In this document: positions 1 through 64,000 of the stretch, in pieces
How the letters are laid out: the number at the start of each line of letters is the position of its first letter
Numbering within the stretch: position 1 is the stretch's first letter
Assembly (NCBI GenBank): GCA_963755125.1
Contig: CAVWIP010000011.1
Span: 73,304-137,303, forward strand
Direction: 5' to 3'
Length of the DNA: 64,000 bases
Origin: an uncultured delta proteobacterium
GTDB taxonomy: Bacteria > Myxococcota_A > Polyangia > Fen-1088
Notes under the pieces: generated by a model
Database searches by the model: none
What the model saw: the letters and a program-made list of their open reading frames with translations, nothing else
Told to the model about the DNA's origin: nothing
Made by a program: the position numbers and the translations under genes

Positions 1-383
1 GCCGGGATCTCACCTGGCTCTTCAATACGACGCACATGCAGTCCTTGCAGAATCTCGAAGAATTGCCTCTGGTCGCGCGCTCGGTGCTGAACTACGGCAT
101 TCCCGACTTGGCGGGTCGGACAGCGTCGAGTCTGGACCCAGTTGAGCTGGGACAGATGATCCGTCAAGCCATCCTGAACTTCGAACCCCGCCTGGATCGC
201 AATTCGGTGAGGGTGCGCCCCGCCCTGGACGACGGCCAGATGAACCACAATGCCCTGTCTTTCGACGTGGAGGCGGAGCTATGGGCCCAGCCTCTGCCGT
301 TGCGCCTGTTCCTGCGAACCGCGGTCGATCTGGAGACCGGCAGCGTGGAAGTGACCGACCAGTTCGGCAAGGGGAGCCTGTAA
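1..383 (+). CDS. tssE: Type VI secretion baseplate protein TssE (gp25-like), 5'-truncated by the window edge
   Basis: The reading frame is open to position 3. Motifs match TssE/gp25: (D/N)LTWLFNT and ILNFEPRL. The stop TAA overlaps the tssF ATG (TAATG at 381-385). Confidence 0.75.
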   Translation, partial: RDLTWLFNTTHMQSLQNLEELPLVARSVLNYGIPDLAGRTASSLDPVELGQMIRQAILNFEPRLDRNSVRVRPALDDGQMNHNALSFDVEAELWAQPLPLRLFLRTAVDLETGSVEVTDQFGKGSL

Positions 384-2251
384 TGGATCCCCGGGTGCTG
401 GGCCACTACAACCGTGAGCTACAGTACCTGCGAGAAATGGGCGGGGAGTTCGCCCGCGAGTTCCCCAAGATCGCGGGCCGGCTGGGCCTGGAGTCGTTGG
501 AGTGTTCCGACCCGTATGTCGAGCGTCTGCTCGAGTCCTTCGCCTTCTTGGCCGCCCGGGTCCAGCTCAAGATCGACGCTGAATTCCCGCGCTTCAGCCA
601 GCACCTGCTGCAAATGGTCTACCCCCACATTCTGGCGCCCACGCCGTCGATGGCGGTGCTGGAGCTGCAGCCCAATTTGTCCGAAGGCGCGCTGGCCGAT
701 GGCTTTCGCGTCGCGCGCGGGACTGCCTTGCGCAGCCTGGCCGGCCGGAGCGCAGGGACCGCCTGCGAGTACCGCACGGCTCACGAACTGGCGCTGTGGC
801 CACTGGAATTGGTGGGCGCCGAATACACGTCGTTCTTGGCTGATCTCGGCTCACTCCGGCTTTCTGGCAAAGGCAAGGCGGCGCTGCGGCTGCGACTGCG
901 TGCCGCGGCCGGGTTGACCATGGATCACCTGGCCCTAGAGAAATTGCCCATCTTCTTGCGCGGCGGCGACGAAATCGCCATGCGACTGTACGAGTTGTTG
1001 ATGGCCCACACCGTGACGCTGGTCGCCCGGCCAGGGGGACCGGGCCAACCGGGGTGCCAGGTCATGGCCGATGCAAGTGTGAGCCCGCTGGGGTTCGACG
1101 ACGACCAGGCCTTGCTTCCCTACGGACCACGCTGCTTCCAAGGCTATCGACTGTTGCAGGAATATTTCGCGTTTCCCAGTCGCTACATGTTCTTCGACCT
1201 TTGCGGGCTGCAACACGCCGTGCGCCGTTGCACCGACACCGAGCTGGAGATCATCGTCGTCTTCGACACCCAGGATCCGCGCCTGGAAAAGGCGGTCGGT
1301 CTCTCCCAGTTCGCACTCTTCTGTGCACCCGCGGTGAATCTGTTTCCCCGGCGTGCCGATCGCATCCACCTGGGCGCGAGCGCCAGCGAGTACCACGTAG
1401 TGCCTGACCGGACTCGGCCCATGGATTTCGAGGTCCACGCCGTTACCGAGGTAGTCGGCTATGGCACCGGCAGCGACGAGAAGCAGGAGTTTCTGCCCCT
1501 TTATGCGACCAATGACCAATCACCCGCGGCCGGCAGGGCCTACTACACCGTGCACCGCCAACCACGCTTGCTCTCGGCCAAGCAGCGCGCGCAAGGAGCT
1601 CGTTCGAGCTATGCAGGCAGCGAGGTATTCTTGGCCTTGGTCGATCCCGACGAGGCGCCCTTCCCATCGCGGCTCAAGCAGCTCGCGGTGGCCGTGACCT
1701 GCACCAACCGCGATCTGCCGCTGCACCTGCCGCTCGGCCAGGGCTCAAGCGATTTCTCGCTGGAAACCGGCGCTCCGGTGGCGGCGGTTCGCTGCGTGGC
1801 GGGCCCGACTCCCCCGCGCGCCTCGTGCGCCCACGGGGATCCGACCTGGAGGTTGATCAGCCACCTGTCGCTCAACTACCTGTCTCTCACCGACGCCGCG
1901 GACGGTGGCGGGGCCTCCGCCCTGCGTGAACTGCTTGCTCTCTACGGCGATTCGGGCGATGCGGTGATCCGCCGACAGATCGAGGGCGTCCGCTCGGTCG
2001 CGTCGCAGCCGGTGACCAGGCGCTTGCCCTTGCCGGGACCGGCCGCCTTCGCTCGCGGCACCGAGGTCACGCTCACCTGCGACGAAACTGCCTTCGAGGG
2101 AATGGGCGTCTTTCTCCTGGGGGCCGTGCTGGAACGATTCTTCAGCAAGTACACCTCCATCAACTCCTTCACCGAGACTGCGCTTCACACGGTACAGCGC
2201 GGGGAAATTGCCCGATGGCCAGCCCGGCTGGGACGCCGCCCGTTGCTGTAG
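383..2251 (+). CDS. tssF: Type VI secretion baseplate protein TssF (ImpG/VasA family)
   Basis: N-terminus MDPRVLGHYNRELQYLREMGGEFAREFPKIAGRLGL is typical of TssF. Length 622 aa. ATG at 383 overlaps the tssE stop. Confidence 0.85.
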   Translation: MDPRVLGHYNRELQYLREMGGEFAREFPKIAGRLGLESLECSDPYVERLLESFAFLAARVQLKIDAEFPRFSQHLLQMVYPHILAPTPSMAVLELQPNLSEGALADGFRVARGTALRSLAGRSAGTACEYRTAHELALWPLELVGAEYTSFLADLGSLRLSGKGKAALRLRLRAAAGLTMDHLALEKLPIFLRGGDEIAMRLYELLMAHTVTLVARPGGPGQPGCQVMADASVSPLGFDDDQALLPYGPRCFQGYRLLQEYFAFPSRYMFFDLCGLQHAVRRCTDTELEIIVVFDTQDPRLEKAVGLSQFALFCAPAVNLFPRRADRIHLGASASEYHVVPDRTRPMDFEVHAVTEVVGYGTGSDEKQEFLPLYATNDQSPAAGRAYYTVHRQPRLLSAKQRAQGARSSYAGSEVFLALVDPDEAPFPSRLKQLAVAVTCTNRDLPLHLPLGQGSSDFSLETGAPVAAVRCVAGPTPPRASCAHGDPTWRLISHLSLNYLSLTDAADGGGASALRELLALYGDSGDAVIRRQIEGVRSVASQPVTRRLPLPGPAAFARGTEVTLTCDETAFEGMGVFLLGAVLERFFSKYTSINSFTETALHTVQRGEIARWPARLGRRPLL

Positions 2252-3327
2252 AAGATCCCGCAGCGGGCACTTCCCCTGGCACCGGGGAACTGCTGCGCAC
2301 GCTGGAAGGCGCGCCCCATCGATTCGATTTCTTCGATGTGTTGCGACGTTTCGAGTGCGCCTATCCGCAAAGCGCGCGTCTCGGTCGAGCCGCGCGCCCG
2401 TCCGACGAACCGATCCGACTGGGCCAGGAACCGTCCCTAGAATTTGCTCCATCGACAGTGGCGTCTTTCACGCCGGCCGCTGGTGGCACACCGCCGTGTC
2501 TTTCGCTGCACTTTCTCGGGTTGCTTGGTCCCAACGGGCCGTTGCCCATCCACCTGACCGACTATGCGCGCGATCGCGTGCGCAACGCGGGTGACTTTGC
2601 GCTGGTCCGCTTCCTCGACATCTTTCACCACCGGATGCTCGCGCTCTTCTATCGCGCCTGGGCCGACGCCCAGCCCACGGTCAGCCTCGATAGGCCGGCC
2701 CAAGACCGATTCTCCACCTACGTCGGGTCTTTGCTGGGCCTGGGAATGCCGTCGCTTCGCCATCGCGACGAGTTCCCGGACCGGGCCAAGCTGCACTTCG
2801 CCGGCCGCTTCGCCGCGCAGCCGCGCAACTGTGAGGGATTGACCGCGATACTGGACGCCTTCTTTGTCTTGCCGGTCACCGTGGAAGAGTTCGTGGGCGA
2901 ATGGTTGACTCTGCCCGAGAAAACGCGCTGGCGGCTGGGGCGCAGCCTCCCATCCGGAATTCTGGGCCAGAGCACGGTGGCTGGCGCGCGGACCTGGCAG
3001 CGTCAAGGCAAGTTCCGCATCGTGTTCGGGCCGCTGCACGAGGACGACTTCCACAGCCTGTTGCCCGGCCAGGCAAGGTTGCGGCGCCTGGTCGCGCTGG
3101 TGCGCAACTACGTCGGCGATTCACTGAACTGGGATGTACGGCTTCATCTTGCGGATCGGGTGACAAGACCATTCCGTCTGGGCTGTGCCGCGCGGCTGGG
3201 CTGGACCTCGTGGCTGGGGCGATGCCCGCAGGGCGAGCGCCGGCAAGATGTGATCCTGAACCCACTGAGGCAAGACGCGGCTGCAGTGTCCGGCCTGAAA
3301 AACAGCAGGAGTATTGAGAATGTCTGA
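2215..3327 (+). CDS. tssG: Type VI secretion baseplate protein TssG (ImpH/VasB family)
   Basis: FDFFDVLRRFE motif near the N-terminus and 370 aa length. Overlaps the tssF 3' end; the stop overlaps the clpV start. Confidence 0.8.
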   Translation: MASPAGTPPVAVEDPAAGTSPGTGELLRTLEGAPHRFDFFDVLRRFECAYPQSARLGRAARPSDEPIRLGQEPSLEFAPSTVASFTPAAGGTPPCLSLHFLGLLGPNGPLPIHLTDYARDRVRNAGDFALVRFLDIFHHRMLALFYRAWADAQPTVSLDRPAQDRFSTYVGSLLGLGMPSLRHRDEFPDRAKLHFAGRFAAQPRNCEGLTAILDAFFVLPVTVEEFVGEWLTLPEKTRWRLGRSLPSGILGQSTVAGARTWQRQGKFRIVFGPLHEDDFHSLLPGQARLRRLVALVRNYVGDSLNWDVRLHLADRVTRPFRLGCAARLGWTSWLGRCPQGERRQDVILNPLRQDAAAVSGLKNSRSIENV

Positions 3328-5971
3328 AATCGCGCGCGTTTCTCTTTTCGGCAAGCTGAACAGCCTGGGCTACAAGGCCATCGAAAGCGCCACTGTCTTC
3401 TGCAAGCTGCGTGGCAACCCCTATGTCGAACTGGTCCACTGGCTCAATCAGATCCTGCAATTGCCGGACTCGGATCTGCACCACATCCTGCATGAGTTTC
3501 GCATCGATTCTTCGCGCCTGGCGCGCGACCTGACAGCGACCCTGGACCAGCTTCCGCGCGGGGCCACCTCGATCTCTGATCTGTCCTCCCATATCGAGGA
3601 GGCGGTCGAGCGCGGGTGGGTGTACGCGACCCTGCTTTTCGGCGAGTCGCAGGTGCGAACCGGGCACCTGGCAGTGGGAATCCTAAAGACTCCGAGTCTC
3701 AGAAATTCCCTTTCTGCCATTTCGCGCGAGTTCGACAAGGTGAAGGTCGAGCAGCTGACCGACCGATGGAGCGCCATCGTGAAGGGCTCGCCCGAGGAAG
3801 CCATGAGCGCAAGCGACGAGTTCCGGGTCTGCGCTTCGCCCGGGGAATCCATCGCGGCCATGGCCCCGGCTGCCCTGGGCAAACAAGAAGCGCTGCACAG
3901 ATTCTCGGTTGACCTGACCGAGCGCGCGCGAAATGGAGAGATAGATTCCATCGTGGGGCGTGACGAGGAAATCCGGCAGATCGTCGACATCCTCATGCGC
4001 CGGCGGCAGAACAACCCCATCCTCACCGGCGAAGCCGGGGTTGGCAAGACCGCGGTGGTCGAGGGGTTCGCCCAGCGCATTGCCAGCGGCGACGTGCCCT
4101 TGCCTCTGCGGGACGTGTCGCTGCGGGCGCTGGACATCGGACTGCTGCAAGCCGGCGCCAGCATGAAGGGCGAGTTCGAGAATCGCCTGCGCCAGCTCAT
4201 CGACGAGGTTCAGGCATCAGCGCAACCGATCATCCTGTTCATCGACGAGGCCCATACCTTGATCGGTGCCGGCGGCGCCGCGGGCACAGGCGACGCGGCC
4301 AACCTGCTTAAGCCGGCCCTGGCGCGCGGCCAACTGCGCACCATCGCGGCCACCACCTGGGCCGAGTACAAGAAGCACATCGAGAAGGATCCGGCGCTCA
4401 CCCGGCGGTTCCAGGTGGTGCAGGTGGGCGAGCCCGACGAGGCCAAAGCACTGCTCATGATGCGAGGGACGGCATCCGCGCTGGAGAAGCACCATCGAGT
4501 TCTCGTACTCGACGAGGCGCTCGAAACGGCGGTCAAGCTGTCCCGCCGGTACATTCCGGCCCGCCAGTTGCCCGACAAGGCGGTCAGCCTGCTCGACACC
4601 TGCTGTGCGCGAGTCGCCATCAGTCAGCACGCAGTGCCGGCCGAGGTCGAGGACAGCCGCCGCCGTATCCAGGGCCTGGAGACCGAGTTGGAGATCATTC
4701 TTCGAGAAGCGGCCTTGGGCATGACTGGCGACGCTGGTCACGAAAGGATCGTTCAAGACAAACTGGAAGCGGAAAGGCAACGGCTGGCCGGCCTGGAGCA
4801 GCGCTGGGCCGCGGAGAAGAAGCTGGTCGATCGCATTCTCGATCTGCGGAGCAAGCTGCGGGGAAGCCCTGAGTCGCCCGAGCGAAGCGCCTGGCTGGAC
4901 GAACTACACATGGCCCAGGCTGCGCTCGGCAAGCTGCAGGGCGAGCAACCCTTGATTCTGCCCACCGTGGATCAGCAGGTGGTGGCTTCCGTGGTGGGCG
5001 ATTGGACCGGCATCCCGGTGGGCCGCATGGTGAAGAACGAGATCGAGACCGTGCTGAGGCTGGCCGAGACCCTCGGCCAACGCGTGCTCGGCCAGGGCCA
5101 CGCCCTGGACATGATTGCCCGCCGGATCCAGACCTCGCGCGCCGGGATCGAAAACCCCAGCAAGCCCGTCGGTGTGTTCATGCTGGCCGGACCTTCCGGC
5201 GTCGGAAAAACCGAGACCGCGCTGGCCCTGGCTGAGACGTTGTATGGAGGCGAGCAGAACGCCATCACGATCAACATGAGCGAATTCCAGGAGGCGCACA
5301 GCGTGTCCACGCTCAAGGGCGCGCCCCCTGGCTACGTCGGCTACGGCGAGGGCGGCGTGCTGACCGAGGCGGTCCGGCGCCGCCCCTACAGCGTGGTGCT
5401 GCTCGACGAGGTGGAAAAAGCCCATCCCGACGTACACGAGATCTTCTTCCAGGTCTTTGACAAGGGCTGGATGGAAGACGGCGAAGGCCGGGGCATCGAT
5501 TTCAAGAACACCCTGATCTTCCTCACCACCAATGTGGGCAGCGAGCTGATCCTCGGCCTTTGCAAAGATCCCGACGCGCGGCCCGATCCCGAGCAGATCG
5601 CTCGGGCGTTGCGCAAGCCGCTGCTGCGAGCCTTCCCCGCGGCCCTTCTCGGCCGCATGGTCACCATCCCCTACTATCCGCTCAGCGACCAAATGATCGG
5701 CAACATCGCACGCTTGCAGCTCGACCGCGTGGCCAGGCGCGTACAGGAGAGCCACCGCATCCCGTTCAGCTACGACAACGCGGTCGTGAAGCTGATCGCC
5801 GACCGTTGCACCGAGTTGGAGAGCGGCGGTCGCATGATCGACTCGATCCTGACCAACACCCTGCTGCCCCGGATCAGCCAGGAGCTGCTCACCCGCATGA
5901 TGGAGGCCAGGCCCGTCACCAGAATCGCGACGACTGTGACCGGCGGCGAATTACAGTTCGCGTTTGATTGA
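3320..5971 (+). CDS. tssH: Type VI secretion AAA+ ATPase ClpV/TssH
   Basis: ClpV N-domain ([46 protein letters not shown]). Two AAA modules with Walker A motifs GEAGVGKTA and [17 protein letters not shown] lies before the ATG at 3320; the track start at 3314 is a TTG. Confidence 0.9.
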
Positions 5972-6053
5972 TTGCCAGCAAGAAGAACCGCGTGCTGCGG
6001 CTGGCCGAACTGGCGGCACCTCGACCAGTGCGTATTGGAGTAAACTGTCAGTC

Positions 6054-7448
6054 ATGGGCGAACAAGCGTCGTCAGAGAAGTCCCTTCCGCTCAAGTTGCG
6101 CACTCACGCTCCGATCCTTCTGGCAGCAACTCTGTTCGGCTGTGGTTCATCGGGTAGCAACTCGGTCGGCGCGCAGGATGCGAGCGCAGGTGGCACCGCT
6201 GGATCCAGCAGCGCGGCCGTGGCCGGCGCTGGTGGTGGCGGCGCAGCGGGAGCCAGCAGTGCGACCGTGGCCGGTTCCAGTGGCGGTGGTTCGACTGGCA
6301 CGTGCCTGGGCGCGCAGGTGCTGGCCGATCTGGGCAAGGCGCATGTGCTGGCCGGCGCTTCGATGGAGGACGCGACAGCGGCCACGGTGAAGGCCGACCT
6401 GCGCTACCAGTATCTTTCTGGTGGGATCTTCGACGGCACCTCGCCCTGCACCTCGTGCGCATCGGGCTGCACGACCAATGGAACTTCCTGCGCGAACACC
6501 GTGGGCTGCGCCTGGTGGGGTTGCTGGCAGTACGACCAGGATCCGCCCGGCGCCTATGTTCGCAACTTCGTGTCCACGGCCAAGGGCAACAGCCAGATCC
6601 CCATGTTCACCTACTACCAGATTCTGCAAGCCAGCGGCGCGACCGAGGACGCCGGCGAGGTTGCCGCGGCCAACAACGCCGCTTTCATGGCGCGGTATTT
6701 TGCCGACTTTCGTTTCGTCTTGCAGAACATCGGCAGCGACACCGCCCTGGTACACATCGAGCCCGATTTCTGGGGCTATGCCGAGCAGGTGAACAGCAAT
6801 CCGCACTCGATCCCGGCCGCGGTCGCCTCGGCCAACTCCACTGACTGCGCCGGCACCGAGAACAGCATCGCGGGCCTGGGCAATTGCGTAATCGCGATGG
6901 CGCGCAAGTACGCCCCCAAGGTGCGCATCGGCCTGCACGGCTCGGGCTGGGGCACCGACATCGACGTGCTGGCCAATACCAGCGCCTCGCTCAACGTACC
7001 CGCCGAGGCCAAGAAACTGGCGGATTTCCTGGTCGCCTGCGGAGCCGCCACCGGCGACTTCATCGTGGTCGACGCCAGCGATCGCGACGCCGGCTACTAT
7101 CAGAGCATCGGCCGCAACACCTGGTGGGACGCAACCAACGCCACCCTGCCCGACTTCACCCAGGCCTTCACCTGGGCCAAGGCCCTGGCCGAAGAGGCCG
7201 GCACCGGCGTGCTATGGTGGCAGCTTCCGGTGGGCAACATGAACCTGCCCAACCAGACCAACGCCTGGAAGGACAACCGCGTGGACTACTTTTTCGGCCA
7301 CACCGACGAGCTGGCGGCCAGTCACTCCGTCGGGATGGCGTTCGGCGCCGGCGATGCCAACCAGACCACGCCCGAGACCGACGGGGGCAACCTGGTGTCC
7401 AAGCTGAACGCCTACGCCGCCTCCGGCGGACAGGCCTACTGTCCCTAG
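6054..7448 (+). CDS. Secreted lipoprotein with Gly/Ala/Ser-rich linker, Cys-rich module and possible glycoside-hydrolase-like (TIM barrel) C-terminal region
   Basis: Lipobox LLAATLFGC|GSS after an in-frame ATG at 6054. Low-complexity GGTAGSSSAAVAGAGGGGAAG linker. Cys-rich motif CTSCASGCTTNGTSCANTVGCAWWGCW. The C-terminal region contains HIEPDFWGY and WWQLPVGN; the functional assignment is weak. Confidence 0.6.
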   Translation: MGEQASSEKSLPLKLRTHAPILLAATLFGCGSSGSNSVGAQDASAGGTAGSSSAAVAGAGGGGAAGASSATVAGSSGGGSTGTCLGAQVLADLGKAHVLAGASMEDATAATVKADLRYQYLSGGIFDGTSPCTSCASGCTTNGTSCANTVGCAWWGCWQYDQDPPGAYVRNFVSTAKGNSQIPMFTYYQILQASGATEDAGEVAAANNAAFMARYFADFRFVLQNIGSDTALVHIEPDFWGYAEQVNSNPHSIPAAVASANSTDCAGTENSIAGLGNCVIAMARKYAPKVRIGLHGSGWGTDIDVLANTSASLNVPAEAKKLADFLVACGAATGDFIVVDASDRDAGYYQSIGRNTWWDATNATLPDFTQAFTWAKALAEEAGTGVLWWQLPVGNMNLPNQTNAWKDNRVDYFFGHTDELAASHSVGMAFGAGDANQTTPETDGGNLVSKLNAYAASGGQAYCP

Positions 7449-7451
7449 CGC

Positions 7452-7497
7452 CGCCGGTCAAAAATTGTCGAGGGGAGAGGCGATCGAGGCGCCCGGC
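7452..7497 (+). repeat. Conserved ~40-bp 3'-flank motif, copy 1 (CCGGTCAAAAATTGTCGAGGGGAGAGGCGATCGAGGCGCC)
   Basis: Starts 4 nt after the stop of the 6054-7448 gene. About 33/40 identical to copy 2 at 9362-9405. Confidence 0.6.
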
Positions 7498-7688
7498 CGC
7501 TGCGCGGCCGCTGCCTGATCTGCAGCAACATCCTCGCGAAGAACAAAGACAGAATTTGCCGCCATTCGGACGACAGATGGGTCGTTCTCGTGACAATCCC
7601 GCGACGGGAACGTCAACCTTGCCGAAGCCTTTTTATTGGTCTTCTTTTGGTTTGACTGGCCACAGAAAGAAAGACTAGAAGGCCAGCC

Positions 7689-9272
7689 ATGCACACTTCC
7701 ATCCGCACGCACGTTGGTTCGAAAAACTCTGGCTGTCTCTTCGGTCTGGCCTTGCTCGGCATGCTCGGCGCCTGCACGGGGCGGAGCCCGGGCAAGAGCG
7801 TGGAAACTTCGCAGGAAGCGCTCACCGGCTCGTTCGCGATCTCGGGCGCGGTGACATCGTCGAAGGGTCCTGTCGTGGGTGCGACGGTGAAATTGGCAGG
7901 GTCGGAATCCCGGACTGCTTTCTCCGATGCGACCGGGCACTACTCGATTCCCGGGCTCGGCGTCGGCAGCTATCAGCTCTCGGCGTCCGCCAGTTCCACC
8001 TGCACGAGCTCGACGGTGCCACTCAACAACATGAACGCCAGCGTGACGGTCGACCTCGGATTGACCGGGACCGGCTGCGCATCGTTCGTCGGGGTGCTCG
8101 GGCCGACCGGTCCGGCGGGTCCGGCTGGTGCGCAGGGAAAGACTGGCGCGACTGGCGCGCAGGGGCCTGCGGGTGCGATCGGGCCCGCGGGTGCGGTCGG
8201 ACCTGCAGGTGCGATGGGACCTGCGGGTCCGCAAGGCGTTCCGGGCGTCCCGGGTCCACAAGGAGCCCCTGGGACTCCGGGGGCAGCCGGGCCTCAGGGC
8301 GCAGCAGGTCCGGCAGGTCCGGCAGGTCCAGCGGGCGCAGCCGGCCCGCAGGGCGCGACAGGTCCGCAGGGTCCGACCGGCCCCTCGGGAACTGCGACAC
8401 CACCACTCGTGGTCATTGGCTCAATGAGCTTCGGTACCTTGGTGACCAGCGCGCCAATCCGCACGTTCAGCCAGCGGGTGGACGTTCCGTGGGGTCTTTC
8501 CGGGCCAACAGGACAGGCGCAGCTTTCCGCGATCCAGATCAGCCGCGACACCGACGTCTCGAGTCCGAACCTCGCCCTCATCGCAGCGAACCAACAGGCG
8601 ACTTCCACGGCGCAAATCGTACTTGCCGGGGGCGCCCTTACCATCGGGTTGACCAACGTCATTCTCACTCAGTTCAGCACCGATTCGACCCAGGATGGCG
8701 CGCCCATCGAGCAGCTCACGCTGATCTTTACCAAGGAAACCTGGAGCTACGGCTCGTCGACGGTCACCTACGACCCCTCCTCGGAAAACGGCGGCAGCGG
8801 CGGCGGCCCCGTGGGCCCCAAGTTCGTGTTTTTCGGTCAAGGCGTCGACCCAAGCAGCTTCTCAAGTGAAACCCCCTTCTCCAAGCTCGTCATGTCGCTG
8901 ACCAGCCCGACCGGCACCGGCCCGGGTTCTGGCTTGGCCGGCAACACGGTATTTTCCCCACTGACGCTGGTAACCGGCGTTTCTGTGCAGACGCTTAGCG
9001 AGTTGGGCGCCGCCTTACGCCAGACCACCACTCAAGCTGTGACTGCTCATTTCACGGCGCTCGACAACAACAACGCGATCGTCGATCGCATGCGGTACGA
9101 CATGCAGAACGTTCAGGTGAGCACGGTGGCGATCGACACCGCCCCGGACGGAACGCTCCAGGACACCGTGGGATTCCAGCCTGCCAAGATCACGTGGACC
9201 GCGCAGTCACTCACCGGCGGTCCGAATGTGACGACTACGTGGAACATCGCCGGCGGGGGCCCAAGTCACTAG
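7689..9272 (+). CDS. Lipoprotein: carboxypeptidase-regulatory-like beta-sandwich + collagen-like triple-helix repeat (32 G-X-Y) + two tandem Hcp(TssD)-like domains
   Basis: Signal/lipobox LLGMLGAC|[36 protein letters not shown] resembles a CarbopepD_reg domain. Uninterrupted [10 protein letters not shown]...GPTGPSG run (aa 138-234). C-terminal segments align to Hcp motifs: [19 protein letters not shown]..., [13 protein letters not shown], then a second copy ([10 protein letters not shown] ... [11 protein letters not shown]). Confidence 0.75.
8100..8390 (+). repeat. Coding collagen-like G-X-Y triplet repeat (32 consecutive triplets)
   Basis: Gly at every third residue for 97 aa, with Pro/Ala/Gln-rich X and Y positions. 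Confidence 0.9.
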
Positions 9273-9361
9273 ACTTGATGGCACCGCGATCATCACGCTC
9301 ACATCGGCTGGGGTGGTCCCCACCAATGACGGCGCCGAGTGTGGCACGCCCGCCGCGCGCT

Positions 9362-9405
9362 AGGGCCTCCGGTCAGAAGTTGTGGAGGGGAGGGGCGGCC
9401 GAGCC
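9362..9405 (+). repeat. Conserved ~40-bp 3'-flank motif, copy 2 (CCGGTCAGAAGTTGTGGAGGGGAGGGGCGGCCGAGCCGAA)
   Basis: Lies about 90 nt after the stop of the collagen/Hcp-like gene. Shares the CCGGTCA-AA-TTGT-GAGGGGAG-GGCG-CGAG core with copy 1. Confidence 0.6.
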
Positions 9406-9553
9406 GAAGTGCAAGCTGGCGGCATCCTGGGTCGAGTAGCCGATAGCCGCTCTGCCCCCTGGCTTCCTGCCTGCGTTTTGCCCCGAGATCCGCTACTATC
9501 TGCCCGCGCGCCCCACCGGGGCTGCGATGAACCACCAGCGAGAGGCAGACACC

Positions 9554-10819
9554 ATGGCGACCAAGACCCTTGCAGATATCAACGTCAGCGGCAAGACCGT
9601 GCTCATGCGCGTGGATTTCAACGTGCCCCTGAAGGGCGGCCAGATCACCGACGACCGGCGCATCCGCGCCGCGCTTCCCAGCATCAAGCAGGTGCTGGAC
9701 CAGGGCGGCAAGTTGGTACTGATGAGCCACCTGGGCCGGCCCGACGGCGCCTTCGATCCAGAGGGCAGCCTCAAGCCCTGCGCCGCGCGCCTGGGCGACC
9801 TGCTGGGCAAGCCGGTGAAGCTCGGGCCCAAAGAGGTCATCGGTCCGGCCGCCGAGGCTCTGGTGGCTTCGCTCAAGCCGGGCGATGTGGCCCTGCTGGA
9901 GAATGTGCGCTTCAACGCGGGCGAAACCATGCCCGACAAGGCTAAGAAGAATCCCGACAAGAAGCTGACGGCAGAGCAGCAGAAGACCCACGACGATTTC
10001 GTCGCCGGACTGGCCAAGCTGGGCGACGTGTACGTCAACGACGCCTTTGGCACCTGTCACCGCAAGCACGCCAGCATGTACGGCACGGCCAAAGCCATCC
10101 AGAAGAAGGGCGGCACCGCGGTGGCCGGGTATCTGGTGGAGAAGGAGATTCGCTACCTGCACGAGGCGGTGTCCAGCCCCAAGCGGCCCTTCGTGGCCAT
10201 CCTGGGAGGGGCCAAGGTCAGCGACAAGATCAAGCTCATCTCCAACCTGCTCGGCAAGGTGGACCACATCCTCATCGGCGGGGCCATGGCATACACACTG
10301 CTGAAGGCACGCGGCGTGGCCGTGGGCAAGAGCCGGGTCGAGGAAGATCAGGTCGAGGAGATGAAAAAGCTTCTCGGACAGGCGGGCGGCAAGATCGTGC
10401 TGCCCTGCGATCACAGCGCGGCGGCCAACTTCGACTTCAAGGCCATGACCGGCGACAAGCCCACGGTAGTACCCGGCGCCGCGATTCCCGACGGGCTGAT
10501 GGGAATGGACATCGGACCCAAGACCGTGGCTGCCTTCGGCGACATCATCGGCAAGGCCGGCACCATCGTGTGGAACGGCCCCATGGGCGTGTTCGAGGCC
10601 CCGGACTACGCGGCCGGCACCCTGGCTGTGGCCAAGGCGATCGCGGCGGCCACTGGCCGTGGCGCCATCACGGTCATCGGCGGCGGCGACTCGGCCGCAG
10701 CGGTCGAGAAGATGGGCCTGGCTGACAAGATGACCCACGTCTCCACCGGCGGCGGCGCCAGCCTGGAGTACCTGGAAGGCAAGACCATGCCGCCGATTGA
10801 AGTGCTCGACCAGAAGTAG
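9554..10819 (+). CDS. pgk: Phosphoglycerate kinase
   Basis: [26 protein letters not shown]...MSHLGRPDG and a C-terminal [13 protein letters not shown] motif are classical PGK. The first in-frame start is at 9527. Confidence 0.92.
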
Positions 10820-10852
10820 CAGGCCGAGGAGGGCGGATCAAACGCCTATTGG

Positions 10853-11410
10853 TTAGGCCGCGTCATCGTCTCGCCCGATGCGCCTGCACCAGCGCTTTCC
10901 ATCGAGCTGAAAACCTAATGCCTTAAACATGCGAGAGTGACCTCGATGCGTCGAGGTGATGCCGGCGGTGTCGAACGGATATCCCTCGACGACCTCGGCG
11001 CCTTGTTCTCGCGCATACGCGACAGCGCCTTCTAGCAAGGCGCTCGCGATGTGCTGGTGGCGATAAGGCTGAGCGACGAAGAAGCAGAGCACGGTCCAGG
11101 TCGGCGTCTCGGAAGACGTCACGCGAGGCATGGTTCTGGACCGCTCGAGTCGAACGTAGGTTTCGCGAGGGGCGACTGAGCACCACCCAACGGGTTCGGT
11201 GCCCTTGCACGCGAGCAGGCCGATAGGTGTCCCCGCATCGACGAGCTTCAGCATGGAAGCCCTCTTTTGCGTGTCGCTCGATTTCCGCCCACCGCACAGG
11301 CGATGCAGGGTGCACCAACAGTAGTGCGGGCTACCCTTCGCCTCGAAAAAGCGGGCAAATGCCTCCCAATTCTCGCGCGTAACGGGTTGAATCCTAATCT
11401 CGCGGATCAC
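10853..11410 (-). CDS. GNAT family N-acetyltransferase
   Basis: 185 aa. The C-terminal half has an acetyl-CoA-binding-like segment (VAQPYRHQHIASALLEGAVAYAREQGA...GYPFD). Confidence 0.6.
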   Translation of the reverse strand: MIREIRIQPVTRENWEAFARFFEAKGSPHYCWCTLHRLCGGRKSSDTQKRASMLKLVDAGTPIGLLACKGTEPVGWCSVAPRETYVRLERSRTMPRVTSSETPTWTVLCFFVAQPYRHQHIASALLEGAVAYAREQGAEVVEGYPFDTAGITSTHRGHSRMFKALGFQLDGKRWCRRIGRDDDAA

Positions 11411-11679
11411 CCATTAGATGTACCGCACGGAAAGCCGGCAAGTCACTAGCGGCCCGGGGACATCGGGGCCACGCTGACGAGTTTGTCTCGCGAGGAGTCC
11501 TAACTGTGTCGCCTTGCCGTTCAGCTGCAAGCCCGCCGCCGAGTCGGCATCTCGATTCCACGCCAGTCACTATAAGGGAAGACGGTCGATATAGAAGAAA
11601 TGCGACGAGTGAACACCAGCGTCGCAGAGCTTGCCCGCTCGGAGTAGTTGGCGAAGCCGGCCAGACGAAATAGCACCGA

Positions 11680-12786
11680 TTAGATCTGCGTCTTCAGCTT
11701 GCGCCGATCCGTGCGCCGCTCGATGGCCAGGTCGATGAGGCGTGCAATAAGCTGTTTCTGCGACACACCCGAGGCTTCCCACATTTTCGGGTACATGCTG
11801 ATGGCGGTGAAACCTGGGATAGTGTTGACCTCGTTCACGTAGAGCGTGCCGCTCTGCCGGTCGAGGAAAAAATCCACCCGCGCCATTCCCGCTAGCTCCA
11901 GACAACGGAAAGTGTCCACCGCCAGCTTGCGCACGCGCTCGGTCAGTTCAGGCGGGATATCGGCCGGGATCCTGGCGTCGGCGCCGTCCGCGTCCACGTA
12001 CTTGGCGTCGTAGGAATAGAAGCCGTCCTTGTGATGAACGACGATCTCAGCCGGCATGGAGGCCTGCGGCTCGTCGTTGCCCAGCACCGCGCACTCGATC
12101 TCGCGCGCATTGACCGCTGCCTCCACCAGCACCTTGCTGTCGAACGCCAGCGCGGCCCGCAGCGCCGGTTCCAGCTCGGCGACGGTCTTGACCTTGCTGA
12201 CACCGACCGACGATCCCGCGTTGGCCGGTTTCACGAACACCGGGAAGCCCAGCTCCGACGCGTGCGCCAGCGTGGCCGCGCGGTCGCGCGAAAATTTGCG
12301 CGCGGTGACCAAACGCCATGGCACCACTGGAATTCCAGCCTGCGCCAGCAAGCGCTTGGCCACGTCCTTGTCCATGCCGATGGCCGAGCCGAGCGTCCCC
12401 GGCCCGACGTAGGCGATGTCCGCCAGCTCCAGCAGGCCTTGCACGGTACCGTCCTCGCCGTAGGTTCCGTGCAGCACCGGAAACACGACGTCGTCGTGGC
12501 GAAGCAAAGCGCGTGGCGCGATCGCGGTCTCGCTAGTGTCGGGGTAGACCGGCACTTCCAGCGCGCGCCCCACTGCTTTCAGGCTGAGCGTGCGCGGATC
12601 GCCTGTGGCGCCCAGCAGGGTCTGCTCGGCCTCGGGTCGCCAGCGGCCCTGCTTGTCGATGCCGATCAACACCGGTTCAAAGCGGTCACGGTCGAGCGCG
12701 ACGAAGACATTGCGGGCCGACAGCAGCGACACCTCGTGCTCTGCCGAGCGGCCACCGAAGAGAATGATGACGCGGGTCTTGTTCAC
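11680..12786 (-). CDS. ddl: D-alanine--D-alanine ligase
   Basis: MNKTRVIILFGGRSAEHEVSLLSARNV... plus ATP-grasp signatures (GTYGEDGTVQGLLEL, EVNTIPGFT). Confidence 0.9.
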   Translation of the reverse strand: MNKTRVIILFGGRSAEHEVSLLSARNVFVALDRDRFEPVLIGIDKQGRWRPEAEQTLLGATGDPRTLSLKAVGRALEVPVYPDTSETAIAPRALLRHDDVVFPVLHGTYGEDGTVQGLLELADIAYVGPGTLGSAIGMDKDVAKRLLAQAGIPVVPWRLVTARKFSRDRAATLAHASELGFPVFVKPANAGSSVGVSKVKTVAELEPALRAALAFDSKVLVEAAVNAREIECAVLGNDEPQASMPAEIVVHHKDGFYSYDAKYVDADGADARIPADIPPELTERVRKLAVDTFRCLELAGMARVDFFLDRQSGTLYVNEVNTIPGFTAISMYPKMWEASGVSQKQLIARLIDLAIERRTDRRKLKTQI

Positions 12787-12880
12787 AGTCTGACCCTACT
12801 ACCCGCAAGCGCCTGCTTCCAGTTTGTGGCCTGGTGATTTCGTGGTCGTGGACGTGGCCGAAAAAATCTCCGACCACGTT

Positions 12881-13462
12881 CTATCGCGTCGCTGTCAGCG
12901 CTGCCTCGGACGCGGCGTTCGCCTTCTCCTCACGCACGCGCAGCAAAGCGAACTCGGGCCGCACCGCCACCGCCAAGGACAAGAACCGATCTCCTTCGCG
13001 AAACATCAGTTTCGCATCAACCATCTCGCCAAGCTGGTCCGCGACCTCTTGCTGTGACAGCGCGCCGGCGAAACGTCTGGCAATCTCCTGCTCGGAACGG
13101 ATATTGGTGCAGAAGAGGTAGAGATCACGCCAGCTCCTGTCCAGGGTGAAGACCTGGAAGTCCTTGCGCCGATCGACGATCTCGAGAAATTCGCCACCGT
13201 CGTAGTAGACCATGGCTTTACTCTCGACTGCCAGCAAACTTGACCGTTTGAGAAATTCCGCGCGTCTCCGCCAGCGCTTGACCGCTGCCAGAACCGGATC
13301 CCAGGAAACCGGGTCGGCGACCAGATCGTGGTCGCGGTAGGGCAAATCGAGGCGAGAGCCGACGTCGTCTGGAAGCGCAGCGAGGTAGCCCGCGTGCGAC
13401 CCGCGGTTCGTGGTTTTGAACGTACGCCGACAGCGCGCCCAGAGCAGCCGAGGGAGCATCAA
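12881..13462 (-). CDS. Hypothetical protein with C-terminal PqqD-like (RRE-type winged-helix) domain
   Basis: Segment MVYYDGGEFLEIVDRRKDFQVFTLDRSWRDLYLFCTNIRSEQEIARRFAGALSQQEVADQLGEMVDAKLM fits the PqqD pattern. GC3 of the N-terminal extension (~75%) supports the full frame as coding. An alternative start at 13213 gives a 110-aa PqqD-only protein. Confidence 0.45.
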   Translation of the reverse strand: MMLPRLLWARCRRTFKTTNRGSHAGYLAALPDDVGSRLDLPYRDHDLVADPVSWDPVLAAVKRWRRRAEFLKRSSLLAVESKAMVYYDGGEFLEIVDRRKDFQVFTLDRSWRDLYLFCTNIRSEQEIARRFAGALSQQEVADQLGEMVDAKLMFREGDRFLSLAVAVRPEFALLRVREEKANAASEAALTATR

Positions 13463-13524
13463 ACATAGCCCACGGCATGGAGACCAGTTCGAGATTCATG
13501 GTCGCGCCAGCAGTCTACATGAGA

Positions 13525-15615
<2,091 letters not shown>

Positions 15616-15647
15616 GGAAATCCTCAGCAAGAACGCCGCGAAGCTGC

Positions 15648-16994
15648 TTACGCCCGGCCGCGCATCAGCCGTTTGACCGTGCCCGAAAGCGCGAACAGCG
15701 CCGCGCCGGCAATCAACGTGACTACCACGAACATGAGGAAGAAATCCGCCTGGCCGCCCAGGATGTGGAACACCTCGCCCCGTTCGACCTTTTCCACCAA
15801 GCCAGCCAGCACGCCCGCGCAGCGATCGGACACGAAGAAGGCCAGAAACCAGATGCCCATCATCAGCGAGGCGAAGCGCGCCGGCGCCAGCTTGGTCACC
15901 ATGGACAAGCCCACGGGCGACAGGCACAACTCGCCGCAGGTCTGCAACACGTAGGTCGCGATCAACCAGAGCGGGCTCACGCGGGCACCAGCGTCGGACA
16001 GGCGCGCGGCCACCACCATGATGGCGAAGCTGGCGCTGACCAGGAACAGGCCCGTTGCGAATTTTACCGGTGTGCTCGGCTCGCGACCGCGCGCCGCCAG
16101 CCGGCTCCACATCCAGGCAAACAGCGGCGCCATCACGATGATGGCAACCGGATTCACCGACTGGAAATAGGGCGCGAGGAAGTCGATGCCGAGAAACTGT
16201 CGCCCGGTGCGTTCCTCGGCGAAGAAGTTCATGGACGAACCCGCCTGCTCGAAGGCGACCCAGAAGAAGATGTTGAAGAAGGCCAGGATGGCGATGGCGG
16301 CAATGCCGCGCCGATCGTCGGAAGAGAGCGGCTGGTGGACGTCACCTGCCCGCTCGGCGACCCGGCCTACGGGCACGTCGCCGATGCCGGGCAGATAGCG
16401 TTTCTTGAAGGCCAAGTAGGTGACAAGGCCGGCCACCATGCCCACGCCCGCCGCGCCGAAGCCCCAGTGCCAGCCGAAGCGCTCGCTCTTGGCCAGGTAG
16501 CCGCAGATCACGGGCCCCAGCGCTGCTCCCGTGTTGATGCCCATGTAGAAGATGGTGAACGCGGCGTCGCGGCGGCGGTCGTCGGGCTGGTAGAGCTGCC
16601 CCACCATGGTCGAGATGTTGGACTTGAAAAATCCCGTTCCCAGAATGATCAGCGCGAGCCCGACGAAGAATGTTGGCCGGCTGGGCACCGCCAGGCAGAA
16701 GTGGCCCGCGGCGATCACGATGCCGCCGATGATGAGAGCGCGGTGGGTGCCCAAAAATCGATCAGCCAGATAGCCACCGAAAAGCGGGGTCAGGTACACC
16801 AGGCCGGTGTACCAGCCGTAGAGGTTGGCCGCCTCCTGCTTGGACCAGCCGAAGCCGCCGGCGGTGCTGACCAGGAACAACACCAGAAACGCCCGCATCC
16901 CGTAGTAGGAGAACCGCTCCCACATCTCCACGCCGAACAGCAGGAAAAGTCCCGGCGGCTGTCTGGATGGGTTTCGCTCCGGCAAGCTACACAC
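15648..16994 (-). CDS. POT/PTR2 family proton-dependent oligopeptide transporter
   Basis: FGVEMWERFSYYGMRAFLVLFL motif (ExxERFxYYG) and 12-TM hydrophobicity. Confidence 0.85.
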   Translation of the reverse strand: MCSLPERNPSRQPPGLFLLFGVEMWERFSYYGMRAFLVLFLVSTAGGFGWSKQEAANLYGWYTGLVYLTPLFGGYLADRFLGTHRALIIGGIVIAAGHFCLAVPSRPTFFVGLALIILGTGFFKSNISTMVGQLYQPDDRRRDAAFTIFYMGINTGAALGPVICGYLAKSERFGWHWGFGAAGVGMVAGLVTYLAFKKRYLPGIGDVPVGRVAERAGDVHQPLSSDDRRGIAAIAILAFFNIFFWVAFEQAGSSMNFFAEERTGRQFLGIDFLAPYFQSVNPVAIIVMAPLFAWMWSRLAARGREPSTPVKFATGLFLVSASFAIMVVAARLSDAGARVSPLWLIATYVLQTCGELCLSPVGLSMVTKLAPARFASLMMGIWFLAFFVSDRCAGVLAGLVEKVERGEVFHILGGQADFFLMFVVVTLIAGAALFALSGTVKRLMRGRA

Positions 16995-18384
16995 CCAGAA
17001 CCAGAATCACGCGCACATCCTTGGTACCCAGGCCATTGCCCACGTCCAGGCCCACCAGAGGCATGGCCACGGTCCGCAAATAGAAGCGCAGGCCCGCGCC
17101 GGCCGAGCTGTGCAGATCCTCGTTGAACTGAAACCCCTGATGAAGCAGGCTGGGCGGCAAGAACTGGCGACCGTCGGATCGGATCTCGTAGGCGTTACCG
17201 TCGAGAGTTTCCGGCGGCAGCTTGCGATACCAGATGGCCGCGGCGTCGTTGAAGACCAAGCCACGAACGTCAAGGTCCCACAGCGAGAAGAGCGGGAAGT
17301 GGTACTCGACCTGGGTGCGCAGGTGCGTGTCGCCTTGAAACTGCCGGTACAGATACCCGCGCAGGTTGGTCCCGCCGGCCGAATTCTCCGCCCACAGTGG
17401 CAGATTGTCGCCCGCCGTCCCGCCCGCGCGCACGATCAGGTTGTGACGGCGAAAGAAGCGAATCCCGTGCTCGTACGACGAGCTGGCCTTCCAGTAGTTC
17501 AGCTTGTCGTCGCCTCCCCACCGGGTACCCCCGATCTCCAAAGAAAATCCAAGGGCGTTGCCGTACATGACGGCGTGCTGGCGGGCGCGAAAGTCGAAGG
17601 TCACATTGGCAGTCCCAGCGCCCCGCCGTCCACTGACCGCGGCTGCCGGCGGTGGACTGCCTGGACTGCCATTGATGGCCAGCGCGTAGCTGTTGCTCAA
17701 ATTGGGGGCCGACCAGAGCACGTCGTTCTGATCCAGGATCCATCCCACCGAGGTGCGCACCTTGCGGAACCACGCCACGCCCGCGTTGACCTCGCCGCCG
17801 TAGGAGCGCAGCTTGGTGTTGCGCAGGGGGGACAGGGGCAGGTCGGGCAGGTCGGCATAGTCGTTGCTGTACTCAGGAATGATCTGTTGCTCGAACTTCC
17901 CCTTGATGGTGAAGAAGGCCCATGTCTGCCACACCGCCGGATCGTCGTAGGCCACCAGCGCGCCCGAATCGACATTGGAGATGCGTCCGCCGATCACCCC
18001 GCGCTTGCCTCGACCGAAGAGGTTGCCGTGGGCAATGATCGCGCCGCCCGAGATGTTGCCTGGCGAATAGGAAAAGGTGGGCAGCGGAACCCATGGAAAT
18101 TTTTCCTTGACCACGATGTTGATGCGCACCCCGTCCTGGTACGGCTCCCAGTAGACATTCACGTCCGCAAACAAGCCGGAGGAGTGCAGGCGCTCGCGCA
18201 TGATGTCCAGGGTGTCCGGCCGCAAGAGCTGGCCGATGGAAACGCCGGCGATGGAGCGGACGGTCTCCTCGTCGGTGCGAACCGCGTTGAGAACCCGGAC
18301 GTCCGTGATCACCTCGTCCAGCGCCCAAGCCGGCGCGGCGGACAAGCTGACCGCGAGCGCGGCAAGACAAACCAGGAAGCGCAT
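16987..18384 (-). CDS. Omp85/BamA-TamA-like outer-membrane protein (POTRA + beta-barrel)
   Basis: Signal peptide MRFLVCLAALAVSLSAAPAWA. The C-terminus ends in an aromatic-rich barrel (…RVILVLGV). Overlaps the POT gene start by 8 nt. Confidence 0.6.
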   Translation of the reverse strand: MRFLVCLAALAVSLSAAPAWALDEVITDVRVLNAVRTDEETVRSIAGVSIGQLLRPDTLDIMRERLHSSGLFADVNVYWEPYQDGVRINIVVKEKFPWVPLPTFSYSPGNISGGAIIAHGNLFGRGKRGVIGGRISNVDSGALVAYDDPAVWQTWAFFTIKGKFEQQIIPEYSNDYADLPDLPLSPLRNTKLRSYGGEVNAGVAWFRKVRTSVGWILDQNDVLWSAPNLSNSYALAINGSPGSPPPAAAVSGRRGAGTANVTFDFRARQHAVMYGNALGFSLEIGGTRWGGDDKLNYWKASSSYEHGIRFFRRHNLIVRAGGTAGDNLPLWAENSAGGTNLRGYLYRQFQGDTHLRTQVEYHFPLFSLWDLDVRGLVFNDAAAIWYRKLPPETLDGNAYEIRSDGRQFLPPSLLHQGFQFNEDLHSSAGAGLRFYLRTVAMPLVGLDVGNGLGTKDVRVILVLGV

Positions 18385-18473
18385 ACGCCCGCCATCTTAG
18401 CACTGTCCGAGCTGTTCCTTGCTGTCGACGCAGCAGAAACCCGTGGCCTTCTTGTCTCTGTTCCCCGTCGGTA

Positions 18474-20009
18474 CTAGTTGCCGGCGTCGGCGGTCGAGCT
18501 CTGCGTGGCCGGGACGCCGTTCTGATCGCAGGAGTAGAACGAGTCGTACAGTCCAACCACCGGCACGTTCTGGCCCCCCACATTGTTCTGCCAGGCGCAG
18601 GTCGGCATGCAGCAGTCCTGCATGGTCGTGGTCGTGTAGCCGGACTTGAAAGATGAATCCGCGGCGGCCTGCGCTGGCGTGGTGACAGCCGGGTTGACCG
18701 CAGGCAAGCCTTGCGACGCCAACTCGCAGCCGGTGACCTGCATGAGGTGGGTCGGACATTCGACACGCTTGGCGTAGATCTGCCAGTTCATGTGGTAGTA
18801 CGAATTCGCGGCGTTCGACTGGGTGCAAGAATGGATAGATTCGCTGGTCACAGTGGGCGAGGCCGAGTTGAACTTCCCGCATTGGGTGGCCACGGCGCTC
18901 TGGCAGGTCGTGGATGATAGGCTCGCGGTGGTTACCAGGCCATTGGCCTTGCAACCGGCGATCTGCGTCGCCGCGTTTTCGCCGCCCGAGCCGGGTTCGC
19001 CGTCCGGCGGAAACTCGGTATAGAAATACTTCCCAGAAGGGCTCGCCGGGGACGCGTTCGGATCGCATGCGTTGAAGGCGCCGAAGCCACCCGCGCCCAT
19101 GAACACGTCGAAGTTCTTGCCACCGCCCGCCGACGTGTTGAAGGCTTGAACCACCAGAGGCGGTGGGATGGGAATGGCCGAGGCGCCGTTGCCGCCGACC
19201 TGGGCCACGTTTTCCGGCAGGCTGAACACCAGTTGGTAGCACTGGCAGCAACTGATGGTCACAGTGCCATCGATACCCCCAGTATCCACGTCGTGGCCCA
19301 CCACCGCGTAGTTCAAGCCCGGGGTGCCGTCATCGGCCGCCGCCTGAACCATTTCGTCGGAAAATAGCATGAAGCGCGGGCAAAGAAAATTGATTCGCGC
19401 GCCTTGCTTGGTGCCCTCGCAGGCATTCTGCCCTGGCGTACACACGCCGCCTCCAGGACTGGTTGCGACCCCCGACTGGCAACCCGGAATGAAGAACTGG
19501 TTGATCAGCTGGTTGGGTGGGTCGAGCGCATAGGCAATGGGGGGTGGGCCGGAATCGAGAGGAGCGTCAACGCCGGCATCGGCACGCGAGGAGCCACTTG
19601 TGCCCGACGAGCCGCCCGAGGAGGATGGGCCGCCCGAACCGCCGCGGCCGGCCGTCGAGGAGCCGCCAGTCGATGACCCGCCAGTTTCGCCCGCAGCCCC
19701 GCCCGTGGCAGGGGTTCCGCCCGAACCCATGGAGCCGCCGCTGGCGGAGAAGCTGCCACCCTGCGAGGAACCTCCCGTGCTCGACGAACTGCCGGTGTCT
19801 GTCGAGCCGCCGGCGCTAGCCGAAAAGCCCCCAGTACTGGTGCGACTGGCGACGATGCCACCGCTGCTTCCACCCGAGTTGCTCGACGGCGTGTCGCCGC
19901 CCTGCCCACCAGGATTCGTGGGAGACGACTTTGCGCATGCCGCGAGCATGACGGCAACGGATAGAAACAACGCCCGGTGCCCGTGGACTTGAAGGCAGGC
20001 GATGGTCAT
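18474..20009 (-). CDS. Secreted lipoprotein with Gly/Ser-rich linker and GH45-like (expansin/DPBB-type endoglucanase) Cys-rich domain, apparently circularly permuted
   Basis: ATG at 20009 with an AAGGAAAA RBS. Lipobox VMLAAC|AKS. Motifs ISCCQCYQLVF, NFDVFMGAGGFGAFNACD, YAKRVECPTHLMQVTGCEL and the C-terminal MQDCCMPTCAWQ...FYSCDQNG match, from memory, Humicola EGV CCACYELTF, HFDLNIPGGGVGIFDGC, FRQVQCPAELVARTGC and the N-terminal YWDCCKPSCGW...VFSCNANF. Confidence 0.6.
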   Translation of the reverse strand: MTIACLQVHGHRALFLSVAVMLAACAKSSPTNPGGQGGDTPSSNSGGSSGGIVASRTSTGGFSASAGGSTDTGSSSSTGGSSQGGSFSASGGSMGSGGTPATGGAAGETGGSSTGGSSTAGRGGSGGPSSSGGSSGTSGSSRADAGVDAPLDSGPPPIAYALDPPNQLINQFFIPGCQSGVATSPGGGVCTPGQNACEGTKQGARINFLCPRFMLFSDEMVQAAADDGTPGLNYAVVGHDVDTGGIDGTVTISCCQCYQLVFSLPENVAQVGGNGASAIPIPPPLVVQAFNTSAGGGKNFDVFMGAGGFGAFNACDPNASPASPSGKYFYTEFPPDGEPGSGGENAATQIAGCKANGLVTTASLSSTTCQSAVATQCGKFNSASPTVTSESIHSCTQSNAANSYYHMNWQIYAKRVECPTHLMQVTGCELASQGLPAVNPAVTTPAQAAADSSFKSGYTTTTMQDCCMPTCAWQNNVGGQNVPVVGLYDSFYSCDQNGVPATQSSTADAGN

Positions 20010-20353
20010 GGGTTTTCCTTCTGTACTTCTGGACAACGTTGACGCTGAAACTGCCCCACCTGGCACCAAGCCCGGCCTCGCGCACGCCTCAATCATACAC
20101 GAGATAAAGTGAAACGCGCGGTCGGGCCGGGGCCGGCGGGGCGGTGCGCAGGGGTCATCTGATGTGTGGCGATTGTTGAAATTTCCACCCGCAACCGGCA
20201 CGGCAGGCTGTTGCCCGGGCCATCGGCTGATCTCGACCACCTGATCCCTGGCGTCATGGGCGGTGCCCAGGACCCTCGCCGAGGGGCTATCCGCGCCTTC
20301 GTGTCGCGTCGGAGTTGTGCCCGTCGCACTTGCCGGGTACGTTACTGTCGCCG

Positions 20354-22864
20354 ATGGTTCCCCCAGATTCTTTCCCGGCCCGCTATTGCCGTTTCGTCTC
20401 CCGCCACGCCGGCACAATCTTGGCCGTGGCATCCGTGTTGTTCGTCGTCGCCGCGCTGCTGGCCTCTCGCCTGGAGCTGCGCACATCGTTCTCCGAGTTG
20501 TTGCCCAGCGACGATCCCGGCGTGGTGGCTCTGACCAAGACACAGGAGCGCATGGGCGACATGTCCTTGCTGCTCATCGGCGTACGCTCGCCCGACCGCG
20601 ACGCCAACCTCCGCTACGCCGAGCTCGTGACACGCAAGCTGCAGGCCCTGCCCAAGAACGTGGTTGAGTTCGCCGCCTGCAACGTGCGCGATCTGCGCTC
20701 GTTCTTCAAAGAGAACAAGTGGCTGTACGCCAGCGAGGACGATCTGATCGAGATCCGCGACCGTTTGCGCCGCGAGATCACCAAGCGCAAGAATCCCTTG
20801 CTGGTCGATCTCGACGACGACGAAACCGTCGAGCAGATGAAGGACCGCCTGACCAAGCGCGACTGGTTGAACGACCGCTTCCCCGACGGTGTGTTCAGCA
20901 ACAAGGACGGCAGCTACGTCTGGGTGGCGGCCCTGCCGCCCGGGGGCGTGTTCGGCGAGCGGGCCGGCGAGGCCATCTTCCAGGCGGCCAACCAGATCAT
21001 CCGGGACAACGACCCGCGCAGCTTCCACCCCGAAATGCTGGCGCACGTGGGAGGCCCGGTGGCCACCCTCATCGCCACGCGCGCGGCGGTGGAGCGCGAC
21101 ATCCTGTGGGTCACGGTCACCTGTCTGCTCATCGTGGCCGCCTCGCTGTGGGTCTTCTTCCGTCGTTTCCGCGCCGTGCCCCTGGTCGGCGTCTCGGCGG
21201 TGATTGGCTCGGTCATGGCTTTCGCCATGGCCGAGTTGCTCTTCGGCTACGTCAACTCGTCGACTGCGTTCCTCGGCTCGATCATCCTGGGCAACGGCAT
21301 CAACTACGGCATCATCCTCATCTCGCGCTACCAGGAACTGCGCGCCGAGGGTCTGCCCGCGCCGCAGGCACTGGAGCAGGCTCTCGCCGGCGTGATGCGC
21401 GGCACCGGGGTGGCGGCGGTGTGCGCGTCAGCCGCCTACGCCACGCTGATGCTGACCAGCTTCCGCGGCTTCTACCAGTTCGGCGTGATGGCGGCCTTCG
21501 GTCAACTCTTTTGCTGGCTGCTCACCTTCACCGTGTTGCCCGCCCTGTTCCTGGTCATCGACCGCCGGGCCTCCGCAGAACGCGCGTCCGATCGGCCGCC
21601 CATCAATTTCGCCTTCTTGCGACCGCTGCTGGCCCAGAACCCCGGCGGTGTCACTCTGGTCGCCGCCGTGCTCACCGTGGTGTGCGGCTACGGCGTCCTG
21701 CACTTCGTGGACGCGCCCTTCGAGTACGATTTCCGCAAGCTCAACGCGAAGCTGGATTCCACCGAGGATGACAAGGCGTTCAACCGCAGCATGGAATCTC
21801 TCTTCGGCCGGTGGCCTTCCCCCACCATCGTACTGGCCGATTCACGAGCGGAAACCGAATCTATCCGCCAGGCCATCAAGAAGCAGGATCGCGCCACCGG
21901 CGACAAGCAGGTGATCGGTCAGATCGTCACCGTCTATGATCTTCTGCCGGGCACGCCCGAGGTGCAAACCCGCAAGCTCGATCTGCTGGCCAAGATCCGC
22001 AAGCTGGCCCACGACCCTGCCCTCGACGTGCTCACCGCCGACGAACGAAAACAGATCGATGCCGTCGATCCACCCACCCGTCTGCACCTGCTCACCCCAG
22101 AGGAGCTGCCGGCGCTGGCGCGGCGGCCGTTCACGGAAGCCGACGGGACGGTGGGCCGCGTGGTGCTGGTCTACCCGGTCGAGGAGAACTTGTCGGTGTG
22201 GAATGGCAGGGATCTTCTGCGCATTGCCCGCGTCCTGCAGGTGCTCCACCTCGACGACGAACACAAGACCATCGACACCTCGGGCAGCGCAGTGGTCTTC
22301 GCCGCCATGATTCGCTCGGTCCTGCACGACGGCCCACGCGCGACGGCCGCCGCCCTGCTCGCGGTGCTGCTCCTGGTTCTGCTCATCATGCGGCCCCTGT
22401 CGTCCGCGGGCGCAGCCATCGCCACCCTGCTTCTGGGCGTGATCTGGATGCTGGGCGTGGCGGGCCTGTTTGCCGTCAGGATCACCTTCCTGAACTTCAT
22501 CGCTTTGCCCATCACCTTCGGCATCGGCGCCGAATATGGTCTCAACGTGGCCGTGCGCTACCGGCAGGATCGCGACATGATCCGCGCGGTGATCTCCACC
22601 GGCGCGGCTGTGGCGGTTTGCTCGTGGACCACCATCGTGGGCTACGGCTCGCTGCTGGCCGCGCGCAACCGGGCCTTGCAGGGGTTCGGCGCCATGGCCA
22701 TTCTGGGCGAGCTGGCTTGCATCAGCGCGGCGATCCTGGCTTTGCCTGCCACGCTGCTGTGGATCGGCCGGCGCCGGCACCCACATGGGAACCCTGACAG
22801 GGTTCCCATACCCTCCCGCGATGGTGCGCCCCCGGCTAAGCCGGCGGGCTCCCCACGCGACTGA
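20354..22864 (+). CDS. MMPL/RND-superfamily membrane transporter
   Basis: Two 6-TM blocks with large periplasmic loops; about 836 aa. The track start at 20315 is a TTG; the first ATG is at 20354. The last 27 codons are supplied by repeat unit 1. Confidence 0.7.
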   Translation: MVPPDSFPARYCRFVSRHAGTILAVASVLFVVAALLASRLELRTSFSELLPSDDPGVVALTKTQERMGDMSLLLIGVRSPDRDANLRYAELVTRKLQALPKNVVEFAACNVRDLRSFFKENKWLYASEDDLIEIRDRLRREITKRKNPLLVDLDDDETVEQMKDRLTKRDWLNDRFPDGVFSNKDGSYVWVAALPPGGVFGERAGEAIFQAANQIIRDNDPRSFHPEMLAHVGGPVATLIATRAAVERDILWVTVTCLLIVAASLWVFFRRFRAVPLVGVSAVIGSVMAFAMAELLFGYVNSSTAFLGSIILGNGINYGIILISRYQELRAEGLPAPQALEQALAGVMRGTGVAAVCASAAYATLMLTSFRGFYQFGVMAAFGQLFCWLLTFTVLPALFLVIDRRASAERASDRPPINFAFLRPLLAQNPGGVTLVAAVLTVVCGYGVLHFVDAPFEYDFRKLNAKLDSTEDDKAFNRSMESLFGRWPSPTIVLADSRAETESIRQAIKKQDRATGDKQVIGQIVTVYDLLPGTPEVQTRKLDLLAKIRKLAHDPALDVLTADERKQIDAVDPPTRLHLLTPEELPALARRPFTEADGTVGRVVLVYPVEENLSVWNGRDLLRIARVLQVLHLDDEHKTIDTSGSAVVFAAMIRSVLHDGPRATAAALLAVLLLVLLIMRPLSSAGAAIATLLLGVIWMLGVAGLFAVRITFLNFIALPITFGIGAEYGLNVAVRYRQDRDMIRAVISTGAAVAVCSWTTIVGYGSLLAARNRALQGFGAMAILGELACISAAILALPATLLWIGRRRHPHGNPDRVPIPSRDGAPPAKPAGSPRD

Positions 22865-23024
22865 CATGGGAACCCTGAGAGGGTTCCCATACCCTCCCGC
22901 GATGGTACGCCCCCGGCTAAGCCGGCGGGCTCCCCACGCGACTGACATGGGAACCCTGAGAGGGTTCCCATACCCTCCCGCGATGGTACGCCCCCGGCTA
23001 AGCCGGCGGGCTCCCCACGCGTGA
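22784..23024. repeat. Three tandem 81-bp direct repeats, each containing two hairpins (GGGAACCCT-N3-AGGGTTCCC and CCGGC-TAA-GCCGG)
   Basis: Units at 22784-22864, 22865-22945 and 22946-~23024 are about 95% identical. Each ends in GACTGA, so each unit closes the MMPL reading frame. Confidence 0.9.
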
Positions 23025-23057
23025 CACGAATGGATTCGCTGCCGCCTTCGGGCTAGA

Positions 23058-23513
23058 GTGCCGGTCATGCACAAGAAGGTGGAATCGGGGCGTCAGAGTT
23101 CGGATGCGAAGCGGAAGCGGTCTTCCGACGCGCGCCAGACGCACGCCGGCGCGCCCAACTCTGTGACCGAAGGCTCTCTCACGGAGACGACTGCAGCGGG
23201 CACTGTGGCAAGGGAGCCATGCACCAAGATCCGTTGCAAGGGCGCCACCCGCTACGGCGATCCGTGCCGGTTCTGGGCGCTGGCCGACAGCGAGTTCTGC
23301 TACTGGTGCGAGCAAGCGGGACGCCCCCGGTACCCCTTGCCTGTGCCCACCGGCGAGGCCGCCCGCGCCGCAAGCATCAAGGAGATCCACAAGAAGCGCT
23401 GCCAGGGCGTCACCGTGTTCGGTGACCAGTGCCGCTTCTGGGCCGTGGGCTTCAGCGACTACTGCCTGTGGTGCGCGGCCTCTCAGGCCGGGCCGGCGGC
23501 GACCGGCACCTGA
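23058..23513 (+). CDS. Small Cys-rich protein with internally duplicated C-x-G...GD(P/Q)CRFWA...(F/Y)C(Y/L)WC motif (putative zinc-ribbon)
   Basis: Two copies: CTKIRCKGATRYGDPCRFWALADSEFCYWC and RCQGVTVFGDQCRFWAVGFSDYCLWC. The N-terminus is basic. Confidence 0.45.
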   Translation: MPVMHKKVESGRQSSDAKRKRSSDARQTHAGAPNSVTEGSLTETTAAGTVAREPCTKIRCKGATRYGDPCRFWALADSEFCYWCEQAGRPRYPLPVPTGEAARAASIKEIHKKRCQGVTVFGDQCRFWAVGFSDYCLWCAASQAGPAATGT

Positions 23514-23515
23514 CC

Positions 23516-24445
23516 TCAGCCCGTCAGATCCAGATCACCAACTATCGCCCGCAGCAGGCCCTTGTGCTGGATGAGCAGCTCCTTGGCGCGCGCGGCGTTC
23601 ACGCGCGCATGATGCATGACCAAAGCGACCTTGGCTCGTCCGCCCGCCTTCTTGATCAGCTTCACCGCCTCCTCGGCCGGCAGATTGGTCAGTCGGGTCA
23701 CCACGCTGATGGCGCGCTGCCAGCCACGCGGCGTGGTGGGCCGCACATCCACCATGAGTCCGCCGTAAGTCTTGCCCAGGCGAACGAACGCCGCGCTGGA
23801 GACGGACTCGATCGCCACCTTGATGGCCGTGCCGGCCTTGAGTCGCGTGCAGCCAGCGATCATCTCGGGACCGGGGACGAGATCGATCACGACGTCAGCC
23901 AGCGGTTCGGCTGAGGGCATCGGCCCGGCGCAGGTGAGCAAGATGATGGCCGCGCGACGGAAACGCGCGTATTCCAGCGCGGCCTGCAGAAATGGCGAGA
24001 TCGCGACATCGGCGACCGCGCAGACCACGTCCTGCGGCCCCACCGCCGCCCGGCGCATGCGCTGGTCGGCCTCACGCGGGTCGTCCTGCGCCGCCTCGGC
24101 CACGCGAGCCAGGGCGTGCGGCCCACCCGCGATAATCGACACCACCAGCGACGGTGGCAGGCCGAAAGCCGGCACGCACTCGGCCGCCTCCAGCGCACCC
24201 AGCCGGCCCGCCGTGCCCGTGCCCAGGTAGACCAGGCGTCCCCCGGCCGCGAGCTTGTCAGCCATGAGCTGCGCCGCGGAGGCCAGCGCCGCAGCCCGCG
24301 CCCGCACCGCCTTCACCGCGTTGACTTCCTCGTCGACCAGCAGCTTGACCACCTCCTCGGGTGGAAGCGAGTCCAGCATACCGGCGCGCGGATTCTCCAC
24401 CTCTTGCAATGGATCGTCTTCGGATTGCGAACGGGAGCGCGCCAT
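23516..24445 (-). CDS. murQ: N-acetylmuramic acid 6-phosphate etherase
   Basis: SIS-domain signature RLVYLGTGTAGRLGALEAAECVPAFG. The ATG at 24445 was chosen; the 318-aa upstream extension in the track overlaps the next gene and was rejected. Confidence 0.85.
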   Translation of the reverse strand: MARSRSQSEDDPLQEVENPRAGMLDSLPPEEVVKLLVDEEVNAVKAVRARAAALASAAQLMADKLAAGGRLVYLGTGTAGRLGALEAAECVPAFGLPPSLVVSIIAGGPHALARVAEAAQDDPREADQRMRRAAVGPQDVVCAVADVAISPFLQAALEYARFRRAAIILLTCAGPMPSAEPLADVVIDLVPGPEMIAGCTRLKAGTAIKVAIESVSSAAFVRLGKTYGGLMVDVRPTTPRGWQRAISVVTRLTNLPAEEAVKLIKKAGGRAKVALVMHHARVNAARAKELLIQHKGLLRAIVGDLDLTG

Positions 24446-24510
24446 GGGCCACGATTGTCGCCCGGGAGCGCGAGGGTGGAAAGAAATTCGGTTGACCTGG
24501 GTTTTTCCCT

Positions 24511-25602
24511 TCACGCCCATGGAGTATTCAAGACCGGCCGGATTCGCAGAGTGGATGTCGCGGATCGTGCCGGCAGTCCGGCCAGGCTGGCCGATCGCGA
24601 GCCGGAAGTCGCGCGCTCGCGCACTGGGCGGGAAGCAAAGTCCGGGCAGCTCTTTCCGTGGCCGAGGACCATTCTGGCCAAGATCAGGCCGAAGGCGATC
24701 CATGCGCCGCTTCGCAACCGGCGCAACAACACCAGCGCCATGGCCGTGGGAGCGTCCACGCCCAATGCAACGCAGGCGGCAAAGACCGTAGCTTCGACGA
24801 CGCCCATCTGGCCGGGGATGGCAGTGCCCAGCACCGACGCGACCAGGGATGCGGCCCCCAGCCAGGGCGCAAGCATAGGGCTCACGCCCAGCAATGCCAG
24901 GAGCAACGCCATCTCGGCAACGATCCACAGTCTGCCTGCCAGATGAAGCAGCACGCTTCCCAGCACGAGCCGCGGCTGCGCAAGCAAAGCCGTGCGAGCG
25001 GCTTCCAGGATTCGGGCGAATCGCGCCAGGCGACCGGATCGGGCGCTCCACCGGCGCAGAGGCGCGACGAGGATGAGGAGCGCGACCCCGAGCACGGCGG
25101 CCAGGCTGGTCGCGCCCGCCCAGGCGCAGGTGTGCGCGCCCATTGGCGACTTGGCAGCCCACGGGAGAAACGCCGCGCCGACGAGGCACAGTGCCGTTGA
25201 CGCTATGAAGGTGCCGTTGTCGAGCGCCAATGGAACGATGGCGCGGCTCCTCACATTCGGGTGAAACACCAGCGCCTTGAGCGGCTCGCCCGCCACACCA
25301 GCGCCCAGTTCGTTGGCCGCCTGGGACGCCACATAGGTTGCAACCGCGATCGCCGGTCGGGGACGCAGCGATTTGGGCAGAAGCACGAGCCAGCCGCAAC
25401 AGTGCAGGACCATTCCAACAACGGGTGCCACAAGAACCAAGACGAAATTCGGGCCAACCCGTTCAATGCTCCGCAAGACCGGCTCCGCGCCCACCCGCCG
25501 CAACAGCACAACCAAAGCCGCTGCGCCCGCTGCCAACAAAGCCACGCTGAGCCAGCCTGTGCCGCGAAACGGTTTGCTGGAGCCCATCTCCATTGAACGC
25601 AT
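24511..25602 (-). CDS. Lysylphosphatidylglycerol-synthase-TM-like (flippase-like) integral membrane protein
   Basis: About 8 TM helices and 363 aa, resembling the UPF0104 / LPG_synthase_TM family. Confidence 0.5.
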   Translation of the reverse strand: MRSMEMGSSKPFRGTGWLSVALLAAGAAALVVLLRRVGAEPVLRSIERVGPNFVLVLVAPVVGMVLHCCGWLVLLPKSLRPRPAIAVATYVASQAANELGAGVAGEPLKALVFHPNVRSRAIVPLALDNGTFIASTALCLVGAAFLPWAAKSPMGAHTCAWAGATSLAAVLGVALLILVAPLRRWSARSGRLARFARILEAARTALLAQPRLVLGSVLLHLAGRLWIVAEMALLLALLGVSPMLAPWLGAASLVASVLGTAIPGQMGVVEATVFAACVALGVDAPTAMALVLLRRLRSGAWIAFGLILARMVLGHGKSCPDFASRPVRERATSGSRSASLAGLPARSATSTLRIRPVLNTPWA

Positions 25603-25781
25603 GGTGATAGTGGATTCTGCAAACCCGGGACCAGTGCCCCACAGCCGGCCAGACTGGCCTCTACGCGCCCGGCGTGTTCAGGACTTGACAGATTCGCCTT
25701 GTGACTGGCTGATTTTCAACGCCGACGGGCTGAAAGCACCCGCAAGTCATCGCGACCGGCGCCGAGCGTTCCGGGTGTATA

Positions 25782-27509
25782 GTGGCGGCCGGGGGAGGGA
25801 CGACTATGTTGATGCGACTCATCCATCAAACTGCCCTGGTTCTGGCAGCCGCAGGCACGGCAGCCTGCTCAAGCACTGAGCAGTCGGCGATGAATCCGGA
25901 CGCCGGGCCGGGGGTCGTCACCACGCCAGGCAGCACCACCATGCACGACTTCACCTCGGTCAGCGCAGGTGTCTGGCACACTTGCGGCCTGATGACTGAC
26001 GATACCGTGGTGTGCTGGGGGACCGCGAACTTTGGTGAGGCCACGCCACCCCAAGACACCTTCATCTCTGTCAGCGCGGGTCAGTTCTATACATGTGGCC
26101 TGAAGACCGACGGTACCATTGCCTGCTGGGGCGACAACACCTACGGCAAGGCCACGCCGCCCGCGGGAACATACACCTCCGTCAGCGCGGGTGAGTTCCA
26201 CGCATGTGGCGTGAAGACCGACGGTACCGTTACCTGCTGGGGCGACAACACCTACGACGAGGCCACGCCACCCACGGGAACCTTCACCTCTGTCAGCGCG
26301 GGTGAGGCCTACACATGCGGAGTGAAGACCGATGGTACCGTTGCGTGCTGGGGCACGGACTACTTCGGCGAGACCAAGCCGCCCAAAGGCACCTTCACCT
26401 CTGTCAGCGCAGGTTCTGACCACACCTGTGGCCTCAAGACAGGCGGCAGCGTTGCCTGCTGGGGCAACAACACCTACGGCCAATCATCACCGCCCGGAGG
26501 CACCTTCACCTGTGTCAGCGTTGGCGACCTGTTCACGTGCGGCGTGAGGACCGACGCAACCATGGCGTGCTGGCCCGCCAACACGCTCAGCGCATCCACC
26601 TCGCGTCCAGGCACGTTCACCTCTGTCAGCGTCGGGGTATTTGACACATGCGGGGTGAGGACCGACGGAAGCATCTCCTGCTGGGGCGACAACCAGCACG
26701 ACGAAGCCACGCCGCTGCCAGACCCTCTGGTGTCCCTCAGCGTGAGTGAGACGCACAGGTGTGGGGTGAGATCTGACGGTACCGTCGCATGCAACGGGGA
26801 CAACTCCAGCGGTGAAATCGCGCCGCCAGATGGGACGTTCGCGTCGGTCAGCGCGGGCTCCTTCTTCACGTGCGGCGTGCGCACCGACAGCACCATCGCC
26901 TGCTGGGGAACGGGCTACCCCAACGGCGATGCCGCCAAGCCTCTTCCAGGAACATTTTCGTCCGTCAGCGCAGGTACCGGAGACACATGCGGCGTGAAGA
27001 CCGACGGTACCGTCGCTTGCTGGGGCGACGACATCTCCGGCCAAGCCGTGCCGCCCGCTGGCACCTTCACCTCCGTCAGCGCCTCCGCTGGAGGCGAGTT
27101 GGGTGGCTTTTATGCCTGTGGCGTAAGAACCGACGGCACCGTCGCCTGCTGGGGCGACAACACCAAGGGTGAGTCCTCGCCACCCGCTGGCACCTTCGCC
27201 TCTGTCAGCACGGGCTGCGAGTCCACGTGCGGCCTGAAGACCGACGGTACCGTGGCCTGCTGGGGCGACAACACCTACGGCCAATCCTCGCCGCCCGCTG
27301 GCACTTTCACCGCCGTCAGCGCGGGTTGCGATTTTGCGTGCGGCCTCAAGACCGACGGAACCATTGCTTGCTGGGGCGACAACACCTGGGGCGAATCATC
27401 GCCGCCGACTGGCACTTTCACCGCCGTCAGCGCGGGACTCGGCTACGCGTGCGCGCTTGACCAGAACGGCATCACCGTCTGCTGGGGTGCGGATCGGACA
27501 GCCCCATAG
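25782..27509 (+). CDS. Lipoprotein composed of ~13 tandem RCC1-like ~41-aa repeats
   Basis: Repeat unit (S/T)VSAG..(H/Y)(T/A)CG(V/L)KTDGT(V/I)ACWG(D/N)NTYGQ..PP.GTFT. Signal/lipobox LAAAGTAAC|SS. Confidence 0.75.
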   Translation: MAAGGGTTMLMRLIHQTALVLAAAGTAACSSTEQSAMNPDAGPGVVTTPGSTTMHDFTSVSAGVWHTCGLMTDDTVVCWGTANFGEATPPQDTFISVSAGQFYTCGLKTDGTIACWGDNTYGKATPPAGTYTSVSAGEFHACGVKTDGTVTCWGDNTYDEATPPTGTFTSVSAGEAYTCGVKTDGTVACWGTDYFGETKPPKGTFTSVSAGSDHTCGLKTGGSVACWGNNTYGQSSPPGGTFTCVSVGDLFTCGVRTDATMACWPANTLSASTSRPGTFTSVSVGVFDTCGVRTDGSISCWGDNQHDEATPLPDPLVSLSVSETHRCGVRSDGTVACNGDNSSGEIAPPDGTFASVSAGSFFTCGVRTDSTIACWGTGYPNGDAAKPLPGTFSSVSAGTGDTCGVKTDGTVACWGDDISGQAVPPAGTFTSVSASAGGELGGFYACGVRTDGTVACWGDNTKGESSPPAGTFASVSTGCESTCGLKTDGTVACWGDNTYGQSSPPAGTFTAVSAGCDFACGLKTDGTIACWGDNTWGESSPPTGTFTAVSAGLGYACALDQNGITVCWGADRTAP

Positions 27510-27533
27510 CCCGCCTACTCGCGCGCGCGCCGC

Positions 27534-28343
27534 CTACTTCAATCCCAGCACGGCGCGCATGTCGAAAAGACCAGGCGGCCGGCCGTGTAGCCAGAGGGCC
27601 GCGCGGACTGCGCCGCGGGCAAAGGTTTCGCGCGAGGAGGCCCGGTGGGTGATCTCGATGCGGTCGCCTTGGCCAAGGAAAAACACGGTGTGATCGCCGA
27701 CCACGTCCCCGCCGCGCACAGTCTGAATGCCGATCTCGTCGGCGGCGCGCGGCCCGATGTCGCCGTGCCGCTCATAGCGCGCGCTCTCGCCGAGATCGCG
27801 GCCCGTGGCCTCGGCCACTGCCTCGGCCAGGCGCAGGGCCGTGCCCGAAGGCGCGTCGCGCTTGGCCCGGTGGTGCGCTTCCACGATTTCAATGTCGTAG
27901 GCCGAACCAAGCGTGCGGGCCGCGTCCGCCACCAAGCGCAGCATCACGTTCACGCCCACTGACATGTTGGGCGCCAGCACGATGGCGACTTTCTTCGCCG
28001 CCGAGGCAATCGCATCCTTATCTTGGCCGGAAAGCCCGGTGGTGCCGAGCACCAGGGCCGCACCGGCCTGGGCCGCGGCGCTGGCATTGGCCACGGCCAC
28101 GCCGGGTGAGGAAAAGTCGATCCACACGTCGGCCGCGCCTTGGCCGGGCCGGTCCGCCTGCACGCGCACTCCGCTTTCGGGCAATCCCGCCAGACGGCTC
28201 GCATCCGCGCCCATCGCGGGAAAATCAGGGCGCTCGACCGCGGCCACCAAACGCGCGGCCGGCGTCTCGGCAATGGCGCGCACGATGAGGCCGCCCATCT
28301 TGCCTGCGGCCCCGAACACGGCGATGCGTACAGCCTCGGCCAT
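27534..28343 (-). CDS. dapB: 4-hydroxy-tetrahydrodipicolinate reductase
   Basis: MAEAVRIAVFGAAGKMGGLIVRAI... Start at 28343, 10 nt after the dapA stop. Confidence 0.85.
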   Translation of the reverse strand: MAEAVRIAVFGAAGKMGGLIVRAIAETPAARLVAAVERPDFPAMGADASRLAGLPESGVRVQADRPGQGAADVWIDFSSPGVAVANASAAAQAGAALVLGTTGLSGQDKDAIASAAKKVAIVLAPNMSVGVNVMLRLVADAARTLGSAYDIEIVEAHHRAKRDAPSGTALRLAEAVAEATGRDLGESARYERHGDIGPRAADEIGIQTVRGGDVVGDHTVFFLGQGDRIEITHRASSRETFARGAVRAALWLHGRPPGLFDMRAVLGLK

Positions 28344-28353
28344 GGCGTCCCCG

Positions 28354-29226
28354 TCAGATGAGTTTGAGGTCAGCGAGAATCCTACGCACCTTCTCGCGAT
28401 TGGCCCCGGCCATCGGGTAGAGCGGAGACCGGATCTCATCGCTGATCTTGCCCATCATGGCCAGCGCGGCTTTCACCGGAATGGGATTGGCCTCGATGAA
28501 CAGTCCTTCGGAAAGCGGGAACAAGCGATAGTGCAGCTCGCGCGCCTTGTTCCAGTTGCCCGCGGCCGCCGCGTCCCACATGGCCGACATGTCGGCAGGT
28601 GCCACATTGGACACCACCGAGATGCAGCCGTGCGCGCCCAGGGCGTACAGTGGGAAAGCTGTGGCATCATCGCCTGACAGGACCACCATGCGGTCACCCA
28701 CGCGCGAGATGATCTGCGCCGCCCGCTGCGCCGAACCCGTGGCCTCCTTGATGCCCACCACCAGCGGCACCTCGCATAGGCGCGCCATGGTTTCGGGCAG
28801 AAGGTCACAGCCCGTGCGCCCCGGCACGTTGTACACCAACATGGGCAATGGCACGGCGTCGGCGATAGCCTTGAAGTGACGGAAGAGTCCGTCCTGCGTG
28901 GGCCGGTTGTAGTAGGGCGTGACCTGCAGGGTGCCGTCAGCGCCCACCGCGCGCGCCTCGCTCGTCAGCTCGATGGCCTCGCGGGTGGAGTTGGCGCCTG
29001 TTCCGGCAATCACCGGCACACGCCTGCGCGTCTCTTCCACCACGATCTTGATGATGCGGATGTGCTCCTCGACCGTGACCGTGGGCGACTCGCCGGTGGT
29101 TCCCACCGGCACGAATCCGTCGATGCCCGCGCGGATCTGCTCGTCGACCAGCCGGCGCAGGGCCTCCTCGTCGACGGCGTCGCCGCGAAATGGTGTGACC
29201 AGTGCCGTGATGACTCCCTTGAACAT
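28354..29226 (-). CDS. dapA: 4-hydroxy-tetrahydrodipicolinate synthase
   Basis: MFKGVITALVTPFRGDAVDEEALRRLVDEQIRAGIDGFVPVGTTGESPT is classical DapA. Confidence 0.9.
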   Translation of the reverse strand: MFKGVITALVTPFRGDAVDEEALRRLVDEQIRAGIDGFVPVGTTGESPTVTVEEHIRIIKIVVEETRRRVPVIAGTGANSTREAIELTSEARAVGADGTLQVTPYYNRPTQDGLFRHFKAIADAVPLPMLVYNVPGRTGCDLLPETMARLCEVPLVVGIKEATGSAQRAAQIISRVGDRMVVLSGDDATAFPLYALGAHGCISVVSNVAPADMSAMWDAAAAGNWNKARELHYRLFPLSEGLFIEANPIPVKAALAMMGKISDEIRSPLYPMAGANREKVRRILADLKLI

Positions 29227-29279
29227 GGGCCCGAACCTAGCACGTCTTGGCCATTCGGGTCAGCCGCGCTGGAGCCTGG

Positions 29280-31313
29280 CTACTCGCGCATCACACCGGA
29301 AATCCGCACCCGCGCCCCGGCCGCCACGGGTTCGGAGCTCTCGACGATGACCGCGTCGCCGGCATCCAGGCCCTGGGTGATGACGACGTCGGCGGCGGTT
29401 CGGTCAGCCACCGCCACGCTGCGCGCCTCGGCCCGCCCGGTCGGCGCCACCAGCAGCACGCGATCGCTGTCGCTCACGCGCGACAACGCCGAGGCCGGCA
29501 CCAGATACGCGTCGGCCAGACGCGCGCGTGCCAGACGCGCCCGTTGTCCGGCTGCCGTCGCCGCTTCCGGCGCCATCTCGATGACCACGTGGGTTTCGTC
29601 ACCGCCGTCGGAGGCCAGGCTGCAAGCTACAGCCCGTCCCTCGATTTCGGCCACACAGAAGCCTTGCTTGCGAACGCGCGCGGCCTGCGTGCGCGGCAGC
29701 TCGAAGTTGGCGCGCCAACCCGCTGATCGCAGGCGCACCGCCGGCGCGCCAGGCCGCACCGTCTGCCCCAGGGTGGCCAGCGCCGCCTCGATCTGGCCCG
29801 AGCCCTGGGCCACGACCGCCACGCGCGACAGGGCAGCCTGCGTCTGCCCGACCAAACCTGCGTTGAACTCGACCTTGGCCCGCGCCGCGCTGGCCCGCTT
29901 GTCGTCGCCCGCGTCGGTCGCGGCCAGTTGCTCGAAGTGGGCGAGCCGTTCCTGCAGGCGGGCCAGATCGGCCAGCAGCGAGCGGGCCGCGTCGGTCGCG
30001 GCCACCACATCGCCAGCCCGCAGCGAGATCCCCACGGACGCGATCTGGATCACCTTGCCGCCCGCAGGGAAGCCCAGCACCTCGCCAGGCAGCTTCTCCA
30101 CGGGCGCGGTGCCGTCGAACCAGCGCACAACAGCGGTTGGTTTGGCGACAAGGACGCGTGTGCGCACGGCCGGAGGTGGTTGCGTGTTCACCGCCCATGG
30201 CACCACCAACGTGCCCACGCCCAGGGCCGCCAGGGTGCCGAGCACGGCGTGGAGAATCCATGGGACACCCCGCCCTGTCGTGGGCCGCGCGGATACCGGC
30301 GTGACATAGGGAGGAGGTGTCACCAGCGGCGGCGGGGTCAACATTCCACGGGGGCCTGGCGTCAATGTGCGGGCTTCGCCCCAGACACCGCGCGGCCGCC
30401 CGGCGCCGTCAGCAGTTTCAGCAGCAGACGTGCGACCACGGGGCGGCCTCTCCCGCAGGGGAGGCGGCGTCCGCGCTTCGAGCGGAATCGGAGGTGGGGT
30501 CTCGGCCAGCAGGGCAGAGGGTAGCGTTTCCATCGCGACCGGCGATGGCTCCTGCACCGACGGGCTGACCGGCGACTCAGGAGGCACCTCGACCGGCGCG
30601 GCAGCCGCGGCCGGCAGCGACGGCTGGGCCTGCGACAGAACGTCGGGCTGCGGTGTCGCCACTGTGGGCGTCTCGGCCGTGGGCAGAGCATCCGAGGACG
30701 GCGTGGCGGCCGATGCCGTCTCTGCCGCCGGCGGCTCAGGCTCCGCCGCAGCCGGTGGCGATTCCGGCGCAGGAGGTGGCTCGAATGACGCCGGGCCTGG
30801 CGTGGGCGCACCGTTGTCAACGGGCTCGGGTTCCGAAATGACCGGCACTGGCGTCTTTTCAGCCGCGGGTTCCGAAATGACAGGCACCGGCGTCTTTTCA
30901 GCCGCGGGTTCCGAGATGACCGGTACCGGCGTCTTCACGTCCTCGGGTTGCGACGGAGCCGGCGTCTGTGCGGCCGCCGCGGTCATGCGCGTGATGTGTG
31001 CCGGCCTATCCTCAGGCGCAACACCCGGAGTTCCTGCCTTGCCCGACACCAGGAAGCCGAGCTGGTCAAGACGATCGGCGAATGCCATGAGTTGCTCGAC
31101 CGTCAGCTCCAGCCCGGTCGAGAGCCGCACCCAGGCGATGACCTTGCTCAGAGGCCGGCCGTCGAACGCGAGAGCAACCGAATACTCGTAGCCAAAGAGA
31201 CGGAAAGTCGATCCCAGCTTGGGATCGCAGACGTCGACGCACCTGACGCCATCTTCGCTTTGCAAGATGGTCGAAACCAGATCGCGCCGCAAGCGCGGCC
31301 CGTCAAACGTCAT
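29280..31313 (-). CDS. Membrane-fusion/HlyD-like periplasmic adaptor with N-terminal cytoplasmic domain, Pro/Ala-rich repeat linker and single TM
   Basis: TM segment WILHAVLGTLAALGVGTLVVPWAV. The C-terminus has a coiled-coil plus beta-barrel typical of HlyD/biotin-lipoyl-like adaptors. Contains a 13-aa x3 tandem repeat PVPVISEPAAEKT. Confidence 0.55.
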   Translation of the reverse strand: MTFDGPRLRRDLVSTILQSEDGVRCVDVCDPKLGSTFRLFGYEYSVALAFDGRPLSKVIAWVRLSTGLELTVEQLMAFADRLDQLGFLVSGKAGTPGVAPEDRPAHITRMTAAAAQTPAPSQPEDVKTPVPVISEPAAEKTPVPVISEPAAEKTPVPVISEPEPVDNGAPTPGPASFEPPPAPESPPAAAEPEPPAAETASAATPSSDALPTAETPTVATPQPDVLSQAQPSLPAAAAAPVEVPPESPVSPSVQEPSPVAMETLPSALLAETPPPIPLEARTPPPLRERPPRGRTSAAETADGAGRPRGVWGEARTLTPGPRGMLTPPPLVTPPPYVTPVSARPTTGRGVPWILHAVLGTLAALGVGTLVVPWAVNTQPPPAVRTRVLVAKPTAVVRWFDGTAPVEKLPGEVLGFPAGGKVIQIASVGISLRAGDVVAATDAARSLLADLARLQERLAHFEQLAATDAGDDKRASAARAKVEFNAGLVGQTQAALSRVAVVAQGSGQIEAALATLGQTVRPGAPAVRLRSAGWRANFELPRTQAARVRKQGFCVAEIEGRAVACSLASDGGDETHVVIEMAPEAATAAGQRARLARARLADAYLVPASALSRVSDSDRVLLVAPTGRAEARSVAVADRTAADVVITQGLDAGDAVIVESSEPVAAGARVRISGVMRE
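30829..30945 (-). repeat. 39-bp x3 imperfect tandem repeat inside a CDS (encodes PVPVISEPAAEKT x3)
   Basis: ggttccgaaatgaccggcactggcgtcttttcagccgcg repeated three times on the + strand. Confidence 0.85.
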
Positions 31314-31357
31314 GCTTGCATCTTTACCCGCGGATCACGCCGGAGCCAACCCTAGAG

Positions 31358-32635
31358 TCAGCGTGCCAATAGCTCTTCGTAGACGCGGAGGAGCCGCTGG
31401 GCGATGGCGGTCCAATCGTAGTCTTTTTCCACCAGTGCCCGCGCCTCCCGCGTCAGGCAGGCGGCGAGCGCGCGATCGGTCAGCAGACGCGCCACCGCTG
31501 CCGCGAAATTCTCGGCGTCGTTGGCCACCAGCAGGTGCTTTCCGTTCTCGACGGCAAGTCCCTCACAGCCAAGCGGCGTGGAAACCACCGGCCGTCCCAG
31601 GGCCATGGCCTCGAGAATCTTCAGGCGTGTTCCACCACCCGCGCGCAGAGGCACGACGGCGACGCGTGCGTCCTGGTAGAAAGGAAGGGGAGAGGGGACG
31701 CGACCGACCAGGTCCATGTCGTCGCGTCCCGAGAACTCGCCGAGCACGCGCGGCGCACCTTCGCCCACGACAGTCAGACGGGCCTCGGGGATGTGCGCGC
31801 GCAGGGCCGGCAAGATGTTGCGCGCGAGGAAACGAACCGCGTCGATGTTGGGCGGGTAGCGCAGATGGCCCACGAAGATCAAACGCTTGCCGACTGCGGC
31901 CTCGGCAAGCGGGCGCAGGGCCGCCGTGTCCACGCCGTTGGGCACCAGCGAAACCGCGGTGCCAGCGGCCACGGCGCGCAGGCGCTCGGCCTCGGGGTCA
32001 GAGACTACCAGAGCGCGGTCGAAACGCGCAGCATGGCGAGCCTCCCATCCGCGCATGAGATACGCCTTGACCAGCCATCCCAGTTTCTCCACCGCGCCCG
32101 CGTGCATGCAAAGCATGGTGCGATACTGGCTCTCGCAAAAATTGTGGAACGAGAGGATGGTCCGGCAGGGCGAGCCCTCGGGCACGGCATCGCGGAAGTG
32201 CGCCAGGAAAGAATGCTCGATCTGAAGGATGTCGACGGTGCCGCTGCCGATCAGGTTGCGCAGCTTGTTTTCCAGGGAGCGCGAGCAATATGGCCAGGTG
32301 ACCAGCGGCCGGCCACGCACCAGATGTCCCACCAGATCGCGCGCGCGTTCGATGTCCGAGCCGGCACGCATCACCGCCCACTCGACCCGCTCGCACAAAG
32401 GCGCCAGTGCCGGCACGTGGCGAGCCTCGTCAGCCGATTCGAGCATGGCAAAGAGCAGGACACGGTAGCGCTCAGCCACCTGACGAATGAGATTGAAATA
32501 GCGAATGGCTCCGCCGCGGTCAGTGGGCCAGGGCAGGCCATAGGTCAACCACAGAACCGTCTTGCGCCGGTCAACCACTTCATCCTTTCCCGCTGCAGCC
32601 ATGTCCGTCCCAGATCTGTCTGGGATCCCTCTCAA
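31358..32635 (-). CDS. Glycosyltransferase family 4 (GT-B, group 1)
   Basis: GT4 hallmarks in the C-terminal half (EGLAVENGKHLLV, GRPVVSTPLGCEGL); 425 aa. Confidence 0.8.
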   Translation of the reverse strand: MRGIPDRSGTDMAAAGKDEVVDRRKTVLWLTYGLPWPTDRGGAIRYFNLIRQVAERYRVLLFAMLESADEARHVPALAPLCERVEWAVMRAGSDIERARDLVGHLVRGRPLVTWPYCSRSLENKLRNLIGSGTVDILQIEHSFLAHFRDAVPEGSPCRTILSFHNFCESQYRTMLCMHAGAVEKLGWLVKAYLMRGWEARHAARFDRALVVSDPEAERLRAVAAGTAVSLVPNGVDTAALRPLAEAAVGKRLIFVGHLRYPPNIDAVRFLARNILPALRAHIPEARLTVVGEGAPRVLGEFSGRDDMDLVGRVPSPLPFYQDARVAVVPLRAGGGTRLKILEAMALGRPVVSTPLGCEGLAVENGKHLLVANDAENFAAAVARLLTDRALAACLTREARALVEKDYDWTAIAQRLLRVYEELLAR

Positions 32636-32653
32636 CCGTCGGCGTGGCGCCGA

Positions 32654-33004
32654 TCAGGCCCACAGGCCGCTGCGCTGACGGCGCACGCGCCGGCAGTAGG
32701 CGTGAAGCATGCGCTGGTGCAACGACGCCATGGCAGTGAATCGCACACCCATGCCGTAGAAGTAGTCGTCCATGGTGTCCCGGCAGGTTTCGCCCGCAGC
32801 CCAGATGGTTTCGGGCATACCGGGCAACTTGAACTCCAGGCCCACCGGCGTGCGCGGCGGATTCGGATCCTGCAACAAGGTGTTGAGGAAGACTCCGCGC
32901 TCGCTGATGTCGACGGCAAGGCCGCGCTGGGGCCGATCCAGGACGTACGCGCAAAGAAGTGTCTCCAGAGGCAGACGATCATCGAATCGACGGTCCAAGT
33001 TCAT
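32654..33004 (-). CDS. Stand-alone PilZ domain protein (c-di-GMP receptor family)
   Basis: RRFDDR...DISERGVFL matches the PilZ RxxxR / DxSxGG motifs. Strong RBS AAAGGAGAGG before the ATG at 33004; the track start at 33079 was rejected. Confidence 0.7.
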   Translation of the reverse strand: MNLDRRFDDRLPLETLLCAYVLDRPQRGLAVDISERGVFLNTLLQDPNPPRTPVGLEFKLPGMPETIWAAGETCRDTMDDYFYGMGVRFTAMASLHQRMLHAYCRRVRRQRSGLWA

Positions 33005-33097
33005 GGCGACCTCTCCTTTCGAGATGGCAGTCAAAGTGGGTTTATGTAGGATGAGAACCCACAAAGTGCGATTCGTCAAGTTTCACGTCCAGGCGGC

Positions 33098-34138
33098 GTG
33101 AGATACTGGAAAAACGCCCACATGGAAAGGTCCGACGACGACCATCAACCTCTCGTTTGCGACGCGAAGACCGCGCTGGTCACCGGGGCCTCGGGCTTCC
33201 TCGGCAGCAGCCTGGTGGCGAGCCTTTGCAGACGCGGGATCAAAGTGCGTGCTTTGGCCCGGCCCACTAGCGACTTGCGTCGCTTGTCCGGGCTGGGCGC
33301 GGAGATCGTGCGCGGTGATGTGTGCGACGCCTCGTCGTTGCGAGAGGCTGCCTGCGGCCAGCAGATCGTGTTTCACGCTGCAGCCAAGGTGCCTGATTGG
33401 GGCTCGCGGCGCGAGTTCTTCCAAGCCAACGTGGATGGCACCCGCAACATGGTGGCGGCCTGTCAGGATGCCGGCGTCGAGCGCCTGGTACACGTCAGCT
33501 CGCTGACCGTGTTGGGTCTGCCCCGCCGGGGTGCGGTTGTTGACGAGCAGAGCCCCTACGATCCTTCGCCGCACGATGCGTACACGGCCAGCAAGATCGA
33601 GGCGGAAAGAATCGTGCGCGAGGCCCACGGCCAGCGCGGCCTGCAGACCGTGGCGGTCCGGCCTGGGGCAATCTGGGGTGTGGGCGACCCCAGCATCACC
33701 CCGCGCATCGCGGCCCTGCTGCGCCGGGGACGCGCGGTCTACATCGGCCGCGCCAACAACGGCCTGGCGCTCTCCCATGTCGACAACCTCACGCTGGGGC
33801 TGCGGCTCGCCGCCGAAACGCCGGCGGCGGCTGGCCAAGTGTATCACCTGACCGACGGCGAAACCGTGACCGCGCGCGAGGTTATCGACGGTCTGGCCGC
33901 GCTCCTGGGCACGGCGCGACCGCGCCTGTCTGTCCCGTACTTCGTCATGTACCTGACTGCGGCCGCGATGGAAGGAGTGGCGCGCCTGCTGCGCCGACGC
34001 TCGCCGCCGCCCTTCACACGCTACGGCGTGCGCCTGATGGCCAGCGACTGTCGCTACGACAACCGCAAGGCCGAGCGCGAGCTGGGCTTTCGCCCGACCG
34101 TCTCCTTCGGGCAGGGACTGGCGGCGCTGCAACTGTAG
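33098..34138 (+). CDS. NAD-dependent epimerase/dehydratase (extended SDR)
   Basis: TALVTGASGFLGSSLV Rossmann motif and YTASK catalytic motif. Confidence 0.8.
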   Translation: MRYWKNAHMERSDDDHQPLVCDAKTALVTGASGFLGSSLVASLCRRGIKVRALARPTSDLRRLSGLGAEIVRGDVCDASSLREAACGQQIVFHAAAKVPDWGSRREFFQANVDGTRNMVAACQDAGVERLVHVSSLTVLGLPRRGAVVDEQSPYDPSPHDAYTASKIEAERIVREAHGQRGLQTVAVRPGAIWGVGDPSITPRIAALLRRGRAVYIGRANNGLALSHVDNLTLGLRLAAETPAAAGQVYHLTDGETVTAREVIDGLAALLGTARPRLSVPYFVMYLTAAAMEGVARLLRRRSPPPFTRYGVRLMASDCRYDNRKAERELGFRPTVSFGQGLAALQL

Positions 34139-34197
34139 GGCGACTGGCGCTGGGATCTTTCATCACCCAAGGAAACCCATCACAAGGAGAATCGATC

Positions 34198-34386
34198 ATG
34201 CAGAAGCAACCAGAAGCCTTGCTCGCGCACGAGCCAGTTTCAGGCCAGGCGGGGTTTGCCGAAATCTATGCTTCCGGCAGCCCGCCATGGGAGACCGGCA
34301 AGCCCAAGCCACCATTTCGCGCGGGAGGAGAGTCCCTGCTGGCCTTGCCGAAAGTCCCGGTCCCCTACCCCGAGTCCCAGAGATGA
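34198..34386 (+). pseudogene. 62-codon ORF resembling only the N-terminus of a class I SAM methyltransferase (likely gene remnant)
   Basis: AAGGAGAA RBS. FAEIYASGSPPWETGKPKP resembles the PW(D/E)xG(R/K)PxP N-terminal motif of TPMT/TehB-like methyltransferases. The ORF stops after 62 aa. Confidence 0.35.
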
Positions 34387-34438
34387 AATTCGCAGTTGTC
34401 AGCGGGGCTGAGAGCCGCCACGATGGACGGGAACCCGC

Positions 34439-36478
34439 ATGCTTGATGTCGCCTCACTTGGGCCGCTGGTCGACCAGCGCGATGTGATCCTGGTCACCGG
34501 CAAGGGTGGCACGGGCAAGAGCACCCTGGTGGCCGCCCTGGCCGCCCTGGCCGCCCAGCGCCGCGGGGGCGCGGTTGCGGTCGAGTTCTCCGCGCACCGG
34601 CGCCTGCCTGACCTGATCGCGCCGGAAGGCGGCGTCAGGGTGGTCAAGATCGATCTGGACACCGCGCTGGAGCCAGCCTTGCGGCGGCTGGTCAACATCC
34701 CCATGCTGGCCCAGGCGGTCCTGCGCAACCGGGTGGTGCGCCAGTTCATCCGTACCTCACCGGCCATGCGCGAGATGATCGTGCTCGACGAGTTGCGCGC
34801 CCTGGTCGACGAGAGCACGGCCCGGCGCCTGCCGGTGATCGTGGATCTGCCAGCCACCGGCCATGCCCTGTCGTTCCTGGACACGCCCCGTGCCGTGCAC
34901 CGCATGTTCCGCATCGGGCCCATCGCGCACGCGGCCGAGCGGGTCCAGCGCCTGTTGCTCGACGGCAAGCGCTGCGAGATGGTGACCATCACCTTGCCCG
35001 AGGAATTGCCGGTCAACGAGACACTCGAACTTCTGCGCAAGGCCCGTCAGATGGGCATTGCCGCCCGAATCGTCGTAGTCAACCAGGTCCCGGCCATGCT
35101 TCTGCACGCCAGCGACCGGCCGCTGCTCGAAGTCCTGCAACGTGAGAGCGAGGAAGCGCTGGCGCACCTGGCGCTGGCGGCGCAGAGCCAGCTTGATGGG
35201 ATGGACCACGCGCGAAAGCAGATCGAGCGTCTGCGCGGTCTGGAAAACGCAAACGTGGTGGAGTTCCCGGCCCGGCCTCCGGCGCCCGCACCTGGCAACG
35301 GGCGATTGGCGCACACTGTGGAACCTTCCGCTGGCAGTGCAGCTCAACTGGCCACGCTCATCGCCGATGCGCCGCTGGTGGTCTGCGTGGGACCGGGCGG
35401 CGTGGGCAAGACCACCTTGTCGGCGCTTCTGGCCTTGCGCCAGGCTGCGGCCGGACGGCGCGCCCTGGTGCTCACCATCGATCCCGCGCGCCGGCTGGCC
35501 GACGCGCTTGGGCTGGTCGAGTTGACCAACGATCCGATGGAGCTGACCGGTTTCCGCAAGATGCACCCGACGGGCACGCTGAGCGCGCTCATGCTCGACC
35601 CCACCGCGACCTTCGATCACATGATCGCGCTGCTGGTGCCCGATCCGGCGCGGCGAGAAGCGCTGCTGTCGAACCGGGTCTACCAGCACATCTCGCGCAG
35701 CCTGTCGGGGACCCTGGAATACATGGCGGTCGAGCGGGTGCACGAACTGTTTCGCACCGGCCGCTTCGAGCGCATCGTGCTGGATACCCCGCCCACCGGC
35801 AACGCCGTGGATTTTCTCGAGGCGCCCGATCGGGTGGCCACCTTCTTCAGCGACAAGATCACCCGCTGGTTCATGCCCGCGGCGGCGACGTCATCCTGGA
35901 CCTCGCGCCTGTGGAGCCGGGCCGGGGCCGCGGCGACGTCGCTCATCGCGCGGGTGGCTGGCCCGTCGTTCGTGGACGAGACCGTCGGGTTCTTCGCGGC
36001 CTTCTCCGACCTGCTCGGCCATTTCCGCTCGCGCGGCGAACAGGTCGGCCGCCTGCTGCGCGACCCGCGCACCGTGTTCCTGGTGGTGTGCGCACCGGAT
36101 CCGGCTCGCATCGTCGAAGCCCAGGTCATCAGCGAGCACCTGGCCGACGAAGGCTGTGTGCCCCGCGCCTTCATCGTCAACCGGGTGGAAGAAGCCTTCT
36201 TGCCCGGTCCCGGCGAGATCGAACGCGCGGTGGAGCGCGCGGCGGCCCTGCTGGGTGGGCTGGAAGAGCGCGAGCAGACGCGGGCCTTCATGGATCGCCT
36301 AGAGACCTTGCGCCGGCAGCAGGAGTCGGCTGCCGCGCTTCACGCCGAAGTGGTGGAGGCGGTCCGCGAATTCGCCGCCCCTCGTCCCGTGTTCACCGTG
36401 CCCCGCATCCCGGTCGGCGAGACCCCGCGCGATTCGCTGCTCGCCATGTACCTGGGATTGTTTGCCAGGGACGAGTGA
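34439..36478 (+). CDS. Tandem two-domain ArsA/Get3-family ATPase (ArsA-like)
   Basis: Two P-loops (VTGKGGTGKST; VGPGGVGKTT) and two A-loop/switch motifs (DLPATGHALSFLD; LDTPPTGNAVDFLE). Confidence 0.75.
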   Translation: MLDVASLGPLVDQRDVILVTGKGGTGKSTLVAALAALAAQRRGGAVAVEFSAHRRLPDLIAPEGGVRVVKIDLDTALEPALRRLVNIPMLAQAVLRNRVVRQFIRTSPAMREMIVLDELRALVDESTARRLPVIVDLPATGHALSFLDTPRAVHRMFRIGPIAHAAERVQRLLLDGKRCEMVTITLPEELPVNETLELLRKARQMGIAARIVVVNQVPAMLLHASDRPLLEVLQRESEEALAHLALAAQSQLDGMDHARKQIERLRGLENANVVEFPARPPAPAPGNGRLAHTVEPSAGSAAQLATLIADAPLVVCVGPGGVGKTTLSALLALRQAAAGRRALVLTIDPARRLADALGLVELTNDPMELTGFRKMHPTGTLSALMLDPTATFDHMIALLVPDPARREALLSNRVYQHISRSLSGTLEYMAVERVHELFRTGRFERIVLDTPPTGNAVDFLEAPDRVATFFSDKITRWFMPAAATSSWTSRLWSRAGAAATSLIARVAGPSFVDETVGFFAAFSDLLGHFRSRGEQVGRLLRDPRTVFLVVCAPDPARIVEAQVISEHLADEGCVPRAFIVNRVEEAFLPGPGEIERAVERAAALLGGLEEREQTRAFMDRLETLRRQQESAAALHAEVVEAVREFAAPRPVFTVPRIPVGETPRDSLLAMYLGLFARDE

Positions 36479-36887
36479 GTCGCGCAACACCACGCCCCCT
36501 GCCCGTGTCTCACCCCAGCGTGGCGACCAACCCCGATCGGATGATCCTTTCGTCGTGTGTCAGCAACGTGCAAAGCGTTCAAGCGAAGGGGGTACCCGAT
36601 CCCCCAGGCTCCAGGGACTGCCCGACGCCTCTTCCCGGTCGCATGTCGCCCCGCCGCCGGCCACCACTTTTTGAGAAGCTACGGTGGTCTCACGCAAAGT
36701 ATGGGCAAGGGCGAAAGCCCTGCCCGCCACCTTGCGATACGGAAGAATCTGACCCACTCTGCAGACCCTCCTTCTGACATCCAGCTACGTACAAGACCAA
36801 AGGCCAAACCGAGGGGCCGTGCACGTAGGGCCTTGCCTCCGGGTCTTTCGTCTTGGCCACGTAAATATGTATTGATGTGTTTCTATA

Positions 36888-37280
36888 TTGACATTGGTCG
36901 ATGCTCGGTCCAGGCTGAGTTGCGTGACGAAGCGTCTAGCCATCGCGGAACGGCCAAGCAAGGAAGCCCCTTATCTTTCGCCGCGCACGAAGTTCCGCAC
37001 CAAGAACGTTACCCCGTTTGCCGCCCTGTTCAAGGCGCTCGCCGACGAGACTCGACTGGATATCTTGGTATTCCTCGCTGCCGCTGGCGACGCCATCTGC
37101 GTGTGCGAGATCGAGGACCACGTCGAGCTGCTGTCGCAGCCCACCATCTCGCACCACCTGCGTCAGCTTCGCGAGGCGGGCTTGGTCACGACCGAGCGTC
37201 GTGGCACATGGATCTACTACGCCGTCGACAAGTCAATCCGCGTCCGACTGGCCGAATTTGTTGCTCTCTTCGACGAATAG
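36888..37280 (+). CDS. arsR: ArsR/SmtB family transcriptional repressor (copy 1)
   Basis: HTH region FKALADETRLDILVFL...ICVCEIE...LSQPTISHHLRQLREAGLV with a CVC metalloid site. The start is uncertain (long N-terminal extension). An AT-rich TTGACA-containing promoter lies at ~36855-36890. Confidence 0.7.
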   Translation: MTLVDARSRLSCVTKRLAIAERPSKEAPYLSPRTKFRTKNVTPFAALFKALADETRLDILVFLAAAGDAICVCEIEDHVELLSQPTISHHLRQLREAGLVTTERRGTWIYYAVDKSIRVRLAEFVALFDE

Positions 37281-37311
37281 TTTTTTTGCCAAAATATATC
37301 GACACCTGTCA

Positions 37312-38244
37312 ATGAAGGAGAACGTGATGTCCAATCCTCTCGTTACTATCGAACCTGAAGATGAATCCGCCTGTTGCTCCTCCTCCTGCTGCCCCGGTGG
37401 CGACGCCACGCCCATGCAAGACATCCGCGAAGTGGTCAAACAGCGCTACGGCCAAGCGGTACGGGCTCTCGCCCAGGGTGCGAAGCCATCGTGTTGTGGC
37501 TCCTCGGTGAAGGACGCGGCGACCGGCATGGGCGGAACGGATCCGATTACGCGCGACCTCTATGCCACTGACCAGACGTCCGGGCTGCCTGAGGAAGCCC
37601 TGCTCGCCTCGTTCGGCTGTGGCAATCCGACGACCCTCGCCGAGTTGCAACCGGGTGAGACAGTCCTTGATCTCGGCTCCGGGGGCGGCATCGACGTGCT
37701 GCTATCGGCAAGACGGGTTGGGCCGACGGGCAAGGCATACGGCCTCGACATGACGGACGAGATGCTCGCCCTTGCCGAGAAAAATAGAGCCAAGGCCGGC
37801 GCGACCAACGTCGCCTTTCTAAGAGGCACCATCGAAGCGATCCCGCTGCCAGACGGCACGGTGGATGTGGTCATCTCGAACTGCGTGATCAACCTGTCGG
37901 GAGACAAGGACAAGGTTCTGCGAGAGGCGTTTCGCGTGCTCAAGCCGGGTGGCCGGGTCGCCGTGTCCGACATTGTCCTTCGCCGCGAGTTGCCCGAGTC
38001 GGCGCGCAAGTCCATGACCCTGTGGACCGGCTGTGTCGCGGGGGCGCTGGTGGAGGCCGAGTACGTCGGCAAACTTCGCGAGACCGGGTTTCGCGACATC
38101 ACGGTCGAAGCGACCAGGATCTACGACAAGGAGGAAGTTGCCGAAATGGCTTCGTCCTCGTGCTGTGGCGGAGACATGACAGAGACGCTTGCCGCGCTCG
38201 ATGGCGCGATCATGAGCGCGTTCATCCGGGCCAAAAAGCCATGA
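37312..38244 (+). CDS. arsM: Arsenite S-adenosylmethionine methyltransferase ArsM
   Basis: Conserved Cys (SACCSSSCC, GCG, SNCVINL) and SAM motif VLDLGSGGGIDV. AAGGAG RBS before the alternative ATG at 37327. The track ORF extends upstream into arsR and was rejected. Confidence 0.85.
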   Translation: MKENVMSNPLVTIEPEDESACCSSSCCPGGDATPMQDIREVVKQRYGQAVRALAQGAKPSCCGSSVKDAATGMGGTDPITRDLYATDQTSGLPEEALLASFGCGNPTTLAELQPGETVLDLGSGGGIDVLLSARRVGPTGKAYGLDMTDEMLALAEKNRAKAGATNVAFLRGTIEAIPLPDGTVDVVISNCVINLSGDKDKVLREAFRVLKPGGRVAVSDIVLRRELPESARKSMTLWTGCVAGALVEAEYVGKLRETGFRDITVEATRIYDKEEVAEMASSSCCGGDMTETLAALDGAIMSAFIRAKKP

Positions 38245-38365
38245 CCGCGTGCAGGCACATTTCCTTCGCCAACGGTCTCACCTCAGGCACCTCAAGGCAC
38301 TTGTGGAAGTCCGATACCACTCGTTCATCGGCGATTTTTTTTGGGGCTGCTTTAGAAAGGAAACC

Positions 38366-38857
38366 ATGGATGACGTAATTAGTGTGTTGTTTGTTTGTAT
38401 TCACAACGCCGCGCGGAGTCGGATGGCGGAAGCATTGCTGCGAGACCTTGGAGGGCCTAGGTTCGAGGTGACAAGCTCCGGCTACGAGCCTCAAGAGGTC
38501 AATCCTATCGTCGTCGAAGCGCTGGATCTCGTCGGGCTGAAAGTCGCTCACCCTGGACCGCAGCCTTCGGTCTTCGATCTATTCAAGGCGGGCCGACTCT
38601 TCGGCTACGTCATCTCGGTTTGCGATTACGAGCACGGACAAAGGTGTCCGCTATTCCCCGGAGTCACTGAGCGGCTCTCTTGGAGCTTTCCAGATCCAAG
38701 CACGTTTACCGGCAGCCACAACGAACGGCTCGCGCGCGTCGTCGAGGTTCGGGATGCAATTCAAGATAGCATCGAGGCATGGCTTGAGACTTTGTCTATC
38801 ACCCCCACCCATACCCGCGCGAAAGCTTCACAAGCACGCAAGGAGATCACGAAATGA
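38366..38857 (+). CDS. arsC: Arsenate reductase, LMW-PTP (thioredoxin-coupled) type (copy 1)
   Basis: VLFVCIHNAARSRMAEAL has the C-x5-R(S) P-loop. The ATG at 38366 follows a GAAAGGAAACC RBS. Locally AT-richer. Confidence 0.8.
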   Translation: MDDVISVLFVCIHNAARSRMAEALLRDLGGPRFEVTSSGYEPQEVNPIVVEALDLVGLKVAHPGPQPSVFDLFKAGRLFGYVISVCDYEHGQRCPLFPGVTERLSWSFPDPSTFTGSHNERLARVVEVRDAIQDSIEAWLETLSITPTHTRAKASQARKEITK

Positions 38858-38863
38858 AGATGG

Positions 38864-39610
38864 TTGTTCGGAACTACCGCGCCACTTCTGGCAATTCTGC
38901 CTGTCGCCACGACACTTGTGGGGTGCTCGCATATGCAGTTTCCAGTCTTGCCGGCTGCCCGAGTTGCCGCTGATCGCTCGCTCGACATGCGCGGCAGGAC
39001 GATTGCGGTGTTCATCATCTATCACGCCCGCAAGATGCTCACCGGCATGCAGGACGGCCAGGTGCTGGAACTGGTGACCGACGCCTATGATGCCGTGGAC
39101 AGCGAGATTCGCGCCTGGTGTCACGCGACCCATCAGACGCTGCGGCAAGCGGAGCCGGGACCGGGCCTGGTCCGCTACTACATAGAGAAGGTGCCCTTCA
39201 GGCCGAGCGGAAACAAGTTGGCGATGGTGATCTCGAACCCGGGCCTTGAAGAACTGCTGACCCCACTCGGCCTGGCGCTCACAGCGGCGCTGTCGGGCAG
39301 CGATGTTCACTTGGTTTTTCAGGGGCCTGCGGTGCGGGTTCTCAAGCAAGGATTCTCAGCCAAGCTGTCCGGTTGGAGCTGGCCGTTCAGCGGGTTTGCG
39401 CGTGACGGACTAGCTGAAGCCGGCCACTTGCCACCGCAGGACAAGCTGGCCCAGTTGCGCGAACTGGGCGCCAAGATCTATGTCTGCGGTCCGTCCATGG
39501 ACCACTTCGGGGTCAGTCGCAGTGAGCTCGCCTTCCCCGACGTCATCGTCGGAGAGTACGCGGTCTTCCTGGGCGCCATGGCAGGAGCTGACCTCACCAT
39601 AGTCCTGTAG
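38864..39610 (+). CDS. TusA-like (lacking CPxP Cys) + DsrE/DsrF-like fusion protein, possible lipoprotein signal
   Basis: LELVTDAYDAVDSEIRAWCHATHQTL...YYIEK parallels TusA LEVLATDPGS..DIPAWCR..GH. The C-terminal half resembles DsrE/DsrF (MVISNPGLEELLTPLGLALTAALSG...IYVCGPSM). TTG start with an LVGC lipobox-like segment; the start is uncertain. Confidence 0.5.
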   Translation: MFGTTAPLLAILPVATTLVGCSHMQFPVLPAARVAADRSLDMRGRTIAVFIIYHARKMLTGMQDGQVLELVTDAYDAVDSEIRAWCHATHQTLRQAEPGPGLVRYYIEKVPFRPSGNKLAMVISNPGLEELLTPLGLALTAALSGSDVHLVFQGPAVRVLKQGFSAKLSGWSWPFSGFARDGLAEAGHLPPQDKLAQLRELGAKIYVCGPSMDHFGVSRSELAFPDVIVGEYAVFLGAMAGADLTIVL

Positions 39611-39630
39611 CGCAGAAGAGTTCTCTTGCC

Positions 39631-39660
39631 TTGACCCGTATATTCGGCTATACGAATATA
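39631..39660 (+). promoter_or_regulatory. Putative ars promoter/operator: TTGACC -35 followed by dyad TATATTCG-N6-CGAATATA
   Basis: Perfect 8-bp inverted arms, AT-rich, 10 nt upstream of the arsR2 start. Confidence 0.5.
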
Positions 39661-39670
39661 TGGGTGACGC

Positions 39671-40084
39671 ATGAAAGACGCGGCTCTGTTCTTCAAGATT
39701 CTTGCCGACGAGGCACGGCTCAAGATCATCTGGCTGCTCTTTCACCATGACGAGCTGTGCGTGTGCGACGTCATGGCGGCGCTCGGCATCACGCAATCCA
39801 AGGCTTCGCGGCACCTGGCCACGCTCAAGCACGCGGGTCTGGTGACCGACCGGAAGGACGGTCTTTGGTCGCACTACGCGCTCCGGCCGGCGAAAGACGG
39901 GCTGGCCCAAACCCATCTCGAACTTCTGCGGCGCAGCCTGGCCGACAGACCTGATGCGGCTTCGCTTCTGAAGACGCTGCGCCGTTGGCTTCACGGCAAG
40001 AACCGCAGCGTGGCCTGCGCCAAAGCCTCCGCCCGTGCCGCCAAGAGGAAGACCACGACACGGCAACGAGGGGCAGCTCGATGA
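39671..40084 (+). CDS. arsR: ArsR/SmtB family transcriptional repressor (copy 2)
   Basis: [44 protein letters not shown], with the ELCVCD As(III) site. Confidence 0.85.
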
Positions 40085-41160
40085 CTCGTCAGACGGCAGC
40101 AACTCAGGGCGTAACGAAGGGGCTGTCGTTTCTTGACCGCTTTTTGACGGTTTGGATCTTCCTCGCCATGGCGGTTGGAGTTGGCGGCGGGTATCTGTTC
40201 CCCGGCATTGTCCCTCTAGTCAATCGATTCAACGTTGGGACGACCAACATCCCCATCGCCATCGGTCTCATCCTGATGATGTACCCGCCGCTAGCCAAGG
40301 TCCGCTACGAGGAGATGGGGCCGGTCTTCCGCAACTTCAAGGTGCTCGGGCTTTCGCTCATCCAGAACTGGGTGATCGGTCCGATCCTGATGTTCGGTCT
40401 GGCCGTGCTCTTCCTGCACGACAAGCCCGAGTACATGGTTGGGCTCATTCTGATCGGCCTTGCCCGCTGCATCGCCATGGTCATCGTGTGGAACGATTTG
40501 GCCAAGGGCGACAGCGAGTACTGCGCCGGCCTTGTTGCCCTCAACTCGATCTTCCAGGTGCTCTTCTTTTCGGTCTCCGCCTACGTCTTCATCACCATTC
40601 TCCCGACCTGGTTCGGCCTGAACGGCGTGCTGGTGAACATCACCATCGGCGAGATCGCCAAGACCGTCTTCATCTACCTCGGCATCCCCTTCATCGCCGG
40701 GGTGGTCACGCGGTTCTCGTTGATCAAGTTGAAGAGCAAGGACTGGTATCATACGGCGTTCATCCCGAAGATCAGCCCCATCACGCTCATTGCGCTGCTT
40801 TTCACCATCCTGGTGATGTTCTCGCTCAAGGGCGCATACATCGTGCAGCTTCCGTTTGACGTCGTGCGGATCGCCATCCCGCTGCTCATCTACTTCGTGT
40901 TGATGTTCTTCCTCTCCTTCTTCATGTCGAAGAAGGTGGGCGCGACCTACGGCCAGGCGACGACGCTGTCATTCACGGCGGCCTCTAACAACTTCGAGCT
41001 CGCCATCGCGGTAGCCATCGCGACCTTCGGGATTAACCACGGCGCCGCCTTCGCTGCCGTCATCGGCCCGCTTGTGGAGGTGCCAGTCATGATCGGTCTG
41101 GTCAACGTCGCGCTCTGGCTGGGGCGTAGGTACTACCGCACGCAGGAGGCTTCCACATGA
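40081..41160 (+). CDS. acr3: ACR3 family arsenite efflux transporter
   Basis: About 10 TM helices. N-terminal [13 protein letters not shown]...[12 protein letters not shown] is typical of Acr3. ATG overlaps the arsR2 stop (ATGA). Confidence 0.85.
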
Positions 41161-41573
41161 AGGGCATCCTTTTCCTTTGCGTGGCCAACTCGGCCCGCAG
41201 CCAGATGGCCGAGGGGATTGCCCGAACATTGGCCCCGGCGGGAACCAAGGTATGGTCTGCTGGCTCGCGCCCCACCGGCGTTCGGGCCGAGGCGATCGCG
41301 GTGCTCAAGGAAATCGGCATAGACATCTCTGAACAGCGGGCGAAGGCAGTCGCGGAGATCCCGGCGGCCGAGGTCGACACGGTCATCACCCTGTGCGGCG
41401 AGGAGGAGTGCCCAGTGTTTCTCGGAAAGGCCACGCGACTGCATTGGGGCTTGCCTGATCCTGCGGCGGCGAAGGGATCGGAAGCGGAGCGCCTGGACGC
41501 CTTTCGCAAGGTGCGCGACGAACTGCGCCGGCGGATCGCTGACCTCCTTGCGCAATTTGCATCGAGCAGGTGA
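41157..41573 (+). CDS. arsC: Arsenate reductase, LMW-PTP type (copy 2)
   Basis: [20 protein letters not shown] has the C-x5-R P-loop. Overlaps the acr3 stop. Confidence 0.85.
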
Positions 41574-41671
41574 TGATGGTCCTTGGATTGCAGCACCGAT
41601 TGCCTCTCCCCTGCAGCCACGATGCAGGGGCTCATCGCCCTGCTCCTTGCCAAGAACGAATACGCCCCACT

Positions 41672-42487
41672 ATGAGTACCGCTCGTCATCTGCTCGCGCT
41701 GGCTTGTGTGCTTGTCACTGTCGCATGCTCGAGCCGGACTAGAAACAGCGCCGCGTCCCACGTTGGCGGCGCACACGCCGCCGCCGCAACGGCTGCGCCA
41801 ACCACTGATGAAGCCGCCGTCTCAAATGGACAGATGGTGGCAGCGCACGATCCATCCCACCCGCCCATCGACTGTCCCCTGCGCAAGCAGGGCCTCGACT
41901 CGGCCCAACTGCGGCCATTCAAAGACACCGCACGCTACATAGCGTTTCTCGAACGCCCTGACCGGGCTGCCTGGCAGAAGCCCGATGCAGTGGTGGCGGC
42001 TCTGGGGCTGACCGGCAAGGAGATCATCGTCGATATCGGAGCCGGCTCTGGCTATTTTTCTTTCCGACTTGCGCGAGCCGTGCCGCAAGGAAAGGTGATC
42101 GCGCTGGACGTGGAGCCCGAGATGATCCGCCACGTCCACCACAAGGCGATGACCGAGGGTGTGCGCAATGTGCAGGTGGCCTTCGCCAAACCCGACGATC
42201 CCGGCGTCCCTTTGGAGGCTGACCTCGTCTTCATGTGCGACGTGCTTCACCACATCCAGGATCGCCCAGCATGGCTGGCCAAGCTCGCCAAGGAGATGCA
42301 CACGGGAGCCCGGCTTGCGCTGGTCGAGTTCAAAGAAGGCGAGCTGCCCGAGGGTCCGCCGGAGGCGGTGAAGCTATCGCGGGCACAACTCGTGACTCTG
42401 GTCACCGGCGCCGGCCTCGCACTCGACAGCGAAAAGCCGGATCTGCTCCCGTACCAGACCTTTCTCGTCTTCCGCAAAGCGCGCTGA
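41672..42487 (+). CDS. Lipoprotein-signal class I SAM-dependent methyltransferase
   Basis: Signal/lipobox LLALACVLVTVAC|SS. SAM motif IVDIGAGSGYFSF...VIALDVEPEM. The track ORF starts at 41570. Confidence 0.6.
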   Translation: MSTARHLLALACVLVTVACSSRTRNSAASHVGGAHAAAATAAPTTDEAAVSNGQMVAAHDPSHPPIDCPLRKQGLDSAQLRPFKDTARYIAFLERPDRAAWQKPDAVVAALGLTGKEIIVDIGAGSGYFSFRLARAVPQGKVIALDVEPEMIRHVHHKAMTEGVRNVQVAFAKPDDPGVPLEADLVFMCDVLHHIQDRPAWLAKLAKEMHTGARLALVEFKEGELPEGPPEAVKLSRAQLVTLVTGAGLALDSEKPDLLPYQTFLVFRKAR

Positions 42488-42650
42488 GGGTGCCCTGGAA
42501 AGCGGACTTGACCGACGCCGTGCTATCCGAGAAATCATCGCCTCACATGGTGCCCGTCGGCAAGGTTGCGTTTATCAGGGACCGCTGTCCTAGGATCGGG
42601 AGAGAGCCATCGGTCTGACCCGCCTCCTATTTCAGTTGTAACGAACACCT

Positions 42651-43427
42651 TCATTGCAAAGAAGGGCCAGCGGCCGTGCCCAGGACGGTCGGTAAGGAAA
42701 ACAGTCTGCGGGCGAATGACGTGGGCGGGGCTTTGCGCACGTCGCCCAGCAAACCGCAAGCGACCACCTGACCCTTTTCAAGCACCGCCACGCGGCTGGC
42801 AAGGGCTTCGACATCGGTGGCGTCGTGGGTGACGAGAATGGTGGGCAAGCCGAGGGAACGAATGGACTCGGCCAGGAACGCGCGCACCTCGACGCGGGCC
42901 TCGACATCTAGCGAAGCCGTGGGCTCATCGAGCAGCAGCGCCTTGGGAGAGGAAGCCAGTGCCCGCGCGAGTGCGACCCGCTGCCGTTCACCGCCGGAAA
43001 GCTGCGATGGATTCCGCCCGGCCAGATTGCCGATTGCGAAACGCTCTAGCCACGTCATGGCCTCGTCGCGCCGTTGCTTTGCGCTGGCCCGCTGCGAACG
43101 ACACGCGAGCGCGAAGGCGACGTTATCGATGGCGGTGAGATGGGGAAACAGTCCAAAGTCCTGTGGCAGGTAGGCAAGGTGGCGATCTTCAGTGGGAAGA
43201 TCGATGGCCAGAGCCGCATCGAAGAGAACCTCGTCGGACAGCACGATGCGGCCGCGCTCAGGCCTGCGCAGACCCAGGACGGTCAGCAGCAAGCTGGTCT
43301 TGCCCGACCCGTTCGGCCCGACCAGGGCCAGCAGCTCGGCACTAACCTCCAGTGAGGCTTGCAGCGAGAATGCTCCCAGTGTGGCTTGCACGGCGATGGA
43401 GAGTCGAGGAACGGGATTTCCCGTCAT
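42651..43427 (-). CDS. modC: Molybdate ABC transporter ATP-binding protein
   Basis: Walker A GPNGSGKTS, signature LSGGERQRV, Walker B LLLDEP. Lies in an operon with modB and modA. Confidence 0.8.
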   Translation of the reverse strand: MTGNPVPRLSIAVQATLGAFSLQASLEVSAELLALVGPNGSGKTSLLLTVLGLRRPERGRIVLSDEVLFDAALAIDLPTEDRHLAYLPQDFGLFPHLTAIDNVAFALACRSQRASAKQRRDEAMTWLERFAIGNLAGRNPSQLSGGERQRVALARALASSPKALLLDEPTASLDVEARVEVRAFLAESIRSLGLPTILVTHDATDVEALASRVAVLEKGQVVACGLLGDVRKAPPTSFARRLFSLPTVLGTAAGPSLQ

Positions 43428-44257
43428 GGCGTCGCCGCCCCACGCGCGGCTTCAAATCCGCGATTGAATCGCCGCAAGACGAGCAAGAGAGCAAAGGCGA
43501 ACACGACCAACAAGAGCGACAAAGCCTGCGCGGTATGGATGTCGAGTTCCAGAGCGGTGTAAATCGCGAGCGGCAGGGTCTGCGTCTTTCCCGTCATGTT
43601 CCCCGCGAACATCAACGTGGCACCAAATTCCCCCAGCGCGCGTGCCCAGCTCATGGCCGCCCCACCGATCAGCCAGGGGCGGGCGAGCGGTAGCGCCACT
43701 CGAAAAAACAGGCGCGGCGGCGAGGCGCCCAGGCTTCGCGCCACGGCCAGCAAATTGGGATCCAACCGGCCAAAGGCCTGCACCGCGGCCTGCAGGAAGA
43801 ACGGTGCCGAAACAAAGACCTGCGCCATGATCACTGCGACCACGCTGAAAGCAGGCGTCCAGCCCAGGCGTTCGAGGATTCCACCGAAGAGTCCGCGTCG
43901 CCCGAAGGCGAGGAGCAGCGCAATGCCGCCCACTGCGGGCGGAATCACCACGGGAAGCTGCAACAGGATCTCCAGCCAGCGCGCCGAACGCCAGCGCGAA
44001 CGCGCCAGCCACCAGGCGAGAGGTGTGCCACCCACGACCACCAACACAACCGAGATCAGAGTCGTTCCAAGGCTCAGGCGCAGCGCGGGCCAGGTCAAGG
44101 AACAGCCGAGACCACGCCAGATGGTTTCGGGCCCACCGTCGAGAACCAGGGCCACGAAGGGCAGTACGATGAAGAGCAACAAGAGGCCGCCCATGCCCAG
44201 CATGACCGCGCTGTACAGGCGACGACTTCTCGCCCGAGACAGAACCGTTTGGCTCAC
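43424..44257 (-). CDS. modB: Molybdate ABC transporter permease
   Basis: 6 TM helices with an EAA-like loop (ARSLGASPPRLFFRVALPLARP). 4-nt overlaps with both neighbours. Confidence 0.8.
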   Translation of the reverse strand: MSQTVLSRARSRRLYSAVMLGMGGLLLLFIVLPFVALVLDGGPETIWRGLGCSLTWPALRLSLGTTLISVVLVVVGGTPLAWWLARSRWRSARWLEILLQLPVVIPPAVGGIALLLAFGRRGLFGGILERLGWTPAFSVVAVIMAQVFVSAPFFLQAAVQAFGRLDPNLLAVARSLGASPPRLFFRVALPLARPWLIGGAAMSWARALGEFGATLMFAGNMTGKTQTLPLAIYTALELDIHTAQALSLLLVVFAFALLLVLRRFNRGFEAARGAATP

Positions 44258-45063
44258 TTCTTCCCTTGTTGCTCGACCTGGTTGAAGCCGGCCTCGACCA
44301 ACGCCTCTTGCCCTTCCTTGGACAGGACAAGTTTCACAAATGCGCGCGCCAGATCGGGATGAGGCGCGGCCTTCAAGACAGCGATCGGGTACTCGGCCAC
44401 GATGTTGATCTGCTTGGGAATCTCGATGATCTGGACCTTGTCGGGCATGGTCAACGCGTCGGTCTTGTACACGATACCGGCGTCGGCTTCACCCAACGCA
44501 ACCTTGGTCAATACCTGCCGCACGTTCAGCTCGCGCGAGCGCACTCGCGCAAGGATCTGTTCGTGGAGGGACTTGCCGTAGAGCTTCTCAGACGCCGCAA
44601 AGATGGCCTCGGTGTAGGCCCCGATCGGCACCTCGGCCGCACCCACCACCAGGTGTGTGGTCTTGGGCAGATCCGCGAAGCTGCGCAATTTGGCCGGGTT
44701 GTTCTTGGGCACGACCACGACTGGCAGATTGCGAGCGAAGACCACTGGCTCGACAACCACCTCTCTATCTGCCAGCAGCTTCATGTGCTTCCAGTCTGCC
44801 GAGGCAAACACGTCGACCTTGGCACCCTGTTCAATCTGCACGCGCAAATCCTGGCTGCCTGCGAAGTTGAAACGAACCTTCGAGTTTGGGTGGCGCTTCC
44901 CGAAAGTCAGCGCGACGTTCTGCAAAACCTCGTGCAGCGACGCGGCCGCATACACCACGACCTCCTGCGCCTCGCCGTCACTCGCCCGAATTGTAGAAAG
45001 TGGCGCAATCGAACAGGCGCCAACCAGGGCTATGACAGCGAATTCGCGACGATTCATGCACAC
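44254..45063 (-). CDS. modA: Molybdate-binding periplasmic protein
   Basis: VVVYAAASLHEVLQNVALTF...FAGSQDLRVQIEQGAKVDVFASAD parallels E. coli ModA (VFAAASL...SS..LARQIEAGAPADLFISAD). Signal peptide present. Confidence 0.85.
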   Translation of the reverse strand: MCMNRREFAVIALVGACSIAPLSTIRASDGEAQEVVVYAAASLHEVLQNVALTFGKRHPNSKVRFNFAGSQDLRVQIEQGAKVDVFASADWKHMKLLADREVVVEPVVFARNLPVVVVPKNNPAKLRSFADLPKTTHLVVGAAEVPIGAYTEAIFAASEKLYGKSLHEQILARVRSRELNVRQVLTKVALGEADAGIVYKTDALTMPDKVQIIEIPKQINIVAEYPIAVLKAAPHPDLARAFVKLVLSKEGQEALVEAGFNQVEQQGKK

Positions 45064-45315
45064 CTACTTGGTCTTTGATTGAAGCACTTGGAGGAACTGC
45101 GTTGCCACTGAAGCTGCCGAAGCCTGGTCGGCATACCCGGTCAATTGCACTTCGAAATACGACGCATTGAAATGGGCGTAAGCAGTGATGCCGCCCAGTA
45201 CCGAAACCCCGATCGCGGCCGACACATCAAACTGCGGAATCGGAACAGCGGCCGAATTGAGTCCCTGCTCATACGTGAACATCGACGTGGCGTTGGCAGC
45301 TGTGCCGAAGTCCAT
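45064..45315 (-). CDS. Small hypothetical protein (83 aa) immediately upstream of modA with no gap
   Basis: ATG at 45315; the stop abuts the modA start. Beta-rich sequence MDFGTAANATSMFTYEQGLN... Confidence 0.35.
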   Translation of the reverse strand: MDFGTAANATSMFTYEQGLNSAAVPIPQFDVSAAIGVSVLGGITAYAHFNASYFEVQLTGYADQASAASVATQFLQVLQSKTK

Positions 45316-45329
45316 GATGCTATCCAAAG

Positions 45330-45375
45330 TATTTGACGTTCCGGCCTTGCGCAAGCATATTTGACGTGATGTCAA
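45330..45375 (+). promoter_or_regulatory. Divergent mod promoter region: direct repeat TATTTGACGT x2 (28-bp spacing) plus dyad TTGAC-N5-GTCAA
   Basis: Lies between the minus-strand small-ORF/modABC operon and the regulator gene on the plus strand. AT-rich. Confidence 0.45.
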
Positions 45376-46550
45376 GCAAACCTGACACGGCGAAAACGGG
45401 CAAGTCGCCCACGATTCGCAGCTCGCTGAAGGAGTTTCGCCTGGCTCGCGGGCTGAGCCAGCTTGAGCTGGCGAGCAAGATCGGCCTGTCGCGGCAGAGC
45501 CTGTGCGCGTTGGAGGGCGGCCATGTGGTCCCAGGGACGGACGTCGCACTCCGCCTCGCCCTGGTTCTCGGCTGTCGGATCGAGTCCTTGTTTTGTCTCA
45601 ACCTTCCGCCGACTTCGCTGCAGGCGACTATCGCGGCCGCGCCCTCGGCGCTCGAGTCAAGCGGCCCACGTGTCTCACTGGCTGAGATCGACGGGCGGTG
45701 GGTCGCGCATCCCATCGATCCGCGGCGCAGCGAGTCCCTTTTCCGTGCTGCCGATGGCCTGGTGGTTCCTTGGCCGCGGCCGCGCGGCAGCGCACGAACA
45801 GTTTGCATCGAGCCGCTGGGAGACATTGAGACTGTCCGCCGGCGGCTGGTGGTCATGGGCTGTGCGCCAGCGCTGGGGATGCTCGCCGCAAGGCTCGGTC
45901 AGGAGCCGGCAGGGATCCATATCTCGTGGGTGCAGGGCTCGAGCATGGCGGCGCTCGATGCTCTCGCGAGAGGCGAGGTACACATCGCCGGCCTTCACCT
46001 GTGCGACGAGGCGACCCATGAATTCAACGTCCCGTTCGTTCGACGCGCGCTTCCAGGCCGCGCGATGCTTTTCGTCAACTTCGCCTCGTGGGAGCAGGGA
46101 ATCGTCGTTCGTGCTGGCAATCCGCTCGGGGTCCGGGGCGCGGAAGATCTCGTGAATCCAAGAATCCGTCTGGTCCAGCGTGAGCCAGGTGCGGGAGCGC
46201 ACAAGCTGCTCGAACAAGCGCTCAGAGCCAAGCGGGTGCCATTGGGGACTGTGCGCGGTCGGGGAGGCGTGGCCCTCGGACATATGGAAGTCGCTCAGGC
46301 GATCGCCATGGGCGCAGCCGACGCGGGAATCGCTATTCGGGGCGCTGCGGCTGCCTTCGGGCTGGGATTCGTTCCGCTCGCGGTGGAGCGTTTCGATCTG
46401 GTGATTCCTCGTGTACTGGCAACCGATCCGAGGGTCGAGCGTCTAGTGGACGCGCTGGGGAGCACGACCTTCCGGCGCGAACTGGACACCGTGGGCGGGT
46501 ACATCACGCACGAGTCAGGGCAGCAGGTCGGTGAGACCCGCGCCCGTTGA
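45369..46550 (+). CDS. XRE-type HTH transcriptional regulator with C-terminal periplasmic-binding-protein-like (PBP_like) domain
   Basis: HTH segment LKEFRLARGLSQLELASKIGLSRQSLCALEGG. The C-terminal ~250 aa resemble a substrate-binding fold. The track start at 45333 would overlap the operator repeats; the ATG at 45369 was chosen. Confidence 0.65.
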   Translation: MSSKPDTAKTGKSPTIRSSLKEFRLARGLSQLELASKIGLSRQSLCALEGGHVVPGTDVALRLALVLGCRIESLFCLNLPPTSLQATIAAAPSALESSGPRVSLAEIDGRWVAHPIDPRRSESLFRAADGLVVPWPRPRGSARTVCIEPLGDIETVRRRLVVMGCAPALGMLAARLGQEPAGIHISWVQGSSMAALDALARGEVHIAGLHLCDEATHEFNVPFVRRALPGRAMLFVNFASWEQGIVVRAGNPLGVRGAEDLVNPRIRLVQREPGAGAHKLLEQALRAKRVPLGTVRGRGGVALGHMEVAQAIAMGAADAGIAIRGAAAAFGLGFVPLAVERFDLVIPRVLATDPRVERLVDALGSTTFRRELDTVGGYITHESGQQVGETRAR

Positions 46551-46665
46551 AGGGCCGCCGCGGACGCCACCACAGAAATGGTCACCGGCAGCTACGCCCC
46601 AACATCCAATGCTGATAGGAGTAGGGGCAGAGTCGACAACCACTTGCAGGAGAGGGGAGCTCAGC

Positions 46666-46869
46666 ATGAACCTCAGCGCGCGAAATCAGCTCAAGGGGAC
46701 CATCAAGAGCATCAAGAAGGGAGACCTCATGGCCGAGGTGGTCGTCGAGATTAGCGGTCAGGATCTCGTGTCGGTCATCACCGCAAGCTCGGCGGACCGT
46801 CTGGGCCTCAAGACGGGCGATGCGATCGCCGCGGTCATCAAGGCCACCGAAGTGATGATCGCGAAGTAG
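46666..46869 (+). CDS. mop: Mop/TOBE molybdate-binding domain protein
   Basis: MNLSARNQLKGTIKSIKKGDLMAEVVVEISGQDLVSVITASSADRLGLKTGDAIAAVIKATEVMI is a classical 67-aa Mop domain. AGGAGAGGGGA RBS before the ATG. Confidence 0.85.
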   Translation: MNLSARNQLKGTIKSIKKGDLMAEVVVEISGQDLVSVITASSADRLGLKTGDAIAAVIKATEVMIAK

Positions 46870-46982
46870 CCCGCCGGGCGAGCGCCAGCGTTTCGCGAAA
46901 CAGCAGATCCTCGGTTTGCCTCCGGCGGGATGAGCGGAGCCGCAGCCCGAGAGGTTTCGATGTACTATCTCTCGCTCCATTC

Positions 46983-48593
46983 ATGAGCACCGATCTCTCC
47001 CAACTTGGCACCTGGAATCCCGGCGGGGAGCCGGCGTGTTTCGACGAAGGCGCGCTGGCTGCCGCCGTAGCGCGCGTGCGCGAGCCTGCGCATGTCGTGC
47101 GCGAGGGATCGCGTGGCCGGCTGGGCGTGGGCTTTGGGGGGCGGGTTTCACCCGACGGCGTGGGCTATCCCCTGCTCGGCACTCTGCCGGGGCTCTATCC
47201 CGAATGGCTCGGGGATCGTTCGTTCTGCGAAACCCATGGCGTGCGCTTCCCCTACGTGGTGGGCGAGATGGCGCGCGGGATCACCACCGCGCGCATGGTG
47301 ATCGCCATGGCGCGCGCGGGAATGATGGGGTTTTTCGGCGCGGGCGGGCTTGCCCCGGCCCAGGTGGGCAAGGCTCTCGATGAGATCGAGGCCGCGCTTG
47401 GCAAGGACGGGCCAGCCTGGGGCGCCAACCTGATCCATTCGCCGCACAGCCCTGATCTGGAAAACGTGATCGCCGATCTCTATCTTTCCCACGGCGTCCG
47501 TCGCCTCTGCGTCTCGGCTTTCATGGGACTGACGCCCGCGGTGGTTCTGTGTGCGGCCAGGGGACTGCACCGCGATCCCCAGGGTCGCATCCAGCGCCGC
47601 CAGCACATCTTCGCCAAGCTGTCGCGGCCCGAGGTGGCCGAGCCGTTCATGAGCCCAGCGCCGCCCGCGCTGCTGGACCCTCTCGTACGCGCGGGCAAGC
47701 TCACCACCGAGGAAGCCACCCTGGCCGCGCATGTCCCGGTGGCTGAAGACATCACGGCCGAGGCCGATTCGGGCGGGCACACCGACAACCGGCCGCTCGC
47801 GGCTTTGCTCCCGGTGCTGCTCACCCTGCGCGATCGGTTACGGCAGCAGCATCGCTACCCTCGCCCCATCCGCGTGGGCGCGGCTGGCGGTTTGGGCACG
47901 CCCGCCGCAGTGGCCGCGGCCTTTTCTCTCGGCGCCGCCTATGTGGTCACTGGCTCGGTCAACCAGGCCGCGGTCGAGTCGGGCCTGGCCGAGGATGGAA
48001 AGCGCATGCTCGCGGAAGCGGGCCTGGCCGACGTGATGATGGCCCCTTGCGCGGACATGTTCGAGCTGGGGGTCAGGGTGCAGGTCCTGCGCCGCGGAAC
48101 CATGTACGGCGGCCGCGCGCAGCGCTTGTACGATCTCTATCGTTCCTACGACAGCCTGGAGGCGCTGCCGGCAGAAATGCGCCAGCGTATGGAGAGCGAG
48201 ATTCTGGGCGCGAGTTGCGACGAGGTTTGGTCCGAGGTGCGGCACTTCTTCGAGACGCGCGACCCGCGCGAACTGGAGCGAGCGCAGCGCGAACCCAAGC
48301 ACCGCATGGCCCTGGTGTTTCGCTGGTACCTGGGCATGGCCAGCAAGTGGCCGGTGGTGGGCGAGTCGCGCCGGCGGCTCGACTACCAGATCTGGTGCGG
48401 CCCGGCCATGGGCGCGTTCAACGATTGGGTGCGCGGATCATTTCTGGAGGCGCAAGCGAATCGCAGCGTGGTGCAGATCGCGCTCAATCTCCTGGAAGGC
48501 GCGGCGGTCATCACGCGCGCCCAGCAACTGCGCACGATTGGCGTTGCGATGCCGGCCGCGGCGTTCAGCTTCACGCCCCGATTGCTGGGTTGA
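46983..48593 (+). CDS. PfaD-family enoyl reductase (FMN-dependent nitronate-monooxygenase-like; trans-acting ER of PUFA/PKS systems)
   Basis: FPYVVGEMARGITTARMVIAMARAGMMGFFGAGGL ... GANLIHSPHSPDLE parallels PfaD (YAYIAGAMANGI..MVVAMGKAGMLGFFGAGGL ... FNLIHSP). Confidence 0.75.
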   Translation: MSTDLSQLGTWNPGGEPACFDEGALAAAVARVREPAHVVREGSRGRLGVGFGGRVSPDGVGYPLLGTLPGLYPEWLGDRSFCETHGVRFPYVVGEMARGITTARMVIAMARAGMMGFFGAGGLAPAQVGKALDEIEAALGKDGPAWGANLIHSPHSPDLENVIADLYLSHGVRRLCVSAFMGLTPAVVLCAARGLHRDPQGRIQRRQHIFAKLSRPEVAEPFMSPAPPALLDPLVRAGKLTTEEATLAAHVPVAEDITAEADSGGHTDNRPLAALLPVLLTLRDRLRQQHRYPRPIRVGAAGGLGTPAAVAAAFSLGAAYVVTGSVNQAAVESGLAEDGKRMLAEAGLADVMMAPCADMFELGVRVQVLRRGTMYGGRAQRLYDLYRSYDSLEALPAEMRQRMESEILGASCDEVWSEVRHFFETRDPRELERAQREPKHRMALVFRWYLGMASKWPVVGESRRRLDYQIWCGPAMGAFNDWVRGSFLEAQANRSVVQIALNLLEGAAVITRAQQLRTIGVAMPAAAFSFTPRLLG

Positions 48594-48606
48594 CCACCGC
48601 TGTTTC

Positions 48607-49275
48607 ATGACACCGCCGACGCGCATCGTGCACAACGCCGACGCCATCGCGTGGCTACAGGCACAGGGCAAGCTGGCGGGCGCGAGCGTGATAACGTCGC
48701 TGCCAGATGTTTCAGAGCTGCCGCGCCTGGGGTTGGACGGCTGGCGGTGCTGGTTTGAAGACGCGGCTGTCCTGGTGATGACGTGTACGCCAGACGAAGG
48801 CGCAGCCATCTTCTTCCAGAGCGACATCAAGCGCGGCGGTTTGTGGCTCGACAAAGGAGCCCTGGTCAGCCGTGCCGCCGAGCGCGCGGGCATGAGCCAG
48901 CTGTTTCACAAGATCGTCTGTCGCAAGCCGCCCGGCACTTCCAGCTTCGGCCGGGCGACCTACGCGCACATGCTGGGCTTTGCCCGTGGACTACCCTGCG
49001 GCCAGAGACAGGCGCGCATCGACGTGTTGCCCGACGGAGGTTTTCAGCCCGGCCCGAAGTCGATGGGCGTCCACGCTTGTCTCGACGCCTGCCGCTTCGT
49101 CCAGGCCGAGACCACCACGCGCACTGTGGTCGATCCCTTCTGCGGCTGGGGCACAGTCCTGGCCGTGGCCAATGCCCTGGGCCTAGACGCCGTGGGCGTG
49201 GACATCGCGCCGCGCATGTGCGGCCGGGCGCGCAAGTTGCGGCTCGAACTGGAGACCGGTCAAATGACTTCGTGA
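48607..49275 (+). CDS. DNA-methylase N-4/N-6-like protein with degenerate catalytic motif (SLPD in place of DPPY) and motif-I-like DPFCGWGT
   Basis: The N-terminus RIVHNADAIAWLQ...GASVITSLPDVS follows the beta-class amino-MTase layout (gDa..l..l....vdliitDPPY) but lacks the PP(Y/F). VVDPFCGWGTVLAVANALGLDAVGVDI resembles motif I (DPFxGSGTT). Confidence 0.45.
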   Translation: MTPPTRIVHNADAIAWLQAQGKLAGASVITSLPDVSELPRLGLDGWRCWFEDAAVLVMTCTPDEGAAIFFQSDIKRGGLWLDKGALVSRAAERAGMSQLFHKIVCRKPPGTSSFGRATYAHMLGFARGLPCGQRQARIDVLPDGGFQPGPKSMGVHACLDACRFVQAETTTRTVVDPFCGWGTVLAVANALGLDAVGVDIAPRMCGRARKLRLELETGQMTS

Positions 49276-49470
49276 CCGCCCAACCTTGACGAACCCAGTT
49301 GCGGTATCACAAGCAAATGCACTCGGGCCTACGGTGAGGGTGGGTGGTCTCGAACGCGTTCCCGTTTTGTACCCGACGATGCGATTCCTGCCGGCGACGA
49401 AACGGATCGCCTATTCCGATGGGGCTGCAAGACTTATCGCGACCTATTCAGCAGCCGGCAACTCCTGGGG

Positions 49471-50694
49471 TTGGAGTTCATCTGTCGGCAGGTCGCGACG
49501 CAGACGGACTGTCGAATTCGCAAGGCGCTCGCCACCAATCTGTCGGATCTCCTTCGCTATCAGAACATGTTGTGCCGCTACGACACGATGGCGTTGAAGT
49601 CGCTCGACGTGTTCTCTGTTCACGGTTTCCCTATCGGATTTGTTCATGCCGAATCGAATCTCCTCGGCATCAGGGGCAGCGGAACCAGCACTGTCGTGGG
49701 TAGCGGGGGCTGGTTGAACATCACGGACAAGTACGGGAAGGCCAAGGCCTACTGTGAGAAACCCTTCGAGATCCGACACCGAGGGGCCGCTAAGGTGGTC
49801 GTCCCCATCCCCGGGGAGCACATCGGGTCAGCTCGCTCCCACGAACGTGGGGCTGCCATGCAGCGCAAGATTGCGCTCCACTGCGAAAATGCTGAGTCAT
49901 GCAAACTGGGCGACGCAACTATCGACGCCGTGTTCACGGATCCGCCCTATCTGGGAAACGTCCAGTACGCGGAGCTGATGGACTTCTGCTACGTTTGGCT
50001 ACGAAAGCTCGTAGGCCCGGAACACGCGGCTTTCAAGGGTGCGTCGACCAGGAACGAAAACGAGCTGACGGGAAACGCCAACATGGGACGCGGATTGGAG
50101 CAGTTCGCGACGGGTCTGTCCCGCATCTTTCGCCGCATGGGCAAGGCTCTGAAGCCCGGCGCTTCCCTTGCGTTCACGTTCCACCACAACTTCATCGAGG
50201 CGTATCACGCTGTTGCAGTGGCAGTTCTCGACTCCGGGCTCGCTTGCACGGCGAGCATCCCTTGCCCTGCGGAAATGGGCGCCTCGATTCACATTAGCGG
50301 AACCGGCTCCTCAATCGTCGACACGGTGTTGGTGTGCAGAAGCACTGGCACGGTGCCTCGACGGTCGATCTGTGATTCCCCAGAAAGTGTGGCGGAGTTG
50401 GTGCGGCGCGATCTCGACCTGCTCGTGCGTGGCCACGTGGAAGCGACCAAAGGCGACATTCGGTGCATAGCCGCAGGTCATCTAACCCGACTCGCCATTT
50501 GGTTCAATCGCAAGACTTGGGATCGAACTTTGCCGGCTCGGGAACGTCTTTCGCGCGTGGCCGCGTGGATCGCAACTCTGGGGGGAATGGACGCAGTTAC
50601 GCGGGCGCTTGAAAGCGACTACGCTGGCGCCGCGCATCTCCAGCGCCACCAGGCATGTGAACCAGAGGGCACCTATGCACAAGTATCCTTTTGA
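49471..50694 (+). CDS. Hypothetical protein with amino-methyltransferase motif IV (IDAVFTDPPYLGNVQYAELMDFCYVWLRKL); lower-GC island; possibly a fragment of a degraded large methyltransferase
   Basis: DPPY motif at aa ~160. Out-of-frame ORFs at 49286-49703 just upstream may be frameshifted fragments of the same gene. Confidence 0.4.
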   Translation: MEFICRQVATQTDCRIRKALATNLSDLLRYQNMLCRYDTMALKSLDVFSVHGFPIGFVHAESNLLGIRGSGTSTVVGSGGWLNITDKYGKAKAYCEKPFEIRHRGAAKVVVPIPGEHIGSARSHERGAAMQRKIALHCENAESCKLGDATIDAVFTDPPYLGNVQYAELMDFCYVWLRKLVGPEHAAFKGASTRNENELTGNANMGRGLEQFATGLSRIFRRMGKALKPGASLAFTFHHNFIEAYHAVAVAVLDSGLACTASIPCPAEMGASIHISGTGSSIVDTVLVCRSTGTVPRRSICDSPESVAELVRRDLDLLVRGHVEATKGDIRCIAAGHLTRLAIWFNRKTWDRTLPARERLSRVAAWIATLGGMDAVTRALESDYAGAAHLQRHQACEPEGTYAQVSF

Positions 50695-50887
50695 AGTTGG
50701 CTTCGACCGGATCCGATTGATCGACTGTACACATCTCAGAGATTTTCGATCGAGGCGGAAGTAGGTCGCCAACGCCTTACGTGGAAGACGCCCGGCTGCT
50801 GCCATAGGCGCATGCAACCTGCCGCCAGCACGGGAGTCGTCATGGCCATGCGCGTTTGATGTAATATCGGTCCTCTCAACCCCCGCG

Positions 50888-52252
50888 ATGCGATTCTTCG
50901 ATGGCGAGAGCGGCCCCGCGAATCCCGGTGAACCCGGGGCGCAGACCAACGTCGGGCCGACCTTCCTTCGGCAGCGGCGCGTGCTGTTGCTCATGGCCCT
51001 GCTGGGCCTCGTCGTCTGCACCGACCTCGTCCGATACATGGACCCCATTGGCGAGAAGCACTTTCCCCTGCTGGAGCCGGGTGCGGCGGACTTCTCGGTC
51101 ATCTTCGACGGCACCCGGGTCTTTCTCGACGGCCACAATCCCTACTACTACCGCGACGCCGGCTCCCTGGATCCCTGGCGGCGGGGCGACATCATTGGCG
51201 GTCGCTGGTTTCGGGTCTCGTATCAGCCGTCGCACTTTCTCATCTACATTCCCGTGGCGCTCATCACCACCGACAACCGGGAGGCGGGACGGCTCATGTT
51301 CACGATCTCGGTGGCGCTCTACTTCCTCATCGCCGTCATGACCTGGCGGCTCGTGCTGCGGGTCGCGCAACCTGCGGGCGAGACGCGCAGCTTGGCCTTG
51401 CTGCTCTTGCCCGTGCTTGCCGTGATCATCCTGGCCAACGTCGGCACGGCCCTGTCTCTTGCGCGTTGTCAGAGCGACGTCATCAACGCCACCATGTGCT
51501 GGGCCGCCGTGTTGCTATTCCTGCGCGGGCAGCGATTCTGGCCCATGTTCCTGGTCACCACCGCCATCTCGATGAAGGGCTATCCGGCCATTCTCGGGAC
51601 AGGGTTGTTCCTGCTGGGATTGCGCCGGGGCGGTTGGCGAGCGGAGATCGGCGGCGTCCTGTCGGCGATGGTGCTGTGGCTGGGGCCGGTTTTGCCCTAC
51701 CTGCACGACGGCGCCATCGCGGCTCTCAGCCACGCGATGGGGTTCTTCACCGATTATTGGTTCAATCAGTCATTCGCAAACGTCTTCTATCACCTCGCGC
51801 CCGGGCTGACGGACTTCGGTGTAAAGGCCGTCAGCGCCTTCAACCTGTGTGTGAGCGCGGGGTGCTGGTGGCACGCCCAGCGTGCTCTGCGCCGCGGCGA
51901 CGCCCCCGCGACGACTGTCTGGCTGTGCATGTTCGCCACCGCCGCGCTGACCACGATGATCGGCGCGTCGAGACTGAGCTTCATCTACAACCAGATCCTC
52001 ATCCTGCCCGGCGTCCTGCTGCTGTTCGTGGTCGGGGATTCGTTCTGGCGCCATTGCGGTTTCGCCGAACGGACGATGCGCTGGCTCTTCGCCTGCGAGG
52101 CGCTGATGGGGTTCCTCGTGCTGAAGTACGTTTGGCCGCCATTGCAGTTCCCGCTCGCGGGTGTGGGGAACCTGGTCCTCGTGCTTCTCATCGCCACTGG
52201 TGTGGTGGGTCGCCTGCTTCGGCGGCAAGGCGAAAACCCCGCCCAGTCCTGA
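50888..52252 (+). CDS. Polytopic integral membrane protein (possible GT-C-type glycosyltransferase / DUF2029-like)
   Basis: About 11 TM helices. Short lumenal loops with DxD-like RDAGSLDPWRRGD. The start is uncertain. Confidence 0.4.
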   Translation: MRFFDGESGPANPGEPGAQTNVGPTFLRQRRVLLLMALLGLVVCTDLVRYMDPIGEKHFPLLEPGAADFSVIFDGTRVFLDGHNPYYYRDAGSLDPWRRGDIIGGRWFRVSYQPSHFLIYIPVALITTDNREAGRLMFTISVALYFLIAVMTWRLVLRVAQPAGETRSLALLLLPVLAVIILANVGTALSLARCQSDVINATMCWAAVLLFLRGQRFWPMFLVTTAISMKGYPAILGTGLFLLGLRRGGWRAEIGGVLSAMVLWLGPVLPYLHDGAIAALSHAMGFFTDYWFNQSFANVFYHLAPGLTDFGVKAVSAFNLCVSAGCWWHAQRALRRGDAPATTVWLCMFATAALTTMIGASRLSFIYNQILILPGVLLLFVVGDSFWRHCGFAERTMRWLFACEALMGFLVLKYVWPPLQFPLAGVGNLVLVLLIATGVVGRLLRRQGENPAQS

Positions 52253-52347
52253 ACCGGCACAGCCGGAAAGCGCAGCGGTGATCGCCAACATCGTGCCGGA
52301 TGCCAACGCAAGGTTTCGCACGTCTGCCCTGCCCTTCCCCGGAGTGA

Positions 52348-52791
52348 CTAGTCAGCGCCGGCTCGCTCAAGGATCCCGCGGATGGCCTCAGCGTGCGCCT
52401 CTTCCTGCTTGCCGACCAGTTGGAAGAACGCGGACGCGTCTCCGGTGCACGAGCTGGCCAGAGCGTCGTAGTAGAGGATAGCGCTGTTCTCGGCCTCGAT
52501 GGCAAACTCGAGCGCCTGCTGCATGTCCATGCCGGCGGCCTCGGCTCCCGCGGGTGAGATCTCGATGGCATTCACCAGCGTATCCGCTCGCTCGGGCAAA
52601 TCGCCCTGCACGAGAGCGGCGGCCATGTCCTGCAGACGCATGGCGTGCCCCTGCTCCTGCGCGGCAATGTCGACCAGAGTGCGCCGGACATCCTCGCTGC
52701 CCGCGGACTCCGCCATGCTCAGGTAAAATTCTTCGGCCGCCTGCTCGGCTGCGATGGCGTTGCGGATTGCCTGGGCCAGCGTGATTGCCAT
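52348..52791 (-). CDS. Ferritin-like/rubrerythrin-like diiron-motif protein
   Basis: Two E..H motifs (AAEQAAEEFY...AAQEQGHAMRL; EFAIEAENSAILYY...KQEEAHAEAIRG). GGAAAGGA RBS before the ATG at 52791. Confidence 0.55.
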   Translation of the reverse strand: MAITLAQAIRNAIAAEQAAEEFYLSMAESAGSEDVRRTLVDIAAQEQGHAMRLQDMAAALVQGDLPERADTLVNAIEISPAGAEAAGMDMQQALEFAIEAENSAILYYDALASSCTGDASAFFQLVGKQEEAHAEAIRGILERAGAD

Positions 52792-53046
52792 GCACGTCCT
52801 TTCCCCGGCTATGGTATCACGGTCGCCAGAGGCACGGCGGGGCCTGTGTACGCACACCATTGGGCTGGCATCCTCTCGGTCGTATTGTAGTGGTCTTCCT
52901 TGCCGCCGGGCGCGTGGTGAATCTGGCCTGTGCTAGTATCGCCCAATGCGCTCGTTGACTGCCGCACCTCTGGCCTGTTCGTTTCAACGAGACTATTTGT
53001 TAAATGGCCCCGGCAAATCTTTCTTCCGGGCATAGCGGCGTCCGCG

Positions 53047-54975
53047 ATGGAGAAGAGTCAGTCGGTTTCTGCTAGGCATCGCATTGCATTGGCGCTGGTC
53101 CTGACGGGGCTGTCGCTGCTGCTCATCCGCGCCGCGCTGGTCGTCGATCTGCTGCCCACCAACGACGGGCCCCAGCACCTGTTCTCCAGCTACGCTGCGG
53201 TTCATTTGGACGACGCCGGCACCGGCTATTCCCGCTACCTGGAGGTCGGTACACCCAGCACCAGCCTGGGATTCGACGGTCTGTATCGTGCGCTGCTGGT
53301 CGCATTCGACTGGCGTCTGGCGCACCAGGTGGCCATCGCCATCATGGCGCTGGTGTGGGCCTGGGGTACGGTGGCCCTGGCCGGCGCACTAGGGAGAACG
53401 TGGCTGGGTTTGCTGGGGTTCGTGGCGGCGTACCAGTGGATCCTGTACATGGGGTTCTACTCGTTCTTCCTTTCGGCCGGCGTCGGGCTGTTCCTGGTGG
53501 CAGGCGCCTGCAGCGACCGAGCGCTGTCCACGCGACGGCACGTCCTGCTGGGAGTGGGCCTGCTCTGCCAGGTCCTGCTGCACGTGTTCCCCGCCCTGCT
53601 CACCGCCTTGGTCATGGCCATCGTGCTGTTCTTGCGCGCCCAGCCCGGCCGCCGCAGGGTCGAGCTCGCACGCATCGCCGCCATGACAACTCCGGTTGTC
53701 GTTCCTCTGCTGCTCTCTCTTCACGGCACGACCACGGTATTCGCGGGTCCGGCCGCTTCCCTGGGCGAGCGGCTGCTCTTGCTCGGGCAGGCCTTCGTGG
53801 GCGGACCCTCGTGGCGGGCATTCTCCCTGCCCTTACTGGCCGGGTGCGGGTTGCTGGCCACGCTGCTGCGGTGGCGGGCCGGCGCGAAGACGGCCGGCGT
53901 TTCATCGCCTTCGTCGGCTGAGAAGGGGCTGGCGCTGGCGGGCGTGTTGCTGGTCGCTCTGGCGGTCGCGCTGCCCCTCAGCCTGCCGACGTGGCAATTC
54001 TTCTGCGTTCGCTTCTCGCCCATGGGCATCACCATTCTGGCGCTGCTGCTGCCCATCGAGCGCCTGCAACGGCTGTCGCTGGTCTGGGCTGCGCGCATGG
54101 GTTTGCTGGTGCTCGCGTGCACCTCGCTGGCGTGGTCGAGCTGGTTCCACGTTCTGTTGCGACGCTGGGCCGCAGACGCCCTGTCGGGCCTGGACGCCCC
54201 TATCAGGCGATCGGGCCCCCGCCTCGATCTCACCCTCGCCAAGGAATTGCCAAGCCCATGGTTTCCCTTCCTCGCTCCCCTGCACGGGCTGGTCCCGCTT
54301 TACGCCACCGCGCAGGGCGGAACCCCCTCACGCATGTTCATCGGTGCCTCGGACAAACATATCCTGCAATATCGCCGCCACCCGGCTGGCCCCATCCTGG
54401 ACATTCCCCCGCCCGAGGAAATCCAGTCCCTCAACCATTTTCCCGACCGATCCCGCCGCCTGCGGCAGCTCGATGACTTGCTCAGCTACGCTCCCGGCTA
54501 CGACGACATCGTCCTGTACGGCTCGGCCGCGGACGTGGAGGCGCTCACCCGACGTGGCTTTCACATCGACTTCTCACGGGGCGCGCTGGCTATCGCCCGC
54601 TTTCGCGCCTGTCCGGTCGACATCGAGCTGGTCGAGCGCAGCCCTACCCGCCCAGCGGTGTTCCTCGAGATAGCCTGGCATCGACACGGGCGCATCCGGG
54701 CGATGCCCAGCTTGCCGGCCGGCGCCCCCGACAGCGGAAGTCGCCGCGTGCACATCCCGGACAGTCCCTGCGGCCCGTTCTGGTTCCGGGTGGTGTTCGA
54801 CCGCAATGGCGACGGAAGGTCCAGCCCGGGCGATGCCGTGTGCGCCGAGGCCTCGGCCGAGGCCTTTGTCCGCGTCGAGCCGAGCGACGCGCCCCGGCTG
54901 GTCAAGTGCACGGAACCCGAATCAGCCGGGGCCGCCGGTCACGCCGGCCCGTCAGGCTCTCCTGACAGCCGCTGA
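53047..54975 (+). CDS. Hypothetical polytopic membrane protein with C-terminal soluble domain
   Basis: ATG at 53047 (MEKSQSVSARHRIALALVLTGLSLLL). About 10 TM helices followed by a ~250-aa Pro/Arg-rich soluble region. Confidence 0.45.
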   Translation: MEKSQSVSARHRIALALVLTGLSLLLIRAALVVDLLPTNDGPQHLFSSYAAVHLDDAGTGYSRYLEVGTPSTSLGFDGLYRALLVAFDWRLAHQVAIAIMALVWAWGTVALAGALGRTWLGLLGFVAAYQWILYMGFYSFFLSAGVGLFLVAGACSDRALSTRRHVLLGVGLLCQVLLHVFPALLTALVMAIVLFLRAQPGRRRVELARIAAMTTPVVVPLLLSLHGTTTVFAGPAASLGERLLLLGQAFVGGPSWRAFSLPLLAGCGLLATLLRWRAGAKTAGVSSPSSAEKGLALAGVLLVALAVALPLSLPTWQFFCVRFSPMGITILALLLPIERLQRLSLVWAARMGLLVLACTSLAWSSWFHVLLRRWAADALSGLDAPIRRSGPRLDLTLAKELPSPWFPFLAPLHGLVPLYATAQGGTPSRMFIGASDKHILQYRRHPAGPILDIPPPEEIQSLNHFPDRSRRLRQLDDLLSYAPGYDDIVLYGSAADVEALTRRGFHIDFSRGALAIARFRACPVDIELVERSPTRPAVFLEIAWHRHGRIRAMPSLPAGAPDSGSRRVHIPDSPCGPFWFRVVFDRNGDGRSSPGDAVCAEASAEAFVRVEPSDAPRLVKCTEPESAGAAGHAGPSGSPDSR

Positions 54976-55221
54976 TGGCGTGCGGGTGCAGACAGTGCGA
55001 CACCTTGCTATTGTTGCAAGGAGTGAAACAGGCTGCGGGGCACGAATGACGTCACGCCACGCTTGCCAGCGGAGTGGTGACACAGGATGGCCTATGCGTG
55101 CGCTAGTGCCTCGGCGCCCTTCGGATGCCGGAACTTGCGATGACTCCCGCAGGCTGGCTCCTCAATGAAACCAGCCCGCTTCAGATCAGCAATCAGCTCC
55201 CGAAGTTTCCGCGGCACTGGA

Positions 55222-55246
55222 GGATAGTATCATACTGATACTATCC
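55222..55246. terminator. Perfect AT-rich inverted repeat GGATAGTATCA-TAC-TGATACTATCC between convergent genes (possible bidirectional terminator or protein-binding site)
   Basis: 11-bp arms are exact reverse complements. Unusually AT-rich for this genome. No flanking T-run. Confidence 0.3.
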
Positions 55247-55293
55247 AGGTGCAAGTCTCGGCGTGGCGACATTCTCTCCGGATCAACCTGCCC

Positions 55294-57693
55294 TCACCCC
55301 AACTTCACGTCGACCCTAACTTCTCTGCTACCCGCGATTGGTAGTGGCACCACGCAGCCAGCCATGGCATTACCATCGACAGTCAGCTGGACAGCGGAGC
55401 CCGCGCCAGCCCGCTTGACCTCGATGAGATAGCGCACGCCTCGATACACGCGCGTCGCCTTGAACCCCTTCCACTTCTCGGGAATGGCCGGCGCAATCAT
55501 CAACCCGGTGTGAGTGGGCCGGATGCCGAGAATCCACTGTGTGCCGGCCACGTAGGTCCATGAAGCCGTGCCAGATAGCCACGCATTGCGGGCATAGCCA
55601 TATTGTTTGTGTTCTGGGCCAGTGACGTTGCCACAGTAGACATAGGGCTCGACCTTCATGCAGTCCACATCCCGCCGCATGAAGGGCGTGATCTGCAAGT
55701 AGTACTGCATGGCCCGCTCTGCCATGCCGAGCTTGGCCGCAGCCACAATGGCCCAGGTGTTGGCGTGGCAGAAGATGCCGCCATTCTCCTTGGCACCGGG
55801 CGGATAGGTCGTGGTTCCGCGCACCCGCTCGTCGCCCTCGGTGTAGGCCGGCCAGAGTAGGGCCAGTCCGTACTTGCTGTTGAGCTTGTCGTGCGCCTGT
55901 TGCATAGCGCGCCGGCCGCGTTCGACCGGGGCCGCATCGCCGATGACCGCCCAGGTCTGCGTGTTGAGCGCGATGCGGTGGTGGGCTTCGCTCTTCACGC
56001 CGATGGGCTTGCCTTCGTCGTCGAAGGCGCGCGCGTACCAGTCGCCGTCCCAGGCCACCTGATTGAGGATGGCCGCCATCTCAGCGTGCAGGCCGCGGAA
56101 GCGCTTCGCCTCATCGGTCTTGTGCATGTGGTCCGCCAGGTCAGCCAGATCGAGCAGGGCGCGGCAGAACTGTTGCGCGCACCATACGCTCTCGGCCTTG
56201 CCGCTGCCGTGGTCCACGTTCATCGTATCGTCCCAGTCGGCAAAACCGATGCGGGGCAGGCCCTGGGGACCCCGGTGCTGCAGGGTGAAATCGATCGCGC
56301 GCAGCATGTGGTTCCACACACTGTCGCTGCCGCCATCGGTGTAGTCGATTGTCTCATCAAGATAGGCGAGATCCCCGGTTTCGCGCAGATAGGCGCAGAC
56401 CCCGAGGATCAACCAGAGGTGGTCGTCACAGAACCACTGCGGCCAGGCCGGGAATTCGGCGGCCAGGCCAGGCCCACCCTCGCCGGTCAAGGGCAACACC
56501 TGATGCCAGGTATGCCCATCCTTGTATTGCAGATGCCACAACATGCTGAGCGTGGCCCGCGCGCGGTCAGCGGCGTTGTGCACGGTGCCCAATGTGTCTT
56601 GCGCCGAATCGCGCGTGCCCATGCCCCGGCCGGTGCCGGTCTCATAGGCTGAAACGAAACGCGACCAGAAGAGCGTGGTACGACACTGGATGGGATTCCA
56701 GACGTTCAACATGGCGTTGACCACCGGGTCGGGCGTTTCGACGGTGAAGCGGCCCAGGTAGTCGTTCCAGTCGGCGCGCAGATCGCTAAACGCGGCAACC
56801 ACGTTCTCAGGATCGCGGAAGTGCGCCACCACCGCGGGGATGCGTGCCGGCTCGTCGGTCACGCCCATGACAAAGACGATCTCCTTCTCTTGCCCGGGGC
56901 TCAGGGTCACACTGTGGCACAGCGATCCGATATTGTTGCCCCTGGGTGCCTCGATGTTGCTGGGCTTTCCCCTCTCGACCACCTCGGGGTTGGACAGATC
57001 CCGCCAGCGGCCGACAAAGATCTCGCGATCGGTATCGAAGCCGGCCGGCTTGACACTGGAAGCAAAAAAGTTGGTGGTCGGCGCGAAGCGGGTCTTGGAG
57101 GCGATGATTCCGTCCTTGACCCTGGCCTCGAGAATGTGCTGGCACCAATCGAGGTTGAGCTGATCGCCAAGGGCATCGCGGAAGCTGAATTCCACATAGG
57201 AGAAAGTGCGCAGCTTGCGGGTCTTCCTGCCGGTGTTCTTGAGCTTCAGGACCCACAATTCACAAGGGCAGGATTCGTCTTTCGGCGCACGTGGAACGAA
57301 ATACAGCAGGCTGGCGGCAATTCCATTGTGGCTGCTGGCAATTCGAGTGTAGCCGGCGCCGTGACGGCATTCATAGGAGGCGAGCTTCACCCCCGGCGTG
57401 GGTTGCCAGGTCGGGCTCCAGAATCTCCCGCTCTCCATGTCGCGGATGTAAACGTAGCGACCCGGCTGATCCATGGGGATGGCGTTGTAGCGGTAGCGGG
57501 AAACGCGGCGGTTCTTGGGATCGCGGTCGAAGGAAAAGCCGCCGCCAGTGTTCGAGACGATGCCGCCGTAACGACCCTCGCCGATGTAGTTGAACCAGGG
57601 CGTGGGCGTGTCGGGCCGGGTGATGACGTACTCACGCGCCTCGGCGTCGAAGAATCCGTAGGGGTTGGAAAGGGCCTTGGTCTTGCTGGTCAT
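55294..57693 (-). CDS. GH94 family cellobiose/chitobiose phosphorylase
   Basis: MTSKTKALSNPYGFFDAEAREYVITRPDTPTPWFNYIG parallels the cellobiose phosphorylase N-terminus ([26 protein letters not shown]). 799 aa. Confidence 0.85.
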   Translation of the reverse strand: MTSKTKALSNPYGFFDAEAREYVITRPDTPTPWFNYIGEGRYGGIVSNTGGGFSFDRDPKNRRVSRYRYNAIPMDQPGRYVYIRDMESGRFWSPTWQPTPGVKLASYECRHGAGYTRIASSHNGIAASLLYFVPRAPKDESCPCELWVLKLKNTGRKTRKLRTFSYVEFSFRDALGDQLNLDWCQHILEARVKDGIIASKTRFAPTTNFFASSVKPAGFDTDREIFVGRWRDLSNPEVVERGKPSNIEAPRGNNIGSLCHSVTLSPGQEKEIVFVMGVTDEPARIPAVVAHFRDPENVVAAFSDLRADWNDYLGRFTVETPDPVVNAMLNVWNPIQCRTTLFWSRFVSAYETGTGRGMGTRDSAQDTLGTVHNAADRARATLSMLWHLQYKDGHTWHQVLPLTGEGGPGLAAEFPAWPQWFCDDHLWLILGVCAYLRETGDLAYLDETIDYTDGGSDSVWNHMLRAIDFTLQHRGPQGLPRIGFADWDDTMNVDHGSGKAESVWCAQQFCRALLDLADLADHMHKTDEAKRFRGLHAEMAAILNQVAWDGDWYARAFDDEGKPIGVKSEAHHRIALNTQTWAVIGDAAPVERGRRAMQQAHDKLNSKYGLALLWPAYTEGDERVRGTTTYPPGAKENGGIFCHANTWAIVAAAKLGMAERAMQYYLQITPFMRRDVDCMKVEPYVYCGNVTGPEHKQYGYARNAWLSGTASWTYVAGTQWILGIRPTHTGLMIAPAIPEKWKGFKATRVYRGVRYLIEVKRAGAGSAVQLTVDGNAMAGCVVPLPIAGSREVRVDVKLG

Positions 57694-57980
57694 GGAGATC
57701 CCTTCGTCTCGACGTTCTTCGGAGCGACGGCCGCGTGGGCGACCGCATGGGCCGCTGATCTAACTCTCCCGTCCTCTCTAAGTCAAAGCGGCCCCCCGCC
57801 GGCTTGGGTCGCGCCATCTGGGACGCCGAATGCTCGATGCTCCGCCGCCCTGTGGGTTGGACGCCCTTGCAGCTAGGAACCATTTCCGGTCGATGGTAGT
57901 GTCCTCGCCAATCCGGGGACTGCCAGAGGTCCACCTCACCCCGGTGCCACTTCAACGACCCCCTCGGGCCGAGGACAGCC

Positions 57981-59393
57981 ATGTCGGAAAAACGAGCCGT
58001 CGATCCGTCGCAGGTGATTCCATTCGTCGAGAAGTTCGGCTACGCCCTGGGAGACTTCGCGTCCAACCTGTTTTGGATGCCCTTCATCCTGTTCGGCAAC
58101 TTCTTCTACACCGACGTGTTCGGCATCTCGGCCACCGCCGTCGGCTACATGCTGCTGGTCACGCGCATCTGGGACACGGTGATTGATCCGGTGGTCGGGC
58201 TCATCGCCGACCGCACCCGCCCGCGGCCTGGGCTCGGCCGGTACCGTCCCTACCTCTACTGGTTCGCGCTGCCCTTTGCGGTCGTGTGCAGTATTGCGTT
58301 CTTCTCTCCCAACCTTGGGCCCGTGGGCAAGGTCGTGTATGCGTGGGTCACGTACACCGCGTTCTGTATAGTCTACTCCCTCATCAACGTGCCCTACTCG
58401 GCCCTGATGAGCGTGATGTCGCGCGAACCCGGCGAGCGCAGCAGCACCAGCTTCTTCCGCATGATAGGCGCACAGGTCGCGGGGCTCATCATCTCAAGTG
58501 GGCTCATGTTCTTCGTGGCCAAGATCGGTGGCGGCAACGGGCAAAGCCAGCAACAGAGGGGGTTTTTCATTGTCATGACCCTGTTCGCACTCATGGCCAT
58601 GGTCTGCTTCTTGCTCGCGGGCAAGTTGACCCGTGAAAGAATCGCGCCCGATCTCAAAGAGAAGGGAGACATCTCCAAGGATCTGAAGAACATCGTCGGC
58701 TGCGGGGCGTGGTGGCTCTTGTTCCTGGTGTCCTTTTTCACCATTGCCGCCTTCACCCTGCGCTTTGGCGTTGCCGCCTACTACTTCAAGTACTACGCCG
58801 ACCCCGAAGCTGTGAAGAGCTGGGGGCTGTTCCAGGGTGGTGCCGTGAGCGCCTTTTTCACGCTTGGCACAATTGCCGCACTTCTGGGCGTCATCGTCTT
58901 CACCTTCTTCGCCAAGACCATCGACAGGAAGAAGATGTACTACGTGCTCATCCTCTCGTCGGGCCTGCTCTCGATCTACTTCTACTACATCCCCAAACAG
59001 AACATCACGACCATCATCGCGACGCAGGTGCTGTTCTCATTCCTCACCGGACCGACTGCCGCCATTCTGTTCGCCATGTACACGGACATCGCGGCCTACA
59101 TCCGCAACCAGGGTGCTTCCGCCTCGAACGGCTTGGTCATGTCAGCCGGCTCGTTTGCGCAGAAGTTCGGATGGGCGATTGGCGGCTCGCTCACCAGCAT
59201 CCTGCTAGGTCTGGCCGGCTACGTCGCGAACCAGCCACAATCCGAGCACGTCCAGCAGATCATGCGCTTCATGATGAGTTGGGCCCCCATGATCACCTGC
59301 TTCATCGGCGCGTTCTTCATGATGCTCTACCCACTCAACGCCGCGCGCATGGCCCTTGTGACCAAGGAACTTGCCGACAAGGGCCTGAACTAG
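57981..59393 (+). CDS. MFS glycoside-pentoside-hexuronide (GPH):cation symporter
   Basis: FGYALGDFASNLFWMPFILFGNFFYTDVFGISATAVGYMLLVTRIWDTVIDPVVGLIADRT is GPH/MelB-like. 12 TM helices. Confidence 0.8.
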   Translation: MSEKRAVDPSQVIPFVEKFGYALGDFASNLFWMPFILFGNFFYTDVFGISATAVGYMLLVTRIWDTVIDPVVGLIADRTRPRPGLGRYRPYLYWFALPFAVVCSIAFFSPNLGPVGKVVYAWVTYTAFCIVYSLINVPYSALMSVMSREPGERSSTSFFRMIGAQVAGLIISSGLMFFVAKIGGGNGQSQQQRGFFIVMTLFALMAMVCFLLAGKLTRERIAPDLKEKGDISKDLKNIVGCGAWWLLFLVSFFTIAAFTLRFGVAAYYFKYYADPEAVKSWGLFQGGAVSAFFTLGTIAALLGVIVFTFFAKTIDRKKMYYVLILSSGLLSIYFYYIPKQNITTIIATQVLFSFLTGPTAAILFAMYTDIAAYIRNQGASASNGLVMSAGSFAQKFGWAIGGSLTSILLGLAGYVANQPQSEHVQQIMRFMMSWAPMITCFIGAFFMMLYPLNAARMALVTKELADKGLN

Positions 59394-59421
59394 GCTATCC
59401 AAGACCCCACACTGCCGCGAT

Positions 59422-61680
59422 CTACAAATAGGGAACCGGCGGCACGACCGTGAGCGGCGGCAGCGGTGGTGGGGTTGGGGGCGGAGGAGGCGGGTTGGCC
59501 GAAACGTATTGCTGGGTCCAGGCCGCCATATGGTTCGAGGTCGTCAGATCCTGGAACGGGAGGAAGAAGCCCGGATAACTTCCGTCCTGCCCGGCCATGA
59601 CTTGGTCGGCATCGAGGGCAAACATCCACAGCAGGAGTTGCGTCGGCTCGTCGCCCACGACACTCGGGTTGGGTTTGTACAGTCGCAGACCGGCCCGACG
59701 CTGCGATGCCGAGGTGAACCAGAACAGCTTGTGCCCGTTCTGCGTGGCTTGAAAGGGAGCGGACCGCGGGAAGGTGTCCATCAACATTCCACTGGAGATC
59801 CGCTGGACCACGAGCGAACTGCGTCCGTCGGCCAAGGTGAGCTGGTCGGCCACTCCCATCGCATTCGCCTTGGCCAGCAGCACAGGCGTTGCGTTGGCTT
59901 GGGGCTGAACCGCCCAGACCGTGGCCGAAGGATCGGCGTAGGAGTCGACCAACGAATCCGAGTCACCCGTCTGCCGGGTCGCCTCGCTGTACAGCAGGAA
60001 GGATGAGTCAGGCACGAAATTCGGAGTGTAGCGACTCTTGCCAGTCGTGTGCGGCACCACGACCACCTCGGCAGGGTTCCATCCCGCGGCCGAATTCTGA
60101 ACCACCGAAATGCCACCTTCCTGAAACTGGATGATCGTACCGCTGTTCCCGTAGATATGGGTCACGGCAATGGTCTGTCCGTCGGGCGACCAGTCCGGAT
60201 AGCTCACCGGAAAGCCCAAATTCAGCGTGCTCTGCCGCACGCCGGTGACCCCGTCGTTGAAGGACAAATTGTTGATCCCCAGCGTGTCGCCCGCAGGTGC
60301 GTCGGCCACGAACTGGCTTCCGTCCGGATTGAACGAAGCGGTCATCACGCGGTTCGCGGCGGCGGTTCCGGTGGCGCGACCGTCAACGGTCAGCCAATTC
60401 GGCGAGGTCTTGGGCAAGGAAAGATCATTTATGTAGACGAGATAGCCCGCCCACGAGGCACCCTTGGAAGCCACCATGCGGGTTCCGTCGCGCGACAGAG
60501 CGTGACAGCCCACGCAGGTCGTATTTGCGTTGGGATTGCCCGAATCGTCGGGCAAGTCGCTCGGCTGCAGGGCCACGGCGAGGGCAGACTGGGAACCGAA
60601 GTCGAAACGCATGATGCTCGGCGACTGGGTTTGCGATTGGGTTGTGGTCCAGTAGTAAATGGCTCCGTCCACCCGGTCAGCGGCGAACTGCACGCTGATG
60701 CTCGCCGAGCTACCCACATTGCCGTTCTCGTCGGTTCCCCGCACCGTCAGCGTGGCCGGATCGCTCCCGCTGTTGCTGTCCGCGATGACGTTGACCGTGT
60801 CGGGATCGAGTACGAAGGCACAGGCCCCGGCGAGGTACTTGGTGGGATCGGCGTAGCAGCGCGTGTAGTAGCGGTACTCCGAGAAGTTGCTCAGGATCGA
60901 GATCTCATAAAGCTCGCCGGTCTTGCTCCCCGGCTGAAAATGAACTTCGAGCTGCTGCATGTTGGGCGGGAGCAGCACGCCGTCATTCGGATAGACCAGC
61001 GTGGGGGCCAGGGTCGCCGTGTTGGTTCCCGTGAACTCTGGCCCCGGATCGCTGGGAATGGCGGGGGTGGCGCCGGGAGAGCCGGCCGGAGCAGAGCCCG
61101 AGTCGACGATGGTCACCGTCAAGGTCGTGGTCACCATGGTGATGGGATCGTCGGTGTTTGCGGCCTGGGCCTGGATGGTGACCTTGCCCCCGCGCTGGGG
61201 CGGATCAGCCGAGCTGGTCGGCAAGCGGGTCGTGAACGTCGAACTGCCATCGGCCGGGAACTCGCCCACCAAGTAGTTGTCGGGAACGTAGAAGACCGTC
61301 CGGTCAGTGATCTCGACCTCGCCCCCGCCCGCCTTCATAGTGGCAAAGGCTCGGAAGGAAACCGTCCCGCTCTGTCCACGCTGGACCACCAGAACCGAAT
61401 TCGCCGGGTCGATGCGCATGGATGCGATGTCTTGCGGAACGGCGGCTGGCTCCGCGTCGGGCGGCAGCCCCGCTTCGGGCACCGAGGTAATGATGGCTCC
61501 CCCGCTGCCCGCGTCCTTCTGGCCGCTCTGGCCACCCTGGCCGCCTGACGGGCTACCATCTGGCGTCTGTGGCGGACCCACACTGACGGTGGCTGGGGCC
61601 GAGCAAGCGGCCGCGGTCGCGACACAGGCTGCGGCGCCTAGAACCCGTGACCATGTGAACTTCCAACCTGCACAGGTCAT
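59422..61680 (-). CDS. Secreted lipoprotein with TolB-like beta-propeller repeats, a CxxCH motif and poly-Pro C-terminal tail
   Basis: ATG at 61680 with AGGAGAAA RBS. Lipobox AAACVATAAAC|SAP. PD40-like segments (SYPDWSPDGQTIAV, ASFNPDGSQFVA). TCVGCHALSRDG. C-terminus PPPPPPTPPPLPPLTVVPPVPYL. Confidence 0.55.
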   Translation of the reverse strand: MTCAGWKFTWSRVLGAAACVATAAACSAPATVSVGPPQTPDGSPSGGQGGQSGQKDAGSGGAIITSVPEAGLPPDAEPAAVPQDIASMRIDPANSVLVVQRGQSGTVSFRAFATMKAGGGEVEITDRTVFYVPDNYLVGEFPADGSSTFTTRLPTSSADPPQRGGKVTIQAQAANTDDPITMVTTTLTVTIVDSGSAPAGSPGATPAIPSDPGPEFTGTNTATLAPTLVYPNDGVLLPPNMQQLEVHFQPGSKTGELYEISILSNFSEYRYYTRCYADPTKYLAGACAFVLDPDTVNVIADSNSGSDPATLTVRGTDENGNVGSSASISVQFAADRVDGAIYYWTTTQSQTQSPSIMRFDFGSQSALAVALQPSDLPDDSGNPNANTTCVGCHALSRDGTRMVASKGASWAGYLVYINDLSLPKTSPNWLTVDGRATGTAAANRVMTASFNPDGSQFVADAPAGDTLGINNLSFNDGVTGVRQSTLNLGFPVSYPDWSPDGQTIAVTHIYGNSGTIIQFQEGGISVVQNSAAGWNPAEVVVVPHTTGKSRYTPNFVPDSSFLLYSEATRQTGDSDSLVDSYADPSATVWAVQPQANATPVLLAKANAMGVADQLTLADGRSSLVVQRISSGMLMDTFPRSAPFQATQNGHKLFWFTSASQRRAGLRLYKPNPSVVGDEPTQLLLWMFALDADQVMAGQDGSYPGFFLPFQDLTTSNHMAAWTQQYVSANPPPPPPTPPPLPPLTVVPPVPYL

Positions 61681-61875
61681 CTTGTTTCTCCTGCGATCGA
61701 GACGAATTGAACGAAGCATGGTCCATATGGTCGGTGATGTAAACTACGGGTTCGAGCGGTGGGACATCGGGACATGATTTCCGGCCCTGCACGAAGGCTC
61801 AAGCGTGGCGGCACCGATCGCGACTGGCTTGACGCAACGATTCCGTCTATAATCGCGAATCAGCCTGGTCAGACA

Positions 61876-62781
61876 ATGCCTTCCCTCGCACACAGAACCA
61901 CCTGTCTCTCCTTGCACACGACCCGTGCACAGGCGCTGACGTTGCTGTTGGGACCGCTGCTTCTTGCGTGTGAGAGCGGGACACACATGAGAGACGTGGC
62001 CGCCCCGGTCACCCAGCGGGTTGCCGAGGTTTCAGTGCGCCTGGATGTACCCACGACCGGTGCGCCCGCCCTGTCGGTGCTCGCCTTCCGCGCGAACGTG
62101 ACTGACCATTCCGCGACGGACGTGCTGGGCGTGGTGGACCCCCTAGTGGCGCCCGCTCCCGACGGTCCCTGTGAGCTGCGGGACGTGGCCGGCCAGGCCC
62201 GTGCGCTTCGCGCCCAGGGCGGTGCGGTGAATCTCGAAGAGCTGGGTGGCGTGTCCGTAGTCGCCGGCCTGGATGGTCCCGGACTGCATCCCGCTCCGCG
62301 CGTTTATCCACCATTTGCCGAAGTCGTGGGCGGCGTGATCGCCGAGGCTGGCCCGGTGGATATCCTTGAGGTACCGCAGACACTCGCCCTGGACCTTCCC
62401 GGCCCCGCGAACCGGCCGGCCAAGGTCGTCCTGGCCGTGCCGGGCGCGCCGCGTGTCCTCGATCGAAACGAGGTGCCGCTGGCCACGGGAGCCCGTCTCG
62501 CGACCGCGGGCGATCTGGTGTTGCAGGTGACCGGGCCCGAGCGGACCTTTCTGGAGATCCGCCCCTATGGCGCACCGGTGGCGGTGGCCTGTGCCCCGGG
62601 CGCAGGAGGATTGGTCGTGGTGTCGCACGACCTTCTGACGCGCATGGCTGCTGCGGCGGGAGGGGTTCCGGTCTCGATCGAGGCCGTGTGGCGCGATAGC
62701 CGCATGGTCGTGACCGCGATCCCGCCCACGCGTGTATCTGTGGAGGTGCGCTCCTCCACGGTGGTGGACCTGCGTCCGTGA
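61876..62781 (+). CDS. Hypothetical lipoprotein
   Basis: ATG at 61876. Lipobox LLLGPLLLAC|ESG. Stop overlaps the PilZ GTG start (GTGA). Confidence 0.5.
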   Translation: MPSLAHRTTCLSLHTTRAQALTLLLGPLLLACESGTHMRDVAAPVTQRVAEVSVRLDVPTTGAPALSVLAFRANVTDHSATDVLGVVDPLVAPAPDGPCELRDVAGQARALRAQGGAVNLEELGGVSVVAGLDGPGLHPAPRVYPPFAEVVGGVIAEAGPVDILEVPQTLALDLPGPANRPAKVVLAVPGAPRVLDRNEVPLATGARLATAGDLVLQVTGPERTFLEIRPYGAPVAVACAPGAGGLVVVSHDLLTRMAAAAGGVPVSIEAVWRDSRMVVTAIPPTRVSVEVRSSTVVDLRP

Positions 62782-63152
62782 CTCCGCTCGGGCGCTGCGA
62801 CACGCGGCGGTTTTCCCGCCGGGATGCCCTCCTGCCCGTGGTTGTCCGCGCTGCCGGCAACAAGGTCGAGGCCGGGATCAGGCTGAACACCGCCGACCTG
62901 TCCGAGGGCGGGGTCTTCTTGCGCTCTGACCTCCTCTTCGAGGTGGGCGAGACCTTGAGTCTGGAGATCCCGTTGACGGCCGGCGAGACGCTGGCCGCCC
63001 GTGGCCGGGTTGCGTGGGTCACCCGGGGCGGAGGCGCCGAAGCGCCAGCGGGTATGGGAATCGAGTTCGAGAAGCTGTCAGCACAGGACCGTCGCCGCCT
63101 GACCCAAAGCCTGCGACGGCTGACCCAGCCGGCCGGCCGCAAATCCGCCTGA
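62778..63152 (+). CDS. Stand-alone PilZ domain protein (copy 2)
   Basis: RRFSRR ... DLSEGGVFL matches the PilZ motifs. GTG start overlaps the upstream stop. Confidence 0.65.
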   Translation: MTPLGRCDTRRFSRRDALLPVVVRAAGNKVEAGIRLNTADLSEGGVFLRSDLLFEVGETLSLEIPLTAGETLAARGRVAWVTRGGGAEAPAGMGIEFEKLSAQDRRRLTQSLRRLTQPAGRKSA

Positions 63153-63163
63153 AACGAGGAATC

Positions 63164-63505
63164 ATGCCCGAAACCCTGGATGAACTGACCTACGACTACG
63201 AAGACGAGGGTGTGCTGGTCCGCAAGCAACTGGACAAGGTCGTCCTGACCAAGGGCTCGTGGGCCACCCTGATGTTCCTGTACCAGGAGCTGGACAAGGC
63301 GAGTGGCAAGTTCCGCGCGCCGAAAATGGCCATCGTACGCTTCAAGAAGTTCCACGGCTCGTATCGCAAGCAATCGTCGTTCAACGTGTCGAGCGAGAAA
63401 CAGGCGCGCCAGATCACCGAGGTCTTCGAGCGCTGGTACGCCAAGATGGCGATGAGCGACGAGGCGGGCGAAGAAGAGTCCGCCGGCGGCGGCGAAGAAG
63501 GCTAG
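63164..63505 (+). CDS. Small hypothetical protein with acidic C-terminal tail
   Basis: ATG at 63164 with GAGGAA RBS, 11 nt after the PilZ stop. C-terminal DEAGEEESAGGGEEG. Confidence 0.45.
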   Translation: MPETLDELTYDYEDEGVLVRKQLDKVVLTKGSWATLMFLYQELDKASGKFRAPKMAIVRFKKFHGSYRKQSSFNVSSEKQARQITEVFERWYAKMAMSDEAGEEESAGGGEEG

Positions 63506-63697
63506 CAAAGCGGTCGGAGTGCCCGTGACCATAACGGATCGCGAATGGGCACGATGTCAGGCGCACGAGGTCTTGTCGGCGGTCGCGTTTCGACGCGGAA
63601 CTCCACACCCTCTTCCCCACGTTGGCTGACCCGTCTACACTGTGGCGATTAGCCGACCTTCACTTCCACGTCATCGGCAAACCTTGCGCAGGCCGAC

Positions 63698-64000
63698 ATG
63701 ACTGAGAAACTTTCAAGCGCGAACGGATCTTCACCTAGCGCAACCCCGGCGGGGGTCGCGGCGAGCGCGATTCCGTTCAACCGTTCTGGCATCGAAGGTC
63801 GGGAACCCGATCACATCAGCCAGTCAGTTTCCATCGGTCAAATTTCCGGCGACCAGGGTTACTCGCGCAAGTGCCAGGCGCTACTCGAGCAGGTGCTGGG
63901 CGCGCCCAGGGTCTTTCTCACCACGTCCTGCACCCACGCGCTGGAACTAGCCGCGCTTCTCCTCGACATCGGGCCCGAGGACGAGGTCATCGTGCCGTCC
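63698..64000 (+). CDS. DegT/DnrJ/EryC1/StrS family PLP-dependent aminotransferase, 3'-truncated by the window edge
   Basis: IPFNRSGIEGREPDHISQSVSIGQISGDQGYSRKCQALLEQVLGAPRVFLTTSCTHALELAALLLDIGPEDEVIVPS matches the family N-terminus. The ORF is open to the end of the window. Confidence 0.75.
   Translation, partial: MTEKLSSANGSSPSATPAGVAASAIPFNRSGIEGREPDHISQSVSIGQISGDQGYSRKCQALLEQVLGAPRVFLTTSCTHALELAALLLDIGPEDEVIVPS

Follow-up and report, generated by a model that had tools for sequence, protein, structure and literature searches.

Canonical Hcp/TssD is the tube subunit of the T6SS. It is a single domain of ~160 aa that forms homohexamers, carries no Sec signal, assembles in the cytoplasm inside the sheath, and keeps a genomic link to the T6SS core genes. 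The family is represented by Pfam PF05638 and includes P. aeruginosa Hcp1 (1y12) and M. xanthus Hcp (5urw). In evolved Hcp effectors, a toxin is fused to the C-terminus of Hcp (PMC8262886). The phage T5 protein pb6 carries tandem tube domains, and its trimer forms a pseudo-hexameric ring by way of duplication and fusion (PMC5717097); P74-26 gp93 and the gp27, Mu gp44, and VgrG hubs also carry two tube-fold domains in one chain.

Bacterial collagen-like surface proteins include BclA (Bacillus), Scl1 and Scl2 (Streptococcus), Lcl (Legionella), Bucl (Burkholderia), and Pcl (Pasteuria). They combine an export signal and an uninterrupted G-X-Y stalk with a globular, often variable head. C1q and the C1q-TNF proteins carry a C-terminal globular head on a collagen stalk, and this head could nucleate the trimer. 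The MAT fibres on the surface of the predator Bdellovibrio start with a signal peptide and an N-terminal domain that is beta-rich and invariant; a trimeric stalk follows and ends in tips that can be swapped (PMC10769870).

The protein described here joins a collagen stalk to two Hcp-fold domains behind a lipoprotein signal. Its gene is an ORF at 7689..9272 on the + strand of a 64,000-nt stretch of DNA (the window) from an uncultured soil myxobacterium. The ORF starts with ATG, has GAAGG 6 nt upstream of the start, and encodes 527 aa. Its GC3 outside the collagen run (0.77-0.81) matches that of the neighbouring genes and is 0.59 within the run. The encoded protein is divided as follows:

7689..7775, + strand: lipoprotein signal peptide (aa 1-29) with a basic n-region (R6, K12), a hydrophobic core, and the lipobox L-G-A-C
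7776..7826, + strand: short linker (aa 30-46), moderately conserved (mean pairwise identity 57%)
7827..8090, + strand: CarboxypepD_reg-type beta-sandwich (aa 47-134), Pfam PF13620, E 3.6e-11, 43.7 bits against a cutoff of 32.3
8091..8396, + strand: collagen-like stalk (aa 135-236) of 34 uninterrupted G-X-Y triplets, Pfam Collagen E 1.2e-14
8397..8813, + strand: Hcp-fold domain D1 (aa 237-375)
8814..9269, + strand: Hcp-fold domain D2 (aa 376-527), the second T6SS_HCP stretch, phmmer match to Hcp3 (9qpe) at E 0.008

A preliminary description of this DNA had read from the translation an N-terminal lipoprotein signal with a carboxypeptidase-regulatory-like beta-sandwich, a run of 32 triplets at aa 138-234, and two successive Hcp/TssD-like segments. 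All three readings hold, the collagen run counted here being essentially the same one. That description also knew of no described family with this architecture, and our literature search on collagen-Hcp fusions, tandem Hcp, Hcp with a signal peptide, and myxobacterial collagen-like lipoproteins likewise found no account of one.

The lipobox LGAC, with its cysteine at residue 29, agrees with the bacterial lipoprotein pattern of a [LVI][ASTVI][GAS]C-type box near residues 15-35. Cys29 is the predicted first residue of the mature protein and is putatively lipidated. It is invariant across 15 homologs, and G27 and A28 are kept in at least 90% of them. Of 44 family members, 37 satisfy a PROSITE-type lipobox rule; among the seven exceptions, at least four have a mis-called start, and their box can still be seen. 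The residue at +2 is T, S, Q, A, G, or E in the family and never D or K. No other module of the family is as conserved as the beta-sandwich that follows (mean pairwise identity 82% among 12 homologs). Its two cysteines, C105 and C130, are invariant among homologs, which is consistent with an extracytoplasmic protein.

The stalk is the sole G-X-Y run of its kind in all six frames of the window. Proline occupies the X position in 17 of the 34 triplets, and the stalk contains a single charged residue. Because of this one charge, and because there is no known means of hydroxylation, its thermal stability is an assumption. We infer that three chains trimerise here into a collagen triple helix; if triple-helical, the stalk would be ~29 nm long. 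All 12 tandem-Hcp homologs keep 30-35 uninterrupted triplets per stalk, corresponding to ~26-30 nm. With its signal peptide and folded domains on either side of the 34 triplets, the protein has the general make-up of bacterial collagen-like proteins. The NCBIfam models for SclB, Lcl, and SclA match its collagen part only and score far below the family cutoffs (68.5 bits against 325, 58.7 against 500, and 48.5 against 400). It differs from the described collagen-like surface proteins in its phylum (Myxococcota), in its head, which has the Hcp fold instead of a C1q-like or V domain, and in its anchor, a lipobox where the others use LPXTG or an exosporium signal; its sequence contains no LPXTG.

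The head matches PF05638 in two stretches with 47.5 bits against a gathering cutoff of 23.5. Single-sequence phmmer searches of the PDB match its first half to Hcp1 PA0085 (1y12, E 0.043), reproducing the alignment of the preliminary description, and its second half to Hcp3 (9qpe, E 0.008). By hhalign, D1 and D2 match one another with a probability of 97% (E 2e-11, 18% identity), and D2 matches canonical Hcp at E 2e-4. D2 is an anciently duplicated copy of D1. For aa 235-527, the AF2 model reaches a pLDDT of 92.9 and a pTM of 0.88, which together with the profile matches bears out the tube-protein fold of these residues. Both domains of the modelled tandem head superpose at once on the trimeric gp27, Mu gp44, and VgrG hubs over 165-184 residues, and D1 and D2 give the chain the two tube-fold domains typical of pb6, gp93, and gp27/VgrG. 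The NCBIfam TssD model scores 14.9 bits against a cutoff of 58.9.

The base and stalk are shared by a family of proteins from Myxococcota MAGs that have the lipobox, the beta-sandwich (~82% identical), and the collagen stalk in common and carry interchangeable heads. The base bears an RTAFSD motif across members with differing heads. Some members have a single-Hcp head (P0036/44/45/48), one has a phage Collar-domain head (P0088), four have small heads without a Pfam match (P0041/43/47/57), and the head of P0097 consists of repeated VAHCxDxACS units. Mean identity is 82% in the base and ~45% in the Hcp heads, and some pairs combine a near-identical base with a very different head, as in L016 and L018 (96% vs 43%). 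The single-Hcp siblings would have three domains per trimer, so the stalk family need not always form a ring of six domains. Every homolog is of metagenome or MAG origin. Apparently stand-alone tandem-Hcp proteins of 264-335 aa (P0121-P0130, P0021, P0034) were considered as a cytoplasmic ancestor and rejected: their starts fall at an internal Met (MSLG) or within the collagen run. The true ORF of L018 is a complete 529-aa protein with lipoprotein signal, stalk, and head, and gene calls of 534 aa and 286 aa fall in one cluster, which also speaks against a separate stand-alone class.

Upstream of the gene and on the same strand lie the T6SS genes TssE (3-383), TssF, TssG, and ClpV. One unknown gene of 494 aa and a gap of 240 bp separate ClpV from it. 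A promoter and terminator scan of 7300-9700 found no sigma-70-like site or + strand terminator between the unknown gene and this gene, nor any downstream of it, and no sigma-54 -24/-12 match was seen by eye in the 240-bp gap. The window holds no paralog of the protein, no second G-X-Y run, and no other Hcp gene. The near-identical locus L009 contains a canonical 159-aa Hcp inside the same T6SS cluster.

Of 13 distinct homologous loci, two have T6SS genes near the gene, and these two belong to close relatives. At ten of the 13 (L001/2/14, L004-6, L007/8, L010, L011, L012, L015, L016, L017, L018) they are absent within the available flanks, and the same is true of the place of P0026. At L013 a 53%-identical homolog lies on the opposite strand, convergent to the orthologous T6SS cluster and ~5.7 kb from ClpV; TPR, RCC1-repeat, and other genes fill the interval. 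No conserved neighbour gene pointing to a specific function was present in the flanks of the homologous loci. The T6SS neighbourhood of the gene is incidental, and the adjacency to T6SS core genes that headed the preliminary description carries no functional weight. Its separate argument against a T6SS tube subunit is strengthened by the canonical Hcp in the L009 cluster, the conserved lipobox, and the signals of the single-domain relatives described below.

An exhaustive profile search places the protein in a wider, undescribed group of Hcp-like proteins. Among its 150 best matches, 62 have one Hcp-like domain per chain, 53 have two, and 25 have six, whereas chains with three, four, five, or seven domains total 10. 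A Sec-type signal is present in 39 of the 51 complete single-domain relatives, and the nearest relatives, most of them with a signal, are encoded outside T6SS loci. The group as a whole appears to be independent of the T6SS. Six-domain relatives contain six T6SS_HCP domains by Pfam together with the extracellular markers Planc_extracel, dockerin, and Big_13. The predicted fold of one such single chain has a pTM of 0.78, and its adjacent domains, taken two at a time, superpose on T5 pb6 and P74-26 gp93. The clustering of domain counts at one, two, and six is compatible with a six-domain ring as the working unit. The preliminary description had proposed that a collagen-enforced trimer would place six Hcp-like domains around one axis; this idea gains indirect support from the clustering, from the superposition of the modelled head on trimeric hubs, and from the six-domain chain.

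The protein is probably a Sec-exported, lipid-anchored homotrimeric fibre of ~29 nm, tethered to the outer membrane, whose pseudo-hexameric Hcp-like ring would serve in binding or recognition; it would be no part of the T6SS beside it. Lipidated Cys29 would provide the tether to the outer membrane, and the conserved beta-sandwich would sit next to it. Three chains would wind their 34 G-X-Y triplets each into the collagen triple helix. At its distal end, two Hcp-fold domains from each of the three chains would pack as six into a pseudo-hexameric ring, as in T5 pb6 and the gp27/VgrG hubs. The head would then be the part that varies and does the work, binding or recognising a target at a distance from the cell, with base and stalk as a constant chassis. 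Computation supports the domain architecture, the Hcp fold, the conserved lipobox, the modular family, the absence of a conserved T6SS link, and the clustered domain counts, from which trimerisation, closure of the ring, a place at the outer membrane and cell surface, and the binding role go on to be inferred.

A role in the adjacent T6SS, as a modified tube or cap subunit or as an evolved Hcp that carries cargo, would explain the position of the gene on the same strand, downstream of TssE-TssF-TssG-ClpV, the homolog near the orthologous cluster in L013, and the PF05638 match above threshold; JGI names homologs 'T6SS component Hcp'. The fold and the PF05638 match are indeed those of Hcp/TssD. 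However, the conserved lipobox and signal peptide with the invariant Cys29 cannot be reconciled with assembly in the cytoplasm within the sheath, the cluster already has its own 159-aa Hcp, and in place of the single domain there are two, behind ~236 aa of signal, beta-sandwich, and collagen. There is also no adjacency in 11 of 13 distinct loci, the L013 gene being convergent and several genes away, and the nearest relatives are mostly signal-bearing proteins outside T6SS loci. The protein resembles evolved Hcps in fusing an Hcp domain to another module; its extension is N-terminal, structural, and behind a signal peptide, unlike their C-terminal toxin (PMC8262886). Neither Pfam nor NCBIfam finds a toxin domain, and the Hcp domains are C-terminal, contrary to the Hcp-ET layout. 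The T6SS reading is largely refuted by these data and is very unlikely. A domesticated tail-fibre or tube protein of a phage or tailocin is likewise very unlikely. In favour of it, phage tail fibres often contain collagen-like segments, the protein matches PHROG tail-fibre families and 432 stretches of viral contigs, one sibling bears a phage Collar domain as its head, and phage tails have the tube fold as well. Phage origin was rejected, as the viral-contig and PHROG matches centre on the collagen segment and never cover the whole head.

Two further readings accept export and differ in where the ring would act. Lipoproteins of diderms face the periplasm by default, as Gram-negative outer-membrane lipoproteins often do, and the protein could accordingly be an inward-facing strut or ruler, with a rigid collagen rod of fixed length that crosses the periplasm and holds the ring close to the inner membrane or cell wall. 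The tightly kept stalk length of 30-35 triplets, on the order of the width of the periplasm at ~26-30 nm, fits this reading. The heads, however, are the fastest-evolving and swapped part of the protein, which is typical of exposed recognition domains and not of internal struts; a sibling carries the phage tail Collar domain, and multi-Hcp relatives carry dockerin and Planc_extracel markers. A ring of Hcp size (~8-9 nm) would also need to lie beyond the peptidoglycan mesh, and we regard the strut as unlikely. Alternatively, exported Hcp-like rings could stack into extracellular tubes or cross-link cells, with the stalk as a mere tether. The Hcp fold is made for ring-on-ring stacking (PMC5717097), there is a large set of signal-bearing Hcp-like proteins with one, two, or six domains, and a trimeric stalk with single-Hcp heads could complete a six-domain ring only with a second trimer, so that two fibres would be cross-linked. 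Divergence of the heads (45% identity) favours specificity over a generic building block, though kin-specific docking would fit it, and matrix or exopolysaccharide genes are not conserved near the homologous loci. Such a matrix element is also unlikely.

Compared with T6SS Hcp/TssD, the surface fibre that we favour adds a lipoprotein signal, a second domain, a beta-sandwich, and a collagen stalk, and lacks conserved T6SS linkage. The term 'C1q-like' used in the preliminary description is apt for the overall shape as an analogy and fails for the head, which is an Hcp beta-barrel and not the jelly-roll of C1q. The layout parallels that of the Bdellovibrio MAT fibres, a likeness of architecture (PMC10769870). 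MATs have a beta-helical or beta-prism stalk in place of collagen, no lipobox is reported for MATs, and the described MAT tips lack an Hcp fold (PMC10769870). By the MAT-fibre parallel, these collagen-stalked lipoproteins with swappable heads from uncultured peat and permafrost Myxococcota are candidates for adhesion and for prey or kin recognition. Predatory species occur among the myxobacteria, as in Bdellovibrio.

A broader idea, tentative and on balance unlikely, is that exported Hcp-like rings form a T6SS-independent surface or extracellular module assembled from six single-domain chains, three two-domain chains, or one six-domain chain. Where a myxobacterial collagen stalk carries it, the ring might dock with its free face onto a matching ring of another cell, or capture a ligand in its lumen, and fast-diverging, swappable heads would then give strain-specific cell-cell or prey recognition. 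If true, there would be three routes to a ring of six tube domains (6x1, 3x2 with trimerisation by collagen, and 1x6), and the ring would add a further independent case of the duplication and fusion route seen in T5 pb6 and gp27/VgrG. For protein engineering, a ring head with a defined geometry, trimerised by collagen, could be a useful scaffold.

The Hcp fold is in this group decoupled from the T6SS: a sizeable set of proteins listed in databases as 'T6SS Hcp' are signal-bearing, often multi-domain, and unlinked to T6SS genes. Since exported Hcp-like proteins match PF05638, T6SS surveys that count PF05638 matches are contaminated by them. One T6SS survey dropped PEP-CTERM Hcp genes without comment (PMC8262886).

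The target gene encodes a protein in which Pfam finds three families over their gathering scores, with the following features.

7689-9272, + strand: target gene, ATG start, 527 aa
aa 51-122: CarboxypepD_reg beta-sandwich base (Pfam, 43.7 bits)
aa 135-236 (nt 8091-8396): uninterrupted G-X-Y run of 34 triplets (Pfam Collagen, E 1.2e-14)
aa 237-375 and aa 376-527: head domains D1 and D2 (Pfam T6SS_HCP in two stretches, 47.5 bits against a gathering score of 23.5)

The N-terminus consists of a basic n-region, a hydrophobic core, and a lipobox, L-G-A-C, whose Cys29 is invariant in 15 homologs. The lipoprotein signal and the carboxypeptidase-regulatory-like domain of the preliminary description are both upheld. 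A PROSITE-type lipobox rule is satisfied by 37 of 44 family members; in at least four of the other seven the start is mis-called and the box can still be seen. After the lipobox Cys, position +2 is occupied by T, S, Q, A, G, or E, with no D or K in any member; inner-membrane retention is signaled by Asp in E. coli and by Lys in Myxococcus. The beta-sandwich cysteines C105 and C130 are also invariant, and a putative disulfide between them would suit an extracytoplasmic protein.

The collagen run, initially placed at aa 138-234 with 32 triplets, is thus slightly longer, and there is no second such run in any frame across the 64-kb window. GC3 is 0.77-0.81 outside the run, matching neighboring genes, and the codon statistics of the target are native. 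Within the collagen-coding segment (8100-8390), GC3 drops to 0.59 versus ~0.8 in the gene remainder and neighbors, and GC at the first two codon positions climbs to ~0.9.

The last 290 aa form two domains of the Hcp fold. In single-sequence phmmer searches against the PDB, the first half of the head matches P. aeruginosa Hcp1 (1y12) and the second matches Hcp3 (9qpe), and AF2 modeling from a 34-sequence alignment gives pLDDT 92.9 and pTM 0.88. As read from the sequences, the head goes back to an old duplication of a domain of the Hcp lineage, since D1 and D2 are homologous (hhalign 97%, E 2e-11, 18% identity) and the genome's own canonical Hcp aligns weakly to each half. The original observation of two Hcp-like segments behind a collagen stalk is therefore real, and most of its structural reading holds. 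The architecture is new and combines two known kinds, bacterial collagen-like fibers and Hcp/tube-fold rings.

Base and stalk are more conserved than the head.

Mean pairwise identity by region among 12 full-length homologs
Beta-sandwich base: 82%
Collagen: 68%
Hcp D1: 45%
Hcp D2: 44.5%

All of these homologs have an unbroken stalk of 30-35 triplets. Identity in the base does not track identity in the head: the homologs at loci L016 and L018 share 96% identity in their bases against 43% in their heads, and heads are at most 51% identical in 11 of 14 pairs whose bases are at least 90% identical. Other heads occur on proteins that share the lipobox, the 'RTAFSD...YSIPGLG' beta-sandwich, and the collagen with the target.

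Alternative heads, by database protein
P0036/44/45/48: single, very canonical Hcp (E down to 1e-22)
P0088: phage tail Collar domain
P0041/43/47/57: small heads of ~110-135 aa without a Pfam match
P0097: repeat-rich head of ~370 aa, with roughly seven repeats containing 'VAHCxDxACS'; Pfam matches the stalk part only

The mosaic adhesive trimer (MAT) fibers of Bdellovibrio have a parallel layout: they start with a signal peptide, their invariant beta-rich N-terminal domain lies close to the cell surface, and a trimeric stalk carries exchangeable tips (PMC10769870). The genes for P0044 and P0045 each run divergently from an Omp85-like gene (~403 aa, weak Pfam match) that could be related to export or surface display; these neighbors (L021 349-1560, - strand, and the P0044 locus) lie in syntenic loci and count as one observation.

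All eight genome matches are Myxococcota MAGs (fen 'Myxococcales', Polyangiaceae, and permafrost and soil bins). Collagen and T6SS_HCP occur together in ~45 clusters at 90% identity, and the sources of these proteins leave them unnamed or give them JGI's automatic label 'type VI protein secretion system component Hcp'. Truncated gene calls, starting at an internal Met or within the collagen run, are common among the database entries. The truncation is systematic: JGI calls in the clusters of P0007 and P0017 are ~286 aa out of genes of 529-534 aa and begin at an internal Met past the collagen run, while the real ORF at L018 (3173-4762) is full-length at 529 aa. Stand-alone tandem Hcps, which such calls mimic, were rejected as a cytoplasmic ancestor.

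The target lies downstream of T6SS genes on the same strand, in the order ClpV, a 494-aa ORF, a 240-bp gap, and the target, followed by a phosphoglycerate kinase gene.

3-383, + strand: TssE, with TssF, TssG, and ClpV also upstream of the target
5964-7448, + strand: 494-aa ORF, start overlapping the clpV stop by 8 nt

The product of the 494-aa ORF begins like a lipoprotein (…LLAATLFGCGSS) and continues with a Gly/Ala/Ser-rich linker and a Trp-rich C-terminal domain, with no match among Pfam, NCBIfam, PDB sequences, or PHROGs. It is kept in locus L009, with fragments only in L013, and may be a candidate T6SS accessory protein or effector. An ORF at 12881-13462 (- strand, 192 aa) gives a weak partial match to the C-terminal end of a RiPP-maturation radical-SAM C-methyltransferase model (E 1.3e-8, 34 bits versus a cutoff of 282) and no Pfam hit.

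L009 (99% identical) reaches further upstream, to TssB-TssC-Hcp(159 aa)-TssE. The T6SS cluster therefore owns a canonical tube protein, in agreement with the earlier view that the target is not the tube subunit. Homologs at 43-61% identity have unrelated neighborhoods (MerR-TPR; UvrC with metallo-beta-lactamase; RsbR/STAS with histidine kinase; ECF sigma; GH3), and tblastn with six T6SS proteins as queries found no T6SS genes in L010-L012 or L014-L017. Among the loci so searched (L010-L017), L013 alone lies near a T6SS cluster, and the 90% identity between its ClpV and that of the window marks it as the locus of a close relative. The L013 homolog (53% identical) is convergent to that cluster and parted from ClpV by TPR, RCC1-repeat, and other genes. 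T6SS genes are thus nearby in 2 of 13 distinct loci, both of one lineage. The T6SS neighborhood, which had been offered as evidence, is incidental, and the adjacency is dropped; that the target is a T6SS component is very improbable.

The target would be exported by Sec, lipidated at Cys29, and sorted to the outer membrane, next to which its conserved beta-sandwich would lie. Collagen segment and C-terminal head would together trimerize into a rod of ~29 nm (102 residues at 0.286 nm each), with a predicted pseudo-hexameric Hcp-like ring at its tip. The combination of a conserved base with a head that diverges fast and is swappable suggests a chassis that displays a binding or recognition module. 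Such a lipidated trimeric fiber, with a membrane base, a ring tip, and a displayed recognition module, is the reading we hold to be probable. The conserved stalk length would also suit a periplasmic strut, which we consider unlikely, and a role as a ring-stacking matrix or adhesion element is likewise unlikely. A phage-derived protein is extremely improbable: its viral and PHROG matches are centered on the collagen run, and none covers the whole head.

The target leads to a wider set of signal-bearing Hcp-like proteins, so far undescribed. A head-only profile searched with HMMER against 1.84 billion representative proteins gave 3,138 matches at E <=1e-3, and Hcp-like domains were counted in the best 150.

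Hcp-like domains per chain in the best 150 of 3,138 matches
1 domain: 62 proteins
2 domains: 53 proteins
3 domains: 2 proteins
4 domains: 3 proteins
5 domains: 4 proteins
6 domains: 25 proteins
7 domains: 1 protein

A six-domain ring as the working unit would predict counts of one, two, and six with almost nothing between, which these fit; at least two of the inspected three- and four-domain chains (P0219, P0236) are visibly truncated. The AF2 model of the six-domain chain P0169 (1,048 aa) implies a fixed global arrangement, because its pTM is 0.78 even with disordered termini. N-terminal fusions to Hcp1 in the PDB still form hexamers (4ksr, 6ap1, 7o42), so a stalk in that position need not prevent a ring from forming. 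As a caveat, the single-Hcp heads that this stalk also carries would supply three domains per putative trimer.

Proteins P0156-P0259 include single chains with exactly six T6SS_HCP domains (~1,050-3,650 aa), which appear undescribed; Pfam confirms the six domains in chains of ~1,050-2,200 aa. Many have dockerin or Big_13 domains or, at the N-terminus, the 'LE.R.LL' motif of Planctomycetes (Planc_extracel). One six-domain gene adjoins a gene of SBP_bac_10, a family typical of Planctomycetota, in a neighborhood without T6SS genes. No description of exported Hcp-fold proteins was found in the literature, and one Hcp survey took out Hcp genes with PEP-CTERM signals prior to analysis (PMC8262886). 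Among complete single-domain relatives, 39 of 51 have a classic Sec signal peptide directly before the canonical Hcp start, and only 11 of 51 start like a cytoplasmic Hcp. P0232-P0295 include many such Sec-signal proteins of ~170-230 aa, which automatic annotation would call T6SS Hcp. A further class of ~335 aa combines a signal peptide and a short helical segment with the same tandem head as the target.

Follow-up and report, generated by a model that had tools for sequence, protein, structure and literature searches.

The window analysed here, a stretch of 64,000 nucleotides of DNA from an uncultured delta proteobacterium, contains an MMPL/RND-type transporter gene with an array of three tandem repeat units at its 3' end, followed by a short remnant of coding sequence and a conserved gene for a Cys-rich protein (Table 1). 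The open reading frame to which the transporter gene belongs (20315..22864) encodes an MMPL-family protein (Pfam PF03176, E=1.6e-37), and the 836-aa product has also been called, identical, in public assemblies; for the 148-aa product of the downstream gene no Pfam match was obtained. A second open reading frame (22785..23024, 79 aa) spans all three units in a frame other than that of the MMPL gene, and likewise gave no family match in Pfam.

Table 1. Features of the MMPL gene end, the repeat array and the downstream gene (positions refer to the window)
Feature	Position	Strand	Basis
MMPL/RND-type transporter gene, 836 aa	20354..22864	+	ORF list, translation, Pfam
Unit 1 core, type A, 75 nt, read as MMPL tail	22785..22859	+	
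Hairpin 1 of units 1 and 3	22785-22809 and 22947-22971	+	
Hairpin 2 of units 1 and 3	22817-22859 and 22979-23021	+	
Linker ACTGAC, contains MMPL stop TGA (22862-22864)	22860..22865	+	
Unit 2 core, type B	22866..22940	+	
Hairpin 1 of unit 2, perfect 11-bp stem, 3-nt loop	22866..22890	+	
Hairpin 2 of unit 2, long imperfect CGCG...CGCG, covarying 7-bp tip, RRA-type loop	22898..22940	+	
Second ACTGAC linker	22941..22946	+	Sequence
Unit 3 core, type B	22947..23021	+	
Native MMPL C-terminal codon remnant (TRMDSLPPSG*)	23024..23056	+	Sequence; orthologue tails and DNA compared
Conserved downstream gene, 148 aa, Cys-rich	23067..23513	+	

The initial annotation described three near-identical 81-bp tandem units, and this was confirmed by TRF, which placed the array at 22783..23021 with a period of 81, 3.0 copies, 98% matches, no indels and a score of 464. 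Each half of the unit occurs three times in the window, always within the array, where shuffled sequence is expected to give 0 matches. A unit consists of a 75-nt core, i.e., an 11-bp hairpin and then an imperfect hairpin of ~44 nt, and a 6-nt linker. The type A core of unit 1 has GAC in the hairpin-1 loop and GTG ahead of hairpin 2, and the type B core of unit 2 has GAG and GTA at these positions. The annotated GACTGA end is present in units 1 and 2 (GACTGAC), but not in unit 3, where the terminal CGCG of the core is followed by TGAC and not by ACTGAC. Arrays of 1-4 units, strictly head-to-tail and with linkers of 0-11 nt, are present at many other loci; the array in the window is, as had been noted, not a CRISPR, the units being contiguous with no unique spacers.

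Across its copies the element is composed of hairpin 1 (core GGGAACCCT / AGGGTTCCC), a linker rCCCTCC and hairpin 2, which is closed by CGCG and has a covarying tip. The stem of hairpin 1, ATGGGAACCCT / AGGGTTCCCAT, is a perfect 11 bp with a 3-nt loop and not 9 bp as first annotated, and the 5-bp stem given for the second stem-loop is just the tip of hairpin 2, which is imperfect and has ~16-17 pairs (CGCG...CGCG). Folding of one unit as DNA gave -27.3 kcal/mol (z = -6.4). The covariation analysis counted 113 double-change cells, where shuffles gave 40.5 +/- 3.8 and slid controls 11-39, and pairs 53-69, 56-66 and 57-65 of hairpin 2 are divided among GC, CG and AU. In an unbiased sample the core of hairpin 1 was conserved and changes at the base of its stem were compensated, and in one orthologous element pair a compensated stem change was seen in situ. 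The loops are purine-only on one strand, with 0 T in 360 bases of the hairpin-1 loops.

The MMPL open reading frame runs into unit 1 and terminates there, as initially annotated: the stop lies 77 nt into the unit, which supplies the last 26 sense codons and the TGA. Directly 3' of the array, and in the MMPL frame, are the codons TRMDSLPPSG*, which were severed from the gene by the insertion. Close MMPL orthologues without the element end ...RRRARRMSVDPSLPPG*, and the orthologue tails compared with the remnant are ...RRMSVDPSLPPG* and ...STMDSSTSAG*. Among the orthologues listed, the tail ...HGNP(D/E)RVPIPSRDG..PAKPAGSPR(D/E) is present only in the window protein (P0001) and the 89%-identical P0002, the remaining ones having unrelated short basic tails; P0003, P0004, P0006 and P0043, among the closest orthologues, end in or beside the element or its remnant. 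The comparison of C-termini suggested in the initial annotation thus gave no orthologue that shares the 27-aa tail without the repeat, and most orthologues lack this tail.

The orthologous site is empty in L118, L119 and L123, whereas L115 has one full copy there, L116 a truncated variant and L121 an in-frame fossil. At empty sites the 148-aa gene starts 9-10 nt past the MMPL stop, vs 202 nt in the window. The two best empty sites carry GAC or TCGAC, and both the 5' TYGAY and the 3' ACTAG may belong to either target or element; these filled/empty comparisons comprise ten candidate pairs from genomes that have diverged too far to place the insertion boundaries exactly. Contigs that are >=99.6% identical carry the orders A-B-B (window, L126, L127), A-A-B (L125) and A-B (L128, L124), i.e., 2 or 3 units, and the array therefore varies in copy number, with the reservation that short-read assembly can itself produce differences in unit number. 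The identical three-unit array was recovered in independent assemblies from different samples. As a separate observation, an imperfect direct repeat of 10 nt brackets the L115 copy, a poor fit with a simple IS200/IS605-style insertion.

The proposed search for the unit elsewhere yielded many copies. Hairpin 1 matched at least 114 loci in species-representative genomes, all matches listed being in Myxococcales/Polyangia-type MAGs, and another part of the unit matched at least 120 loci in metagenomes (fen and soil); the element is therefore a dispersed family. The 75-nt core was found in at least 25 species-level Polyangia/Myxococcales MAGs, and 65 of ~108 oriented copies are exactly 75 nt. Stop codons adjoin many copies and gene ends are often overlapped by them. 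Moreover, a second module is nested within some copies and is present or absent among orthologous copies.

In the 5' flank YYGAB is favoured (CTGAT, TTGAC, TCGAC), and in the 3' flank ACTAG/ACTGA. The element ends, ATGGGAACC... and ...CCCCACGCGACTAG, are unrelated and not complementary, i.e., there are no terminal inverted repeats. The check for target-site duplications, also suggested initially, revealed none above chance: long shared flank words were no commoner than in shuffled pairings, and an excess of such words came solely from array-internal linkers. In the absence of both features "REP-like" fits better than "MITE-like". The outcomes of the three suggested checks all favour the original description, in which insertion of a REP/MITE-like element remodels the protein tail, and of this we retain the insertion, the remodelling and the REP-like character and drop the MITE-like one.

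Taken together, we consider it likely that the array represents three head-to-tail copies of a small, mobile, non-coding interspersed repeat spread through genomes of an uncultured Polyangia clade (Myxococcota). The repeat family, from soil myxobacteria that are uncultured, is large and apparently undescribed so far, and the array in the window is a clear yet fairly ordinary case of repeat-driven gene-end remodelling. An ancestor of the window lineage gained one copy about ten codons upstream of the native MMPL stop. Entered in the MMPL frame, the element is stop-free until its conserved 3' GAC-TGA/TAG, so that the cytoplasmic MMPL tail was replaced by 26 element-encoded residues, leaving the native tail codons stranded 3' of the insertion. 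The single copy then expanded locally to 2-3 units, a number that still varies among near-identical strains. We infer that the new tail is a tolerated by-product and not an adaptation, and coupling between the MMPL gene and the closely following 148-aa gene is probably lost through the insertion.

As to how the family spreads or has spread, an enzyme of the HUH/Y1 type (RAYT or IS200/IS605 TnpA) that acts in trans may move the copies as hairpins of single-stranded DNA, which would insert beside a short T-Y-G-A-Y-like motif without target duplication, and arrays may lengthen or shorten via replication slippage or unequal recombination. No Y1/RAYT-like open reading frame was detected with HUH / Y..NP motif patterns in ~1.6 Mb of element-bearing loci, the best tblastn hit in such loci with approximate IS200, IS608 and E. 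coli RAYT queries had E = 0.38, and no parent element with tnpA (Y1) or tnpB sharing the ends was present in the element-bearing loci searched. The genes between two inward-facing copies (L004, L039) are ordinary-looking host open reading frames. It is conceivable, though doubtful, that Myxococcota harbour here a hitherto undescribed class of mobile element based on single-strand hairpins, whose transposase would be neither a recognisable RAYT nor an IS200 TnpA; such a class would combine two dissimilar hairpins, a fixed 75-nt (25-codon) core, stop codons at both ends and array periods that preserve the frame. If so, copies could come to lie at or within gene ends and do little harm there.

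An alternative is selection for a structured RNA that works at the transcript level, be it as a small RNA or as an attenuator, terminator or stabiliser in the 3'-UTR; the array would then adjust how strongly the MMPL gene and its downstream neighbour are expressed. The strong covariation in hairpin 2, the compensated changes in hairpin 1 and the loops constrained on one strand agree with this, as does the position of the array between two genes that are just 9-10 nt apart at empty sites. Moreover, at orthologous sites the element core is better conserved than the flanks, which could reflect a host function rather than mobility. An RNA of this kind is, however, expected to show an orientation bias, and we found 34 sense vs 24 antisense copies relative to neighbouring genes (not significant) and 22 copies between convergent vs 25 between divergent genes, all intergenic types being used equally. 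An antisense bias obtained with a crude stop-to-stop ORF caller disappeared once the set was enlarged and the coding test tightened. The promoter/terminator scan gave neither a promoter nor a terminator-like site, with no T-run 3' of either hairpin, and Rfam at permissive thresholds returned only sub-threshold chance matches to eukaryotic microRNA models, the best of which (a plant model) scored 35 bits vs a 90-bit threshold. The nested second module and the variable copy number also fit a repeat better, and a structured RNA is in our opinion unlikely.

The relation of the core to the reading frame raises the question of a translation-aware element akin to MIRUs, which have been described as mobile repeats with an internal ORF that couples with the adjoining gene (PMC12548453). 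Here a mini-ORF would start at the ATG of hairpin 1 with which the 75-nt core begins, and insertion at a gene boundary would make stop and start overlap or couple, which would explain that the units keep the frame. Frame 0 is indeed stop-free in 118 of the 120 distinct cores, the periods of 18 of 26 independent arrays are divisible by 3 (p = 2e-4), a TGA is often located 2-8 nt upstream of the ATG, and the 3' end of the element carries a stop in a frame other than 0. On the other hand, single copies contain no frame-0 stop, no family matches the 79-aa frame-0 product in the window, copies face either way with respect to adjoining genes, and the covarying stems rewrite the codons (RPRLSRRAPHA v RAEQSSAAPHA) with no conservation of a peptide. 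The co-oriented, coupled internal ORF typical of MIRUs is thus not found, orientations being equal and peptides diverging across the covarying stems, and we regard this explanation as improbable.

A MITE of the classical cut-and-paste type, with a DDE-transposase insertion sequence as its source, would likewise be small, high-copy and intergenic with nested insertions, but with unrelated ends and flank duplication not beyond chance once array-internal linkers are set aside, this origin is very improbable. An origin of the repeat as ancestral coding sequence for a repetitive protein tail, or as an artefact of assembly, is hardly credible: the unit length is divisible by 3 and one ORF runs through all units, but the ancestral tail is refuted by the orthologue comparison with its empty sites, the same unit is present at hundreds of unrelated intergenic places, and independent assemblies agree on the array.

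The preferred reading, a mobile interspersed repeat, makes the locus a natural stepwise record of how a small repeat rewrites a protein C-terminus, in that a single orthologous site is found empty, with one copy, with an array of 2-3 copies, with a truncated copy and with an in-frame fossil. Repeat-derived tails will be part of automated gene calls for these Polyangia genomes, and the lineage-specific repeat is usable as a marker and VNTR locus for uncultured peat/fen Polyangia. Its purine-only loops, covarying stems and periods divisible by three offer a handle on REP-like elements in compact genomes. The current understanding of bacterial repeats is unchanged, and the importance is moderate.

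With respect to known systems, the literature held nothing relevant on the hairpin sequence or on REP/RAYT in myxobacteria. With the palindrome-associated miniature elements derived from IS200/IS605 the element shares asymmetric ends with a hairpin near each and the lack of TIRs and TSDs; the biased short motif (T-Y-G-A-Y) directly 5' of it resembles the TTAC/TTGAT-type target of the IS200/IS605 family. In contrast to these miniatures its two hairpins are dissimilar and no parent IS with tnpA/tnpB was present in the loci searched; with hairpin 1 beginning at the first base, there is no space for a guide segment such as that of IS608. BOX in Streptococcus pneumoniae and BIMEs in E. coli are modular mosaic repeats, the REPs of BIMEs alternating in orientation. 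Modules in variable numbers, some extra and some tandem, are common to these and to our element, which however is unrelated in sequence, resides in another host phylum and follows another module logic. Units of 40-100 bp at many intergenic loci, a strain-variable tandem copy number and a close relation to the stop/start codons of neighbouring genes are shared with MIRUs (PMC12548453), which differ from the element in that the latter has both orientations, strong conserved hairpins and no peptide conservation.

Finally, like REPs and REPINs of Pseudomonas and Enterobacteria, which are mobilised by RAYTs, the element is short, high-copy, mostly extragenic, hairpin-forming and lineage-confined, and it has no TIRs or TSDs. 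As reported for REPINs (PMC3116915), compensatory changes preserve the hairpin and most copies are single, the tandem clusters that do occur repeating flanking bases as well; long persistence at orthologous sites is also common to both. In contrast to a REPIN, in which two inverted REPs form one long hairpin, it has two different hairpins in series; it has no GTAG-type head, its conserved parts being the 11-bp perfect palindrome and the CGCG-closed long hairpin; its arrays are strictly head-to-tail direct repeats; no RAYT was found in the ~1.6 Mb of element-bearing loci with approximate queries; and many of its copies extend over gene ends. The element differs from REPINs in several defining features, and by analogy would appear to work like a REP/REPIN-type single-strand hairpin element.

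A single strong array was found in the window by Tandem Repeats Finder (period 81, 3.0 copies, 98% matches, no indels), in agreement with the three 81-bp units described in the initial annotation, and either half of the unit occurs there exactly three times and nowhere else in the 64 kb, where shuffled sequences predict zero occurrences. The open reading frame that runs into the array encodes an MMPL-family transporter (PF03176, E = 1.6e-37) and ends, as had been claimed, in the first unit: its TGA stop falls in the linker that follows core 1 (75 nt), and the repeat encodes the last 26 sense codons. Some details had to be revised. Specifically, hairpin 1 has a perfect stem of 11 bp (not 9 bp) and a loop of 3 nt, and hairpin 2 is long and imperfect (~16-17 pairs, closed by CGCG/CGCG), the reported 5-bp stem being its tip only; moreover, the third unit ends in CGCG followed by TGAC, such that GACTGA is not the end of every unit. 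Folded as single-stranded DNA, a single unit reaches -27.3 kcal/mol (z = -6.4 vs shuffles).

Positions of the features discussed, in the window or in loci fetched from public assemblies and metagenomes (L numbers)
Feature	Position	Strand	Remark
GC-rich stretch, probably coding and repetitive	8166-8371		overlapping 9/18/36-nt tandem periodicities
MMPL open reading frame	20315-22864
MMPL gene as called in public assemblies	20354-22864	+	836 aa
81-nt array	22783-23021
MMPL stop codon	22862-22864		TGA
Remnant of the native MMPL tail codons	23024-23056		immediately 3' of the array
Conserved 148-aa gene	23067-23513	+	directly downstream of MMPL in most close relatives examined
RCC1-type repeat protein	25782-27509	+	575 aa; PF13540, 11 stretches
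Periodicities of 111/222/333 nt	25949-27487		Tandem Repeats Finder
39-nt tandem repeat	30827-30935		2.8 copies, 92% matches
Same ORF fragment, twice	L012, about 978 and about 4732	-	3.7 kb apart
Element copies adjoining apparent tRNA gene ends	L017:4480-4525; L079:4810-4852; L108:672-720
118-nt tandem duplication	L070:4040-4310		element copy + 43 nt flank
Second module	L043:590-717 v L083:2277-2359		also L001, L027, L030, L036, L039, L056, L062, L067, L070, L084

Other repeats were also noticed (see table). The 39-nt tandem repeat (CGGGTTCCGAAATGACCGGCACCGGCGTCTTTTCAGCCG) has no relation to the 81-nt unit; the RCC1-type protein explains the periodicities across its gene. The ORF fragment found twice in L012 (MADSGSTSTHSCTGTLPSHIHL...) could be either a duplicated gene or a further repeat.

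To follow the MMPL gene end we compared 120 close homologues, and for several the orthologue DNA was fetched and aligned. The tail ...HGNP(D/E)RVPIPSRDG..PAKPAGSPR(D/E) is present only in the window protein and in an 89%-identical orthologue (P0002), while the remaining orthologues listed carry unrelated short basic tails past the last helix (e.g. ...RRRARRMSVDPSLPPG, ...RRTTVGSSLPPG, ...ARRSTMDSSTSAG). Three loci represent empty sites (L118, L119 and L123), in which the gene continues uninterrupted through ...ATG GAT (or TCC GTG GAT) TCG ... GGC TAG; in L118 and L119 the MMPL stop is followed by the next gene after 9-10 nt, and in L123 the next called gene, 56 nt downstream, encodes a different and much longer protein. 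At the same position L115 has one complete element, L116 a truncated variant where the stop (ATG GAC TGA) comes from a damaged hairpin 1, L121 apparently only a ~20 nt recognisable in-frame remnant (tail MEGSIARHSSMPPG) and L122 a 48-nt insert of another sequence, perhaps a decayed copy. In L042, a more distant orthologue, another element array follows the stop directly, and that stop overlaps the hairpin-1 ATG. In the window, the MMPL frame continues 3' of the array as ACA CGA ATG GAT TCG CTG CCG CCT TCG GGC TAG (TRMDSLPPSG*), the persisting codons of the native tail. Since orthologues without the repeat lack the window's tail, empty sites exist and the native codons are in place, the refuting case named in the initial annotation (orthologues sharing the tail without any repeat) does not hold, and its reading of an insertion into the 3' end of the MMPL coding sequence stands. 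The evolutionary series at this one site is unusually complete; repeats at gene ends are in themselves familiar.

From the host's side, the simplest view of the new tail is that of a tolerated by-product, since orthologue tails at this position are short, basic and highly variable. The neighbouring gene encodes a protein with a duplicated Cys-rich motif (C..K.RCKGATRYGDPCRFWA...FCYWC) and no Pfam match. In the window 202 nt of hairpins separate its start from the MMPL stop, compared with the 9-10 nt at L118 and L119, and any translational coupling between the two genes, if it existed, has therefore likely been broken as a side effect.

Independent assemblies 99.6-100% identical to the window across 3.6 kb differ in their arrays of type A (loop GAC + GTG) and type B (loop GAG + GTA) units: A-B-B in the window, L126 and L127, A-A-B in L125, and A-B in L128 (GCA_049686575.1) and L124; in the 89% relative a single unit is present. 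These differences are explained by slippage or unequal exchange inside the array. The two-unit contigs may reflect repeat collapse in short-read assemblies, but at most one of A-A-B and A-B-B could have arisen in that way.

The search for the unit bore out that it is a dispersed repeat. The hairpin-1 pattern with a free loop, scanned against one genome per species, matched at least 114 loci, and part of the linker plus hairpin 2 (CCCTCCCGCGATGGTNCGC) at least 120 metagenome loci. Among the hairpin-1 matches listed all hosts are Myxococcales, Polyangia, Deltaproteobacteria or 'Proteobacteria' MAGs, with fen, peat, permafrost and soil as MAG sources; the first 80 loci cover at least 25 different species-level assemblies. 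After orienting the copies the core is sharply defined: hairpin 1 (ATGGGAACCCT-NNN-AGGGTTCCCAT), rCCCTCC and hairpin 2 (CGCGATGGTnCGC-[7-bp stem]-[RRA loop]-[stem]-GGCTCCCCACGCG), together exactly 75 nt in 65 of ~108 copies. A second sub-family has another hairpin 2 (CGCGCTCTGGCTCCGCCGGGC...) of the same shape. A profile search of the first locus set gave 106 single copies, 20 doublets, 4 triplets and 1 quadruplet, with similar proportions in the pooled ~1.6 Mb. No Rfam family contains the element, and it was not found described in the literature searched.

Gene context was judged by a coding test (open frames and third-position GC). Copies lie between co-directional genes (34 sense, 24 antisense; not significant), convergent genes (22) and divergent genes (25). 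Gene ends are often in contact with a copy: among 128 arrays, a co-oriented gene's stop lies 2-8 nt before hairpin 1 in at least 14, a convergent gene's stop lies inside the conserved 3' ACTAG in 6, and the gene's stop falls within the element in 4, the window and L070 among them. A MIRU-like, translation-coupled mini-ORF is suggested by the ATG start, the 25-codon core, an open frame 0 (read from the hairpin-1 ATG) in 118 of 120 cores and array periods divisible by three (75, 78, 81, 84) in 18 of 26 independent arrays from loci L002-L234, with unrelated linkers (binomial p = 2e-4) and a core nearly always of exactly 75 nt; however, copies are orientation independent and no peptide is conserved.

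The hairpins are structurally constrained. In an alignment of 70 distinct copies the hairpin-2 tip covaries strongly: pair 53-69 is GC 37, CG 26, UA 3 and AU 2, pair 56-66 CG 35 and GC 33, and pair 57-65 GC 46 and AU 23, with 113 double-change cells vs 40.5 +/- 3.8 shuffled and 11-39 with slid partners. Hairpin-1 invariance in the first sample was an artefact of the search pattern; in the sample ascertained via hairpin 2 the hairpin-1 core (GGGAACCCT/AGGGTTCCC) is conserved, with compensated changes at the stem base and in some inner pairs (TCGGG..CCCGA, CCGGG..CCCGG, TTGGG..CCCAA, GGGGACCC/GGGTCCCC, GGAAACCC/GGGTTTCC). Where orthologous sites are both filled, core identity is 92-99% vs 79-90% for the flanks, most differences lie in loops, and in one pair hairpin 1 has changed in situ with compensation. 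On the element strand both loops are made up of purines, save for 39 C among the 360 hairpin-1 loop bases (G 192, A 129, T 0); hairpin-2 loops are nearly all A and G. This asymmetry holds in either genomic orientation, an indication that one particular strand takes a single-stranded form. Covariation, loop constraint and conservation would all be explained by a selected RNA element; difficult to reconcile with it are the equal frequency of both orientations and of every intergenic type and the absence of a T-run and of an Rfam match.

Flanking bases are biased, to YYGAB on the 5' side (CTGAT, TTGAC, TCGAC...) and to ACTAG/ACTGA/ACTAC on the 3' side. The filled/empty comparisons span diverged genomes and are unclean; in the two best pairs (L131/L049 and L115/L123) the empty site already contains GAC or TCGAC. 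The L115 copy is flanked by ATCGAcATGG and ATCGAgATGG, and empty sites have one such stretch. Copies have no terminal inverted repeats, and flank comparison gave no target-site duplications above chance, so that of the label 'REP/MITE-like' the REP-like half fits better and a DDE-type MITE is excluded. Ancestral coding sequence is likewise excluded (the tail has no counterpart in most orthologues listed, and empty sites exist), as is an assembly artefact by the tests in this analysis. Some copies adjoin apparent tRNA gene ends (e.g. ...GGTTCAAATCCAGTCGCCCCGACA), and of L017 and L079, which share one tRNA-like sequence, one has the element next to it and the other lacks it.

A second GC-rich module, ~45-65 nt long (...CGAGGGCGCGCGCGAAGCGCGCGGGGTGGGCAGGGTGGGCTGTCCGTCCCGAAG...), is found in some copies, within the hairpin 2 loop or, in reverse orientation, between both hairpins. 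Its presence in one and absence from the other copy of an orthologous pair (L043/L083) with flanks 94-97% identical gives it the look of a small mobile module in its own right. In the L070 duplication only the second copy has the nested module; hence the duplication is older than the event that made the two differ, either insertion of the module or a deletion.

What the data show is a dispersed hairpin repeat that inserted into the MMPL 3' end, where its conserved 3' GAC-TGA/TAG supplies a stop in the frame entered, and an array that has expanded and contracted locally. In REP/REPIN and IS200/IS605-derived elements an HUH/Y1 enzyme acting in trans recognises single-stranded hairpins, and the elements insert beside a short motif without duplicating it. 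The family studied here appears to behave likewise. By this likeness, an HUH/Y1 enzyme acting in trans would handle the single-stranded hairpins, and insertion beside a short motif would leave no duplication. The weak point is the enzyme: crude tests, blind to a single-copy gene elsewhere in the genome, revealed no recognisable Y1/RAYT ORF in ~1.6 Mb of element-bearing DNA. The overall interpretation in the initial annotation, a repeat remodelling the MMPL tail, was right, and the finding is real.

REPINs are defined by an inverted REP doublet, a GTAG head and a RAYT. The element seems to work like the REP/REPIN type, but it has neither of the first two, and no RAYT was seen in that ~1.6 Mb. 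For REPINs, published work describes compensatory changes, a majority of single copies and tandem clusters in which flanking bases are included (PMC3116915), which matches the compensatory changes, copy classes and array variation of our family. Like MIRUs, the family shows VNTR behaviour and lies close to stop codons; like BOX and BIME elements, it is modular. We file the element among the lineage-specific interspersed hairpin repeats, a kind already known; the features worth following are its unit of two hairpins, its purine loops specific to one strand and its arrays that preserve the frame.

Follow-up and report, generated by a model that had tools for sequence, protein, structure and literature searches.

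What is a protein built from sulfur-relay folds doing inside an arsenic-resistance cluster? The question is raised by a 747-bp gene in the 64,000-nucleotide stretch of DNA from an uncultured delta proteobacterium that we analysed (hereafter the window; GCA_963755125.1 CAVWIP010000011.1:73304-137303). The cluster has the order arsR-arsM-arsC-window gene-arsR-acr3-arsC, with the following features.

36888 to 37280, + strand: arsR1, with an ICVCE motif, first gene of the arsR1-arsM-arsC1-window gene unit; its start codon is uncertain.
37312 to 38244, + strand: arsM, arsenite methyltransferase (NCBIfam NF008823, 345 bits versus a cut-off of 263).
38366 to 38857, + strand: arsC1, a divergent LMWP-type arsenate-reductase-like gene (Pfam LMWPc; NCBIfam arsC_pI258 at 71 bits, below cut-off).
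38864 to 39610, + strand: whole ORF of the window gene, TTG start, 248 aa, comprising a signal peptide, a Cys-less TusA-like domain and a DsrE2-like domain.
39639 to 39660, unstranded: 8-bp perfect inverted repeat, TATATTCG-n6-CGAATATA, within a TTGACC...-10-like stretch, read from the sequence.
39671 to 40084, + strand: arsR2, with an ELCVCD motif and an ArsR/SmtB match.
40078 to 41160, + strand: acr3 (NCBIfam acr3, 447 bits versus a cut-off of 283).
41157 to 41573, + strand: arsC2 (LMWPc match).

A reading of the sequence alone had placed the gene between arsC1 and arsR2, which agrees with gaps of 7 bp to the former and 60 bp to the latter. The gene is the last of the arsR1-arsM-arsC1 unit and is co-oriented with the ArsR-controlled cluster. 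A second unit, arsR2-acr3-arsC2, is followed by a methyltransferase gene. The inverted repeat directly upstream of arsR2 is likely an ArsR operator/promoter, which would mark the start of this next transcription unit; a scan of 36300-42700 for consensus sigma-70 promoters and terminators was uninformative, with no promoter detected. The sequence-only reading had also held that sulfur-relay folds are not standard in ars operons, and the literature that we searched indeed yields no account of such an arrangement, nor any description of this TusA-DsrE fusion. The arsenite-responsive DsrE/F-like genes of a Thioalkalivibrio transcriptome paper are single-domain and unrelated to the window family.

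After its signal peptide, the protein consists of two domains.

38975 to 39193, + strand: TusA-like domain, residues 38-110 (sub-cut-off Pfam match, Foldseek, YedF/TusA alignments).
39215 to 39607, + strand: DsrE2-like domain, residues 118-248 (Pfam DsrE above cut-off).

The Pfam DsrE profile (PF02635) matched residues 118-244 of the window protein with E=2.6e-11 and 44.1 bits, above the cut-off of 22.7, while the TusA profile (PF01206) matched residues 55-109 with 22.8 bits, below the cut-off of 28.6. As the latter match covers profile positions 17-70 only, the CPxP-bearing part of the TusA profile is unmatched. NCBIfam has no model for the protein, the best match being a weak one to YedF, and many relatives carry a precomputed PF13686 annotation. 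We modelled the protein with AlphaFold2 as a single chain, with a 38-sequence alignment as input. In the model (mean pLDDT 92.5, pTM 0.85), a beta-alpha-beta-alpha-beta-beta module precedes a Rossmann-like alpha/beta domain, and Foldseek searches with this model recovered both halves from the PDB. The best match of the C-terminal half is DsrE2B (2qs7; TM 0.81 on the target, E=2e-9), with further matches to 3pnx, DsrE3A (3mc3), YchN (1jx7), DsrEFH and TusBCD. As for the N-terminal half, it has the two-layer alpha/beta fold of TusA, aligning with E. coli TusA (3lvj_C) at TM 0.85 and an rmsd of 1.7 A over 77 columns with 27% identity, and it is also matched by YeeD.

The N-terminal half has a TusA fold and the C-terminal half is DsrE2-like. 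Pfam, AlphaFold2/Foldseek and profile-to-PDB alignments agree on this point, which confirms the two-domain assignment first made by eye from the sequence; the profile searches assigned neither half to an unrelated family. The scaffold singled out at that stage also holds up, its motifs LExxTD, D-I-x-A-W-C and RYxIxK being common to TusA, YedF and YeeD. The protein clearly belongs to the DsrE superfamily, where DsrE2B and DrsE_2 are nearest to it. We name its N-terminal half TusA-like rather than TusA, because it falls below the Pfam threshold and has no catalytic cysteine.

The absence of a CPxP motif from the TusA-like half, already remarked upon in the sequence-only reading, turned out to be a family trait. 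A48 (39005-39007) occupies the catalytic-Cys position, opposite the cysteine of CPYP in the profile alignment with YedF (1je3); the profile-to-PDB alignment with E. coli TusA begins only past Cys19. Cysteine is found at this position in 0 of 121 aligned close homologues, nor does any family member in a set of 150 cluster representatives have one there. The family motif at the site is D-x-R-G-K-T/K-I-T-T-F, with Cys-Pro-x-Pro replaced by (T/A)-(T/V)-F in every member. Among the 150 representatives, CPxP was seen only in remote multi-TusA + DrsE_2 proteins (P0254, P0261), in which the same kinds of domain are combined with the cysteine present. C86, in the AWC motif of the TusA-like domain, is semi-conserved (about half of the 121 homologues). 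C208 (codon 39485-39487) is kept in all 121, in a motif that reads Y-V-C-G-P-S-M in the window and is retained as Y-x-C-G-P-S-M by nearly all family members. In profile-to-PDB alignments it coincides with the conserved cysteines of 2qs7 (FACSTTME) and 3mc3 (YVCVQSLK), and it occupies the same strand-to-helix position as the active-site cysteine of DsrE/TusD. Purifying selection acts on both halves, with dN/dS values in the window's clade of 0.14-0.23 (TusA-like half) and 0.05-0.16 (DsrE-like half); the signal-peptide segment has 0.14-0.35. The value for the TusA-like half argues that selection preserves this Cys-less domain, which is therefore not in decay.

A word-indexed search identified 226 homologues, and each of them has this two-domain architecture. 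When 1.84 billion cluster representatives were searched exhaustively with a profile, 608 matched at E<=1e-3 but only 66 at E<=1e-30, which indicates that the family is small; many of the matches are fragments. All 77 genome matches are MAGs, and only metagenomes have yielded members of the family. No cultured homologue was found, and tblastn against PLSDB returned no plasmid-borne one. Where homologues have names, these are 'predicted peroxiredoxin/TusA-related sulfurtransferase' (JGI) or 'DsrE family protein' (NCBI). The family comes in two forms, an exported lipoprotein in Gram-negative lineages and a cytoplasmic protein in Actinomycetota, Dehalococcoidia and some Nitrospirota.

To which form the window protein belongs depends on where its translation starts, and two features bear on this.

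38864 to 38926, + strand: lipoprotein-type signal peptide, MFGTTAPLLAILPVATTLVG up to C21, then SH; relatives have a K/R n-region and an L-x-G-C lipobox.
38840 to 38856, + strand: ancestral translation start, with SD AAGGAG (38840-45) and ATG at 38854-56, from DNA comparison with L001, L093 and others.

We looked for three hallmarks of lipoprotein signal peptides, a positively charged n-region, a hydrophobic h-region and a lipobox of the type [LVI][ASTVI][GAS]C. Relatives have all three, as exemplified by MKTVARTVAPLLLILLAAALLGGC. The window copy has kept the h-region and the lipobox L-V-G-C21 (Cys codon 38924-38926) in frame, but its K/R n-region was lost through a frameshift, and the n-region has neither Lys nor Arg throughout the window lineage. 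Lipoprotein signal peptides are found at the start of about 45 of the 121 homologues (for instance MKTVARTVAPLLLILLAAALLGG and MFKHLSLVALASLVIG, each followed by the Cys residue), and in every member of the window's clade once short gene calls are extended upstream. Given this signal peptide, the protein of the window's clade is probably exported.

In the relatives, translation starts at an ATG overlapping the stop codon of the upstream gene (ATGA), with a well-spaced SD. The window retains this arrangement, AAGGAG-n8-ATGA at 38840-38857, with the ancestral ATG overlapping the arsC1 stop, but a 1-nt indel after codon 6 (window CGGAACTACC versus CGAACAGTGG in L001) has put ATG 38854 out of frame, where it opens a 39-codon ORF. 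No known slippery or +1 motif of programmed frameshifting is present at the start. The identical indel sequence occurs in three independent metagenome contigs (L090, L091, L092), 99.5-99.7% identical to the window over 6-12 kb; as these contigs also differ by a SNP in the SD region, the indel is not an assembly error. With the ancestral ATG out of frame, full-length translation must begin at TTG 38864; this codon is 18 nt from the SD, and no other in-frame start preserves the signal peptide. The alternative, ATG 38933 (M24), which the gene caller chose for P0001, would give a cytoplasmic product. Because of the frameshifted ATG, the distant TTG and the uncharged n-region, both the expression and the export of the window copy are uncertain, and we regard its export as probable, not certain.

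The uncoupling of the gene from its SD and ATG, relative to L001 and L093, and the recurrence of the indel sequence in three independent contigs might mean that this copy is impaired or becoming a pseudogene, yielding little or no full-length lipoprotein, with the family functional elsewhere. However, the ORF is intact over 248 codons, the h-region and lipobox are in frame, and the TTG lies 7 nt past the arsC1 stop, where termination-reinitiation is possible. Nor is divergence in excess: the gene has 1-2 differences per 747 bp versus 0.35-0.45% overall, no faster than its flanks. An impaired copy is thus improbable in our opinion.

We then turned to the genes found next to other members of the family. 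We gathered 170 loci from genome/metagenome collections and exact-protein look-ups, which a 90% identity threshold reduced to 117 lineages; neighbours were counted by tblastn/NCBIfam where possible, as neighbour clusters merged shadow ORFs with ArsM and chained ArsR, ArsC and Acr3. In the closest clade (72-87% identity; L001, L093, L085, L081-84, L088-89, L095, L086), a gene for a 118-aa Cys-rich ArsR is directly upstream, with an ATGA stop/start overlap with the family gene. This regulator has the motif DCGCxxGC ... C ... C (LNQDCGCAHGC...GLITCVRSGRRVQC). The ars genes stay near the family gene in this clade despite rearrangements. In L088/L089, ArsR and the family gene alone form a two-gene operon of which the latter is the sole cargo, and in L085 an LMWP gene is directly downstream. 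L081-84 have a convergent arsR-arsC-acr3-arsC cluster adjoining pst, L086 has arsR, arsC-arsN, acr3, arsM and arsR nearby, and L001 has arsC, arsR, acr3 and arsC.

Beyond this clade, we considered the 53 lineages with full flanks, taken as those with 8 kb or more of flanking sequence within +-5 kb. An ArsM-type methyltransferase is present within 5 kb in 13 of them, any of ArsM, LMWP-ArsC and Acr3 in 17 (32%), and any of these or ArsR in 20 (38%), and about two thirds have no ars gene within this distance. By a rough estimate from genome size, a random gene is expected within 5 kb of arsM in well under 1% of cases. Adjacency in 17-20 of 53 lineages, a count that ignores phylogeny, is far above this rough <1% expectation, yet it concerns a minority. 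Seven of the ten neighbouring methyltransferases tested pass the NCBIfam cut-off for arsenite methyltransferase, and ArsI/CadI adjoins the family gene in four lineages. The association extends over at least five phyla and is found, with variable gene order, in Myxococcota-like, Nitrospirota, Desulfobacterota-like, Acidimicrobiia and Solirubrobacterales genomes. The association with arsenic is real and spans several phyla but is not obligate, and the link to arsenic proposed from the window sequence is upheld by the ArsR coupling in the closest relatives as well as by these counts. Since its relatives recur beside arsenic genes in several phyla, we propose the window gene as a candidate new accessory arsenic gene.

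A Pfam census of the 132 immediate neighbour ORFs (within 700 bp) in 64 lineages ranked ArsM-type methyltransferases first (9/132), followed by MarR (4-7), ArsR (4), ECF sigma factors (4) and ABC ATPases (4), which makes bona fide ArsM the commonest specifically identified neighbour family. Rhodanese, SQR, persulfide dioxygenase, Hdr, Dsr, Sox and thioredoxin are absent from the top 25 neighbour families of this census, and no Hdr or Dsr genes are among the recurrent neighbours in the 117 lineages. Family members outside ars clusters often adjoin genes for SigZ-type ECF sigma factors or MarR regulators. In this second arrangement, restricted to lipoprotein forms, a SigZ-family ECF sigma factor gene is found 80-190 bp upstream in the same orientation. 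The sigma factors of L078 and L005 are above the TIGR02959 cut-off, and they have a C-terminal CC-x14-16-C tail. An arsR-arsM pair is often present 2-3 kb from such SigZ-linked family genes. We rejected the idea that the lipoprotein is the anti-sigma partner of the SigZ-type factor, since an exported lipoprotein cannot bind a cytoplasmic sigma factor; the Cys-rich tail that these sigma factors bear themselves also disfavours it. Overall, the neighbourhoods suggest that expression is coupled to regulators of thiophilic-metalloid or stress responses, namely CxC-type ArsR, SigZ-type sigma factors and MarR.

With most lineages devoid of ars neighbours, MarR/OhrR-like regulators frequently adjacent (5-7 lineages) and many lipoprotein forms directly preceded by a SigZ-type ECF sigma factor gene, the family might serve in general protection against thiol stress, reactive sulfur, soft metals or electrophiles, with C208 as a scavenger, no chemistry specific to arsenic, and arsenic islands as just one of several stress regulons that recruited it. 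A function in detoxifying reactive sulfur species has been proposed for the DsrE4 group (PMC11094781), which would fit. Against such a broad role, genes for SQR, persulfide dioxygenase, rhodanese and TauE/YeeE-type proteins are not recurrent neighbours, the top specifically identified neighbour family is bona fide ArsM, SigZ-linked loci often carry arsR-arsM within 2-3 kb as well, and the dedicated regulator of the closest clade is an ArsR with a CxC-type site. We deem general thiol protection rather unlikely, though a serious contender.

A narrower possibility is that the protein is a cytoplasmic thiol partner of ArsC or ArsM that recycles an enzyme disulfide or hands As(III) to ArsM. A similar role as thiol partners has been suggested for the AhpD-like or other redox domains that some ArsM proteins carry, and NCBIfam recognises such fusions. 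Signal-less forms in Acidimicrobiia, Solirubrobacterales and Nitrospirota directly adjoin ArsM, and a start at ATG 38933 (M24) would make the window protein cytoplasmic too. Nevertheless, lipoprotein signal peptides are present in the window's whole clade and in about 45 of the 121 homologues, Trx/Grx dithiol chemistry is impossible with a single Cys, and adjacency to ArsC is conserved neither in order nor in orientation. A partnership with ArsC or ArsM is quite improbable, although conceivable for the signal-less forms. The redox partner for ArsC envisaged in the sequence-only reading, in particular, is unlikely for the exported clade, because its predicted site is extracytoplasmic and LMWP ArsC is cytoplasmic.

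The reading that we prefer, tentatively and with slightly less than even confidence, is that of an accessory protein of arsenic-detoxification/methylation islands whose C208 acts on trivalent arsenicals, by sulfur transfer or by binding, two options between which our confidence is split roughly evenly. Action on trivalent arsenicals is favoured because the family most often travels with ArsM, ArsI and ArsR. A single mechanism that depends on a partner is hard to fit to a family with both exported and cytoplasmic forms, and for the same reason we argue for a chemistry that needs no compartment-specific partner such as thioredoxin, ArsC or ArsM.

The protein would have originated from a TusA/DsrE sulfur-relay pair and would probably be expressed under an As(III)-responsive ArsR. 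In the window's clade, it would be exported and lipid-anchored at Cys21, with C208 of the DsrE2-like domain as its presumed sole reactive centre. Putative substrates of C208 are As(III) and the MAs(III) and DMAs(III) made by ArsM. We propose that a C208 persulfide might be passed to arsenic, giving thio-arsenicals that are less thiol-reactive. Thioarsenate handling, as suggested in the sequence-only reading, would be a reasonable guess. Alternatively, C208 might itself be a ligand of arsenic, conceivably in a DsrE-type trimer that supplies three such cysteines. Trimers are the norm for DsrE3- as well as DsrE2B-type proteins, and the DsrE3-type ones carry sulfur on a cysteine (PMC4175335, PMC11094781). 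The window protein is predicted to resemble a DsrE-type cysteine carrier. In the free-standing system, TusA docks on DsrE3A, for which the TusA cysteine is required (PMC4175335). The fusion could make the TusA-DsrE interaction permanent and the TusA cysteine dispensable, and the TusA-like half might then be an integral adaptor or lid with no catalytic role, not a sulfur carrier.

Some observations count against an action of C208 on arsenicals. Genes of the ars type are absent from the 5-kb surroundings in about two thirds of the full-flank lineages, nothing encoded beside this exported single-Cys protein is an obvious sulfur donor or reductant, exported and cytoplasmic forms coexist in the family, and the ancestral start is frameshifted in the window copy. 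In addition, DsrE2B, the nearest solved relative, reacted with 0 of the 6 sulfur compounds tested (PMC4175335).

A more specific and bolder proposal casts the protein as an enzyme or carrier dedicated to arsenic-sulfur chemistry, which would use a persulfide on C208 to thiolate As(III) as well as the trivalent methylated arsenicals that ArsM makes. Such a protein would be controlled by ArsR or SigZ and exported in Gram-negative lineages, the MAs(III) of competitors might also be a substrate, and the Cys-less TusA domain would be a substrate- or partner-docking module. We give this version little credence. If true, however, the biological formation of (methyl)thioarsenates would gain its first genetic determinant, and arsenic resistance a new mode. 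The formation of thio-arsenicals, including methylated ones, is generally ascribed to abiotic reactions with biogenic sulfide, and no gene tied to this chemistry was found in the literature searched. An ArsM/ArsR-linked protein with a sulfur-carrier fold and one reactive cysteine would make the genetic basis of thio-arsenical chemistry directly testable, and the family offers a concrete handle on arsenic-sulfur biochemistry through a putative mechanism. Even as a general thiol-stress protein, it would still be an unannotated, regulator-coupled family. Furthermore, it is a clean case of a fused sulfur-relay pair in which one partner lost its catalytic cysteine but stayed under selection, and it informs how pseudo-enzyme domains persist.

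How does the family compare with known systems? TusA and DsrE-type domains are also found on one polypeptide in the multi-TusA(CPxP)-DrsE_2 fusions (P0254, P0261) and in Staphylococcus aureus CstA. The former have the DsrE motif ACTMSM, similar to VCGPSM of the window protein. Higgins et al. 2015 are said to give the domain order of CstA as rhodanese-TusA-DsrE. Unlike the window protein, these fusions and CstA retain catalytic TusA cysteines, CstA also has a rhodanese domain, and they belong to sulfide-detoxification operons (sqr, cstB) rather than to an ars context. The annotation of CstA in PMC5480029 is that of a multidomain sulfurtransferase within the CstR regulon. The window protein, with a single reactive Cys, no rhodanese, no TusA Cys and no sqr/pdo neighbours, is not a CstA-type sulfurtransferase. 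Another DsrE-family protein with a metal/organometal neighbourhood, likewise outside sulfur oxidation, is SaoD of SAO, a proposed selenoprotein-associated organometallic system (bioRxiv 10.1101/2022.07.06.499078). SaoD has an invariant CxxC and another Cys, no TusA-like domain and other neighbours, and its relationship to the window family, as seen here, is at the level of the DsrE superfamily.

As for the single domains, TusA, YedF and YeeD (PF01206) share the beta-alpha-beta-alpha-beta-beta fold with the N-terminal half of the window protein but possess the catalytic Cys-Pro-x-Pro, where the window family has (T/A)-(T/V)-F. Cys18/19 of TusA is indispensable for sulfur transfer and for DsrE3A binding (PMC4175335). 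The best sequence and fold matches for residues 118-248 are DsrE2B (SSO1126, PDB 2QS7; Mcup_0682) and DsrE3A (SSO1125, PDB 3MC3), which have a conserved Cys at the same strand-to-helix position. They belong to the dsrE3A-dsrE2B-tusA sulfur-relay cluster, in which TusA is their natural partner (PMC4175335, PMC11094781), and DsrE2B has no known activity. The DsrE2 group is defined by linkage to Dsr/sHdr sulfur-oxidation genes (Liu et al. 2014), a linkage that does not recur in the 117 lineages of the window family. DsrE2B and DsrE3A are stand-alone, cytoplasmic proteins encoded beside sHdr/Dsr sulfur-oxidation genes, whereas in the window family a TusA-like domain devoid of the catalytic cysteine is fused to the DsrE2-like one, export is frequent, and the genomic company consists of ars rather than Hdr/Dsr genes. 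We view the family as a sulfur-relay pair turned into a single-cysteine, regulator-coupled and partly exported protein recruited to arsenic islands.

Upstream of the fusion gene (Cys-less TusA-like and DsrE2-like domains), the 3' end of arsC1 (window 38780-38857) was compared with that of the Cys-rich arsR gene of L001 (7860-7940), which in relatives lies just before the fusion gene. The ArsC1 C-terminal tail (…AWLETLSITPTHTRAKASQARKEITK*) and the SD/ATGA junction are similar to the arsR 3' end (…LQETLAAIGVRCSATEAKK*). This sequence comparison suggests that in the window lineage arsR was swapped for arsR1-arsM-arsC1 by deletion or recombination. The same junction includes the following feature.

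Window 38840-38973: ancestral SD/ATG region and out-of-frame ORF, with ATG 38854 in an ATGA overlap with the arsC1 stop

Because of a 1-nt indel, this ancestral ATG no longer shares the reading frame of the TusA*-DsrE ORF; it now starts a 39-codon ORF, MKMVVRNYRATSGNSACRHDTCGVLAYAVSSLAGCPSCR*. Three independent metagenome contigs (L090-L092) carry a sequence identical to the frameshifted start region of the window.

Regulatory genes of two kinds accompany the fusion family.

L001 7582-7938, L088 6618-6974, L006 3244-3582: unusual Cys-rich ArsR genes
L078 7359-7922, L005 3034-3609, L133 151-711, L057 4692-5273, and others: SigZ-family ECF sigma factors

The coupled ArsR proteins form two unusual Cys-rich subtypes, the first with DCGCxxGC...ITCxRxGRRxxC and the second, found upstream of arsM in Nitrospirota, with NCCSPEG...ESCCSV...ICDC...ITCEREGQTYRC. 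The sigma factor genes lie 80-190 bp upstream of homologues with a predicted lipoprotein signal peptide, with no anti-sigma gene between the two at these loci. Their conserved C-terminal motif, E-C-C-x-I-x-x-D-x-x-G-x-I-x-D-x-x-C, may provide a built-in thiol or metal sensor.

Enzyme genes are also found nearby.

Window 41570-42487 (likely start ATG 41672): last gene of the second ars unit, encoding a class I SAM-dependent methyltransferase
L078 8728-9039: ABM gene, cofactor-less monooxygenase-like, 103 aa, overlapping the fusion gene 3' end

In L064, a copy of the methyltransferase gene (88% identical) sits between the fusion gene and arsR2. The window enzyme starts with MSTARHLLALACVLVTVAC-SS, which resembles a lipoprotein signal peptide; such a signal is unexpected on an enzyme that needs SAM. 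The ABM overlap occurs in one Desulfobacterota-like lineage (L078), where a truncated ArsM-like methyltransferase without the N-terminal Cys region follows.

Further genes flank the ars island.

Window 42651-45063, minus strand: modABC-like ABC transporter, adjoining the island
L085 3359-6119: similar SBP-permease-ATPase set, adjoining the fusion gene
Window 34439-36478: two-lobed ArsA/Get3-like ATPase, 679 aa, immediately upstream of the ars cluster

Since similar transporter sets adjoin both, synteny may be conserved. The ATPase matched the NCBIfam BagB and BagA models, both below cut-off.

Follow-up and report, generated by a model that had tools for sequence, protein, structure and literature searches.

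A gene resembling the PUFA-synthase enoyl reductase PfaD is followed, in the 64-kb stretch of DNA analysed here (the window), by two methyltransferase-like genes, ORF2 and ORF3, each of which was proposed in the first-pass annotation to carry one half of an amino-methyltransferase signature. The question raised by this arrangement is whether the two genes represent a split enzyme, a new modification system or a product of decay. Comparison with relatives identified them as unrelated neighbours, an intact methyltransferase-like gene and, beside it, the tail end that two deletions have left of a restriction-modification cassette; the locus reflects ordinary gene decay and no new split enzyme. 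As a whole, the region very probably consists of three unrelated things put side by side by history: a PfaD-ORF2 operon, a cassette relic and a coincidental complementarity of motifs (Table 1).

Table 1. Coordinates of features in the window, with the basis for each.
Feature	Position	Strand	Basis
Orphan PfaD/Pfa1-type FMN enoyl reductase, 536 aa	46983..48593	+	TIGR02814
ORF2 (222 aa, intact), from an uncharacterised SAM methyltransferase-like family with a beta-class fold	48607..49275	+	Homologues, AF2, Foldseek, dN/dS
ORF2 loop at the motif-IV position, T-S-L-P-D-V-S-E	48694..48717	+	Residue conservation
ORF2 motif I, DPFCGWGT, SAM-binding loop	49132..49155	+	Residues 176–183
Native intergenic DNA 3' of ORF2, across which the methylase frame stays open	49276..49343	.	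Inside the 86% L017 block
Deletion 1 junction (L017 10741–13862, 3.1 kb)	49343..49357	.	Flanking alignments stop at 49343, resume at 49357
5'-truncated DUF1156-type DNA methylase relic (residues about 285–736 of 736)	49345..50694	+	Homologue match, PADLOC, NCBIfam
Canonical motif IV DPPY of the ORF3 relic	49939..49950	+	Direct reading; aligned to DPPY in P0124 and P0122
29-codon stub of the partner gene	50675..50764	+	In-frame 942-bp deletion, junction 50713/50714

ORF3 is the tail of a DUF1156-type methylase

ORF3, usually called as 49471–50694 (the longest ORF, beginning at a TTG at 49471), lies in a lower-GC stretch, as had been noted on first reading (GC 0.58–0.61 over 49250–50750 compared to 0.66–0.71 over 46750–49250). 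Its product is 61–64% identical to two homologues (P0124 and P0122) in a single match from residue 285 or 305 to the C-terminus, and full-length relatives are 736–759 aa. Profile matches covered only the profile middles (PADLOC HmaB, 1e-11; NCBIfam DUF1156_antiphage, 2.8e-8). The canonical motif IV ascribed to ORF3 is present, with DPPY in FTDPPYLGNVQYAELMDFCYVWL. Absent are the KWFARRPG of the DUF1156 motif and the DPFMGGGT of motif I, which occur at residues 30–80 of the full-length methylases, and the zinc ribbons of the full-length protein. In the 736-aa orthologues DPFMGGGT and DPPY are held in one polypeptide, an arrangement that the first-pass annotation had named as pointing to a simple pseudogene.

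The methylase frame is open without a break from 49276 (472 codons), and tblastn returned a single unbroken methylase match from 49336/49345 to 50691, with no methylase-family homology before 49336; truncation, rather than the frameshifts suspected in the frames of 49286–49703, accounts for the missing sequence. The out-of-frame ORFs described upstream of 49471 do exist (49286–49597 and 49344–49703), though they are overlapping-frame noise with no family matches.

Among DUF1156-type methylases (NF042963; PADLOC HmaB of the Hma system, PglX-like, DUF1156_MTase), the relic and its 736-aa relatives match in the motif IV region and the downstream half of the Rossmann fold, and the full-length relatives also hold the N-terminal DUF1156 motif and motif I. 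They differ in length (about 736 aa compared to 940–970 aa) and in setting, their partner being one PD-(D/E)XK-like gene (about 345 aa) rather than Hma helicase and ATPase or DUF499 and DUF3780 genes, and the window copy further lacks the N-terminal 284 residues. Because half of its Rossmann fold is missing, the relic is probably inactive.

Two deletions in a restriction-modification-like cassette

In three unrelated contexts the methylase is accompanied by an overlapping gene of about 345 aa. The partner gene possesses an invariant PD...EAK motif (PDF...IEAK) and had no Pfam, PADLOC or PDB sequence match; judged by the motif, it is a putative PD-(D/E)XK-type, restriction-endonuclease-like gene. 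Together the 736-aa DUF1156-type methylase and its overlapping PD-(D/E)XK partner appear to form a mobile two-gene cassette, restriction-modification-like and of lower GC, resembling Type II restriction-modification cassettes in the overlap of the methylase with a PD...ExK gene (a putative nuclease by motif), the unrelated contexts and a GC content below that of the host. In the window it resembles the decay products of such cassettes, with the nuclease gene inactivated and the methylase truncated. Under restriction-modification addiction, nuclease inactivation and methylase truncation is the expected order of decay.

The course of this decay can be followed in the related genome L017, where an ORF2 85% identical to that of the window is followed by 3.1 kb of other DNA and then by the methylase (residues 1–736) and the overlapping partner gene (residues 2–344), in an assembly with apparent indel errors in which even PfaD is frameshifted. 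The window differs from L017 by two microhomology-flanked deletions, defined by three alignment blocks. Window positions 46983–49343 align to L017 8376–10740 at 86%, while around the second deletion 50650–50714 corresponds to L017 15152–15216 at 94% and 50713–50771 to L017 16159–16217 at 90%. The segment missing at deletion 1, bordered in L017 by a GGTGG short repeat on both sides, contains methylase codons 1 to about 288 and, on the minus strand, two ORFs; deletion 2 has a 2-nt CC overlap at its junction and removed the part of the partner gene holding the invariant PDF...IEAK motif. The 3.1-kb deletion took the N-terminal 284–288 codons of the methylase, which carried the DUF1156 motif, motif I and the zinc ribbons, along with two neighbouring genes, and set the DPPY-bearing tail 69 nt after the ORF2 stop. 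The 942-bp in-frame deletion gutted the nuclease-like gene in the window species, leaving a stub, MHKYPFEVGFDRI, that matches the partner N-terminus in L012, L098, L101 and L017.

The relic is species-specific: it is present in L001–L006, L104 and L105 and was not found downstream of ORF2 in relatives with 81–91% identical ORF2. Overall, only the window species and L017, among the relatives examined, have ORF3 as well as ORF2; in all others ORF2 occurs without it.

ORF2 is an intact member of a conserved family

The initial suggestion of a degraded restriction-modification remnant holds for ORF3 and fails for ORF2, which belongs to an intact, independently conserved family with a complete beta-class N6/N4 DNA-methyltransferase fold. 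The family includes 4511 homologues, mostly of 213–250 aa (556 clusters at 50% identity, E < 1e-10), and ORF2 is under purifying selection (dN/dS 0.10–0.19). A Foldseek search of the PDB with the AF2 model (pLDDT 78, pTM 0.83) recovered beta-class DNA methyltransferases (E = 4.5e-11), with about 226 columns aligned to TTHA0409, CcrM and M1.HpyAVI (E about 1e-10), and the nearest solved folds were DNA methyltransferases without exception. The overall fold is shared with TTHA0409 (2zie), CcrM (6pbd), M1.HpyAVI (5hfj), M.RsrI (1eg2) and M.PvuII (1boo) (TM-score 0.55–0.70, E about 1e-10), and the size is near that of the minimal enzyme M1.HpyAVI. As in beta-class N6-adenine/N4-cytosine DNA methyltransferases (PF01555), the protein is circularly permuted, with the motif-IV loop N-terminal and motif I, a D-P-F-x-G-x-G-T SAM loop, C-terminal.

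The first-pass reading of SLPD at the catalytic DPPY position and of a C-terminal DPFCGWGT was correct (VITSLPDVSE at residues 28–37; DPFCGWGT at residues 176–183), and both segments are part of a family signature, TSLPDxSE ... QSD ... DK ... HKIVxR ... DPFCGxGT. TSLPD is invariant across 24 close homologues; among 29 distant homologues P33 is invariant and S31 and E37 are nearly so, and a TSLPDxSE-type pattern occurs once in the window. Because the 80 genome loci discussed below were retrieved by peptide patterns that include TSLPD, these provide no independent evidence for its conservation. In motif I, D176, P177, F178, C179, G180 and G182 are invariant or nearly so among close and distant homologues. 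Motif I is also the sole segment to align with N6_N4_Mtase, Trm-G10 and YhdJ in profile comparisons, the Pfam N6_N4_Mtase match being limited to the C-terminal 33 aa and falling under the cut-off (26.1 bits compared to 26.7). A local alignment to Escherichia coli YhdJ was insignificant (score 32 compared to 27 ± 5 for shuffles) and placed DVSE, not SLPD, opposite DPPY; the AF2 strand boundaries favour SLPD at the motif-IV position. In either register (D/N/S)PP(Y/F/W) is absent, and, unlike the beta-class enzymes with their catalytic (D/N/S)PP(Y/F/W), the family carries TSLPDxSE throughout, TSLPD standing in place of (D/S)PPY with motif I kept. Further differences include the lack of a recognisable HPTxKP-type segment before motif I, the lack of a restriction partner, and an inheritance pattern that is seemingly vertical within Myxococcota and linked to DTW-domain genes. 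No plasmid homologues of ORF2 were found.

The PfaD gene is a clade-specific orphan

The PfaD-like assignment of 46983–48593 was substantiated by a full-length match to TIGR02814, the family of PfaD and the myxobacterial Pfa1 enoyl reductase of PUFA synthases (E = 1e-191; 637.6 bits compared to a cut-off of 449; profile positions 2–443/444), with NMO and FabD_helical_ins as Pfam domains, and the gene is under purifying selection (dN/dS 0.12–0.18 against relatives). The reported lack of PUFA/PKS partners was upheld across the 64-kb window, which contains no PKS or PUFA megasynthase and no pfa2 or pfa3; its largest ORF (885 aa) encodes a ClpV-type ATPase. The 14-nt overlap or abutment reported between PfaD and ORF2 is instead a 13-nt spacer (stop at 48593, ATG at 48607).

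The myxobacterial gene order is pfa1-pfa2-pfa3 (PMC8436480) and, comparably, PfaD homologues at 55–65% identity lie directly upstream of KS-containing megasynthase genes: an ORF of at least 600 aa follows PfaD in 27/36, 21 of the 27 with KS motifs, and ORF2 follows in 0/36 testable cases. In the window clade, unlike PUFA-synthase loci, the downstream slot is occupied by ORF2, which directly follows PfaD in 16/16 testable close homologues (≥75% identity), with a gap of 0–31 nt in 16/16 testable metagenome loci, a further six shorter loci and about eight species genomes. Conversely, PfaD is absent within 6 kb of the ORF2 homologue in about 70 of 80 ORF2-bearing genomes. PfaD is a clade-specific orphan lineage, and its pairing with ORF2 is confined to one Myxococcota (Polyangia-type) subclade. 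It is an orphaned Pfa1-type FMN enoyl-ACP reductase, and it probably works in trans, on a fatty-acid or polyketide carrier whose gene lies elsewhere. The proposed FMN-reductase-plus-methylase modification system is unsupported as a general system, since the pairing is limited to this subclade and elsewhere ORF2 pairs with a DTW-domain gene and PfaD with KS-containing megasynthases.

ORF2 homologues are linked to DTW-domain genes

A DTW gene (PF03942, 1e-47) lies directly downstream of the ORF2 homologue, on the same strand, in 25/80 Myxococcota species genomes, with a 4-nt overlap of the two in L008, and in one protein an ORF2-like domain is fused to a DTW domain (P0376; seven contigs). There is no DTW gene in the window, and none is adjacent to ORF2 in the window's own lineage. 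DTW proteins are SAM-dependent acp transferases on tRNA and rRNA uridines (PMC7026641, PMC6895100). The downstream partner in the 25 genomes is a clear DTW-domain protein, comparable to the TapT/TuaA (YfiP) and DTWD2-type acp3U transferases, and its extra C-terminal 200 aa fits delta-proteobacterial DTWD2 fusions (PMC4275035); a term search of that paper found no methylase association for DTW genes. The ORF2 motif is also kept in gp12 of the haloarchaeal virus HCTV-2 and in 12 IMG/VR contigs, all without a DTW gene.

Alternative explanations

It is highly implausible that ORF2 gives SAM binding and ORF3 the DPPY loop of one split methyltransferase, whether as a heterodimer or by read-through of the in-frame TGA at 49273–49275. 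ORF2 and the still-open methylase frame do share a reading frame, with one TGA then C between them, and motif I of ORF2 is similar to the motif I lost from the relic; but a shared frame is expected by chance in one case of three, and ORF2 resembles the methylase's missing N-terminus only over generic motif I (about 30 residues). The claim that each gene carries one half fails on both sides: ORF2 alone supplies a complete beta-class fold with both motif positions filled, and ORF3, a piece of an enzyme that is permuted differently, lacks about half of its own Rossmann fold, which is more than a loop. Nor does the reading of a split or inactive methyltransferase fit the relatives, where ORF2 is conserved independently of ORF3, its stop and C-terminus are unchanged in the absence of the relic (P0001 ends GQRTS) and in L017 the two genes are 3.1 kb apart; the adjacency was made by the 3.1-kb deletion, seen only in the window species, and the 69 nt that now separate them belong to native intergenic DNA. 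That ORF2 motif I and ORF3 motif IV seem complementary is an accident of the deletion. Very doubtful, too, is the retention of the tail as a functional non-catalytic protein, such as a DNA-binding protein, decoy or sensor. The 472-codon open frame, a dN/dS of 0.17 against L017 (dS 0.37 compared to 0.45–0.47 in flanking genes) and a relic identical or nearly so in at least eight independent metagenome contigs would be consistent with retention. Those contigs, however, are one species-level population (99.6–100% identity), the within-population changes are few and mostly nonsynonymous (2–3 compared to 0–1 synonymous), and a low dN/dS is expected of a gene that kept its function through most of the divergence and was truncated recently. 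No ATG start lies near the junction, the partner gene was destroyed too and no other relative shows this configuration. The open frame and low dN/dS fit either a recent truncation or some continuing constraint on the tail.

For the intact genes, PfaD and ORF2 could form a real two-enzyme pathway of the subclade, in which both would work on a single substrate, lipid- or polyketide-like, or on a modified nucleotide. This is improbable: both genes are under similar purifying selection, but adjacency inside one young clade is expected from shared ancestry alone, and ORF2's recurrent partner is the DTW gene; the distant PfaD homologues without ORF2 and the majority of ORF2-bearing genomes without a nearby PfaD also argue against it. 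Because the spacing is so strict in every subclade member, a clade-specific functional coupling may exist. ORF2 itself would use SAM to modify nucleic acid, at a target other than a stacked exocyclic amine. Because of the DTW link, RNA is its favoured substrate, at just short of an even chance; another substrate or a pseudoenzyme is a more tentative option, and DNA is slightly less probable again. DNA as substrate would make ORF2 an orphan chromosome-modifying DNA methyltransferase derived from the N4-cytosine TSPPY type, an unlikely reading to which several observations nevertheless point, including top structural neighbours that are all beta-class DNA methyltransferases, N4C enzymes among them, the TS prefix of the ORF2 loop, which we take to be similar to the TSPPY of N4C enzymes, and the viral homologues, that of HCTV-2 adjoining a ParB-methyltransferase gene and another methyltransferase. 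Against it, the PP-aromatic platform for a flipped base is missing family-wide, no target-recognition domain is evident in the 222 aa, and the family is seemingly vertical in Myxococcota, without plasmid copies. The DTW neighbourhoods and fusion likewise argue against DNA, and they are the remaining lead to the function of the family.

Gene layout and the truncated methylase

The PfaD-like gene, ORF2 and ORF3 lie on one strand and together span 46983-50694. The motifs, coordinates and GC step of the first-pass annotation are real on direct reading of the sequence, with a GC content of 0.66-0.71 (46750-49250) falling to 0.58-0.61 (49250-50750). The overlap reported between PfaD and ORF2 is instead a 13-nt spacer. 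The frames of ORF2 and ORF3 coincide, separated by a single TGA (49273-49275) followed by a C; this common frame was judged coincidental, because its chance is 1 in 3 and the intervening 69 nt are native intergenic DNA.

ORF3 corresponds to the last 61% of a methylase of 736 aa. Translation of 49276-50691 returned thousands of protein matches from several phyla, nearly all ~736 aa in length, 57-64% identical and named DNA methylase or DUF1156 domain protein, and against two full-length methylases the alignment runs without interruption to the last residue, from residue 285 in P0124 and from residue 305 in P0122. ORF3 contains FTDPPYLGNVQYAELMDFCYVWL and carries motif IV (FTDPPY) and the C-terminal Rossmann half. 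The full-length methylases begin with a DUF1156 motif (KWFARRPG), motif I (ADPFMGGGTPLIEANRLGCDVIGYDINP) and then cysteine-rich zinc ribbons, with the first two within residues 15-124 of P0124; all three elements are absent from the window, where ORF3 homology starts at residue 285.

Coordinates of features in the window and in related sequences. L017 is a related genome whose ORF2 is 85% identical.
Feature	Window (strand)	Other sequence (strand)	Detail
PfaD-like gene	46983-48593 (+)		536 aa
ORF2	48607-49275 (+)		222 aa
ORF3 (relic)	49345-50694 (+)		usually called 49471-50694, 407 aa
Stub of second cassette gene	50675-50764		29 codons, MHKYPFEVGFDRIRLIDCTHLRDFRSRRK
Aligned block 1	46983-49343	L017 8376-10740
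Aligned block 2	49357-50714	L017 13863-15216
Aligned block 3	50713-50771	L017 16159-16217
Deletion 1		L017 10741-13862	3.1 kb; GGTGG at both break points
Deletion 2		L017 15217-16158	942 bp, in frame; CC overlap at junction
Methylase of the cassette		L017 13000-15193	residues 1-736
Second cassette gene		L017 15183-16204	residues 2-344
Degenerate PfaD-ORF2 copy	48260-48675 and 49130-49252 (matching)	L017 16279-16826	PfaD 3' end; ORF2 first 69 nt and last ~120 nt
ORF with weak PADLOC matches		L017 11718-12512 (-)	N-termini of PDC-M38A (1.9e-9) and PD-Lambda-5_A
rve_3 transposase fragment		L017 20343-20672
Viral ORF2 homologue		HCTV-2 (L184), KC292028.1 5141-5782
TssF	281-2251		T6SS cluster
ClpV-type ATPase	3314-5971		T6SS cluster
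Hcp-domain protein	7689-9272 (+)		527 aa
ArsA-type ATPase	34439-36478		arsenic-resistance-like set, 34439-42487
Acr3/SBF permease	39985-41160		same set
LMWPc phosphatase-like ORF	41157-41573		same set
Class I SAM methyltransferase	41570-42487		same set; possibly ArsM-like
Molybdate-type ABC transporter, ATPase	42651-43427 (-)		molybdate region, 42651-46869
Molybdate-type permease	43424-44257 (-)
Molybdate-type binding protein	44254-45063 (-)
ModE-like HTH + PBP_like regulator	45333-46550
TOBE/Mop gene	~46666-46869		67 aa
HicA-toxin-like fragment	~55092-55217 (-)	L001 16486-16611	41 aa
GH94 phosphorylase	55294-57693
ORF, no Pfam family	52930-54975 (+)		642-681 aa as called
ORF, no Pfam family	59422-61719 (-)
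ORF, no Pfam family	18474-20543 (-)
ORF, no Pfam family	29280-31313 (-)

A two-gene cassette and its decay

The exact ORF2 protein was found on many contigs of one population, with an identical arrangement in all of them, and relatives with an ORF2 81-91% identical keep the PfaD-ORF2 pair, differ in the downstream genes and lack the relic. The window and L017 align in three blocks, so that the window corresponds to the L017 arrangement minus two deletions; this one related genome sufficed to rebuild both to within a few bases. Deletion 1 took out the first ~288 codons of the methylase along with two ORFs on the minus strand, and deletion 2 removed codons ~14-327 of the second gene, leaving the short stub. 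L017 itself has several frame changes, one inside the otherwise well-constrained PfaD, and these look like assembly indels.

A methylase with an overlapping ~345-aa gene recurs in three unrelated contexts (L012, L098 and L101), and the full-length methylase relatives pair only with this gene. The partner had no match in Pfam, PADLOC or PDB sequences, and has an invariant block (GFDQxPDF-IP-EF-P---IEAKITEDDGTARDK) that forms a PD-(D/E)XK signature. The most economical reading of these sequences is that the cassette represents a mobile, Type II-like restriction-modification unit that has decayed here, in which the nuclease-like gene would have been gutted and the methylase beheaded. The dS between the window and L017 (relic, 0.37; PfaD and ORF2, 0.45-0.47) and the dN/dS of the relic (0.17) indicate that the common ancestor already had the cassette, and that constraint on it lasted through most of the later divergence. 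Truncation is therefore probably recent, which would account for the relic frame still being open. Differences within the population are mostly nonsynonymous in the relic, in numbers too small for a conclusion.

A second, degenerate copy of the end of PfaD and of parts of ORF2 lies just after the cassette in L017, so that direct repeats of the PfaD-ORF2 junction lie on either side of the cassette, which may be a trace of island insertion or duplication. A transposase fragment (rve_3) occurs further along L017. One ORF within the lost 3.1 kb has weak PADLOC matches, and the ancestral island may have held an additional defence gene.

An orphan PfaD lineage

PfaD matched TIGR02814 across profile positions 2-443 of 444 (E = 1e-191; 637.6 bits against a curated cut-off of 449.25), and NMO and FabD_helical_ins in Pfam. 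As the first-pass annotation had noticed, there are no PUFA synthase or pfa genes (KS, AT, ACP and DH megasynthases) beside it, the largest ORF in the window being 885 aa and none having PKS domains. A metagenome scan yielded 80 PfaD loci. Among the 24 with at least 75% identity, all 16 with at least 2 kb of downstream sequence had ORF2 within 200 nt and none had a giant downstream ORF (at least 600 aa, same strand, starting at the PfaD stop); six shorter loci of this group also carry ORF2. Among the 56 loci with 55-65% identity, 36 had at least 2 kb downstream, of which none had ORF2 and 27 had the large same-strand ORF, with KS active-site motifs in 21 of the 27, a pattern that is the pfa1-pfa2 order of myxobacteria (PMC8436480).

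The window PfaD belongs to a clade-specific orphan lineage under purifying selection (dN/dS 0.12-0.18), predicted by inference to be a trans-acting enoyl-ACP reductase. For PUFA/PKS annotation, a PfaD match alone does not mean a pfa cluster. Directly upstream of PfaD are a ModE-like regulator and a small TOBE/Mop gene that follow a molybdate-type ABC transporter on the minus strand; the TOBE-PfaD adjacency was not kept in relatives L010 and L013.

ORF2 as an intact methyltransferase-fold family

ORF2 is not half a methyltransferase: it is intact and belongs to a family of its own. Of 5.8 billion proteins searched, 4511 were returned as homologues, and among the matches listed almost all were 213-250 aa and 70-91% identical, several being named Polyangia or Myxococcota. 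When representatives of 50%-identity clusters were scanned exhaustively with HMMER, 556 clusters fell into the family (E < 1e-10), for which there is no dedicated Pfam or NCBIfam model; no plasmid homologues were found. The gene is under constraint (dN/dS 0.10-0.19 against six relatives). Across 24 close homologues TSLPD, FFQSD, DK, FH-IVCR, GRA-Y-H and DPFCG-GT are invariant, and in 29 homologues down to 35% identity the invariant positions are P33, K83, R116, G180 and G182, with S31, E37, D73, K102, R106, D139 and P177-F178-C179 kept in at least 90%. A further 80 Myxococcota genome loci were retrieved by patterns containing TSLPD and therefore give no independent evidence of its conservation. 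A degenerate TSLPDxxE DNA pattern (~23 bits), which would give thousands of chance matches per collection, was applied to the window only, where it occurs once. The clade signature reads T-S-L-P-D-x-S-E, Q-[ST]-D, D-K, H-K-[IV]-x-x-R and D-P-F-C-G-x-G-T.

The AlphaFold2 model of ORF2 (pLDDT 78, pTM 0.83) has a permuted Rossmann fold in which motif IV precedes motif I, and aligns over essentially its whole length (~226 columns) to beta-class DNA methyltransferases (2zie, 6pbd, 5hfj, 1eg2 and 1boo; E 4.5e-11 to 1e-7). The best-scored match was TTHA0409 (2zie; E = 4.5e-11, TM-score 0.70), and further matches included a rotifer N4-cytosine methyltransferase, CcrM, M1.HpyAVI, M.BceJIV, M.RsrI and M.PvuII. 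Sequence comparisons were confined to the C-terminal part: PF01555 (N6_N4_Mtase) covered residues 173-205 at 26.1 bits, below the 26.7 gathering threshold, PDB profile matches were limited to residues 169-214, and aligning the family profile to E. coli YhdJ with hhalign reached only residues 170-213 (motif I). This region holds the FxGxG SAM-binding loop, DPFCGWGT (residues 176-183), which varies little or not at all within the family and aligns with the motif I segments of YhdJ, TTHA0409 and Trm-G10.

At the position of (D/S)PPY in beta-class enzymes, a strand (residues 26-30) leads into the loop S-L-P-D-V-S-E (VITSLPDVSE, residues 28-37). Local pairwise alignment of the N-terminal halves of ORF2 and YhdJ was not significant and put DVSE in the motif IV register; the register of SLPD against DPPY therefore rests on predicted strand boundaries. 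A (D/N/S)-P-P-(Y/F/W) motif IV is absent from ORF2 in either register, and PP-aromatic is absent family-wide. The loop at the catalytic position is a conserved alternative and not decay. Within its known fold, ORF2 stands for a new branch that has no name yet. What makes the family worth keeping is that it is large and retains the SAM-binding residues with the amino-methyltransferase catalytic loop swapped for a different conserved one.

Alternative explanations for the arrangement

The observations of the first-pass annotation were largely right, and its interpretation only in one of the options offered, a degraded restriction-modification remnant, which holds for the ORF3 relic and fails for the intact ORF2. 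A frameshifted pseudogene, suggested for ORF3 with out-of-frame ORFs lying just upstream, is ruled out by the one unbroken match, in which the frame never changes; the ORFs in question (49286-49597 and 49344-49703) have no family matches and are frame noise, and the ORF3 frame is open back to 49276. A remnant of an Hma or DUF1156-DUF499-DUF3780 defence system would agree with the profile matches of ORF3 to HmaB of PADLOC (1e-11) and to NF042963, DUF1156_antiphage, of NCBIfam (2.8e-8), which cover only profile positions 560-730 in the middle of ~960-aa profiles and score well below the NCBIfam whole-protein cut-off (32.4 bits against 1000). In those systems a companion helicase and ATPase (or DUF499 and DUF3780) stand beside the methylase, whereas the neighbours of ORF3 in the window are a GT87-like gene, a rubrerythrin, a gene of no known kind and GH94. 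An Hma-type remnant was rejected because these companions are absent and the full-length relatives form a shorter, two-gene cassette.

An origin of ORF2 and ORF3 by fission of a single methyltransferase was rejected: the missing N-terminus of the relic is alike to ORF2 over ~30 residues, which cover generic motif I only, so ORF2 is not the detached other half. A split enzyme is very unlikely. A joint reductase-methylase system would draw on the PfaD-ORF2 pairing, which is real and phylogenetically narrow, with no PfaD within 6 kb in ~70 of 80 ORF2-carrying species genomes; shared ancestry explains the pairing as well as shared function does, and such a system is unsupported. The relic is most probably what the ordinary decay of a restriction-modification unit leaves behind, and motif halves in adjacent genes can look complementary after a deletion has joined a decayed restriction-modification gene to an unrelated methyltransferase-fold gene.

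Possible function of the ORF2 family

The ORF2 clade represents widespread, uncharacterised SAM enzymes of the beta-class fold, for which the association with DTW-domain genes is a modest remaining lead. In 25 of the 80 Myxococcota species genomes (75 with enough flank for the check) the ORF2 homologue is immediately followed by a DTW-domain gene in the same orientation (L023, L029, L033, L040-L044, L046, L050, L051, L053, L055, L056, L058, L060-L063, L066, L068, L073, L079, L088 and L090). The neighbouring gene encodes 397 aa (PF03942, ~1e-47), the gene pair of L008 has a 4-nt overlap, and in P0376 (638 aa, 7 contigs) an ORF2-like domain (GIPDISE, DPFCGQGT) is joined to a DTW domain; the largest cluster from neighbour-gene clustering turned out to be an artefact, the DTW gene read in antisense. 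Other fusions, each a single case, join ORF2-family domains to DUF309 or to a GNAT domain of the RimJ/RimL type. DTW proteins use SAM to transfer aminocarboxypropyl groups, making acp3U47 in tRNA and also acting on rRNA (PMC7026641, PMC6895100), and delta-proteobacterial DTWD2 members that have an extra C-terminal domain are described (PMC4275035); a term search of this last paper, on the TDD superfamily, found no methylase association of DTW genes.

If functional, the DTW link would point to an as yet unassigned RNA modification activity, and would offer a direct experimental handle. Against an RNA role, the nearest solved folds are all DNA methyltransferases, and ORF2 homologues with TS[LMP]P[DE]xxE occur without a DTW gene in haloarchaeal virus HCTV-2 (gp12) and in 12 IMG/VR contigs; the absence of plasmid copies also counts on this side. 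With evidence on both sides, we commit only to ORF2 as a predicted enzyme of nucleic-acid modification that depends on SAM and has a non-canonical acceptor site. As its substrate, RNA is a tentative first choice that falls somewhat short of probable, another substrate or a pseudoenzyme (taken together) is unlikely, and DNA is a little less likely again. A more specific and rather doubtful reading is that the clade is an RNA-modification family derived from DNA amino-methyltransferases that acts with DTWD2-type transferases on tRNA or rRNA, the viral copies performing a related nucleic-acid modification; such enzymes could, for example, methylate acp3U or a neighbouring nucleotide, with the DTWD2-type aminocarboxypropyl transferases as partners.

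The viral homologues (HCTV-2 and L185-L196, the latter on putative viral contigs) align end to end at 32-39% identity and retain the TSLPD-type loop. In HCTV-2, a haloarchaeal tailed virus, the gene adjoins a ParB-nuclease/methyltransferase fusion gene and another methyltransferase.

Other features of the window

No Rfam or tRNA features were found in the window, and four of its ORFs (677-765 aa) had no Pfam family at the thresholds used. In the L001 gene calls, ArsR-type and DsrE genes lie upstream of the arsenic-resistance-like set. The HicA-toxin-like fragment, called in only some contigs of the population, is flanked by one of the four ORFs without a Pfam family and by the GH94 phosphorylase. 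Within the T6SS cluster, the 527-aa protein combines CarboxypepD_reg, collagen triple-helix repeats and a C-terminal Hcp domain, an unusual Hcp architecture.
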